From Erysipelotrichaceae bacterium (GTDB lineage: Bacteria > Bacillota_I > Bacilli_A > Erysipelotrichales > Erysipelotrichaceae): 32,000 nt of DNA. Position numbers and translations under genes: made by a program. The notes under the pieces were generated by a model that saw only the letters and a list, made by a program, of their open reading frames with translations, did not search any database and was not told the DNA's origin. Positions within the stretch are counted from its first letter, which is position 1. Every line of letters starts with the position of its first letter. Below are positions 1-32,000 of the stretch, one piece after another. The DNA lies in contig OY781039.1 of assembly GCA_963676105.1 (NCBI GenBank), positions 990,001 through 1,022,000 on the forward strand, given 5' to 3'.

Positions 1-988
1 ACATGGTCGATTGTTTATTTAGATATCGTTTTTAATGATTTGCCTTTAGGGATAGATCGTCTTATCAAACTATTATGTCGCTCATTAGTGCCTCGTTCCC
101 AAGAAGAATAGGAATGAGCGAAGTAGACATCGCTTAAGTCATTTATCATTTCAGTTAATCCTGCAAACTCGGAACCATTATCACTGGTAATCGATTTGAA
201 GATCTGTGGAAGATGTGGATGACTTTGATTTAGTTGTTTAGCTCCTTCATTAACAGCTTCTTCATATTTGCCTTTAATCTTAAGAATGATTTGATAACGA
301 GTTAGTCTTTCAGTCATGGTAAGCAAAACCGATTCATCCTTTTTCTTCTTTCCGATGACTGTATCAATCTCCAAATATCCAAAGGTGCTTCGATTATTGA
401 TCGCTTGAGGTCTTAAATCGATTGATTGACCTACTACTCTACGATGATCTCTAACTTTCTTAGATTTGGTCTTACGTCGAAGTTTTAACCATAGATTTAG
501 ATTATTCAATTCTTTGATTAAACCTCTATCAATATAGTTGTATAGGGTCTTAGCACAGACTGTTTCAGTTTGATCAAATAAACCTTCTTTTAAAGCTTGC
601 CCAACAACATTATCAGGTGATCATTTATCAACACTTATCTTTTGAGTAGCGTAACCGATGAAAGCTTGTACTTTGGCCAGCTTTGGCTGTGGTCTACACT
701 TCCAACGATATTTCTCATAAAGAATTGGCCAGTCTCTGCATAGTAGTTCTCAGAATAATAAGTATAACCATTCACAATCTTCTTTTGTATCGCTAATCTA
801 CGTTTGATTTCATCATTAATCGTTGAGTGACTCCGCTTGAGATTTATAGCAATTCGTCGTTTTGAATAGCCTAATCGTTTCTGTGTTTGAATTTCAATTC
901 GTTCAGACAAACTTAAATGTTGTCCTTTAGTTCTAGTCGTTATATCATTGTGTTTCATCATCCATAAGCCCTTTCTCATGTGTTTCAC
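1..988 (-). mobile_element. IS30-family element remnant; transposase pseudogene (frameshift plus two in-frame stops), truncated by the window edge
   Basis: ORFs 635..988 and 15..509 together read as an IS30-type transposase. Seen: N-terminal HTH (LSLSERIEIQ..GYSKRRIAINLKRSHSTINDEIKR) and DDE contexts (EIDTVIG, ITSDNGSEF, SYSSWERGTNERHN). Continuity needs a frame change near 715-730 (..YYAETGQ / LYEKYRWKCRPQPKL..). It also needs read-through of TGA at 621-623 (VDK*SPD, the family WSP motif) and of TAA at 15-17. The likely original start is ATGATG at about 961, after GAAAGGG. Confidence 0.85.
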
Positions 989-1157
989 AACTTAATGAAA
1001 CTAGGATTCTTATGAATGGTGCTTTTTTTTTTTTAATGGGTGGACGACTTCATTTTACAATCGAGGGTTTTTAATAATAATTAAACTGATAGTATGAATA
1101 CAATAAAAAGTGAAGCTATTAACGCTCCACTTTGTAATTCTATCTATTCGAAGTTAA

Positions 1158-2585
1158 TTAAGATGCAATCCAAACAAGGTAATTTTGTTCAGGATCAGTA
1201 TCATCAATATCCCAATAACCATCACCATTGTCATTTTCTTCTTCATAAACACCTAGCATTACAATACCATTTAGATGTTCTGGATCACCACTTGGATAGA
1301 CATCTGTGTATCCATCAACTGTTGAATCTTCGTTGTCAAATAAAATCATTGTATGCGTTGGAACAGGGTCTGTTAAATATGAATAGCTATTAAAATCACC
1401 ACCTGTAATAGTAAAGATGTTGTCAACATAAGTACCTAAATAAACTTCATATTGGCTACTATTAACAGCATCGTCACCACTGTTATTAAAAGTATCGATA
1501 ACAGGGATTTGATCGTCAGCTCCACTAAATTCAACAACTGTTAAACCAGTAACTCGATAAGGTGAGACTAATTGAGTATTACTCCAACTTACATTTTCAG
1601 TACCTGAACCAAACGGATCGTCAAAACCATCCCCATCAACATCCAACGTTAATGGTGTTGTGTTTATTGTGCTACCACCACCAACTATAACTGCAGGTTC
1701 TTCAACAACTACAACTGGTGCTGGTGCCACATAGACTTGTCGTACAATTTGTACTCGATAAGCTGTTAAAGCTGTAGTATAGGATCCTGCCATTGCACCA
1801 TCATAAGCCCAGTCCCACCATACACCATCTACTTGTGGTTGAATACCGACATGATAAGAACTTAAACCAACTAATCGGGCTTCTAAACCTGTAATCACAT
1901 CCCCTGAACGCTCTGATCCTACAACAGCCATATTACTTGACCACTCAGACCAGCCACTATTCATAAAGTGTGCTCTATATTCAATTAAATCTTCAGTATC
2001 TGATGAAATTAATCCCATTTGTACGGTATAGATTAACCCCGAACCTTGTGTTTCTCGATTGTGGCGAATACTTTGTACAGTTCCACCAACATTTGAGATG
2101 TACTCTACACCTACTTCATCCACTTGTACTCTAAAGCCTGTAATAGGATTAGCTGAATCAAGGGTTCCTGATGTACCACCATTTTCTGTCCAATTACTCC
2201 AACCTAATCCTTGTCGATAGGTTTGATAATACACATTCGCATGTGGGAAATCCTTCAATTGGATTTCTAAACCTAGAATTGCTTCATTATTGTTTGAAGC
2301 AGTTTGCCAACTACTAAACCATGTTGACCAACCTGAAGCTGTATAGACTCGATATTCAATCCCTGATTCATACGGCGAATCAATTAAGTGGATTTCTAAT
2401 GAGTCTAAAGCTGCTCCGTTTTCTGTTCCAGCTAAAGCTCCGCCATAAGCAAAGTCACCTAAGACATGGCTAACACCTGCCTGATAACCAACTTGAACTT
2501 GAAAGTAGTCTGTTGCGCTAACAGGGACTAATGCGAATGATAGTAATACTACTGCAATAAACGTTTTAAAAATTTTACTAAACAT
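1158..2585 (-). CDS. Secreted ChW-repeat protein with a C-terminal DxDxDG-containing domain
   Basis: Signal peptide MFSKIFKTFIAVVLLSFALVPVSA. About six ChW-like repeats (IEYRVYTASGWSTW.., YRQGLGWSNW.., IEYRAHFMNSGWSEW.., VDGVWWDW..). An APAPVVVV linker precedes a C-terminal domain with DVDGDGFDD. SD AGGAGG lies upstream of the ATG, and TGTTATAAT is an extended -10 on the minus strand near 2626-2636. Confidence 0.8.
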   Translation of the reverse strand: MFSKIFKTFIAVVLLSFALVPVSATDYFQVQVGYQAGVSHVLGDFAYGGALAGTENGAALDSLEIHLIDSPYESGIEYRVYTASGWSTWFSSWQTASNNNEAILGLEIQLKDFPHANVYYQTYRQGLGWSNWTENGGTSGTLDSANPITGFRVQVDEVGVEYISNVGGTVQSIRHNRETQGSGLIYTVQMGLISSDTEDLIEYRAHFMNSGWSEWSSNMAVVGSERSGDVITGLEARLVGLSSYHVGIQPQVDGVWWDWAYDGAMAGSYTTALTAYRVQIVRQVYVAPAPVVVVEEPAVIVGGGSTINTTPLTLDVDGDGFDDPFGSGTENVSWSNTQLVSPYRVTGLTVVEFSGADDQIPVIDTFNNSGDDAVNSSQYEVYLGTYVDNIFTITGGDFNSYSYLTDPVPTHTMILFDNEDSTVDGYTDVYPSGDPEHLNGIVMLGVYEEENDNGDGYWDIDDTDPEQNYLVWIAS

Positions 2586-2721
2586 CTTTCTTCCTCCTAT
2601 AAAAAGGTTAATTAATCTATATTAATCATTATAACAAATTTATATATGTTGTTAGACTTAATTATTATATTATTTTGGGTATATTTATAGAATATTTCTT
2701 ATTTCACAACTATTAAATAAA

Positions 2722-2747
2722 AATCCTAGCCTTTTTTGACTAGGATT
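2722..2747. terminator. Bidirectional intrinsic terminator after the permease gene
   Basis: Stem aatcctag (2722-2729) pairs with ctaggatt (2740-2747). It is flanked by an A-run and a T-run. Confidence 0.7.
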
Positions 2748-2752
2748 ATTTT

Positions 2753-5263
2753 TTATTCAATGGCTTTTAGTGATTCAACCAGCTCTATCTTTTTAAGTTT
2801 TCTAGATAGTATTCGATTCGTAATAAAGGTAAAGATAAATGATAATAGTACAGCTAACCCTAACATCATCGGACTTATCTTAGAATTAAGTACAAACTCT
2901 GAAGTTGATTCTAAGTAAGCAATTAACTTAAATAAGAGTGATCCTAGTGGTAAACCGCCAATAACACCTAAAATCCAAAGCAAATAGTTTTCAGTATATA
3001 TTAAATGCCCAACTTCTTTTAAGTTATAGCCTAGTACTCTAAGGGTTGCGAGTTCTCGTCGCCTTTCAAAGATATTAATAGATGCTAAGTTATAGATAAC
3101 AGTAATAGATAAAACTACTGAACCTAGAAGAATAATATAAACAATACGCATTAACATTCCCAACATCTCATTGGCATTGGCTTCAAATTGCGACTTTGAG
3201 TCAACACTCATAATTTCTGAGTGAGCTAAAAGTGTTTGAACTTCACTTTCCTTTTCAGATGTTGCACTTTGTAAAACAAATGTATCATGACTGAATTCAA
3301 TACCTAGTCTTTGTGCATGATCTAAAGACATAATAATATCCTTACCCATATATTGATCGGTGATATTTGTGATTGTAAAAGTATAATCAAGATCATCCAC
3401 ACTTACATCGATTTCATCACCAACAGATAATGCATGTACTTCAGCTAAAAGTGAAGTCACCCAGATATCATTGGAGCCTAAATCAATTGGTGTATGACTC
3501 ACATCTTTAAAATCATAAAGTGTTGTATGTACTTCATAGAAACTTAGAATAATATTGTCTTCATTAAATGTTCCTGTGGTTTTAGAAGTTGCTTCAATAT
3601 CACTAATAAAGTTTGGTAAGACAAGTTCATCCTTAGATATGTCTTCTTCAAGTTTTATTGAATAATCAAAGTTATAAGTATCAACACTGGTAAAGATCAT
3701 CCCATTGGCAGCATTTCTAAAATTTAAACCCACTGTTAATAAGGCTATTGCCCCTATAATTCCCACTGACGAAAACAACATCTTAACTTTGGATACTTGA
3801 ATATTTCTTAGTATAAGTTTGATGGTATAAGGCAGTTTCTTCCATAAAGCAGGTATCTTTTCAAAGAAAGAATGACTGGTTTTCTTAGGAAGTTTCGGAC
3901 GCATACCTTGCGCTGGTATTTCTTTTAAGATTGGTCTTAAAGCCAATAAGGTTGCAGCCGAGGCGAAATACATCGCCACCGCAAAAGCCCCTAAGAAAAA
4001 GAGTGGTTGATAGGTAACTTCTATTTCTGGAAAACTAAAGCGTGTTTGAAAAATAGGAATTATCGCTTTGGGAATTACTATAGATCCTAGTATCGCAAAA
4101 GGAATTGAACCAAAAAGGACAGACCACCATGCTTGCCATAAATACGTTAATGCAATGGTTTTAGGTTGAACTCCCATCGCTTTAAATATCGCAATCTGCA
4201 TCCGCTCGTTTTGAACCGTTTTTGTCATGGTAATGAGAATGATAATCGCTGATACCGCAAAGAACATAAACGGGAATAAATAAGCCATAATGGTAATTGG
4301 TAATAAGATATTGAAAACTATCGCATAGGTAGGATAATCAGCTTTATCAATTCGTTTAATCAAAAACCCTTGTTCATCTAAATATGTTTCTAATTCATGA
4401 ATACTGTATTCATTGCCTACTACTAAAAGTTCTGGTGTTTTAGAAACTGTTTCATAGACAGTATTGATGGCTTCAGTTTTATTACTTAAAATTTCTTCTT
4501 TTGCGGCTTCCATTTTCTCAAGTGTTCCATCTAAGCGTTTCACTTGTGCTGATGGTAATGATTTTAAACGGAATGTTAGTTCATCAATATTTGCTTGTAT
4601 TTCAGATAAGGGTAGTTCAAATTGTTCATTGATTGAATTTATAGCTGTCATAGCCATATCAGAATGTTGAAGGATATCTTCAATAAGCGAATTTGTCACA
4701 TAAACAATCCCAAAACCTTTTTTATCTGATGCGATATCACTATAATCTTTTGATTTATAAGCAAACTCAGGACTATCTACCGTTCCTGCGATAACTAGAT
4801 CTTTAACTAAACCATTAATATTAAGTTCTATACTATCTCCAATAGCTAAGTTATTAGCTTCTACAAAGGATGTATCAACTAATACAGATTTATCATCAAT
4901 CACTAAAGATCCTTCTCTTAAATCATAGGTATTAATTGAACTTCTCTCAATAAAACGATAAGTCACCGTATGACCTGAAAGAGCTTGTTCTAAATCTATA
5001 TGTCGTCGTCCTTCAATCACTAAATCATTGAATTCTAATTGCATATCATGCACAGACTCATCATCCATCATTGAAACAACAAACCATGTATCCGCAATAT
5101 TATTAGAACCATAATAATCATCTAAAAAAGTGTTTAAAGACGTAATGGCGGTTAATAACCCCATAAACACCGTTGTCCCAATACCAATAATTATGACTAT
5201 CGATAAAAACTGTGAAAAGTTACTTTTAATACTTCTAAAAGAACGTCGTATCAAATACTTCAT
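2753..5263 (-). CDS. ABC transporter permease, duplicated FtsX/MacB-type (YbbP-like), with two large extracytoplasmic domains
   Basis: Two blocks of 4-5 TM helices each follow a long ectodomain. The first ectodomain has a coiled-coil-like stretch (INEQFELPLSEIQANIDELTFRLKSL..KMEAAKEEIL). The ATG at 5263 overlaps the ATPase stop (TAATG). The track start at 5269 is TTG. Confidence 0.85.
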   Translation of the reverse strand: MKYLIRRSFRSIKSNFSQFLSIVIIIGIGTTVFMGLLTAITSLNTFLDDYYGSNNIADTWFVVSMMDDESVHDMQLEFNDLVIEGRRHIDLEQALSGHTVTYRFIERSSINTYDLREGSLVIDDKSVLVDTSFVEANNLAIGDSIELNINGLVKDLVIAGTVDSPEFAYKSKDYSDIASDKKGFGIVYVTNSLIEDILQHSDMAMTAINSINEQFELPLSEIQANIDELTFRLKSLPSAQVKRLDGTLEKMEAAKEEILSNKTEAINTVYETVSKTPELLVVGNEYSIHELETYLDEQGFLIKRIDKADYPTYAIVFNILLPITIMAYLFPFMFFAVSAIIILITMTKTVQNERMQIAIFKAMGVQPKTIALTYLWQAWWSVLFGSIPFAILGSIVIPKAIIPIFQTRFSFPEIEVTYQPLFFLGAFAVAMYFASAATLLALRPILKEIPAQGMRPKLPKKTSHSFFEKIPALWKKLPYTIKLILRNIQVSKVKMLFSSVGIIGAIALLTVGLNFRNAANGMIFTSVDTYNFDYSIKLEEDISKDELVLPNFISDIEATSKTTGTFNEDNIILSFYEVHTTLYDFKDVSHTPIDLGSNDIWVTSLLAEVHALSVGDEIDVSVDDLDYTFTITNITDQYMGKDIIMSLDHAQRLGIEFSHDTFVLQSATSEKESEVQTLLAHSEIMSVDSKSQFEANANEMLGMLMRIVYIILLGSVVLSITVIYNLASINIFERRRELATLRVLGYNLKEVGHLIYTENYLLWILGVIGGLPLGSLLFKLIAYLESTSEFVLNSKISPMMLGLAVLLSFIFTFITNRILSRKLKKIELVESLKAIE

Positions 5264-5967
5264 TACCAAGTAATCTCCGTAATATCTTTGCCAACTCGAG
5301 CATACTGAATATCATCAATTAAACCATTACGGACATGTATAATTTTATTAGCCATTTGCGCAATCGCCACATTATGGGTAATCAATACAACCGTTGTCTT
5401 CATGTCTCTATTTAATGTTTGTAGTAATCCTAAAACAGAACGCCCTGTTTCATCATCCAAAGCCCCAGTTGGTTCATCACACAACAAAAGTAATGGATTC
5501 TTCGCAACAGCACGTGCAATCGCAACCCGTTGTTGTTCACCACCAGATAGTTGTGATGGAAAATTATTAGCACGATCTGTTAAACCTACTTTTTCTAATA
5601 CTTCTTTAGAATCTAAAGCTTGTTTTTTTACAGCTGAAGCAAACTCAACATTTTCTAGAGCTGTTAAATTTGTAATTAAATTATAGAACTGGAAAATAAA
5701 GCCCACTTTTTCTCGTCTAAAAAGCGTAAGTTTTTTATCATTATAGGAAGCAATATTCTCATCATTAACAATGATCTCACCTGATGTCACTTTATCCATA
5801 CCACCCAACAAATTCAAAATAGTGGATTTACCAGCTCCAGAAGCCCCTAAAATGACTACAAACTCACCTTCGTTAATCGTAAAATCAATTCCCTTTAAAG
5901 CCTCAATTTTTACTTCACCCACTTGGTAGTGCTTCTTAACATTTTTAAATTCTATTAATGATTTCAT
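5263..5967 (-). CDS. ABC transporter ATP-binding protein (MacB/LolD-like)
   Basis: Walker A GASGAGKST, signature LSGGEQQRVAIARA, Walker B LLLCDEPTGALD, H-loop ITHN. TATAAT lies on the minus strand at 6000..5995, with SD GAGGAA. Confidence 0.93.
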   Translation of the reverse strand: MKSLIEFKNVKKHYQVGEVKIEALKGIDFTINEGEFVVILGASGAGKSTILNLLGGMDKVTSGEIIVNDENIASYNDKKLTLFRREKVGFIFQFYNLITNLTALENVEFASAVKKQALDSKEVLEKVGLTDRANNFPSQLSGGEQQRVAIARAVAKNPLLLLCDEPTGALDDETGRSVLGLLQTLNRDMKTTVVLITHNVAIAQMANKIIHVRNGLIDDIQYARVGKDITEITW

Positions 5968-6012
5968 ATTTGATTCCTCTTCTACGACTTTTTTATTATA
6001 CGCCTTTAAAAA

Positions 6013-6031
6013 GGAAGCCTTAATAGCTTCC
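6013..6031 (-). terminator. Intrinsic terminator overlapping the stop of the 1225-aa gene
   Basis: On the minus strand ggaagc-tattaag-gcttcc is followed by TTTTTAAAGG. Confidence 0.5.
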
Positions 6032-9000
6032 TTCTAATTTATCTTCTTTTTTATCTTTTTTTCTTTTAAATAACCAATAAATGGCAGAAATAATCGCTAT
6101 ACCAATCGCAATCCCTAAGAATAAGACTTTAAGTGTTGCGCTTGCTGGATCGTCTTCTTTCTTAACACCTAGGACATAATAACTAAAGTGCTCTGTGAGA
6201 AAAACCATCGATTGATTAACAGGATCATAGACAGCCTTCATCGCTTGAATAGTTCCATCATCCGTATTATAGAAATACACTTCCATATTATTTGGATCAT
6301 ACTCACCATCAAGCTGATTTAAACCAATACCAACTTTGATCTTTCCACCTAATTCATGAACTGGTTCTTCTCTACCATCTGACCACACTTGGAAAAGTAG
6401 GTAGTCATAAGCAGCTACAATTTCCATATCTTCACCACTTAATAACTCTTCATTAATTTCGGCTTCTGCTTCAATAATTTGTGGTTGTACTTTAAGTGTT
6501 AAATATGCTCCATCTTCATGAGTATTGGAAATAATGTTATCTACCATTGAAACAGGAATGACAAACTGTACACTTCCCATTACGACTAAGATATTATCAT
6601 TGGCATCTAATCCCATTAAATCTTTTTGTGTTATTTGAATACCATATTGATCAGGATTATCATCTTGCACTTCACCAATATATGTGCGTTTAGGTGTTGC
6701 ATCAGGTTGAATTCCTGTTACATCCATTGATTTACTTGAATCATCAGGATAAGCATCACGAACATCAGGGACTCCATCATTATCAGTATCACTCAGTTGA
6801 GGTTTAAAGTTAATAGTATTTGAGCTTAGAGTATATTCACCATTTGAAACAGTTACTTTGATTGAATAGTTATCGTAAGCTTGCAAACCACTTAAATCAA
6901 TATTCAAATCTGAGCCAAATGATCCGACAACCGTTTCACCTGTTGTTAAATTTGTTAATTCGTAAGTATATGAATTAATCACAGGATATCCTTTATCTAT
7001 AACAGATAAATTTAATTGTGCGCCTTCAACATCAATACTGTCGATACTTAATTCACCAATCACTGGTGACTTATGTGTTCTTTCCCAAGATGCAACAATA
7101 TTCAATGAACCTGTTGTACCACGAGCGACCCAGTTTTGGTTAACACCATTAATTGTCCATCCTGTAAATGTATAGTCAGTTCTTGTTGGGTTGTTTAAAG
7201 TAAATCCATCTTCGATGGTATAACTCGTAGGATTTGAGGCATAACCACCACCCAAATCATAGGTAATACCATAAGATACAGTGTTCCATTTCGCATAAAT
7301 CGTTGTATTTTCACCTGGCATCACATCAAACTCATATACACCAGATAAACTTGAATCACTGCTCCAATAAGCAAAGGTATAACCTGTTCGACTTGGAGAT
7401 GATGGCGCGGTTATATCAGTTCCTGCATTTTGTGCGAGCGGTGAAACATATGATCCACCATTTGTATCAAAACTCATGGTATAAGCACCAACAACCCACT
7501 TAGCATATAAAGTAATATCGCTAGTACCCATCGTTGTATTATCAAAATCAAATTCATTCAAGAATGTTTCATCATCCGTATACCAACCATCAAAGGCATT
7601 TCCATATTTTGTAGGCGTTGTAGGAGGAGTAATTAAATCACCAAAATCCACATCAGCATTCGTAATATCATTTCCACCATTGGTGTTATAAATCACTTGA
7701 TTATATTGCGTTTCTGGATAACGTGCGACAATACTTCCACTATCAGCCGCATGGGTTAAAGAAGTTGTTCCACTTAATGTAAATGTGTTAGCCTCAATAC
7801 CTAATAAGTTATATCCTGATTTAGCGCTAACTGTAATATTGGCAGTATATATGGTTCCTGCATGGAATTTACCATCTGTTTCAGCAGGCAACCATGACAC
7901 CGTTGCAGTATAAGTATCACCACTAAAACTTGTGGTTTGTGTAGCCCCAGTCACTGGAACCGCAACACCTGATAGAGAAGTTGAAACAGTCCCAATGGTT
8001 GTAAAACTTACTTCATCGCCATAAGTTGTTCCATAGCTATTGATTGCATACGATCTAACATAATAAGTTGTATGCTCACTTAAACCTGTGACGTCTTCAC
8101 TAAATGTACTAAGTCCATTGGTTTCACCAAAATCATTAACAACCTTAGTACCACTATCCGTTGTTGGTCCAGTAGAGGTTGCATATACAAAACCTCTCTC
8201 TGTAATTGGTGCTGTATCTTCTGAATTATTACTTGTAACTTCACCTGAGAATGTAGCAGTTGTTTTATCATAAGTACTCACACTATTTGTAGGTTCTACT
8301 ATTGGTGCGCCATAAGCTACTAAGGTTAAGGTAGCTGATGAAATACTCGAATATTCATAAAAGTCATCACTAGTGTCACTAGGTGTTCCATTATCGTTAA
8401 CATATTTTGTTACTAGATAGACTGTGTATACACCACCTTGAGTTAATCCAGATAAACTAAAATCATGTGCCACATCAGCAGTTAATGATGCTGTACCATT
8501 TAAAGCAATGGTTGCACCTGTATAATCAACACCTGCCGCAATTTGATCTTCAGTTGGTGCCGTTGACCCTTCAGGAACAACAATATAATATGCAGTCGCA
8601 TCAACACTTGATGTCACAGAAAAATTTGCAGAATGATAATCAATATTTGTAAATGATGCTGCAGCAACAGATTGAATTGATGCAAGGGAACTAGATGCAT
8701 TTGGATCAAGCGAAGAATAAAAAACAATTGTTTCCGATGCTCCAGCAGCTAATGTGCCAATATCAAATGTAATTGCAATTCCATTATCATCATGGGCATA
8801 ACCATTATAATCCCCCGTTAAATCGGAAGATGTAAGTACATAGTTCTCTTCAATAACTGTATTTGGAACAGATGAATCATCCACCCAAAGCCCATTCATA
8901 TATGCATCACTAGGGTCAAATGCAACAAAAGCGGATGCCCTCGCTCTATCATCAAAAGAAATGAAAAAATATGGTTCTAGTGTTTCATCACCTCTTGCAA

Positions 9001-9697
9001 CTACCATAGCTGTTTGATTTCCACTGACACCCGTATTAGGATTGGAAATAACCTTTGCATAGGAAGCATAAGAACCATTTAAATCTTTATCTTGGTCTGG
9101 GTCAAATGATCTAACATATCTAACATTATCTACTGCAACTGAAGATAGATTTTCTATCGTAACAGTAGTCACAAAAAATTTATCATCGGTAGTAAAACTT
9201 ACGACTTGTGTCATTTTTATATTTTCTTTTGTAACCCCAGTCGTGACTGCTCTCATCAAACCATTTGCTGTATCAGAATCATCTACTGTAGAAAGTGCTG
9301 TAATTGGAGAATTCCAATTTTCTCCATTTCTTTCAGCAGCAATATTATTATATGCAGAACCGTCAATTTTATAGGCTAAGATAAATCTCTCTTCTGGTGT
9401 TCCAGGCAAGAAAAAATCACCAGTTGTTGGATCATTCCCATTATCCCATCCATCACCATCAACTGTAAGACCGACATTTGAACGACTAATTGCATGAAAA
9501 CCATCAGGTGCAGAATTATTTGTTCCAAAGGACCCTAAACTTGATACACCTACTTCAATGTATGTACCACCTAAGAAAACATCTCCACCAACAGTAACAG
9601 CACGTGCACCTGTTGCTGCATTAACATCAGTTAAACTAATACTCCATTGTGACAATAGAATTAATAACGCAATTAATAACTTTCCGATTCTACTCAT
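6020..9697 (-). CDS. Large tail-anchored surface protein (adhesin-like) with Listeria-Bacteroides repeats and a TSP3-like Ca-binding motif
   Basis: Signal peptide MSRIGKLLIALLILLSQWSISLTDVNA. Three repeats of the type ..NGG..(G)..F.GW(Y/T)....LYAKW (YNTNGGND..FDGWYTDD..LYAKW; FDTNGGSY..GYTFAYW..IYAKW; YDLGGGYA..YTFTGW). Fn3/Ig-like Thr/Ser-rich modules and DTDNDGVPDVRDAYPDD are present. The C-terminal TM (LFLGIAIGIAIISAIYWLF) carries a KRKKDKKEDK tail. There is no LPXTG. Confidence 0.85.
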   Translation of the reverse strand: MSRIGKLLIALLILLSQWSISLTDVNAATGARAVTVGGDVFLGGTYIEVGVSSLGSFGTNNSAPDGFHAISRSNVGLTVDGDGWDNGNDPTTGDFFLPGTPEERFILAYKIDGSAYNNIAAERNGENWNSPITALSTVDDSDTANGLMRAVTTGVTKENIKMTQVVSFTTDDKFFVTTVTIENLSSVAVDNVRYVRSFDPDQDKDLNGSYASYAKVISNPNTGVSGNQTAMVVARGDETLEPYFFISFDDRARASAFVAFDPSDAYMNGLWVDDSSVPNTVIEENYVLTSSDLTGDYNGYAHDDNGIAITFDIGTLAAGASETIVFYSSLDPNASSSLASIQSVAAASFTNIDYHSANFSVTSSVDATAYYIVVPEGSTAPTEDQIAAGVDYTGATIALNGTASLTADVAHDFSLSGLTQGGVYTVYLVTKYVNDNGTPSDTSDDFYEYSSISSATLTLVAYGAPIVEPTNSVSTYDKTTATFSGEVTSNNSEDTAPITERGFVYATSTGPTTDSGTKVVNDFGETNGLSTFSEDVTGLSEHTTYYVRSYAINSYGTTYGDEVSFTTIGTVSTSLSGVAVPVTGATQTTSFSGDTYTATVSWLPAETDGKFHAGTIYTANITVSAKSGYNLLGIEANTFTLSGTTSLTHAADSGSIVARYPETQYNQVIYNTNGGNDITNADVDFGDLITPPTTPTKYGNAFDGWYTDDETFLNEFDFDNTTMGTSDITLYAKWVVGAYTMSFDTNGGSYVSPLAQNAGTDITAPSSPSRTGYTFAYWSSDSSLSGVYEFDVMPGENTTIYAKWNTVSYGITYDLGGGYASNPTSYTIEDGFTLNNPTRTDYTFTGWTINGVNQNWVARGTTGSLNIVASWERTHKSPVIGELSIDSIDVEGAQLNLSVIDKGYPVINSYTYELTNLTTGETVVGSFGSDLNIDLSGLQAYDNYSIKVTVSNGEYTLSSNTINFKPQLSDTDNDGVPDVRDAYPDDSSKSMDVTGIQPDATPKRTYIGEVQDDNPDQYGIQITQKDLMGLDANDNILVVMGSVQFVIPVSMVDNIISNTHEDGAYLTLKVQPQIIEAEAEINEELLSGEDMEIVAAYDYLLFQVWSDGREEPVHELGGKIKVGIGLNQLDGEYDPNNMEVYFYNTDDGTIQAMKAVYDPVNQSMVFLTEHFSYYVLGVKKEDDPASATLKVLFLGIAIGIAIISAIYWLFKRKKDKKEDKLEGSY

Positions 9698-9820
9698 ATT
9701 AAACCCCTTTTATACATATATATCTATTATTATATAAATAGAAAGTCATTTAAAGGCTTTTATGTCTTTTATAAAAATGTATAAACGTAATTATGTTTAA
9801 TTTATACTAATATAAATAAA

Positions 9821-9840
9821 AAAGTATCCGTAGATACTTT
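9821..9840 (-). terminator. Intrinsic terminator after the isomerase gene
   Basis: Minus strand aaagtatc-UACG-gatacttt is followed by TTTTATTT. The loop is of the cUNCGg tetraloop type. Confidence 0.7.
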
Positions 9841-9863
9841 TCATACTTTAAGTTTAGTTTTGC

Positions 9864-10661
9864 TTATTGATATTTTGGTAAATCGATCATCGCTTTTTCA
9901 AGCGCATCAATACTCTTTAGCTCAACAACAATATCAATATCATTGTACTGTGTCGCAAATTGAAGTTCTTTTTTAAGATCAATTTCACCCTCACCTAGTG
10001 GCTTGTGATCCGCTTTCCCTAATACATCATGGAAATGCATATGTTGTATATCACTTTGATGAGCTTTTATAAAATCATCATCTACATAACCATAACGTTT
10101 ATTATGACCACAGTCATAGGTTAAACCAAATACTGGTGACTTTAATAAGAAATCAATTCCTTGTCGTACATAAGGTTTAAAGCCTTCTGTATTTTCACAA
10201 CAAACTTTTATGCCACTATCACCAATCGCAGCTTCCACTTTATCTCTAAAGACTTGAAGTCTTCCAATATAGTAATCAGTATATTTTTGATAGACATAAA
10301 TCTTTTCATTAGGAAGTGTAAAGACTACCCCTGGCAACATATGCATCGTTAAGCGTTTAATGTTTGCTTTCTTGGCAAATTCAATACTTTCTAAAACAGA
10401 ATTAATATAAGCATTACTAATCTTTTCATTCGGATCTGTAATCGATAAGTACTCATCTAGATGCATCGAAAAACGTATACCTGTTTTTTCTGTGATATCT
10501 AAAAGTTCTTGTGGATTCATTTTATCGACTTGAAACTCTGGGACATTACAGTTAATCTCAATAAAATCTAAGTTAAGTTTTTGACATAAGTCAACATTGG
10601 CTTGAAGTCCAGTTAACTCAAGCAGTGTGGGCATTCCAAATTTCATAGTGCTATTATACAT
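9864..10661 (-). CDS. Sugar phosphate isomerase/epimerase (xylose isomerase-like TIM barrel, AP_endonuc_2 family)
   Basis: 265-aa ORF with the family pattern (..FIEINCN.., ..KRLTMH.., ..CCEN.., ..DCGH.., ..HMHFHD..). The start is uncertain (M1 or M6) and no clear SD was seen. It lies 29 nt downstream of the anti-sigma gene, so co-transcription is likely. Confidence 0.75.
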   Translation of the reverse strand: MYNSTMKFGMPTLLELTGLQANVDLCQKLNLDFIEINCNVPEFQVDKMNPQELLDITEKTGIRFSMHLDEYLSITDPNEKISNAYINSVLESIEFAKKANIKRLTMHMLPGVVFTLPNEKIYVYQKYTDYYIGRLQVFRDKVEAAIGDSGIKVCCENTEGFKPYVRQGIDFLLKSPVFGLTYDCGHNKRYGYVDDDFIKAHQSDIQHMHFHDVLGKADHKPLGEGEIDLKKELQFATQYNDIDIVVELKSIDALEKAMIDLPKYQ

Positions 10662-10690
10662 GAAAGTTCAAATAAAAAGAGGAATGATGC

Positions 10691-11719
10691 TTAATCATCA
10701 TCTTCCTCTTCTTCATCATTTTCATTTTCGTTATATGAACCATCATCTCGATCATCTTTGTCATCTTCATCATAAAGATCAGGTTTATCTGATTCATCAA
10801 GATAATGTATCGTTCCGTCTTCTAATATAATCATGTCATCATCATCGCCATCATAATCAGGACCATGATGATGATATAAATCTTTAATATCTTCAACTAA
10901 ATCCTCTAAATCAACACCCTCCGTATTTAAACGATCTCGATAAGCACTCACATCAATGCCAGTGCTTTCAGCTTCAATCAATAAAGCATTAATAATGTCT
11001 TTTAATTGATCATCACTTTGATGTTCTGCAATTTCCTCTAATTGATCCATATAAGTAGAGTTCATCATAAACTCACTAATACTCATGGTTTCACCATTCA
11101 CTGAAATCGTACGATTCACCATATACAAACCTAAGGATATTTCTTGTTCTTCAGAATGTTTATAATCATCTTCATCAGCTTCAATGACATAGGTCTTCAC
11201 AGTACTATCTAAATTTTGATTTAAATAAAGTTCTTGTTGAACATTATTCAATAATTCTTGATTATCAACCCCAAAGGATACACTAGATACAACAATCACA
11301 TCATTAAGTGTATCTTCTAAATTCATATAGCCTAAGGCAATTGCTTGCTCAATGACATCATCTAAGACTAAAACAATGTTTTGATTTAACCATGTTGAAG
11401 TATCAAAACTTTCAGCCTCAACGTTTAACATTTTTATATCAACCACATTTTGTTCCATATCCGTATAAAACTCAAAACTAGGATTTACATCGACACTGAC
11501 AACACCATAAGCTCTTACTTGATTAGGTGAAATGATGCCACCCTCTTCTCTAATTGGATTAATATTAAAGAAAATAAGTAAAACCATAGCTATTGACATT
11601 ACTGGCACCATCCAACGTAAACGTAAGACAGGTTTCTTTTCAGGTGTATCTAAAATGGTTTTTAATAGTTCGTCTTCATTTAAAAATGTTTTATCAACAG
11701 CTCTTTTTAAATTTCCCAT
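10691..11719 (-). CDS. Single-pass membrane protein, putative anti-sigma factor with an RsgI-like middle domain and an acidic C-terminal tail
   Basis: It starts 4 nt after the sigma gene, with AGGAGG inside the sigma 3' end. About 35 aa are cytoplasmic, followed by a TM (WMVPVMSIAMVLLIFFNI). The ectodomain opens with YGVVSVDVNPSFEFYTDMEQNVVDIKMLNVEAE, which resembles the B. subtilis RsgI middle domain (..IDINPSVE..). The tail is ..LYHHHGPDYDGDDDD..DEDDKDDRDDGSYNENENDEEEEDDD. Confidence 0.55.
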   Translation of the reverse strand: MGNLKRAVDKTFLNEDELLKTILDTPEKKPVLRLRWMVPVMSIAMVLLIFFNINPIREEGGIISPNQVRAYGVVSVDVNPSFEFYTDMEQNVVDIKMLNVEAESFDTSTWLNQNIVLVLDDVIEQAIALGYMNLEDTLNDVIVVSSVSFGVDNQELLNNVQQELYLNQNLDSTVKTYVIEADEDDYKHSEEQEISLGLYMVNRTISVNGETMSISEFMMNSTYMDQLEEIAEHQSDDQLKDIINALLIEAESTGIDVSAYRDRLNTEGVDLEDLVEDIKDLYHHHGPDYDGDDDDMIILEDGTIHYLDESDKPDLYDEDDKDDRDDGSYNENENDEEEEDDD

Positions 11720-11722
11720 TTT

Positions 11723-12238
11723 TTACGCCTCCTTTATTATCATCTGTCTAAGTGTCTCTAACGCTCTATAATATCGTGTCTTAACACTATTTTCTTTAAC
11801 TATTAATTGCTCTGATATTTCTTTAAAACTCATCTCTAACTTAATCTTAGCGGTAATAATCCGCTGATCAAGTGGAGACAATTGAAGCAAAGCTTTTTCA
11901 ATGCGTTCAATTTCATATTGATTGAAGACCGATTCTTCTAAATCAAAATCATCGACAACTTGCTCAAGTTTATCTTCCCAATCATCATCAACCAAAATTG
12001 TCTTTGATTTCTGTTTATAAAACTTTGATAACTCATTCTTAGCAATCTGAATTAAATAAGCTTCAATATTATCAATATCTAATGATTTCTTTCTTAACTG
12101 AATATATAAATTGGTAAACACAGAAGAAACCACATCTTCCGCATCGCTCATTTGAGGTACTTTAAAAATAACAAACTTAGATATTTGTCCAAAGTACTTA
12201 CGATAAATGCTTTCAAAGTGGTTTACATTAAACTGCAT
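11723..12238 (-). CDS. ECF-type RNA polymerase sigma factor (sigma-70 regions 2 and 4 only)
   Basis: 171 aa. The region 2-like part is ..YRKYFGQISKFVIFKV..AEDVVSSVFTNLY... The region 4 HTH-like part is LSPLDQRIITAKIKLEMSFKEISEQLIVKENSVKTRYYRALETLR. Confidence 0.85.
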   Translation of the reverse strand: MQFNVNHFESIYRKYFGQISKFVIFKVPQMSDAEDVVSSVFTNLYIQLRKKSLDIDNIEAYLIQIAKNELSKFYKQKSKTILVDDDWEDKLEQVVDDFDLEESVFNQYEIERIEKALLQLSPLDQRIITAKIKLEMSFKEISEQLIVKENSVKTRYYRALETLRQMIIKEA

Positions 12239-12240
12239 AT

Positions 12241-13167
12241 TTAATCGTCATCTTCCTCGTCATCGTCATCATGATCATCGTCGTGATGGTCATCATCATC
12301 TTCATCGTCATAATCTCGACTATCACCATCATTATGAGATTCATAGTGATCATCATCGTCGTCATCATCATGATCTTCTCCACCAACTGTTGCGCCTGTT
12401 GTCGTATCAGCGACTGCTGTAGTTGCACTTGTTGTAGGACTAGAGGTAACTGTTGTGGTCGTTGTTGTCTCATGGGTTGTGACTGATGCACCTGTTACCG
12501 TATCAGCTGGTGCAGGACTTGTACTAATCACAAAGTTCCCATTTGAATCAACACTTGCCGTTGAAGTTGTGGCAGTCGTTTCGTTGGCAGGGATAGTTGA
12601 TCCTGTTGTGGTATCAGCAGTTTGATCGACTACAACTGTATTACCATTTGCATCTGTTGTCGTTAAGACTGTATATTGATTGCCTGTAATTGGATCAGTC
12701 ATTACAGATTCTGTGGTTGCGCCTGTCGTCGTATCAACTACTTGATCAACCACTACTGTATTACCATTTGCGTCAACTGTTGTAAGTACAGTATACTCCT
12801 CACCAGTCACTGGGTCAGTCATAACAGTTTCTGTTGTCGTCCCTGTCGTTGTATCTACTGGAACTTCAACTAGTTGCGTTGTTGTTGTCCCATCAGGATT
12901 TGTTACTGTGATTTCTTGCGTCACTGTTTCAGTTGTGGTAGTCGCAGCTGTTTGTGTATCTGCAATACTCGCAATATATTGATCATATCGTTCTGTAAAG
13001 CTATTCAAGTTAGCGAGTTGAGGAATGGCTTGTACAATCGCACTGTTTTGACCAATGTCTGATTGGATCCATTCAATCGCTTTATCTTCGATAACACCAA
13101 TCCCAACACCAACACCGATTGTGCCTACTGTAATTGATGTAATTTTTAAAATGTGTAAAAGTTTCAT
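12241..13167 (-). CDS. N-terminally anchored Thr-rich repeat protein with a poly-Asp/His C-terminal tail
   Basis: SD GGGAGA precedes the ATG. The hydrophobic N-terminus is ITSITVGTIGVGVGIGVI. There are 40-aa tandem repeats. Of the last 45 residues, 27 are D, 5 are E and 6 are H. The stop lies 2 nt before the sigma gene start, so this is the first gene of the sigma operon. Confidence 0.8.
   Translation of the reverse strand: MKLLHILKITSITVGTIGVGVGIGVIEDKAIEWIQSDIGQNSAIVQAIPQLANLNSFTERYDQYIASIADTQTAATTTTETVTQEITVTNPDGTTTTQLVEVPVDTTTGTTTETVMTDPVTGEEYTVLTTVDANGNTVVVDQVVDTTTGATTESVMTDPITGNQYTVLTTTDANGNTVVVDQTADTTTGSTIPANETTATTSTASVDSNGNFVISTSPAPADTVTGASVTTHETTTTTTVTSSPTTSATTAVADTTTGATVGGEDHDDDDDDDHYESHNDGDSRDYDDEDDDDHHDDDHDDDDEEDDD
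12598..12858 (-). repeat. In-frame tandem repeat, 120-nt period, about 2.2 copies
   Basis: 12739-12858 and 12619-12738 align, for example ..ctgtattaccatttgc.. at a 120-nt offset. They encode VDTTTG(T/A)TTE(T/S)VMTDP(V/I)TG..YTVLTT.DANGNTVVVDQ.., and a third partial copy begins ADTTTGS. Confidence 0.9.
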
Positions 13168-13233
13168 ACAAATTCTCCCTTTTACTAACTACGAGTGTCC
13201 ATTGAATAGAATAGTTTCAAAAAACATATATTT

Positions 13234-13267
13234 TTGTCTAAGTTTTGTGACATTTAAACTTTAAACT
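13234..13267 (+). promoter_or_regulatory. Composite promoter P1: phased direct repeats, 10 bp, then -10
   Basis: TTGTCT(13234-39)-aagtt-TTGTGAC(13245-51)-atttaaactt-TAAACT(13262-67). P2 and P3 have the same geometry. Confidence 0.55.
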
Positions 13268-13276
13268 AAGTCTCGA

Positions 13277-13400
13277 GTTGAAAGGATAAACACAAAACAA
13301 TCACATAAACAAAACCAAAGGAATCAAAATTTGTTCCTCTTTGCATGGTTTTGCGTAATAAAGTAATGGTTCCCTACATAAACCGCTTTATCCTTTCAAC
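13277..13400 (+). promoter_or_regulatory. Structured 5' leader of the 13424 gene, closed by a perfect 14-bp long-range helix
   Basis: gttgaaaggataaa (13277-13290) is the exact reverse complement of tttatcctttcaac (13387-13400). An inner imperfect hairpin pairs aaaaccaaagga with tcctctttgcatggtttt (13311-13352). Confidence 0.5.
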
Positions 13401-13423
13401 CCCTTAAAATCTTGGAGAAACAT

Positions 13424-14188
13424 ATGAAAATCAAAACAATTATTATTGGACTCGCGATTGCCTTGGTAGGTGTCGCAGCAATTTATTACTTAGAAACCGA
13501 CGAAGAAGAACATGGCGATAATGAAGGTATTAGTTTAAGTCTGAGTGATGATGAAGGAATAAATGCAGAAGATGCTTATAGCATTTCTGGAAACACATCC
13601 ATCTTAGAAGTATCAGAAGTATTCAATATTGATGAAGCCATTCTTAAAGAAGCTTTCTGTTTAGGTGATGAAGTTGACATCAGTAACTTTGAAACACGTG
13701 ATCTTGAACATTACTATCTAAACTTAGATGAGAGTGTTGAAGTTGGTAATGAAGCAATGCAAGGTTTTGTCGCTTTGTATAATGGCTTAGACTTTGAACT
13801 CGAGGATATCTATTTAACAACAGAAGGAATTGCCTTATTAAATGAACATGGAAAATTAAGTACAGAACAACAAGGCTATTTTGAAAGTCACGCAGTTGAA
13901 ATTACAGAAGTTAGCTTAGCTGATGTTGAAACAGATTCAGAATCAGATGGTAATTACTCAGGAAACACTACCTTACAAGATGTCATCAACTCTGGGATAA
14001 CATTAGAAGAGATTGAAATGATTACTGGTATAGAAATTAGCGAAAAAAATATTCTACTAAGAGATTATGCTGAAGATAATGGTTTATCTTACGGTGGACT
14101 TAAAGAAGATCTACAAGATTACTACATTATTAATGTCTTAGGCATGACTTTAGAAGAATACGATGAAACGCACGAAGATGATCATTAA
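13424..14188 (+). CDS. Hyperacidic membrane-anchored protein of unknown function
   Basis: ATG at 13424 follows GGAG (13414-17); the track start at 13412 is TTG. The N-terminal TM is IKTIIIGLAIALVGVAAIYYL. The remainder is D/E-rich, with two internal repeats around SGNT(S/T)(I/L)..V. The protein ends ..EEYDETHEDDH. Confidence 0.75.
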   Translation: MKIKTIIIGLAIALVGVAAIYYLETDEEEHGDNEGISLSLSDDEGINAEDAYSISGNTSILEVSEVFNIDEAILKEAFCLGDEVDISNFETRDLEHYYLNLDESVEVGNEAMQGFVALYNGLDFELEDIYLTTEGIALLNEHGKLSTEQQGYFESHAVEITEVSLADVETDSESDGNYSGNTTLQDVINSGITLEEIEMITGIEISEKNILLRDYAEDNGLSYGGLKEDLQDYYIINVLGMTLEEYDETHEDDH

Positions 14189-14213
14189 AAAATAACACAA
14201 AAAGTCCAAACTA

Positions 14214-14247
14214 TTGTCATATTATTGTCACAATTCATTGGTATTCT
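14214..14247 (+). promoter_or_regulatory. Composite promoter P2: phased direct repeats, 10 bp, then -10
   Basis: TTGTCA(14214-19)-tatta-TTGTCAC(14225-31)-aattcattgg-TATTCT(14242-47). Confidence 0.55.
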
Positions 14248-14357
14248 AAGAGTGTACCAAAGAGGTATAGGTTAAATCCTTGCAGAAATAATGAATGCAA
14301 CACAACAACCCATAACCCCACAAACTTATACCCTTTGGTTAACACTCCCTTTTTCAT
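14235..14357 (-). CDS. Candidate small hydrophobic protein (40 aa), antisense to candidate sRNA 1
   Basis: Below the track's size cutoff. Minus strand AAAAGGGGG-ttttt-ATG. Hand translation: MKKGVLTKGYKFVGLWVVVLHSLFLQGFNLYLFGTLLEYQ*. The N-terminus is basic and is followed by one TM-length hydrophobic stretch. Confidence 0.4.
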   Translation of the reverse strand: MKKGVLTKGYKFVGLWVVVLHSLFLQGFNLYLFGTLLEYQ

Positions 14358-14411
14358 AAAAACCCCCTTTTATAAAGAAACTCAAATGATAAGCAGCATT
14401 TGAGTTTTTTT
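14254..14411 (+). ncRNA. Candidate sRNA 1 (approximate 5' end), from P2 to an intrinsic terminator
   Basis: A long imperfect helix (about 19 bp) pairs 14250-14269 with 14327-14347. Next comes the unpaired CU-rich segment ctttttcataaaaaccccc (14349-). The terminator is ctcaaatg(14381-88)/catttgag(14397-404) followed by T7. Confidence 0.5.
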
Positions 14412-14461
14412 ATTTCATAAAATTAAACGCCTATAAACAAGTTCACAAAACCTTCACAGCT

Positions 14462-14495
14462 ATGTCTTATAATTGTCACATTCACTTGTTAAACT
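14462..14495 (+). promoter_or_regulatory. Composite promoter P3: phased direct repeats, 10 bp, then -10
   Basis: ATGTCT(14462-67)-tataa-TTGTCAC(14473-79)-attcacttgt-TAAACT(14490-95). Confidence 0.55.
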
Positions 14496-14501
14496 TTAAT
14501 T

Positions 14502-14590
14502 GTTCAAAAGAAAACATCTATTGAACAAAAACTTTTTCATAAAAATCCCTTCTTAAAAATTCCGTATGAACAGCAGCATGCGGTTTTTTT
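14502..14590 (+). ncRNA. Candidate sRNA 2 (approximate 5' end), a shorter paralog of sRNA 1
   Basis: The 5' hairpin is ttgttcaa(14500-07)/ttgaacaa(14521-28). It is followed by ctttttcataaaaatccc (14532-49). The terminator is ccgtatg(14562-68)/catgcgg(14577-83) followed by T7. The block 14532-14590 aligns with 14349-14411. Confidence 0.5.
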
Positions 14591-14606
14591 ATGTCAAAAA
14601 GCTAAG

Positions 14607-14615
14607 TGCTATAAT
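14607..14615 (+). promoter_or_regulatory. Extended -10 promoter of the lipoprotein gene
   Basis: TGcTATAAT lies 84 nt upstream of the ATG at 14699. Confidence 0.5.
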
Positions 14616-14698
14616 GGAAATAAAGAAGTGTTGAAGCACTAATGTATAAACATAATAATTGTTTTTAAAAGTGTATTTGACAGTTAGTGAGGGAATGT

Positions 14699-15964
14699 AT
14701 GAAAAAGATTATTAAATTTGCCTTAGTCATGTTTTTAAGCATGACTTTTTTAGTCGCTTGTTCAAGTAGCGATACATCGGGTGGTGAAGTCATTGAAGAT
14801 GCGCAAGATGAAGTGATTGAAGAAGTAGATGAAACACAAGTCTATGCGATCGTACAACTTAGTGTAAATCCAACACTTGCCTTCAATGTAAACTGGTATA
14901 AAAAGGTCGTTAGTGTTGAACCAGTAAACACAGATGCAGAAATTTTAGATACTACAGACTATGTTGGCATGGATGTTGATGAAGCGATTGAAGCCTCAGT
15001 GGAGCAAATGGAAGAACTAGAAATTATAAATTTAAGTGACTTAGAAGCTGATTATGCACTCATTACTTCAGCCATCACTGATGATGCATCAGAAACGTAT
15101 CGTGCAGAATTACAGGAAAAAATCCAAGCACGGATTGACTATACGGGTCCTTTATCATCGATGAATGTGGCACAGATGGAAATCGATATGGCGACTCAAG
15201 ATGCCGCAGATAAAGCGATGATCTCAGCCATTGACTATGTTATTGATATGGATACATCTCATGAAGATGGTGAATACTTTAATATTGCCCGTATCTTTCA
15301 AGAAGAAAGTTTAACTGAACAACTCATGGCGACACATTCATTAAGTATTACTGAAGAATCTTTAGAAAATATGAGAGGTAATATTGAAACTGCCTTAGCG
15401 GATTTAGAAAGTCAAGGATATGAGGTAGAATATATCCGTCAAATGATGAATGAGGGAGAAGATACGGTAAACATGCTTCAAACGGTTCAATCAGAAATCA
15501 TAGATTTTAGACAAGTTAAAGAAGAAGAAAAGAAAGCCGCTGAAGAAGCAGCTGCCAAAGCGGCTGAGGGCATCAGTGTTAATAATGTATCCATTTCAAA
15601 ATCCGGTATGCCTACTGTCTTTAATATTACAGTTGATGCTGATGAAGCGGTAAGTGTTTATGTCTTAGTTGAAGCCGATAATGTCTATGCTTCAAATTCA
15701 TACAGCGCATCACAAGTTATTAATGGACAATCTCCAGCTGCAGGACAAAATGGCTATATAGTTATTCATGAAGTATTTAGTCATTCAGGAAGTGGTTCAC
15801 AAAGCTTTACTCTTAATATGGCAAACTATATGGATAATGATGGAGGCGATGCGCAGCCTGATGATGGAAATGGCCCACCAGAAGGTGAAAGCGGTGGTGT
15901 ACCAGTTGCCCTTGTTGTCTGTAAAGATGCAGATGGTAACGTCACAGAGATTACTGCTCAATAA
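14699..15964 (+). CDS. Acidic lipoprotein with an RsgI-middle-like domain (paralog of the anti-sigma ectodomain)
   Basis: ATG at 14699 follows GAGGGA; the track start at 14687 is GTG. The lipobox is MKKIIKFALVMFLSMTFLVAC|SSS. VYAIVQLSVNPTLAFNVNWYKKVVSVEPVNTDAEIL aligns with YGVVSVDVNPSFEFYTDMEQNVVDIKMLNVEAESF of 10691..11719. Confidence 0.8.
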   Translation: MKKIIKFALVMFLSMTFLVACSSSDTSGGEVIEDAQDEVIEEVDETQVYAIVQLSVNPTLAFNVNWYKKVVSVEPVNTDAEILDTTDYVGMDVDEAIEASVEQMEELEIINLSDLEADYALITSAITDDASETYRAELQEKIQARIDYTGPLSSMNVAQMEIDMATQDAADKAMISAIDYVIDMDTSHEDGEYFNIARIFQEESLTEQLMATHSLSITEESLENMRGNIETALADLESQGYEVEYIRQMMNEGEDTVNMLQTVQSEIIDFRQVKEEEKKAAEEAAAKAAEGISVNNVSISKSGMPTVFNITVDADEAVSVYVLVEADNVYASNSYSASQVINGQSPAAGQNGYIVIHEVFSHSGSGSQSFTLNMANYMDNDGGDAQPDDGNGPPEGESGGVPVALVVCKDADGNVTEITAQ

Positions 15965-15970
15965 AAACGT

Positions 15971-15996
15971 AAACGGATCAAATTTGATCCGTTTTT
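15971..15996 (+). terminator. Intrinsic terminator of the lipoprotein gene
   Basis: The perfect palindrome aaacggatcaa-at-ttgatccgttt is followed by a T-run. Confidence 0.8.
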
Positions 15997-16032
15997 ATAT
16001 ATAACTATTGACACAATCAATCCACAAACAAA

Positions 16033-16050
16033 AAGCATCCGTAGATGCTT
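16033..16050 (-). terminator. Intrinsic terminator after phoU
   Basis: Minus strand aagcatc-UACG-gatgctt is followed by TTTTGTTTG. Confidence 0.7.
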
Positions 16051-16058
16051 AGTATCTC

Positions 16059-16691
16059 TTATCCAAAGTCAACGTGTTGACCTTTGATTTCATAAATAAT
16101 ATGTTCACAGATATTCTTTGTATGATCTCCTGCACGCTCAATATTTCTAAGCATGGAAACAGTTGGGATAAGTTTAGATATATCATCACCTTTGGTTTCT
16201 AAGTGCGCTAATAGTTTCTTAAAGGCATCATCAATCTTGTCATCTTGAGCAGGGTTTGTAAATGCTGCATCGACATCTAAATCTTCAAATGATTTGATTG
16301 TCGCATCATAGAAATTCAAGAACAACTCACCTAAAGGCTTAATATACTCCAAAAGTGAGTCATCGACTTTATCATTTTTAATGATAAAACGAGCCATGTT
16401 TTTCGCATAATCCCCTATACGCTCTAAATCTGTCGCAATCTTTATACCGGCTAAGATAATACGTAAATCTTTTGCGACTGGATTTAAAAGTGATAATACT
16501 TCAATCGCACGATCATTAATATCCTCATTGGCATTATTCACATACTCATCAAGTTCAATCACATTTAAGGCATTGGTTTTATCACCTGTAATCAAAACTT
16601 CTAAAGCTAAGACATACATTTTACGAACACGAGATGCCATTATCTCAACTTGTTCACGATATAAATTTAATTCTGTATCAATTTTAACCAT
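16059..16691 (-). CDS. phoU: Phosphate signaling complex protein PhoU
   Basis: 210 aa with two PhoU-type repeats (..ATDLERIGDYAKN.. and ..LRNIERAGDHTKN..). It is the last gene of the pst cluster. Confidence 0.92.
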   Translation of the reverse strand: MVKIDTELNLYREQVEIMASRVRKMYVLALEVLITGDKTNALNVIELDEYVNNANEDINDRAIEVLSLLNPVAKDLRIILAGIKIATDLERIGDYAKNMARFIIKNDKVDDSLLEYIKPLGELFLNFYDATIKSFEDLDVDAAFTNPAQDDKIDDAFKKLLAHLETKGDDISKLIPTVSMLRNIERAGDHTKNICEHIIYEIKGQHVDFG

Positions 16692-16709
16692 TTTCTATTT
16701 CTCCTTTAA

Positions 16710-17474
16710 TTAACCAAATCGTCCTGTTATGTAATCTTCAGTCCGTTTATCCTTTGGAATATGGAAGAGTTCCTTAGTCGGACTCTTTTCAATTACTTCT
16801 CCGAGTAGGAAGAAGGCTGTATCATCACTGATACGGGCTGCTTGTTGCATACTGTGCGTTACGATAACAATCGTATAATTTTGTTTTAATTCTTGAATGA
16901 GTTCTTCAATTTTTGCAGTCGCAATCGGATCTAAAGCAGAAGTTGGTTCGTCCATGAGAATGACCTCTGGTTCCATCGCAATCGCACGGGCAATACATAA
17001 ACGTTGTTGTTGACCACCTGATAAACCATAAGCATTATCATGTAGACGATCTTTAACTTCATCCCATAGCGCTGCTTTACGTAAAGACTCTTCACAGACT
17101 TCATCTAGTTTCTTTTTGTTTTTAATATTTTGACAACGAAGACCATAGATAACATTTTCATAAATACTCATTGGGAATGGATTTGGTTTTTGAAAAACCA
17201 TTCCCACCTTTGTTCGAAGATCTACGACATTTATCTCATTTCCTAAGATGTCTTTCCCCTCCATATTGATGTCACCATTAATCGTTACACCAGGGATTAA
17301 ATCATTCATACGATTCAAACATCTCAGTAATGTTGATTTACCACAACCAGAAGGACCGATAAAAGCTGTAACTGCTTTATTTTTAATGTCTAGGTTTATT
17401 CCTTTAAGGGCTTGTTTTTCTCCATAATAGAGATCTAAGTTATTAATTTCAAATACATTGTTCATATCTTTCAC
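16710..17474 (-). CDS. pstB: Phosphate ABC transporter ATP-binding protein PstB
   Basis: Walker [10 protein letters not shown], signature [14 protein letters not shown], Walker [12 protein letters not shown]. PstB-typical context ([28 protein letters not shown]). Confidence 0.95.
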
Positions 17475-18683
17475 CTACCATGTTTTTTGTAAACGTTTCG
17501 CAATAAGCTTAACGCTGAAATTCATTAAGAGTACGATTGCCAAAATAATAATTGAAATGGCAGACGCTAGTTGGAAGTTAGGTTGTTCACCTGACATCAC
17601 TGCCCAAATCTGTACCGCTAGTGATGTCCCTCCATTTAGTAATGTTGGATTATCAGAGACAAATGTTCCCATTGTATAAATCAGAGCTGCGGATTCGCCA
17701 ATGATTCGACCTATTCCCAGTAAGGTTGCGGTAAGGATACCTGGCATCGCTGAGGGCAATACAATTTTAAATATCGTTTGAGAGGTATTGGCCCCTAGTG
17801 ATAATGATGCATCTCTGAAATTTTGAGGAACAACTTTTAAACTTTCTTCTGTGGTTCTAATGATCGTTGGCATTAAGACAATCGACATCGTTAGACCACC
17901 AAGTAGAATACTGGTACCACTAGCCCCAAAGACTGCTGTAATTGGGAATAGAACCAAAACACCCATTAAACCAAAGATGATTGATGGAACCCCTGTTAAG
18001 AGTTCAATTGAGTATCGAATATAAGGTGTAAACTTGGATGTTTTCGCATATTCATTTAAATATATAGCTGTGGCAATCCCTATCGGTAGAGCAAAGAAGA
18101 GTGAAATACCAATGAGGTATAAAGTTGAGATTAACGAACCAAAGATACCGCCACCTTGTGATTGGATAAAAGCAGAATCTAAAGCTACTGAACTATCTAG
18201 TGCGGCCACTGTTTCAGCAGCATTCATATTAACCACATTCCCGGCTGAGCGTGTCACGCCATTACTATTCACATATGCAAACTTTTCAACCCACATTGAG
18301 GTGCTTAGATTTACATCTTCGCCTTCATGTCCAGCTTGTAAGGATGTCGTAGTCCAATACGCTGAATCAGGATCTGCATAAACTATTTCTATGACTGCTT
18401 CATTATGTGGATCTACTTCATCAATCAAGGCAATCCCATAAGCAGTAGAGAAGTAAACATCATCCCCTAAATGTTCAGGTTTAACATAATTTGCAGGTGT
18501 TACTTCATCAAAAGACACCATATAATTATCAGACCAATATGAGCCTGCAAATAAATCAAAGCTCAAGGAAGAAAATCCTTTGGAAAAAATAAAATAGATC
18601 ACTAAAGCTAATACAAAAACAGAAAGTGAGGACATGATATAAACAAGTCCGTTCAATAAATTATCTTTAAGTTTGCGACTCAT
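17475..18683 (-). CDS. pstA: Phosphate ABC transporter permease PstA, with an enlarged first extracytoplasmic loop
   Basis: EAA-loop region (..TTEESLKVVPQNFRDASLSLGANTSQT..) and position between pstC and pstB. It is 402 aa; the extra length lies between TM1 and the next TM (about residues 40-175). Confidence 0.9.
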   Translation of the reverse strand: MSRKLKDNLLNGLVYIMSSLSVFVLALVIYFIFSKGFSSLSFDLFAGSYWSDNYMVSFDEVTPANYVKPEHLGDDVYFSTAYGIALIDEVDPHNEAVIEIVYADPDSAYWTTTSLQAGHEGEDVNLSTSMWVEKFAYVNSNGVTRSAGNVVNMNAAETVAALDSSVALDSAFIQSQGGGIFGSLISTLYLIGISLFFALPIGIATAIYLNEYAKTSKFTPYIRYSIELLTGVPSIIFGLMGVLVLFPITAVFGASGTSILLGGLTMSIVLMPTIIRTTEESLKVVPQNFRDASLSLGANTSQTIFKIVLPSAMPGILTATLLGIGRIIGESAALIYTMGTFVSDNPTLLNGGTSLAVQIWAVMSGEQPNFQLASAISIIILAIVLLMNFSVKLIAKRLQKTW

Positions 18684-19615
18684 TTTGATCCTCCAATTCT
18701 ATTCTTAATAAAATTAATCGATAAATTCGATAAAAGAATAACAATCATCAATACAATCCCAACTGAGAAACGAATATCATAATCTAAACCTTGGGTTTCT
18801 TTTAAACCTGCCAGTAGGGTTGTTGTTAGAGTACGCGTAATATCAAATAAATCAAATGTTGGTCCAAACATTTTATTTCCAGCCACCATAGACACAGCTG
18901 TTGCTTCACCAAACGCACGACCTAAACCTAAAATACCTCCCGCAAAGATTCCTGATTTAGCTGAACTAAGAACCACTTTGAAATTAGTTTGAGTTGTCGT
19001 TGCGCCAAGCGCTAAAGATGCGAGTTCTAAATCACGATCAACGGCTTTAATCGCGGTAATTGATATTGATGTAATGGTTGGAAAAATCATAATCGCTAAA
19101 AGCAATATAACCGCTAAAAGTGAACTACCCCCAGCTGTTTGAACACCAAAATTGAGGGCTAAGTTTTTAACCATAGTCACGATATACCCTGCCGCAAAAA
19201 CCCCATACACAACTGATGGAATAGAGGCGAGTATTTCAACAACTGTTTGAAAAGCTGCCCCAATTTTCTTTGGTGCAATCTTCACAATAAATAAAGCAGT
19301 CAAAACTGATACGGGAAATGAAAGTAATAATGCGCTAAACCCAGATATTACAGTGTTAATTACAATAAATAAAACCCCGTAAATGGCTTGGTCTTGACGC
19401 CACATCGTTCCTGTTAAAAATGCCCATAAATCTTGTTGACCAAATTCATAATTTGGCAAAAATGGTTGAATTCCCTTTTGAGCCACAAAAACAATAATCA
19501 AAACAATCATTAAAGAACTAATGAGGGCTGATGTTGTAAACAAAACTCTAAAGAAAGCATCTTGTTGAAGTTTACGTTTTAATCGTTTTTGATGGTCTAT
19601 TTCGTGTACTGTCAT
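18680..19615 (-). CDS. pstC: Phosphate ABC transporter permease PstC
   Basis: 311-aa polytopic permease with ..AIKAVDRDLELASLALGATTTQT... It overlaps pstA by 4 nt. Confidence 0.9.
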   Translation of the reverse strand: MTVHEIDHQKRLKRKLQQDAFFRVLFTTSALISSLMIVLIIVFVAQKGIQPFLPNYEFGQQDLWAFLTGTMWRQDQAIYGVLFIVINTVISGFSALLLSFPVSVLTALFIVKIAPKKIGAAFQTVVEILASIPSVVYGVFAAGYIVTMVKNLALNFGVQTAGGSSLLAVILLLAIMIFPTITSISITAIKAVDRDLELASLALGATTTQTNFKVVLSSAKSGIFAGGILGLGRAFGEATAVSMVAGNKMFGPTFDLFDITRTLTTTLLAGLKETQGLDYDIRFSVGIVLMIVILLSNLSINFIKNRIGGSK

Positions 19616-19703
19616 AATTGTTATCCTTTATTTAAAAAACGTGTTAAAGACTTAAGTACATGATGTACTTAAGTCTAATCAATCTTAAGTTTTGTCTAAA
19701 TGA

Positions 19704-20639
19704 TTATTGTAATTCTTCCCAAGAACTTAGTGCTCCTGTGAAGACGTCATAGACTTGGGCTTGAGTGATTGATGTTAAAGGGTTGTTAATTTCAACGATA
19801 ACCGCAATACCATCTTTACACATCACACCATTGATTGCGCCATCCGCAACCGTTTCTGTATCTTTAAAATCACGTGATGCGAAACCAATATCAGCTGCGT
19901 TTGCACCATCTTTTTCTTCACCTAAGGTACGTTTGAAACCATCACCTGAACCAGTTTGATCCATTGTGAATTGAACTCCGGTTAAAGCTTGGAAGCTCTC
20001 AAGGGCTGCTTTAACAGCTTTTTCGACAGAAGTAGAACCACCAGTTGAAATGGTATAAGCACTTAAATCAGTTGTCGCAATTGGGTAATCAGCTTTTAAG
20101 TCATCCCAGTTAAGAGCGTTATCGTAAGATACGATACCACCTGCACCCTCAACAACTTCTAAACCTTCAACAGACATTGTCATATAAGCAATAAATGCCA
20201 ACACAACTTCTTCTTGTTCAGTTGATGCAAAGTCACCAGTTGCACGTGTTACGTATGAGAATGGACGGGCAAGCGTATAGTCACCAGCCACAACATTTTC
20301 TTGAGTTGCGTCAACACCTTCAAATTGTAAAGCTTTAACATTGTTTGCCGCAAAGTCAGTAGTCAATGAAGCATAACCAATCGCATTAGTATCTTCCCCG
20401 ACCTTAACAGCCATATCACCATTACCAGAAACTTCAATCGCATTAACGGTTAATTCACCTTCAAAACCAATAATTTCTTCGAAGGCACCACGTGTACCAG
20501 ATGATGCATCACGTGTGTAAACGTTAATATCTCCTGTAACGCCAGCAGGTGTAACATCTTCTTCAGCAGGTGTTGATGAACAACCTGTTAGGATTAAACC
20601 TAAAGTAAGAAGAGGTATTAATTTTTTAATGTATTTCAT
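19704..20639 (-). CDS. pstS: Phosphate-binding lipoprotein PstS
   Basis: ATG at 20639 follows GGAGG; the track start at 20678 lacks an SD. The lipobox is LTLGLILTGC|SS. ..YTRDASSGTRGAFEE.. is typical of PstS-family binding proteins. Confidence 0.9.
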   Translation of the reverse strand: MKYIKKLIPLLTLGLILTGCSSTPAEEDVTPAGVTGDINVYTRDASSGTRGAFEEIIGFEGELTVNAIEVSGNGDMAVKVGEDTNAIGYASLTTDFAANNVKALQFEGVDATQENVVAGDYTLARPFSYVTRATGDFASTEQEEVVLAFIAYMTMSVEGLEVVEGAGGIVSYDNALNWDDLKADYPIATTDLSAYTISTGGSTSVEKAVKAALESFQALTGVQFTMDQTGSGDGFKRTLGEEKDGANAADIGFASRDFKDTETVADGAINGVMCKDGIAVIVEINNPLTSITQAQVYDVFTGALSSWEELQ

Positions 20640-20685
20640 TTTTCCTCCAGAAACATCTCTTTGTTTCGTGTATATCATAAAAAAA

Positions 20686-20713
20686 ACACAAGATGCTTTG
20701 ATGTATCTTGTGT
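20686..20713 (-). terminator. Intrinsic terminator between phoR and pstS
   Basis: The stem acacaagat/atcttgtgt has a 10-nt loop. On the minus strand it is followed by T8. Confidence 0.7.
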
Positions 20714-20727
20714 TAATTAAATGTAAA
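20711..20727 (-). promoter_or_regulatory. Candidate Firmicute-type PhoP box pair upstream of pstS
   Basis: The minus strand reads TTTACA-tttaa-TTAACA. This matches the B. subtilis PhoP repeat TT(A/T/C)ACA with a 5-bp spacer. Only one pair is present, and it abuts the terminator stem. Confidence 0.3.
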
Positions 20728-20742
20728 GAAAAATTAATAAAA

Positions 20743-21951
20743 CTATTTTGGAAACTTAAGCAAGACGGATGTACCTTTATCTATTTCGCTTTCAACGCTT
20801 ATTTCAGCTTGATGCATATTCACATAAGCTTTAACGATCGCTAGCCCTAAACCAGAACCACCACTAAGGCGTGCTCTTGATGTATCACTTCTGAAAAAAC
20901 GATCAAAAATATGACCTAAATCTTCATGTGAAATCCCAATACCTGTATCAACTATTTCAATTAAAGTATGGTTTTTATCTTCATTCACATTAATATTGAT
21001 TTTTCCTTTATACGTGTACTTAGAAGCATTACTGATTAAATTAGTCATTATCTGATGAAATTTCTCAGCATCCACTTTAATTTTTAAATGTTTATCACAA
21101 TTCACATTGATTTGATTTTCATTCTTTAAAATTGATGGATATAAAGACTGAATAGCTGAATCGATAAGATCATTCGCATTGAAAACTTGCGTGTTCAAAA
21201 TCACCTTCGCATTCGCTTGTTTCGATAATTCAGCCAAATCTTTAATAATATTATCCATTCTTTTTGCTTCATCTTGAATATGGTGTAAAAACTCTTTTGA
21301 TGTATCATCATCTTTAAAGTTAGGTCGATTTAATATCTCTACCATACCTAATATTGAAGTTAAAGGTGTTTTGAGTTCATGCGAGGCATCGGCAATAAAA
21401 CGTTTCTGTAAACGTTCACCTTCTAAAAGGGCCGTAATATCTAAAAACATCAACAAACAACCGTTGTAACGCTTCTCATCATAAATAGGGACATTAATCG
21501 CTTGCACATCAATCGCATCCAAACGCATATTTTGACTATAAGCTTCTTCTTTTAAATAAGCTGTACGTACAAAACTAGTGACTTCATCATTTATACTATG
21601 TTGACTATAAATCAAAGGTTTCGATGCATAGAGTTGATTAAAATGTTCATTTGTTAGTTTAAAATCCCCTTGAATATCTAACAAAGCAATTGGAAATGGT
21701 AAGTTTTGTACAATCGTTTCAAGTTGTGATGCTTGAACTTGAGAAAAACGTTCACGCACCTTTGAACTCGATTCTAAACTTGATAATTCTGTTTCATAAG
21801 CTTTAATTCGAAGTTCTAATAATTGTTGATATAAAAGATAATTGATCCCAGCCAAGGTCACAATGATTATCCAAGCTGGTACCACATTTAAAAAAGCTAG
21901 TATGATTCCCAGCCCATTTAAAAAAATTAAACTAATGGCTTGAATTCTCAC
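20743..21951 (-). CDS. phoR: Sensor histidine kinase, PhoR-like
   Basis: Two N-terminal TMs with almost no external loop, then a PAS-like segment. HisKA is FIADASHELKTPLT. The HATPase_c motifs are NLISNASKY, DTGIGI and GGSGLGLAIV. Adjacent to pst. Confidence 0.8.
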   Translation of the reverse strand: MRIQAISLIFLNGLGIILAFLNVVPAWIIIVTLAGINYLLYQQLLELRIKAYETELSSLESSSKVRERFSQVQASQLETIVQNLPFPIALLDIQGDFKLTNEHFNQLYASKPLIYSQHSINDEVTSFVRTAYLKEEAYSQNMRLDAIDVQAINVPIYDEKRYNGCLLMFLDITALLEGERLQKRFIADASHELKTPLTSILGMVEILNRPNFKDDDTSKEFLHHIQDEAKRMDNIIKDLAELSKQANAKVILNTQVFNANDLIDSAIQSLYPSILKNENQINVNCDKHLKIKVDAEKFHQIMTNLISNASKYTYKGKININVNEDKNHTLIEIVDTGIGISHEDLGHIFDRFFRSDTSRARLSGGSGLGLAIVKAYVNMHQAEISVESEIDKGTSVLLKFPK

Positions 21952-22631
21952 TCAGCTACCTCACAACGATATCCCACACCGCGTAATGATGAAATTTCTA
22001 CCTTTGACTTTGATAGTTTTTGACGCAACTTAGAAATATGGACATCAACAATGCGTGTATCACCATCATAATCAAAACCCCATAAATCATTAAGGATTTG
22101 ATCACGAGATAAAACATTCCCTTTTTCTTTACCTAATAATAAAAGCAAATCAAATTCTACTTTAGTTAAGAAAATGAGTTCATTATTAAATTTAACTTCA
22201 CGACGGACCGGATGAATAGAGACATTCCCTAATTGAATGACTTGATTTTGATTACTTTGTAGACGAGATAAATGCGTTTTGAGTCGAACAAGTAATTCTC
22301 GTGATGAAAATGGTTTACTTAAATAATCATCAACTCCTGCTTCAAAGGCTTCAATCAAATCTTCTTCTTCAGATTTAGCCGTCAACATGATAATGAGATG
22401 ACTATCCCCTTTTTCTCGTAATTTGCGCACAAAACCTAAACCATCTAAAACAGGCATCATCCAATCAACGATATATGCATCAAATTCGTATGATTTTGTA
22501 GCCTCTAGTGCTTCTTGTCCATTTTCAAAACTAGACACTTCATAATTAGCGGACTTTAAATCATACGCCACTAAGCGTCTGATATTCTTTTCATCATCTA
22601 CTAGACAGATATGTTGTTTTTTATCACTCAT
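21948..22631 (-). CDS. phoP: OmpR/PhoB-family response regulator, PhoP-like
   Basis: The receiver domain has ..CLVDDE.., ..IVDWMMP.. and ..LTAKSEE..SKPF... The winged-helix C-terminus has ..TRIVDVHISKLRQKL..GVGYR... It overlaps phoR by 4 nt. Confidence 0.85.
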   Translation of the reverse strand: MSDKKQHICLVDDEKNIRRLVAYDLKSANYEVSSFENGQEALEATKSYEFDAYIVDWMMPVLDGLGFVRKLREKGDSHLIIMLTAKSEEEDLIEAFEAGVDDYLSKPFSSRELLVRLKTHLSRLQSNQNQVIQLGNVSIHPVRREVKFNNELIFLTKVEFDLLLLLGKEKGNVLSRDQILNDLWGFDYDGDTRIVDVHISKLRQKLSKSKVEISSLRGVGYRCEVAE

Positions 22632-22674
22632 AATTAATTTAATTATATCTTATCCTGAATTAATAATTGTTTAT

Positions 22675-23298
22675 TTACTGTAAAGATTGAAGTGATACAA
22701 ATGCCCCACAATCTTGAGTACTCTCTAACCAAAGCTTTAAATCAATCTCAATTTTCTTTCCTTGGTCTAAAATCATTGCCTTACAAGTGTTTCCATCATA
22801 ACTAATTTGATACAATACCACCCAATGCCAACGATCAAGTAAATGCTCATCACCATTATGTCGATTTAAAAAGGCAACTAAAAAATTTTGGCTTAATGAT
22901 TCTTCTAGAAATGTTATTAATTCATCAATCTTAATTCGACTATTCTTATGTTTATCCACTAGAATATGACGAATATCATAATTAAGTTTGTACTTTTTTA
23001 AATAACGATTTAAGCCTTTTGTAAATTTATGATAGACATGAACGCCCATCATACCTGGGGTTATATGTTTCCACATACCATTCATAATTTGTCTTATACT
23101 CTCTTCATGGATTGGATTTTCTTCACACAAATCTTTGCGATATTCATACAAAATCAAATTAGAGGCAGCAGTTGGTCCACACCCTGACATCTTTTTCCAT
23201 TTACTCGAATAAAATTCTTGTTGGGCAGCATAAGATACATTTCCTTGTTTATCTAAAATCTTTAACTTTTCAACTGCTTGTATAGATACCGTTTTCAT
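22675..23298 (-). CDS. Hypothetical cytoplasmic protein, possible C39-like (papain-fold) Cys/His peptidase domain
   Basis: 207 aa with no signal peptide. MSGCGPTAASNLILY resembles the C39_2-type catalytic Cys context. A later ..RWHWVVLYQ..(18 aa)..ILDQG could supply the His/Asp. Confidence 0.35.
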   Translation of the reverse strand: MKTVSIQAVEKLKILDKQGNVSYAAQQEFYSSKWKKMSGCGPTAASNLILYEYRKDLCEENPIHEESIRQIMNGMWKHITPGMMGVHVYHKFTKGLNRYLKKYKLNYDIRHILVDKHKNSRIKIDELITFLEESLSQNFLVAFLNRHNGDEHLLDRWHWVVLYQISYDGNTCKAMILDQGKKIEIDLKLWLESTQDCGAFVSLQSLQ

Positions 23299-23384
23299 AC
23301 ACTTATTTTAACATTTTCGTGGTCAATGTCTTTGTGAATGACTAAGACCTTTGTATAATAGAATAAGTGAAATAGGAGATTATT

Positions 23385-24134
23385 ATGAACCCAAAATTTG
23401 AAAACTTAGTCACGACCCTTCAACATAGAACGATTCGTGCCTTTAAAAATGAAGCTTTAAAAGACGAAGAAGTTAAAGCCTTAATTGATGTCGCCCAAAG
23501 AACAGCCACATCATCTGGTCAGCAAGCTGCCTCAATTATTAGAGTCACAGACCCTGAAAAGAAACTCGCTATCTCGAAAATCTGTAATCAAACATATGTG
23601 GCAGAAGCTGCGGAGTTATGGATTTTCTTAGCTGATAATAAACGTAATCGTGATATTGCCCTCGCAAAAGGTAACGAAACAACCAATGCTGATTATTTCT
23701 ATAAATTCATCCCGGCTTTTACAGATGCGATACTCATGTCGCAAAATGTCGTTAATGCGGCAGAAAACCTAGGACTTGGAACTGTTTATTTAGGCAGTAT
23801 CCACAACGATATCCCTCAACTCATTGAAATTATGGAACTTCCAGAACTCACTTTCCCGGCATTAGGTTTAGCTTTTGGTTATGCTAATCAAGAACCACAA
23901 CTTAAACCACGTATGGATATGAGCTTTAGACTCTTTGAAAACACGTATCGCAAGGAAGCTTATACAGTCGAAGAATTTTCTGATTACGATAAAGTAATGC
24001 AAACTTACTATGATTTACGCAACGCAAATCAACGTGTAGATTGCTTTACTGATCAAATCGCAAAAGGCTATAAAACGCCTTCTAAACGAAGTAACTTCTT
24101 AGAAGAAATCCAAAACCAAGGTTTCAAGAAGTAA
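23385..24134 (+). CDS. Oxygen-insensitive NADPH nitroreductase (NfsA/NfrA family)
   Basis: 249 aa. The N-terminus is ..LQHRTIRAFKNEALKDEEVKALIDVAQRTATSSGQQAASII... SD AGGAG and an upstream TGTATAAT are present. Confidence 0.85.
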   Translation: MNPKFENLVTTLQHRTIRAFKNEALKDEEVKALIDVAQRTATSSGQQAASIIRVTDPEKKLAISKICNQTYVAEAAELWIFLADNKRNRDIALAKGNETTNADYFYKFIPAFTDAILMSQNVVNAAENLGLGTVYLGSIHNDIPQLIEIMELPELTFPALGLAFGYANQEPQLKPRMDMSFRLFENTYRKEAYTVEEFSDYDKVMQTYYDLRNANQRVDCFTDQIAKGYKTPSKRSNFLEEIQNQGFKK

Positions 24135-24135
24135 A

Positions 24136-24753
24136 ATGACTAAAGATCCTTATAATCCAAAAATAAAAGAACATTTACACGTCTTTGATTTAAACAATGA
24201 TGAAGACAAAGTTTATGATACTCATTTTAAAGATATGAGATTATCTGATAGCTCAAACATTGATTTTGATGGATGTCGCTTTGAAAATGTCATTCTCGAT
24301 TGTGATGATGAAACTCATTCATTTATCGATTGTGAGTTCATTAACTGTGATTGCTCAAATTCAAGTTTAAAGTCATCTTATTTACATCGCTGTAATTTTA
24401 AAGAATGCAAAGGTATTGGGACAAACTTTATTAAATCAAAGATCTCATATACAACTTTTAAGGATTGTAAGTTTTCATTAACCAATTTCTCTGAATCCAT
24501 TTTCGATCATAGTCGTTTCATTGATTCAGAATTTTCACAGTCGACATTTGTGTACTGTAAACTTAAAGATTTCATAACAGAGAACATCGATTTTAGTGAC
24601 AGTGACTTCAGTGCCACATCACTTGAGAATTGCGACTTTTCAACTAATCATCTACACAACGTTCGTGTTAGTGCAGATTTAGTGAATGGATTAAGTATCA
24701 ATGAACAACAAGCCATTAGCTTTGCGAAGTTATTTGGTCTAATCGTAAAATAA
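24136..24753 (+). CDS. Pentapeptide-repeat protein, Qnr/EfsQnr-like in size and C-terminus
   Basis: Continuous pentapeptide repeats (DFDGCRFENVILDCD..CEFINCDCSNSSLKSSYLHRCNFKECKG..TNFSESIFDHSRFIDSEFSQSTF..). It is 205 aa. The C-terminal LSINEQQAISFAKLFGLIVK resembles the EfsQnr end (..VTPEQAIYLASALGLVIT). Confidence 0.8.
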   Translation: MTKDPYNPKIKEHLHVFDLNNDEDKVYDTHFKDMRLSDSSNIDFDGCRFENVILDCDDETHSFIDCEFINCDCSNSSLKSSYLHRCNFKECKGIGTNFIKSKISYTTFKDCKFSLTNFSESIFDHSRFIDSEFSQSTFVYCKLKDFITENIDFSDSDFSATSLENCDFSTNHLHNVRVSADLVNGLSINEQQAISFAKLFGLIVK

Positions 24754-24778
24754 GTCTCATCAGTTGATGAGACTTTTA
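24753..24778. terminator. Bidirectional terminator between convergent genes
   Basis: agtctcatc-agtt-gatgagact is followed by TTTTATTT. Confidence 0.7.
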
Positions 24779-24779
24779 T

Positions 24780-25811
24780 TTAGGCTAGTTCTTGATAATG
24801 TAGTGCCATCCATTTAACATTCTCAGTATCACGTGATAAATCACCACTCAGTGTTTTTGGGATTTCAATCTCTAATACTTCTGGAATTTGATTTTGACTA
24901 TAATCAATTGAATCTAAACCTTCTATGATTCTTTTTACTACTAAGATATGATCATGGTTCGCTTTATTTTCACCAATTTCCCACCGATATAAACCATCAT
25001 AAACTAAATGAAGGATATTCTTTAAAGCCACCAATCGTTGAACTTGATGCTTAAGATGTATTCTTTCTTCATCACTAACTTTCTTTTCTTTTTCAACGAT
25101 TAAATGTTCTAAATCAGATTTAACCAATTCAATATCATTAAAAGCAGAGGCTAAACAAGAAGATTGACCTTGCACAGCTACTCTTTTCTCATAAAAAGAA
25201 CAGGCTGATTTTAACGCATCACTGACTTGTCTCTTTACAAATTCTAATCGCTTATTCGCCATTTTTTTATAGAATAACTTTGAATACACTACATTAAAAA
25301 TCATCGCAATCAAAATCCCTATACCCAATGAACTTAAACGAACCGCTAAAGTTAAAAAGACATCTGGCTGCCCTAGACTATTCACTCTTAAGAGTTGTGT
25401 CATATATATAGATGTAAATAAAGCAGAAGGTGAAACCATACGATAATCAATAATAAGTGAAATATAGATGGTCATCCCTATACCTAATGTTAAGGCAATA
25501 ATCATGTATTGATAATCCAAAGTTAGGATAATGAGTCCCGTCACCAAACCACCTAGAGTAGATGTGATCATTTGATCTTTAGCTGAACTAAAACCACGTC
25601 TGTTTACAGCTTCTAAGGAATACATAACACCCAACAACAAAGAAATACTATCAAGATATTGAAGTGGAATTAATTTCCCAACTAAAAAAGCAAGTGCTAA
25701 AGCAGGCATCGATTTAAAGATATATAACCAAGAATCCATTAAAAGAGCTTCTTGAGGTAATTTAATTTTATTAAGTAGTTTGGACATATCCTTATTATAA
25801 AGAAAAAGCAT
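24780..25811 (-). CDS. Membrane protein, FUSC/aromatic-acid-exporter-like (UPF0421-type architecture)
   Basis: About 5 N-terminal TM helices are followed by a roughly 170-aa helical cytoplasmic domain. SD GGAG lies 6 nt before the ATG. The family call rests on architecture only. Confidence 0.45.
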   Translation of the reverse strand: MLFLYNKDMSKLLNKIKLPQEALLMDSWLYIFKSMPALALAFLVGKLIPLQYLDSISLLLGVMYSLEAVNRRGFSSAKDQMITSTLGGLVTGLIILTLDYQYMIIALTLGIGMTIYISLIIDYRMVSPSALFTSIYMTQLLRVNSLGQPDVFLTLAVRLSSLGIGILIAMIFNVVYSKLFYKKMANKRLEFVKRQVSDALKSACSFYEKRVAVQGQSSCLASAFNDIELVKSDLEHLIVEKEKKVSDEERIHLKHQVQRLVALKNILHLVYDGLYRWEIGENKANHDHILVVKRIIEGLDSIDYSQNQIPEVLEIEIPKTLSGDLSRDTENVKWMALHYQELA

Positions 25812-25825
25812 GGATTACTCCATGC

Positions 25826-26755
25826 TTAGTTTGTGTATTTAAGGACTTTCTGAACGATTGAATCAGCTGATAAACCATACTTCTTGACCAGTTCATCTGG
25901 TTTACCAGATTCACCAAAGGTATCTTCTATCGCTACCATATCCATTAAGACTGGATGGTTTTTAGATAAGGTTTCAGCGACTGCTGAGCCTAAACCACCA
26001 AACTTAGAATGTTCTTCACAGGTGATGACCACTTTAGATTGTTTTGCATATTTGAGTATGAGTTCTTCATCTAATGGTTTGATCGTCGCAATATTAATCA
26101 CTGAGATGTCTATTCCTTTTTCAGCTAAGACTTCTGCAGCTTTTAAAGCTTCTTGAACCATCATCCCTGTCGCTACTAATGTAATGTCTTTACCTTCACG
26201 CATCACATGACCTTTACCAATTTCAAATTTGTAGGTGTCATCAAGGACTGTTTCGACATTAGAGCGTCCTAGTCTTACATAGAATGGTCCTTTAACTTTT
26301 GAGATCGCTCTGATAGCTTGTTCAGTTTCAACTTCATCACACGGTTGAATAACCGTCATACCTGGAATAGCTCTCATTAAGGCAATATCTTCAATACTTT
26401 GATGAGATGCCCCATCTTCACCTAAGGTAATTCCTGCATGAGTCGCACAGATCTTTACATTTAAGTGTGTATAACCAATTGAGTTACGGACTTGCTCATA
26501 CGCTCTTCCTGCCGCAAACATGGCAAATGTTGATGCAAAGACCGTATTACCACACGTCGCTAGACCTGCCGCAATCCCCATCATATTCCCTTCAGCTATC
26601 CCGACATTAAAGTGTCTTTGTGGGACAGCTGCTTTCGCATCCGCTGTTTTAGTGGACTTCGATAAATCAGCATCTAAGACGACAATCTTCTCATCTTCTA
26701 CAATTAACTTCGCTAAGGTCTTCCCATAAGCGACACGTGTTGCTTGTTTAGCCAT
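25826..26755 (-). CDS. Transketolase, C-terminal (pyrimidine-binding) subunit
   Basis: 309 aa with ..FNVGIAEGNMMGIAAGLA.. and ..THAGITLGEDGASHQSIEDIA... It follows the N-terminal subunit gene. Confidence 0.93.
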   Translation of the reverse strand: MAKQATRVAYGKTLAKLIVEDEKIVVLDADLSKSTKTADAKAAVPQRHFNVGIAEGNMMGIAAGLATCGNTVFASTFAMFAAGRAYEQVRNSIGYTHLNVKICATHAGITLGEDGASHQSIEDIALMRAIPGMTVIQPCDEVETEQAIRAISKVKGPFYVRLGRSNVETVLDDTYKFEIGKGHVMREGKDITLVATGMMVQEALKAAEVLAEKGIDISVINIATIKPLDEELILKYAKQSKVVITCEEHSKFGGLGSAVAETLSKNHPVLMDMVAIEDTFGESGKPDELVKKYGLSADSIVQKVLKYTN

Positions 26756-26760
26756 TGTCT

Positions 26761-27576
26761 CTAGTCCTCCAATTCTTTCATTGCCAAGGTAAATTCATCA
26801 TCATTAGGTGCGACACCATGCCATGCGTAGTTGTTTTCCATAAAGGAAACACCCTTACCCTTAACAGTCTTCGCTAAGATCATGGTTGGTTTGCCTTTTG
26901 TTTCTCGTGCTTCTTTAAAAGCATTCTCTATTTGTGTATAGTCATGACCATCAATTTCAATCACATGCCAATTAAAAGCTTCCCACTTCTCTTTAAAAGG
27001 AAATGGATTCATAACTTTCGTAACGTCTCCATCAATTTGTAGTCCATTGACATCTAATATTGCACATAGATTATCTAATTCATAATGAGCGGCACTCATC
27101 GCTGCTTCCCAGATTTGTCCTTCTTGAGACTCTCCATCACCGACTAAGGCATAGGTTCTAAAGTCATTTTGATGAATCTTATTATTTAAAGCCATACCAA
27201 CAGCTGCTGATAGACCTTGACCCAAAGATCCAGTAGACATATCAACACCTTTAACATAGTTCATATTAGGGTGACCTTGTAGTTTTGAGTTAATGAGTCT
27301 AAACGTCATTAGATCTTCTTGAGTTAGAAAACCTTTTTCTTTGAGTACGGCATACAATAATGCAGAGGCATGACCTTTAGATAAAACAAACTTATCTCTC
27401 TCTAAATTATCAACATTATCTTGATTTACATTCATTTCATTAAAATACAAGCTAGTCAGTATTTCTACTGCACTGAGTGCACCACCGATGTGTCCACTTT
27501 TAGCGTTATAGACTTGTTTAATAATATTGCGACGGATATTCTTTGCGATACCCGCCATTTCACTATGATTTAACAT
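26761..27576 (-). CDS. Transketolase, N-terminal (TPP-binding) subunit
   Basis: 271 aa with ..GHIGGALS.., ..LSKGHA.., ..GSLGQGLSAAVGMA.. and ..GDGESQEGQIWEA... Confidence 0.93.
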   Translation of the reverse strand: MLNHSEMAGIAKNIRRNIIKQVYNAKSGHIGGALSAVEILTSLYFNEMNVNQDNVDNLERDKFVLSKGHASALLYAVLKEKGFLTQEDLMTFRLINSKLQGHPNMNYVKGVDMSTGSLGQGLSAAVGMALNNKIHQNDFRTYALVGDGESQEGQIWEAAMSAAHYELDNLCAILDVNGLQIDGDVTKVMNPFPFKEKWEAFNWHVIEIDGHDYTQIENAFKEARETKGKPTMILAKTVKGKGVSFMENNYAWHGVAPNDDEFTLAMKELED

Positions 27577-27616
27577 GGCTAAAGCTCCTTTTGTTCTTTA
27601 ACAATTGTATCTTATC

Positions 27617-27733
27617 TTTCACAAACTTTCACGCTTTATACCACCTTTTCACAATTGTGAAGGAATGTGAGTGTATGTTTTTGTATCAAATGAGCGATTT
27701 TGAGTGATATTTATGTGAAATCAATCATTTTCA
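27617..27733. promoter_or_regulatory. Cluster of TTTCAC/GTGAAA half-sites in the divergent tkt/fru control region (candidate operators)
   Basis: TTTCAC occurs at 27617-22 and 27627-32 (direct, 10-bp phase). A perfect 14-bp palindrome TTCACAATTGTGAA lies at 27648-61. The inverted pair TGAAA(27716-20)..TTTCA(27729-33) follows. The palindrome overlaps the putative -35 of a minus-strand TGgTATAAA promoter (TATAAA at 27640..27635). Confidence 0.45.
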
Positions 27734-27755
27734 TGCATTTTATGACTGTTTTTGC

Positions 27756-27783
27756 TTGATTTTTATAAAATATCCCCTATACT
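27756..27783 (+). promoter_or_regulatory. Sigma-A-type promoter of the fru operon
   Basis: TTGATT(27756-61)-N16-TATACT(27778-83). Confidence 0.5.
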
Positions 27784-27821
27784 GTGTTTATATCGCTCAA
27801 AAACACGCAGGAGGACAGCCA

Positions 27822-28268
27822 ATGTTTGATAAAAAATCCATTATTCTGAGCTGCTCAGAAACAGAAAAAGTAAATATTGTTAAATTTCTAGCTAAAAAAG
27901 CTCATGAAGCAGGATATGTAAGTGACATTGATCCTTATGTAAGTGCTGTACTAGCACGTGAAGAAGAGTATTCAACGGGGGTTGGATTTGGGATTGCGAT
28001 ACCACATGGTAAAGCAGAATCTGTAAATGAACCCTTCGTTATGTTTACAAAAGTGAATAAAGTAGATTGGCAATCCCTGGATGGAACAGCTGTTGATATG
28101 GTTTTCCAAATAGGTGTTCCAGCTTCTGATACAGGTGATCAACACCTAAGAATACTTGCACAATTATCTAGAAAACTCATGAATGATGACTTTAGAGAAG
28201 CATTACTAAAATCCACAAGCGCTGATCAAGTCATTGATATCTATAAAGAATATGGATTGGTGGACTAA
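27822..28268 (+). CDS. PTS EIIA component (fructose/mannitol family)
   Basis: ATG at 27822 follows AGGAGG; the track start at 27756 is TTG inside the promoter. The active-site context is GFGIAIPHGK. Confidence 0.88.
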   Translation: MFDKKSIILSCSETEKVNIVKFLAKKAHEAGYVSDIDPYVSAVLAREEEYSTGVGFGIAIPHGKAESVNEPFVMFTKVNKVDWQSLDGTAVDMVFQIGVPASDTGDQHLRILAQLSRKLMNDDFREALLKSTSADQVIDIYKEYGLVD

Positions 28269-29047
28269 TGTTAGCAGCTGAAAGAAGACATAAAATATTA
28301 GAACTACTTAAAGCGAATCAGATTATTACCGTTAGTGAACTCTGTTCAGTTTTAGAAACATCTGAAGCAACCATTCGTCGCGATCTAAATTTACTTGAAG
28401 AAAAAGGACAACTTGAAAGAACACATGGTGGTGCAGTCTTTAGCGAAAACCAAACAACCAGTGAAGCTAAAGTTAAATCTCGAGAAGTCATGGAAACACA
28501 AGAGAAGATTGAAATTGCTTCCTTAGCTTTCGATTTAATTGAAGAACACGATTCTATCATCTTAGACGCAGGGACAACAACTTTAGAACTCGCAAGACTG
28601 ATTGGTCAATCTAAACTTCATTTAACCATTATTACAAATTCAACCATTGCTTTCTCAGCCTTAGCTGAAAATGAAAATGCAGAATTGATTATGTTGGGTG
28701 GTAAAGTCAGATCCAATACACTCGCAACTGTCGGAAGTTTCGCTGATGATATGTTAAAGCGATTCCATGTCGATAAAGTATTCTTGGGAACCAATGGTGT
28801 TACCTTAGATACTGGCTTAAGTACAGCTGAAATGGATGAAGCTTCAATTAAGAGAACCATGTTGAATCAAGCTAAAAAACGAATTGTTTTAGCAGACCAT
28901 TCAAAATTCAATAAAGTTTATATGAACCAGATTGCTCCTCTTTCAATGGCTGATATTTTGATTACAGATGCGGCAACCAACGATGATTTATTAAACGCTA
29001 TTATCGCCGACTATGAAATCGAAGTATTGAAGGGATTTAGTGTATGA
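28268..29047 (+). CDS. fruR: DeoR-family transcriptional repressor (FruR-like)
   Basis: The N-terminal HTH is RRHKILELLKANQIITVSELCSVLETSEATIRRDLNLLEEKGQL. A DeoR C-terminal sensor domain is present, and the gene lies upstream of fruK. Confidence 0.88.
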   Translation: MLAAERRHKILELLKANQIITVSELCSVLETSEATIRRDLNLLEEKGQLERTHGGAVFSENQTTSEAKVKSREVMETQEKIEIASLAFDLIEEHDSIILDAGTTTLELARLIGQSKLHLTIITNSTIAFSALAENENAELIMLGGKVRSNTLATVGSFADDMLKRFHVDKVFLGTNGVTLDTGLSTAEMDEASIKRTMLNQAKKRIVLADHSKFNKVYMNQIAPLSMADILITDAATNDDLLNAIIADYEIEVLKGFSV

Positions 29048-29973
29048 TCACAACTGTTACATTAAATCCAGCCATTGATAAAACACTGACCATTGAACAG
29101 TTCGAAGTTAATAAAGTCAATCGAGTCACAAGTATTTCAGAAGGCTTGGGTGGTAAAGGGATCAATGTTTCTAAAGTCCTTAATTACTTAGGTACAGTAA
29201 ATAAAGCCATTGGATTTATAGGTGAAAAAAATTACTCACGTATTCAAACTCTGAATAGTGTCAATCCGATTGATACAGACTTTGTCTTAGTCGACGCCAA
29301 TACGCGTACCAATACAAAAATTATTGATCCTCAAAATCAAAATACAACTGATATTAATGAAGCTGGCTTTGAAGTCAATTCAAAACACATTGCTCAGATA
29401 ACACACTTAATTCAAGACTATTCACAAAAAAGTGAATTCATCGTCTTTAGTGGATCAGTCTGCAAAGGGATTGATCAAGCTATTTATCAAAACTTAATAA
29501 AATCAGTTAATCCAAATTGTAAAGTCGTCATTGATATCGATGGTGACATGTTAAAAGCAAGTCTAAGCACATCCCCATTCCTAATTAAACCTAATATTGA
29601 TGAGTTAGAAAAACTCTTAAATAAAAGTTTAGATAGCACAAAAGCGATTAAAGATGAATGCCATAAGTTAATAAAAGAATACAATATCGAAAACATCTTA
29701 GTATCTTGCGGAGAAAAAGGTTCACTTCTTGTTAATAAAGAGAATTGTTTAGTTGCGAATGCACTAAAAGTCGATGTTGTATCTACGGTTGGTGCTGGTG
29801 ATTCCATGTTAGCAGCCTTTATCTCAAACTATAGTGTTTCAAAAAGACTGAAAGAAGCACTCAAATATGCTGCATGTGCTGGATCACTTGCTGTATGTGA
29901 CATCTCAACCGATGTCTTTAAAGAAAAAAGCATTGAAGAATATATTGAAAGCATAACAATCGAGAATTGTTAA
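29044..29973 (+). CDS. fruK: 1-phosphofructokinase (PfkB family)
   Basis: The N-terminus is MITTVTLNPAIDKT and ..GGKGINVS.. is present. The C-terminal signature is ..VVSTVGAGDSMLAAF... It overlaps fruR by 4 nt. Confidence 0.9.
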   Translation: MITTVTLNPAIDKTLTIEQFEVNKVNRVTSISEGLGGKGINVSKVLNYLGTVNKAIGFIGEKNYSRIQTLNSVNPIDTDFVLVDANTRTNTKIIDPQNQNTTDINEAGFEVNSKHIAQITHLIQDYSQKSEFIVFSGSVCKGIDQAIYQNLIKSVNPNCKVVIDIDGDMLKASLSTSPFLIKPNIDELEKLLNKSLDSTKAIKDECHKLIKEYNIENILVSCGEKGSLLVNKENCLVANALKVDVVSTVGAGDSMLAAFISNYSVSKRLKEALKYAACAGSLAVCDISTDVFKEKSIEEYIESITIENC

Positions 29974-29981
29974 AGGAGAAG

Positions 29982-30374
29982 ATGATGAAAATTCTAGGCG
30001 TAACGGCATGTCCTACAGGGATTGCCCACACTTACATGGCAGCAGAAGCCATTGAAAAAGCTGCAAAAGCAAAAGGTTACGACGTAAAAGTTGAAACACG
30101 AGGGTCTGTTGGTGTTGAAAACGGACTGACAGATGAAGATATCGCAAATGCTGATGTGATTGTATTAGCTTGTGATATGACAACTCCTACCGAAAGATTT
30201 GTTGGTAAAAAACTGATCGCAGTCGGTGTTGCAGAAGCGATTAAACATGCTTCAGAAATCATTGACTTAGGCCAAGATGTTGAAGCATTTGATGGGACCG
30301 TTAAACAAACCAAACTTGGCGGTTCAAAAGAAAAAGAAGACAAAAAAGGTTTATTTGGCTTCTTGAAGAAATAA
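29982..30374 (+). CDS. PTS fructose-family EIIB component
   Basis: AAAGGAGAA precedes ATGATG; the start is 29982 or 29985. The active-site Cys context is ILGVTACPTGIAHTYMAAEA. Confidence 0.88.
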   Translation: MMKILGVTACPTGIAHTYMAAEAIEKAAKAKGYDVKVETRGSVGVENGLTDEDIANADVIVLACDMTTPTERFVGKKLIAVGVAEAIKHASEIIDLGQDVEAFDGTVKQTKLGGSKEKEDKKGLFGFLKK

Positions 30375-30463
30375 ATTTGGTTCCAACCAGCGCTTGAACC
30401 ACCGTGCAACCAGGATTCAAGCATTGGGGAATATATTCCATCTACATTATAAAGGAGAAAGAG

Positions 30464-31480
30464 ATGAAATCAAACGCGTTTTATAAGCATTTAATGAGTG
30501 GCGTATCATTTATGATTCCATTCGTTGTTGCGGGTGGTATTGCCATCGCATTTAGTTTTGCATTCGGTTATGACGCTTTCCAAACAGAAGGCACATTAGC
30601 TGCCCACTTAATGACTATTGGTGGATCTGGTGGATTTGCACTTATGGTCCCAATTCTTTCAGGTTATATTGCATTTAGTATTGCTGATCGTCCAGGTTTA
30701 GCACCAGGGATGATTGGTGGTGTGATAGCAGGTAACATCGGTTCAGGATTCCTTGGTGGTATGGTTGCAGGGTTCTTGGCAGGTTATGTTGTCTTAGCTA
30801 TTAAAAAATACATTGTATTGCCTAAATCACTACAAGGTATTATGCCAATCCTAGTTATTCCAGTATTATCAAGCATTACAGTTGGTCTACTCATGTTAAT
30901 GGTCTTAGGTGCTCCTATGACAGCTATAAACCAAGCTATCACAGATTTCCTTAATGGTTTATCAGGCGGTTCTGCTATCGTCTTAGGTTTACTATTAGGT
31001 ACAATGATGGCTTTCGATATGGGTGGTCCTGTTAATAAAGCTGCTTACGCTTTCGGTACAGCAACTTTAGCTAACTTAGCAGCTGGTGAAGGATCTGCAG
31101 TTATGGCAGCCGTCATGGCTGGTGGTATGGTTCCTCCACTTGGTATCGGTATTGCGACATTAATCTTTAAGAAAAAATTCAACGAGGACGAACAAGAAGC
31201 TGGTAAAGCTGCCTTAGTTCTAGGGGCATCATTCATTACTGAAGGTGCTATCCCATTTGCAGCAGCTGATCCTGCACGCGTTCTACCTTCTATTATGGCT
31301 GGTGGCGCTGTTGCTGGTGCGCTAAGTATGGCATTTAACTGTACTTTAGCTGTTCCTCATGGTGGTGTATTCGTACTCTTCGCTGTAGGTAATGTAGCGA
31401 TGTATATCGTTGCGATCCTTGCTGGTTCTGCAGTAACTGCAGCACTACTTGGTGTACTTAAAAAAGATATCGAAGCATAA
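30464..31480 (+). CDS. PTS fructose-family EIIC permease
   Basis: ATG at 30464 follows AAAGGAGAAA; the track start at 30404 is GTG with no SD. It is a polytopic Gly-rich membrane protein with ..FIPFVVAGG.. and ..[10 protein letters not shown]... Confidence 0.9.
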
Positions 31481-31491
31481 AAGAATAAACA

Positions 31492-31514
31492 AAAGCAGCT
31501 TTCAAAGCTGCTTT
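31492..31514. terminator. Bidirectional terminator between EIIC and the convergent gene
   Basis: aaagcagct-ttcaa-agctgcttt. Confidence 0.7.
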
Positions 31515-31515
31515 C

Positions 31516-32000
31516 TTATTGCTTATATCCTTCAATCAAATCAACATATTCTTGCGCATTGTGAGTAATATGTTTTTTTTCTTCATCACTTAATTCTCGT
31601 TTAACAGATGCAGGTGACCCCATAATCATCGAACCTGCAGGCATGACTTTACGTGGTGTTACTAAAGACCCTGCACCAACAATCACATCACTTTCAACTT
31701 TTGCGTTATCTAAAACAACGGCTGTTGATCCAATGATGACACGATCTTCAATGGTCGCAGAGTGAACATGTGCTAAATGACCAATGGTGACATACTCACC
31801 AATCACACATGGTACACCTGGCATACAGTGTAAAACCGAACCATCTTGTACATTTGAGTTATTACCAATAATAATAGGTCCCATGTCACCTCTTAGTGAT
31901 GCGCCTGGCCAAATAGAGACATTATCTCCTAATATGACCTCTCCAATCACTGAAGCCGTTTCTGCAATATAACAATTCTTTCCTATTTTAGGTGTAAAGT
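31516..32000 (-). CDS. Gamma-class carbonic anhydrase-like / hexapeptide-repeat (LbH) protein, 5' end outside the window
   Basis: The track 'M' at 31950 is GTG. The frame stays open upstream (..FTPKIGKNCYIAETASVIGEVILGDNVSIWPGASLRGDMGPIIIG..), matching the YrdA/PaaY-type N-terminal region. Therefore the gene is partial. Confidence 0.85.
   Translation of the reverse strand, partial: FTPKIGKNCYIAETASVIGEVILGDNVSIWPGASLRGDMGPIIIGNNSNVQDGSVLHCMPGVPCVIGEYVTIGHLAHVHSATIEDRVIIGSTAVVLDNAKVESDVIVGAGSLVTPRKVMPAGSMIMGSPASVKRELSDEEKKHITHNAQEYVDLIEGYKQ

Follow-up and report, generated by a model that had tools for sequence, protein, structure and literature searches.

A phased direct-repeat promoter motif common to a hyperacidic protein gene and two small RNAs points to a probable response-regulator circuit in a low-GC Firmicute

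In the 32,000 nucleotides of DNA analyzed here (the window, 32 kb), three promoters, P1, P2 and P3, share a pair of direct hexamer repeats upstream of the -10 box, raising the question of which regulator reads these repeats and what it controls. Our analysis suggests that P1-P3 are likely, though by no means certainly, class II promoters of an OmpR/PhoB-family response regulator, driving the mRNA of an acidic protein and two sRNAs. This regulator is most likely a PhoB/WalR/CssR-like protein encoded elsewhere in the genome, and not the PhoP-like one located 7 kb away. We infer regulator binding, activation, start sites, targets and inducing signal from the comparisons described below. The features on which the argument turns are collected in Table 1.

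Table 1. Positions of the promoters, boxes and transcribed units within the window
Feature	Coordinates	Strand	Details
Likely own promoter of the divergent ECF-sigma operon	13190..13219	-	TGAAAC ... CTCGTA, back-to-back with P1; contrast
P1 promoter	13234..13267	+	TTGTCT-aagtt-TTGTGAC-N10-TAAACT; no -35, no TG extension
Structured 5´ leader of the acidic-protein mRNA	13274..13423	+	MFE -29.5 kcal/mol, z -2.6
Acidic protein gene	13424..14188	+	254 aa, N-terminal membrane anchor
P2 promoter	14214..14247	+	TTGTCA-tatta-TTGTCAC-N10-TATTCT; extended -10 TGgTATTCT
sRNA-1	14254..14411	+	~158 nt; MFE -37.4, z -6.6; intrinsic terminator
Two extra hexamers	14442..14458	+	TTCACA-N5-TTCACA; 11-bp phase with the P3 boxes, about -60 and -49
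P3 promoter	14462..14495	+	ATGTCT-tataa-TTGTCAC-N10-TAAACT; extended -10 TGtTAAACT
sRNA-2	14502..14590	+	~89 nt; 5´ hairpin; MFE -20.8, z -5.0
PhoP-type pair 5´ of pstS	20711..20727	-	TTTACA-N5-TTAACA; contrast, outside the regulon
PhoP-type pair 5´ of the PhoP-like response-regulator gene	22668..22684	-	TTTACA-N5-TAAACA; contrast

A preliminary description of this locus had proposed three plus-strand copies of one composite promoter with identical spacing. The sequences are exactly as claimed at all three positions, with the shared anatomy TGTCWN-N5-TGTSAC-N10-TAWWCT. Its suggestion that the hexamer repeats stand in for the -35 is borne out as well, as no sigma-70 -35 hexamer is found at 16-18 bp from the -10 box of P1, P2 or P3; a comparison promoter elsewhere in the window has a normal TTGACC-N17-TAAAAT. 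The -10 is TG-extended in two of the three window promoters (P2 and P3). The proposed OmpR/PhoB-type activator architecture also holds up, given the 11-bp period, the 10 bp to the -10, the missing -35, and the finding that a degenerate version of the pattern retrieves genuine Pho boxes. Each site is followed 6-8 nt on by a transcript-like unit, which is a leader plus coding sequence for P1 and a terminated short RNA for both P2 and P3.

The repetition is hard to attribute to chance. With up to two mismatches allowed, WTGTCW-N5-TTGTSAC-N10-TAWWCT matches the 32 kb three times, always on the plus strand and always at P1, P2 or P3, against an expectation of 0.02; three matches or more were never reached in 100 shuffles. 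The test is partly circular in that the pattern was taken from P1-P3 themselves. This worry is mostly removed by an independent check with a weight matrix of 36 bp, derived from 14 sites (10 loci), on which P1-P3 score 37-39 bits and the next-best window position 9.5 bits, a gap of more than 25 bits. Judged by inspection against the consensus sequences, P1-P3 do not fit Spo0A boxes (TGTCGAA), Rex operators (TTGTGAA-N6-TTCACAA) or CRP/FNR palindromes, nor does a reading of TTGTCA as a sigma-A -35, for which the spacers would be 11 or 22 nt.

The motif is found at orthologous positions in six related contigs. In L009, L001, L002, L004, L006 and L008, the P1 orthologue is located 5´ of either the acidic gene or its preceding Fer4_5 gene, and P2 orthologues lie 3´ of the acidic gene in L001, L002 and L009. 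The small regulon envisaged at the outset, comprising the acidic protein gene and two short RNAs, is right for the window and is kept in relatives. Aligned, the 14 sites (10 loci) read YGTnA ... YGTnAC ... TAnnCT at fixed spacing, with spacers and flanks that diverge. The hexamer-N5-hexamer arrangement is present in all three window sites and in 11 of 11 related sites, and both boxes have an invariant G (14 of 14 each, 28 of 28 together). The weight matrix revealed no further high-scoring sites in the related loci. Extra upstream repeats of the same TGTYAC type were seen in L006, L039 and L004; among distant orthologues, the L008 boxes read TGTTAC-N5-CGTAAC.

Farther afield, the motif also occurs in Erysipelothrix, in an Acholeplasmataceae MAG and in a very common human-gut contig. 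A metagenome scan for motif copies yielded further copies of the sRNA and no regulator. In reference genomes, the degenerate pattern matches at least 119 loci, mostly proteobacterial Pho boxes and none of those listed in the source genome; about 35-40 of the 119 matches listed are genuine Pho boxes beside pst or phoB, from Proteobacteria and several other phyla. In other Firmicutes, the box is found 5´ of genes for exported proteins, including a PrsA-like foldase, a DUF2680 protein, and small charged secreted and porin-like proteins, and in three of these loci it adjoins or lies near a two-component system. The sole two-component genes on the gut contigs are ~6 kb off and match the receiver domain only.

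The unit downstream of P1 has two unusual parts. Its leader forms a 14-bp long-range stem (~13277-13290 with 13387-13400) around unpaired UUCCUCUUUGCA and UUCCCUACA; in a four-genome alignment all 14 pairs are kept (one breaks in one sequence), and four carry compensatory changes. The protein encoded behind it has 61 D+E versus 8 K+R and a pI of 4.05, and matched no Pfam or NCBIfam family. Its AlphaFold model has a pLDDT of 78, and the fold search with it gave weak matches only (E about 1), to the small NMR domains 2k5e and 2k53.

The RNAs from P2 and P3 look like a related pair. In sRNA-1, a long 5´ hairpin displays conserved unpaired AUCCUUGCA and CCCAUAACCCC, and an unpaired core, CUCCCUUUUUCAUAAAAACCCCCUUUU, lies at 14345-14371; across four genomes the RNA has 21 consensus pairs, 12 of them with compensatory changes, and AUCCUUGCA, CCCAUAACCCC and the core are conserved outside the predicted helices. 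In sRNA-2, the unpaired core CUUUUUCAUAAAAAUCCCUUCUU (14532-14554) precedes an intrinsic terminator at 14562-14583 and a U-run. The common core, CUUUUUCAUAAAAAYCCC, is unpaired and complementary to a start codon and Shine-Dalgarno sequence: 5´-CUUUUUCAU-AAAAA-YCCC-3´ complements the Firmicute translation-initiation region GGGR-UUUUU-AUGAAAAAG, and there are just two occurrences of the core in the window. From their sequence, both sRNAs would appear to be made for masking ribosome-binding sites. Among 31 window genes, the strongest pairing, at -22.1 kcal/mol, is predicted with the gene of a large surface protein, followed by the immediately downstream lipoprotein gene at -19.9 kcal/mol.

Known RNA families contribute little to the identity of these transcripts. 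No Rfam match was obtained anywhere in the window at gathering thresholds. Ranked by E-value, the top match of sRNA-2 is csRNA (RF02379), which covers exactly 14502-14590 and is weak at 24.8 bits against a gathering score of 57 (E = 1.6). The csRNA model gave no match on L003, L009, L083 or the gut sRNA, and LhrC is absent among the Rfam matches with E <= 10. Because the csRNA match is weak and is not repeated on the orthologues or on the Erysipelothrix or gut sRNAs, we do not claim homology to csRNA, LhrC or RsaE.

A likeness of design to the CiaRH system of Streptococcus is evident all the same in both promoter and product. CiaR promoters, for which the search rule is TTTAAG-N5-TTTAAG, 10 nt, then TATAAT, resemble P1-P3 in having two direct hexamers 5 nt apart, 10 nt from the -10, and no -35, and the five strongest drive csRNAs with unpaired anti-SD and anti-AUG sequences (PMC3091779). 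In another likeness to the present case, the strongest CiaR promoters serve several paralogous sRNAs of 50-200 nt. By the criterion of that study (PMC3091779), sRNA-1 and sRNA-2 are like csRNAs in combining a 5´ hairpin, an unpaired anti-SD and CAU (anti-AUG) stretch, and a terminator. In addition, CUUUUUCAUAAAAAUCCC differs little from UUUUUUCAUAAUAAUCUCC, the csRNA consensus core. In contrast, the CiaR hexamer is TTTAAG where we find TGTCAY, and the CiaR box is absent (the boxes being TGTCWN and TGTSAC). The csRNA host is Streptococcus, whereas the present DNA is from a 35% GC Firmicute that is apparently Erysipelotrichales-like. Two further differences are that sRNA-1 has an extra large 5´ domain and that the product of one promoter copy is an mRNA whose leader is sRNA-like.

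The LhrC1-5 sRNAs of Listeria monocytogenes offer a second comparison. They are multicopy tandem sRNAs under an OmpR-family envelope-stress regulator (LisRK), and the mRNAs whose SD they block encode surface proteins and lipoproteins (PMC4132741). They carry redundant CU-rich (UCCC-type) single-stranded motifs, for which AUCCUUGCA, CCCAUAACCCC and the core are the counterparts here, and a surface protein and a lipoprotein are the top predicted targets in our case. The differences are that sequence and covariance-model similarity is absent (no match at E <= 10), and that the RNAs described here have an explicit anti-AUG element.

P2 had been likened to the enterobacterial Pho box, and both the match at 15 of 18 positions and the 10-nt distance to the -10 were confirmed. 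Against the E. coli PhoB Pho box CTGTCATAWAWCTGTCAY, an enterobacterial consensus applied to a Firmicute host, P3 also matches at 15 of 18 positions and P1 at 11 of 18, and the distance from box to -10 is exactly 10 nt in all three, the canonical value; unlike in E. coli, the box drives sRNAs and an acidic protein and not pstS or a pho regulator gene. The B. subtilis PhoP box consists of TT(A/T/C)ACA repeats, and the conserved boxes of P1-P3 agree with this Firmicute hexamer at three to five of six positions. A Firmicute-type pair had been reported upstream of pstS; it is indeed there, and is kept in two other genomes (L001 and L002), likewise 31 nt from the -10. The caution expressed earlier over which regulator binds was justified, with another such pair located 5´ of the regulator gene itself and kept in the same two genomes. 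In all three genomes, the boxes at pstS and at the regulator gene read TTTACA-N5-TWAACA, in the same helical phase as the new boxes.

These two dialects could still be read by one protein. The neighboring PhoP-like regulator (21948-22631) would then be the activator, placing the sRNAs and the acidic protein in the phosphate-starvation regulon, and, like its B. subtilis counterpart, would occupy four hexamers in phase, with the strong boxes distal at pstS (TTTACA, TWAACA) and proximal at P1-P3 (GTCAYA, GTCACA). Several observations are in keeping with such an arrangement. As with B. subtilis PhoP, the hexamers form an 11-bp phased direct array on the coding strand, at about -60 to -22, and both box types share one 11-bp phase relative to the -10. 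GTCACA is one position off TT(A/T/C)ACA, and, in this genome only, the upstream half of P3 consists of two perfect TTCACA hexamers in the phased positions where pstS promoters have their boxes, the pst/pho promoters of this genome being exactly of the B. subtilis type. The L002 pstS promoter has the same -10, TAAACT. The acidic gene also lies beside phoU-pst-phoRP in five of seven homologous loci (window, L001, L002, L004/L005 and L006), which could reflect a Pho link rather than mere inherited synteny. We nevertheless consider a role for this regulator unlikely, as the split between the box types is perfect and conserved: a G occupies 28 of 28 new boxes where the aligned pst-type hexamers have T, and the information is placed differently, in YGTC for the new boxes and in T..ACA rather than YGTC for the pst type. 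Of the six positions of the PhoP consensus, just three to four agree with the distal new boxes (GTCTAA, GTCTTA, GTCATA). By the weight matrix, neither pstS nor the regulator gene is preceded by a new-type site, and P1 and P2 have no pst-type pair. The homologous gene or the motif is, moreover, found away from pst in L007, L008, L083, L039 and the gut contigs. On these sequence grounds, the neighboring PhoP-like regulator is probably not the protein that binds P1-P3.

Other readings dispense with an activator of this kind altogether. A point against activation is that the extended -10 of P2 and P3 might let these two promoters fire unaided, in which case the repeats at -39 to -23 would be an operator through which a direct-repeat binder, of the OmpR family or other, represses constitutive promoters. 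In Firmicutes, TGn before the -10 can make a -35 dispensable, TGn directly precedes the -10 in P2, P3 and most orthologous sRNA promoters, and the boxes extend into the DNA that RNA polymerase covers. This seems improbable to us, however, given that P1 and all P1-type promoters, with CGn or other bases in place of the TG and a weak -10 (TAAACT, TAGACT, TACACT), have retained these boxes at an unchanged distance. The exact 10-bp distance is also the activation geometry of PhoB and CiaR, and the fixed phase runs into the extra upstream repeats of L006 and L039, as is typical of activator arrays. The possibility that the divergent ECF sigma (11723-12238) reads P1-P3, taking the repeats as its -35 and the CGT of some orthologues as its -10, draws on an ECF sigma/RsgI-like anti-sigma operon that adjoins the locus on its upstream side, in divergent orientation, in the window, L001 and L004/L005, and on several P1-type promoters that read TTCGTTAAACT, with CGT inside. 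We rejected it, and think it very improbable, as the operon has a different conserved promoter, TTTRAAACT-N18-CTC(G/T)TA (TTTRAAACT and TC are invariant in a six-locus alignment, and CTC is present in five of six). From TGTSAC to CGT/TGn there are 7 nt (proximal box) or 18-19 nt (distal box) instead of the usual 16-17, P1-P3 have no AAC motif, and the sRNA promoters have TG rather than CG. L006 keeps the motif without a sigma gene between the AP-endonuclease and Fer4_5 genes, and the motif occurs at loci with no nearby ECF gene, such as L083 and the gut contigs. Finally, the P2 and P3 RNAs share a core and terminator loop, and the P1 leader is laid out like the 5´ domain of sRNA-1; the units are therefore paralogous. 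That P1-P3 are alike simply because one promoter-plus-RNA cassette was duplicated locally and recently, without a common regulator, is hard to credit, however. Upstream of the three units, nothing but the boxes and the -10 is related, and box and spacing have persisted both at non-homologous loci of other lineages and among contigs with acidic proteins of just 42-87% identity.

A response regulator encoded elsewhere continues to be our preferred reading of P1-P3. A point against it is that neither the window nor any of the related loci encodes a response regulator besides the PhoP-like protein. No NCBIfam equivalog was assigned to the PhoP-like protein or to the regulators beside TGTCAY boxes in other Firmicutes. 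CssR acts in secretion stress on htrA/htrB, WalR recognizes TGTWAH-N5-TGTWAH, and both control exported or envelope proteins. The L008 boxes (TGTTAC-N5-CGTAAC) fit the WalR consensus, from which most sites differ by a C for W at position 4. The canonical B. subtilis CssR box TTTTCACA (PMC6749698) and the proximal box TTGTCACA are alike at seven of eight positions, with G for T in the latter. Unlike for CssR and WalR, no htrA or autolysin gene was seen downstream of the boxes, and no orthologue of either regulator was located.

In our model, P1-P3 would be housekeeping-sigma promoters unable to work alone, their -10 being weak (TAAACT or TATTCT) and the -35 missing. Where the -35 would be, two direct half-sites, (T/C)GT(C)A(Y), span about -39/-34 and -28/-23, one helical turn apart, the second ending 10 bp ahead of the -10. 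A phosphorylated head-to-tail dimer of the regulator bound there would touch sigma region 4 and recruit RNA polymerase, as E. coli PhoB and S. pneumoniae CiaR do from sites of this geometry. The activated regulator would then give rise to the mRNA for a hyperacidic membrane-anchored protein, behind its sRNA-like structured leader, and to two trans-acting sRNAs whose single-stranded core may pair with Shine-Dalgarno and start-codon regions, repressing translation. The probable targets would be exported or surface proteins whose genes begin AUG AAA AAG. By analogy with CiaRH, LisRK and CssRS, the inducing signal could be cell-envelope or secretion stress.

A bolder proposal, which we put forward only tentatively and do not expect to be true, is that these boxes belong either to a PhoB-like regulator (TGTCAY-N5-TGTCAY) that has become uncoupled from phosphate transport or to a single PhoP reading two box dialects. 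If the regulator is uncoupled, it would survive in the Erysipelotrichales/Acholeplasmatales branch and in other Firmicutes, directing an envelope program of anti-initiation-region sRNAs and hyperacidic or highly charged exported proteins, beside a Bacillus-type PhoP that retains the pst genes. If one PhoP reads both dialects, the sRNAs would be the first phosphate-controlled sRNA tier in Firmicutes. Under either of the two, a very abundant human-gut sRNA would belong to the regulon.

The locus is probably a conserved, previously undescribed case of the two-component-regulator-to-sRNA circuit known from streptococci and Listeria, and would take this design beyond the csRNAs of the former and the LhrC RNAs of the latter. 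It also carries a caution for motif-based transfer of regulons, in that an enterobacterial-type Pho box in a Firmicute, even one matched almost perfectly, need not mark pst or pho genes. For one little-studied group of low-GC Firmicutes, it provides a regulon defined by sequence, with a box, a spacing and three outputs here and more in relatives, and the relatives that have the motif include Erysipelothrix-like bacteria, Acholeplasmataceae and an abundant human-gut bacterium.

The three composite promoters P1, P2 and P3, each made of two boxes, N10 and a TAWWCT element, are present letter for letter as in the preliminary description. Their pattern has only three matches in the 32 kb (35% GC), all on the plus strand, with up to two mismatches allowed (0.02 expected). 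As this pattern was itself derived from P1-P3, we made a separate test with a 36-bp weight matrix built from 14 sites at 10 loci: P1-P3 scored 37-39 bits, the next-best window position 9.5 bits, and the scan yielded no extra sites in related loci. The proposed likeness of P2 to the E. coli Pho box (15 of 18 positions, exactly 10 nt to the -10) also held; P3 matches equally well and P1 at 11 of 18, both with exactly 10 nt to the -10. No -35 hexamer was detected 16-18 bp from the -10 of P1, P2 or P3, and P2 and P3 carry a TG-extended -10.

The products earlier attributed to these promoters, a hyperacidic protein gene and two short RNAs, were likewise recovered. Downstream of P1 come a 150-nt leader and an open reading frame of 254 aa, whose product carries a membrane anchor at its N terminus, contains 61 acidic and 8 basic residues, and has a pI of 4.05; it has no family in Pfam or NCBIfam, and its AlphaFold model (pLDDT 78) weakly matches the small NMR domains 2k5e and 2k53. 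No plausible coding sequence follows P2 or P3. The RNAs predicted from these promoters, sRNA-1 (P2, ~158 nt, z = -6.6) and sRNA-2 (P3, ~89 nt, z = -5.0), are strongly structured, end in intrinsic terminators, and share an unpaired core, CUUUUUCAUAAAAAYCCC, found nowhere else in the window. Its reverse complement, GGGR-UUUUU-AUG-AAAAAG, corresponds to a Firmicute Shine-Dalgarno sequence, spacer, start codon and Lys-Lys. The best predicted sRNA duplexes within the window involve the gene for a 1225-aa Listeria-Bacteroides-repeat surface protein (-22.1 kcal/mol) and the lipoprotein gene directly 3' of the two sRNAs (-19.9 kcal/mol), which is only suggestive of these genes being targets. The lipoprotein is a second RsgI_M-domain protein in which the anti-sigma domain is absent; its gene has its own TGcTATAAT promoter, seen by eye, and an initiation region, GAGGGAAUGUAUGAAAAAG, that ranks in the top two of the pairing partners predicted for the sRNA core.

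Positions of promoters, transcripts, genes and related elements in the window and in comparison loci (L numbers)
Feature	Locus	Position	Strand	Remark
P1	window	13234-13267	+	
P1 leader	window	13274-13423	+	
Acidic protein gene	window	13424-14188	+	
P2	window	14214-14247	+	
sRNA-1	window	14254-14411	+	from P2
P3	window	14462-14495	+	
sRNA-2	window	14502-14590	+	from P3
RsgI_M lipoprotein gene	window	14687-15964	+	lipoprotein signal peptide; promoter ~14608-14616
ECF operon	window	10691-13230	-	
Thr/Val-rich repeat surface protein	window	12241-13167	-	ECF operon
ECF sigma factor	window	11723-12238	-	ECF operon
Anti-sigma factor	window	10691-11719	-	ECF operon; RsgI_M domain
ECF operon promoter	window	TGAAAC 13219-13214; CGTA 13193-13190	-	back-to-back with P1
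PhoP-type pair	window	19773-19789	-	inside 3' end of pstS, ahead of pstC
PhoP-type pair	window	20711-20727	-	upstream of pstS; conserved
PhoP-like regulator gene	window	21948-22631		
PhoP-type pair	window	22668-22684	-	upstream of regulator gene; conserved
~205-aa gene	window	22675-23298	-	directly upstream of regulator gene; conserved, equivalents in L001, L002
Fer4_5 + acidic operon	L004	5495-7029		
Fer4_5 + acidic operon	L006	2972-4511		
Fer4_5 + acidic operon	L007	5168-6756		
Fer4_5 + acidic operon	L008	463-1990		
Second sRNA-like unit	L083	582-730	+	Erysipelothrix sp. HDW6A; directly 3' of first
Phased repeats	L039	1245-1276	-	Acholeplasmataceae MAG; three TTGTC(G/A)C, extended -10
Gut element	L154	7848-7879	-	between plsY-like and nrdD-like genes
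Gut element	L129, L131, L134, L139, L140, L148, L153, L164, L166, about 15 more			
TGTCAY-N5-TGTCAC-N10 -10 arrangement	L116, L032, L097/L133, L080, L121, L012, L075, L015			Negativicutes and Clostridia

Through homologues of the acidic protein we reached nine contigs that are syntenic or related. The box precedes the acidic gene in L009, L001 and L002, with a second copy 3' of the gene, before an sRNA-1 orthologue; L004, L006 and L008 have it ahead of a NapH-like Fer4_5 gene that is followed by the acidic gene. Aligned on the -10, 14 sites share (T/C)GTnW-N5/6-(T/C)GTnAC-N10-TAnnCT, with an invariant G in both boxes and unrelated spacers and flanks, and in L006 and L039 a third such repeat precedes the two by one turn. 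The sRNA-1 orthologues keep the helices (compensatory changes in 12 of 21 pairs) and three unpaired C-rich islands. In the P1 leader a 14-bp long-range stem is kept, with four compensatory pairs, and because it encloses similar C-rich motifs the leader is an apparent paralogue of the 5' domain of the sRNA; either the intact leader or a product processed from it could serve as a regulatory RNA or sponge. The leader and its equivalents in L009, L001 and L002 are laid out as the sRNA-1 5' domain is, with a long closing stem and unpaired YCYUUGCA and CCCUAYA. More distant relatives have an operon whose first gene encodes a NapH/NosR-like Fer4_5 membrane ferredoxin and whose second encodes the acidic protein. 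The Fer4_5 gene is missing in the window lineage, where the leader starts with GUUGAAAGGA, which looks like the old ribosome-binding region of the lost gene.

The divergent ECF sigma factor was rejected as the reader of P1-P3: its own operon promoter, TTTRAAACT...CTC(G/T)TA, which is conserved in six loci and likely auto-regulated, is unlike P1-P3, and the spacings in P1-P3 misfit an ECF promoter. The PhoP-like regulator of the adjoining phoU-pstBACS-phoRP cluster is an improbable reader, even though units with the new boxes (TGTCA repeats of the P1-P3 type) are syntenic with that cluster and P3 has a perfect TTCACA hexamer at both -60 and -49. The Firmicute PhoP-type pair described earlier upstream of pstS is indeed there, as TTTACA-N5-T(T/A)AACA, in the window, L001 and L002, and in all three it also precedes the regulator gene; three pairs (TTHACA-N5-TWAACA) occur in the window against 0.13 expected. 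Counted from the -10, pst-type and new boxes share one 11-bp phase. The pst-type boxes conserve ACA and the new boxes YGTC, and the G of the new boxes (28 of 28) corresponds to T in the aligned pst-type hexamers, a clean, conserved split in sequence that argues for two different proteins. In the window and L002, the PhoP boxes and the pstS -10 are separated by the phoR terminator hairpin. The ~205-aa gene, which has no Pfam family, carries a textbook TTGACC-N17-TAAAAT promoter, which can serve here as the standard for an ordinary sigma-A promoter.

The most likely reader of P1-P3 is a putative OmpR/PhoB-family regulator other than the PhoP-like one. E. coli PhoB promoters have the same hexamer-N5-hexamer-N10 geometry ahead of the -10. 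The geometry is also exactly the search rule for CiaR-activated promoters (hexamer-N5-hexamer-N10, then a -10, no -35), the strongest of which drive the csRNAs (PMC3091779; PMC8186281), and the proximal box, TTGTCACA, differs by one base from the canonical B. subtilis CssR box, TTTTCACA (PMC6749698). A phosphorylated response-regulator dimer would occupy the two boxes, about -39/-34 and -28/-23, and bring RNA polymerase to a promoter with a weak -10 only, and three transcripts would arise from the activated P1-P3. The CAU...YCCC core of sRNA-1 and sRNA-2, and perhaps other C-rich islands, would then pair with translation-initiation regions and cause repression, as shown or proposed for csRNAs of Streptococcus (PMC3091779) and shown for LhrC of Listeria (PMC4132741). 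The inducing signal could, by the same analogy, be envelope or secretion stress; it may also be phosphate limitation.

The same promoter with a comparable sRNA occurs in Erysipelothrix sp. HDW6A (L083, L150) and in dozens of human-gut metagenome contigs; among the matches listed, the only named genomes with promoter plus sRNA or promoter plus acidic protein are Erysipelothrix and an Acholeplasmataceae MAG. The tandem arrangement of the window recurs in L083, whose second sRNA-like unit has the same 5' hairpin (GUGUAAGAUAAAUAAGUCUUAC), C-rich stretches and a degenerate box, GCGTAA-N5-CGATAA. The gut element, which is very frequent, has the promoter GTCAAATATTTGTCACAATTTCTATTTATTAT and then a ~100-nt sRNA with GUUUUUCAUUUUCUCAUUACCC and a GC-rich terminator. 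In the MAG, the phased repeats stand before a gene whose product is acidic, secreted and contains internal GVIRMLGVRND repeats, a second case tying the box to an acidic exported protein. A degenerate pattern scan of reference genomes found at least 119 loci, and since pst or phoB genes lie within 8 kb at roughly a third of those listed, we take the motif to be a functional PhoB-type box in Proteobacteria, Omnitrophota, Elusimicrobia and Planctomycetes. Among the Firmicute matches listed, the box precedes genes for exported proteins (PrsA-like foldase, DUF2680, small highly charged secreted and porin-like proteins) and three of the loci have a two-component system adjacent or close by; these contexts may point to an envelope regulon that is widespread in Firmicutes and as yet uncharacterised. 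At L080 an operon for a response regulator and a kinase runs divergently from the box.

Membership of these RNAs in the csRNA family is not demonstrable, as one RNA alone scored with the Rfam model, at 24.8 bits where 57 is the threshold, and no match was obtained on relatives; nor are they demonstrable members of LhrC or RsaE. The box of P1-P3 is not the CiaR box, but the function and architecture of the system match those of CiaR-csRNA and LisR-LhrC, and on that match we place it with them. We thus see a system of the CiaR-csRNA/LisR-LhrC kind in an understudied lineage, with two modest twists: the pst/pho genes of this genome do not use the almost canonical enterobacterial Pho box, and one promoter copy drives an mRNA whose leader resembles the sRNA.

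Follow-up and report, generated by a model that had tools for sequence, protein, structure and literature searches.

The window analysed here, a stretch of 32,000 nucleotides of DNA, comes from an uncultured Erysipelotrichaceae bacterium whose PhoU was best matched (84% identical) in MAG OY760660.1, the remaining close matches of the PhoU search being freshwater MAGs. A 510-nt gap (14189-14698) separates a gene for an acidic membrane-anchored protein from a lipoprotein gene, on which a phoU-pstBACS-phoRP cluster converges from the far side. Both of the units described below, termed U1 and U2, lie inside this gap (Table 1).

Table 1. Genes, predicted RNA features and candidate target sites in and around the gap.
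Feature	Position	Strand	Remarks
Surface-protein gene	6020-9697	-	1225 aa; Pfam Flg_new repeats
Surface-protein (6020-9697) translation start region, candidate target	9672-9716	-	
SigI-like sigma factor and RsgI-like (RsgI_M) anti-sigma factor	10691-12238		on the upstream side of the gap
Acidic membrane-anchored protein gene	13412-14188	+	upstream of the gap
U1 direct-repeat array	14192-14230	+	ATAACA 14192, AGTCCA 14203, TTGTCA 14214, TTGTCA 14225; 11-nt phase
U1 extended -10, TGgTATTCT	14239-14247	+	11 nt past proximal hexamer
U1 predicted small RNA	14254-14411	+	~158 nt; fold z -6.0; homologues
U1 5' domain	14254-14343	+	P1, 14254-14273 with 14323-14343
U1 unpaired anti-translation-start segment, CUCCCUUUUUCAUAAAAACCCCC	14345-14367	+	anti-AUG CAU 14355-14357 between C-rich anti-Shine-Dalgarno runs
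U1 intrinsic terminator	14374-14411	+	stem 14374-14388/14397-14411; loop with AAGCAGC; U-run 14405-14411
U2 direct-repeat array	14440-14478	+	AGTTCA, CCTTCA, ATGTCT, TTGTCA; 11-nt phase
U2 extended -10, TGtTAAACT	14487-14495	+	
U2 predicted small RNA	14502-14590	+	~89 nt; fold z -4.8; csRNA model alignment
U2 5' hairpin	14502-14511/14517-14526	+	
U2 unpaired segment, CUUUUUCAUAAAAAUCCC	14532-14549	+	
U2 terminator	14562-14568/14577-14583, then U7	+	
Lipoprotein translation start region, candidate target	14689-14707	+	Shine-Dalgarno GAGGGA 14689-14694, ATG 14699
Lipoprotein gene	14699-15964	+	downstream of the gap; RsgI_M domain; lipobox FLVAC in translation
phoU-pstBACS-phoRP cluster	16059-22631	-	convergent on lipoprotein gene
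Response regulator in phoPR-pst cluster	21948-22631		PhoP/PhoB-type recognition helix RIVDVHISKLRQKL

The original prediction had described two paralogous promoter-to-terminator units in this gap, and all of the features it listed are present. Common to U1 and U2 is the sequence CUUUUUCAUAAAAA(C/U)CCC followed by a terminator. The window contains the 18-mer CTTTTTCATAAAAAYCCC exactly twice, at 14349-14366 and 14532-14549, where chance would give ~0.19 matches with up to three mismatches and where at least two copies arose in 2 of 100 shuffles. The 3' blocks, which had been said to align, do so at 76-86% identity (28 nt at 86% and 25 nt at 76%). Canonical terminators had also been proposed, and in both units a hairpin is followed by seven U; the proposed 5' helix is likewise found at the start of both U1 and U2 in the predicted folds. 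For U1, the start was assumed to lie 7 nt after the -10, and the final terminator U was taken as the end.

In place of a -35, each of six units (U1, U2 and the homologues of U1 in loci L083, L101, L003 and L084, described below) carries four in-phase hexamers at 11-nt periodicity. A TGnTAnnnT extended -10 follows exactly 11 nt past the WTGTCA-N5-WTGTCA-type box in 6/6 units, with identical geometry, and the four homologues have the same array and geometry as U1. The boxes themselves are TTGTCAtattaTTGTCA at 14214-14230 (U1) and ATGTCTtataaTTGTCA at 14462-14478 (U2); read two bases later, the U2 array becomes TTCACA, TTCACA, GTCTTA and GTCACA, with two perfect TTCACA repeats. A hexamer-repeat array 11 nt before an extended -10, with no -35, is typical of promoters activated by OmpR/PhoB-family regulators, and the U1 array is presumed to be the binding site of such a response regulator, replacing the -35.

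These elements were first reported under the name 'P-box promoter'. The boxes are real and conserved, and the TGTCAT-N5-TGTCAC box matches the classical PhoB Pho box (CTGTCATAWAWCTGTCAY, ~10 bp before the -10) in sequence and position, the distance to the -10 being essentially the same. The pstS promoters of this lineage, however, use TTAACA-type repeats, unlike the TGTCAY box of the small-RNA promoters: the window's own pstS promoter has TTTACA-N5-TTAACA, and in 25 related loci pstS is as a rule preceded by TTAACA arrays. TTAACA-type repeats are those of Bacillus subtilis PhoP. A TTAACA-like distal in-phase hexamer is present in five of the six units (L101, L003, L083 and L084, and in U1 one repeat further upstream), in the forms ATAACA, ATCACA, TAAACA and TTAACA, the two proximal hexamers being TGTCA-type. 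Within the window, further repeat boxes showed no enrichment (19 loose matches against 22.6 expected), and a scan of ~700 kb of related loci for the box plus extended -10 returned only the small-RNA promoters and one likely chance match. When metagenomes were searched for exact occurrences of the promoter pattern, 12 contigs were retrieved; they include promoters upstream of PPK2-like and PstS-like genes that are probably proteobacterial, and no further homologues of the U1/U2-type RNA. The unit box also resembles the WalR consensus, TGTWAH-N5-TGTWAH.

The neighbouring PhoP is the leading candidate activator; the TTAACA-like distal hexamers and the TTCACA repeats of U2 in the shifted register speak for it. 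Because the pstS repeats are TTAACA-type, PhoP control of the small-RNA promoters stays at candidate level: we would put PhoP a little short of even odds, another OmpR-family regulator at the same level, and promoters working with no activator at long odds.

Conservation was examined on the contigs of nine relatives of the acidic-protein gene 13412-14188, together with the PhoU-anchored locus L003. Four other lineages of related, uncultured Erysipelotrichaceae (L083, L101, L003 and L084/L085; five sequences) have a U1 homologue in the corresponding place. Every relative with at least 63% protein identity to 13412-14188 has one U1-type unit directly downstream; five distant relatives of the gene (49-51% identity) have only a 29-40-nt gap before a convergent phoU. 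When the intergenic region was compared by BLAST with 82 pst-phoU loci, L003 was the only match, and across ~700 kb of related loci a seed-plus-terminator regular expression gave no extra copies. Among the loci compared, only the window has U2 and the lipoprotein gene. The gene after the unit is convergent in L003, L083 and L084/L085, where it is a two-gene toxin-antitoxin-like module or phoU, and probably so in L101, whose contig ends ~50 nt past the unit. No conserved same-strand downstream gene was present in the relatives' loci, and since the next gene is convergent, the unit is not a 5' leader there.

The sequence TTTTCATAAAA is invariant in all homologues and predicted to be unpaired in all copies, so that loss of the seed in related genomes, which had been named as grounds for abandoning the prediction, was not observed. 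Invariant UUUUCAUAAAA, then the C-run, forms the single-stranded linker, and the apical region holds invariant UCCUUGCA and an unpaired C-rich stretch, CCCAUAACCCC.

Compared with shuffled controls, both RNAs fold much more stably (z-scores in Table 1); the opposite strand of U1 comes to only -3.1. The CU-rich segment had been described as unpaired, and it is predicted to be single-stranded, with a mean unpaired probability of 0.76-0.92 for the seed and ~1.0 for the C-run. In U1, three elements lie within the long closing helix P1: the invariant UCCUUGCA (14277-14284), a small hairpin (14280-14284/14296-14300) and CCCAUAACCCCA (14309-14320), an unpaired loop rich in C. In the homologues P1 spans 19-26 bp and begins no more than a few bases from the predicted start. 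From lineage to lineage the 5' arms of P1 are no more than 30-59% alike, but every one of them pairs with the 3' arm of the same RNA. As MAFFT did not keep both P1 arms of all six sequences in register (RNAalifold lost P1 in alignment A2), a five-sequence alignment and an arm-swap energy test were used instead of a covariance model. RNAalifold then gave P1 as 19 pairs, 11/19 of them with compensatory double changes, and in the terminator stems 6/12 pairs were compensatory, statistics that are descriptive because they come from five independent U1-type sequences and a single U2. When arms were swapped, cognate pairs averaged -24.0 kcal/mol and non-cognate pairs -11.1 kcal/mol, with no overlap. 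The AGCAGC-like sequence of the terminator loop is conserved while the stems covary. Each P1 also contains one to three G-U pairs, which fit the + strand only; their presence in every P1 identifies the + strand as the RNA strand.

No protein product could be assigned to either strand. A small + strand ORF (...TLPFS*, ending TCA-TAA) that can be read in the window, L083 and L003 was rejected: three units (L101, L084 and U2) lack it, and the frame in which the conserved block is read varies. Read on the - strand, the shared unpaired segment forms a good Shine-Dalgarno and ATG-AAA-AAG in every copy, and the ORFs that follow (40, 47, 25, 14, 7 and 3 aa) resemble one another only in MKK. This lack of conservation led us to reject a small ORF or type I toxin on that strand as well, and a test for type I toxin-antitoxin organization found no conserved small hydrophobic ORF opposite the RNA. 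Since no reading frame is conserved on either strand, U1 and U2 are, judged by sequence, non-coding RNA genes. What the analysis shows is the structure of the genes, their strand and conservation, the covariation and the absence of coding potential, and with these features real we regard the units as very probably functional small-RNA genes.

For targets, the window was scanned on both strands with the two seeds, excluding the units' own antisense strands. The original prediction had paired the seed with the start of the adjacent lipoprotein gene, through nine contiguous base pairs and the GGGA of its Shine-Dalgarno. This complementarity is real and, extended, covers 14691-14707 (17 nt at 82%). 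The 9-mer ATGAAAAAG occurs three times in the window, in the two units on the - strand and at the lipoprotein start at 14699; as 1.19 copies are expected and at least three arose in 8 of 100 shuffles, the 9-mer complementarity alone is only mildly unusual, ATGAAAAAG being a start of a common type. By hybridization energy, U2 has its strongest partner within the window in the lipoprotein start region (-19.9 kcal/mol, where the background is -5.7 +/- 2.9), whereas U1 pairs better with the start region of the surface-protein gene 6020-9697, the highest-ranking start region for this RNA (-23.8 to -24.0 kcal/mol in sliding scans; -20.7 kcal/mol on the -25..+15 stretch). When 31 start regions were ranked, the lipoprotein gene came first for U2 and 6020-9697 first for U1, with a median near -8, and these two genes took the first and second places. 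In the full sliding scan with U1, a few non-start sites scored as well as the best start region.

The lipoprotein gene as a partner is not conserved, being absent beside the unit in 4/4 other lineages, and no locally conserved target was found in the relatives' loci. The seed itself is a generic anti-ribosome-binding-site sequence, so that a high rank is expected for any start with a G-rich Shine-Dalgarno and AUG-AAA, and the lipoprotein and surface-protein genes are candidate targets only.

We propose, with a probability of roughly 0.62, that U1 and U2 are two paralogous genes for trans-acting small regulatory RNAs with response-regulator-type promoters, which block the translation starts of several mRNAs. 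Transcription, activator, translational repression and targets are what we infer, as follows. A response regulator would activate the two promoters, which lack a -35, and transcription would stop at the intrinsic terminators to give RNAs of ~158 nt (U1) and ~89 nt (U2). The 5' helix and the terminator would hold between them the unpaired stretch 5'-CUUUUUCAUAAAAA(C/U)CCC-3', antisense to a low-GC ribosome-binding site in its A-rich second codons, AUG, A/U spacer and G-rich Shine-Dalgarno, and U1 would display a second C-rich loop as well. The RNAs would then pair with several mRNAs, probably those of envelope proteins, around the Shine-Dalgarno and AUG, and block 30S binding in the manner of csRNAs; the in-window candidates would be the lipoprotein gene for U2 and 6020-9697 for U1. 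Of the interpretation first offered, the paralogous, independently promoted and terminated non-coding RNAs with an unpaired seed are retained; the conserved lipoprotein partner and the 'unusual' nature of the tandem copies (discussed below) are not.

The region might instead be the 3' UTR and terminator of 13412-14188, with the RNA arising from read-through or processing and U2 being a duplicated terminator module. Small RNAs derived from 3' UTRs are a known class, and the unit always follows a 13412-14188 homologue. The stop codon of that gene (14186-14188) lies 25 nt from the U1 repeat box with no separate terminator between them, so part of the RNA could indeed be read-through. We nevertheless think this origin unlikely, as the repeat box and TGnTAnnnT are kept at fixed spacing in all six units, the U2 promoter is maintained even though it lies behind a terminator and has no coding sequence upstream, and the distant homologues of the gene reach phoU across their 29-40-nt gaps with no unit. 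It would in any case be compatible with small-RNA function, and mainly concerns where the RNA comes from.

A second alternative keeps the small RNAs and changes their action: they would not occlude translation starts but sequester a protein or RNA through their C-rich loops and the AGCAGC loop, or activate translation. The preservation of the terminator loop sequence while its stems covary would suit sequestration, as would the invariant UCCUUGCA and the apical C-rich loop, neither of which has an assigned partner, and PhoS is a PhoP-dependent small RNA able to activate translation (PMC11522486). The invariant core is, however, an exact anti-AUG plus anti-Shine-Dalgarno in csRNA order and spacing, and we give such modes of action a slim chance.

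A cis-acting role, with U2 or both units serving as a leader or attenuator of 14699 through terminator read-through, appears more improbable still. The units do lie directly upstream of that gene, on the same strand, and their seed complements its start region. Against this, a perfect extended -10 belonging to the lipoprotein gene itself, TGCTATAAT, lies at 14607-14615, past the U2 terminator, and in four other lineages convergent genes follow the U1-type units. The lipoprotein itself (P0001) has no record in the contig index; its sole relative (P0002, 39% identity, locus L001) is in another genomic context and has no unit-like element upstream.

Very little likelihood attaches to the reading in which the conserved segment is a - strand ribosome-binding site (GGGGG-UUUUU-AUG-AAA-AAG) for small peptides, with the + RNA as a type I-like antisense. 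The start signals in every copy would fit, and in U1 the - strand ORF (14235-14357) encodes a hydrophobic 40-mer. The peptides of 3-47 aa nevertheless share only MKK, the UCCUUGCA block is read in different frames, the G-U pairs of P1 become C-A mismatches on the - strand, which folds worse, and there is no conserved - strand promoter, a hairpin lying upstream of the ORF.

Finally, it is barely credible that AAAAACCCCC is the -35 of a SigI-type promoter (A-tract and CCCCC, with a -10 of CGWA) serving the RsgI-domain lipoprotein gene, for although a SigI-like and RsgI_M pair is encoded at 10691-12238, the lipoprotein carries an RsgI_M domain, and CGTA (U2) or CGAA (L101) occurs 12-13 nt past the C-run, the CGWA position falls within the terminator stem, which covaries, and is occupied by CAAA, CATA or ACCA in the four remaining copies, and with a non-conserved -10 and no same-strand downstream gene in the relatives this promoter reading of AAACCCCC was rejected.

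On the preferred reading, trans-acting repression of translation starts, the units are candidates for post-transcriptional control of envelope proteins beside a phosphate-uptake locus. Were the regulator PhoP, phosphate limitation would be tied to translational repression of lipoproteins and surface proteins, and the system would correspond, with phosphate as its signal, to the CiaR-csRNA circuit of streptococci. For annotation, the units add an RNA family that has no Rfam model. The same promoter pattern also found an unrelated ~190-nt GC-rich unit in human-gut Clostridia-like contigs, ending in GUUUUUCAUAUUUUCCUCC and a terminator, for which permissive Rfam scans gave nothing consistent. That the combination of TGTCAY-N5-TGTCAC box, structured RNA, anti-ribosome-binding-site stretch and terminator marks a wider, undescribed class of two-component-controlled small RNAs across Firmicutes is a speculative extension that we consider doubtful.

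Three groups of known RNAs invite comparison. RsaE/RoxS and the Staphylococcus aureus Rsa RNAs have unpaired C-rich motifs predicted to pair with G-rich Shine-Dalgarno sequences, and RoxS is controlled by the response regulator ResD. The units differ in their architecture and in the presence of an anti-AUG, and the RsaE/RoxS model was not among the Rfam matches at E <= 10. PhoS of B. velezensis and B. subtilis, 66 nt long and derived from the phoR 3' UTR, activates phoP translation by freeing the ribosome-binding site (PMC11522486). It resembles the units as a small RNA of low-GC Gram-positive bacteria beside pho/pst genes, with proposed PhoP dependence and action at a ribosome-binding site (PMC11522486). 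The units differ from it in position, being on the far side of phoU at the opposite end of the cluster, and in having their own promoters and an anti-start-region seed.

The closest likeness is to the csRNAs. Rfam at gathering thresholds returned nothing in the whole window. In permissive scans the top match of U2 was csRNA (RF02379), at 24.8 bits against a gathering threshold of 57 and E 0.13-0.57; the alignment covers 14502-14590 exactly, from one end of the model to the other, and the two aligned cores, UUUUUCAUAAUAAUCUCC and UUUUUCAUAAAAAUCCC, are nearly identical. U1 and its homologues gave no match to the csRNA model, and nothing consistent in permissive Rfam scans. To our knowledge, csRNA-type regulators have been described only in Streptococcus, tied to CiaRH. 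That two-component system has been reported only in Streptococcus (PMC8186281). The csRNAs are intergenic, 51-202 nt in size with a terminator within 250 nt, and usually form two stem-loops (PMC3091779); in their promoters a CiaR direct repeat, (N)TTAAG-N5-TTTAAG, precedes the -10 by ten bases (PMC3091779). They also have an unpaired anti-Shine-Dalgarno and CAU region and a conserved nonamer, [A/C]UCCUAAA[A/C] (PMC3091779), and repression by pairing at translation start regions is documented (PMC3091779).

Units U1 and U2 follow this plan closely. They are intergenic promoter-to-terminator units of ~158 and ~89 nt, within the csRNA size range; a response-regulator hexamer-N5-hexamer repeat ~10 nt before the -10 replaces the -35; and a 5' stem-loop and the terminator flank an unpaired anti-Shine-Dalgarno and CAU. 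In both systems similar paralogues occur per genome, some of them clustered. Two tandem copies, each with its own activator-dependent promoter, had been called unusual, and the same arrangement is in fact known from csRNAs, of which there are two to six genes per genome, with csRNA1, 2 and 4 clustered in one pneumococcal region (PMC3091779).

The differences are equally definite. The unit box is WTGTCA-N5-WTGTCA rather than the csRNA NTTAAG-N5-TTTAAG: U1 has TTGTCA-N5-TTGTCA and U2 ATGTCT-N5-TTGTCA, 11 nt before the -10, and in the absence of a CiaR box the units are analogues of csRNAs and not members. Their host belongs to the Erysipelotrichaceae and not to the CiaRH-bearing Streptococcus, the nonamer [A/C]UCCUAAA[A/C] is absent from the units, U1-type RNAs carrying an invariant AUCCUUGCA, and in U1 a long-range helix of 20 bp closes off a C-rich loop of 50 nt. 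By these comparisons the units are csRNA-like, sharing csRNA architecture and seed, and are not csRNAs, from which box, host, model score and nonamer separate them. A csRNA design with another box in an uncultured freshwater lineage of Erysipelotrichaceae would mean either that the design is older than the CiaR regulon or that it was reinvented. The mechanism suggested for U1 and U2 is thus one already known, and what would be new is the lineage, the different box and possibly a wider class.

The promoter pattern of the two paralogous predicted small RNAs U1 and U2 (direct hexamer repeats 11 nt upstream of an extended -10) also matched promoters 5' of a PPK2-like ORF and a PstS-like ORF on contigs L090 and L099, which look proteobacterial. 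Both matches look like genuine Pho-box promoters, so the box of the small RNAs is indistinguishable from a classical PhoB site.

The same pattern (cGTCATatttcTGTCACa, then TTGgTATCCT) was found in human-gut metagenome contigs (L091-L095, L097 and L100), where it precedes a GC-rich structured RNA of ~190 nt with C-rich loops (folding z -5.7), ending in GUUUUUCAUAUUUUCCUCCUAAG and a terminator and giving no match in Rfam. In L100, this unit has a lipoprotein gene on one side and a shikimate-kinase-like gene on the other. It looks like an analogue with an anti-ribosome-binding-site design from a distant, Clostridia-like lineage.

In U1, U2 and the related Erysipelotrichaceae loci L083, L101, L003 and L084, the terminator stems vary with compensation and the loops retain sequence resembling AGCAGC, AACAAC or CAGCAA; sequence conservation in a terminator loop is unusual.

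Where the window has U2 and the lipoprotein gene, L003 and L083 have a toxin-antitoxin-like module of two genes (PHD_like antitoxin family), so the spot adjoining phoU seems to be a site of variable insertion. The arrangement of SigI-like and RsgI_M genes and proteins with Asp/Glu/His-rich tails is kept in L003 and L086. Relatives do not conserve the hydrophobic 40-aa ORF opposite U1, whose ribosome-binding site is good (MKKGVLTKGYKFVGLWVVVLHSLFLQGFNLYLFGTLLEYQ), and the ORF is therefore probably fortuitous.

Features of the predicted small-RNA locus, its surroundings and related contigs
Feature	Sequence	Position	Strand	Remark
SigI-like sigma factor	window	11723-12238	-	neighbourhood 10691-14188
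RsgI_M anti-sigma factor	window	10691-11719	-	C-terminal tail extremely Asp/Glu/His-rich
Proteins flanking the SigI-like/RsgI_M pair	window	12241-13167; 13412-14188	-; +	tails likewise
ORF opposite U1	window	14235-14357	-	
Terminator loops	window	U1 14389-14396; U2 14569-14576		same position in L083, L101, L003, L084
Lipoprotein gene's own extended -10	window	14607-14615		perfect, TGCTATAAT; immediately 3' of U2 terminator
Bidirectional terminator	window	15971-15994		common to lipoprotein gene and convergent phoU
phoR-pstS gap repeats	window (20686-20727)	TTTACA 20727-20722; TTAACA 20716-20711	-	
Terminator-like hairpin, phoR-pstS gap	window	20713-20686	-	overlapped by repeats
Toxin-antitoxin-like module	L003; L083	10741-11401; 2540-3203		
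Gut unit, example	L100	3975-4235	-	promoter-pattern match

Upstream of pstS, TTAACA-N5-TTAACA arrays are general in the Erysipelotrichaceae loci. The Bacillus small RNA PhoS is encoded at the position corresponding to the window's phoR-pstS gap.
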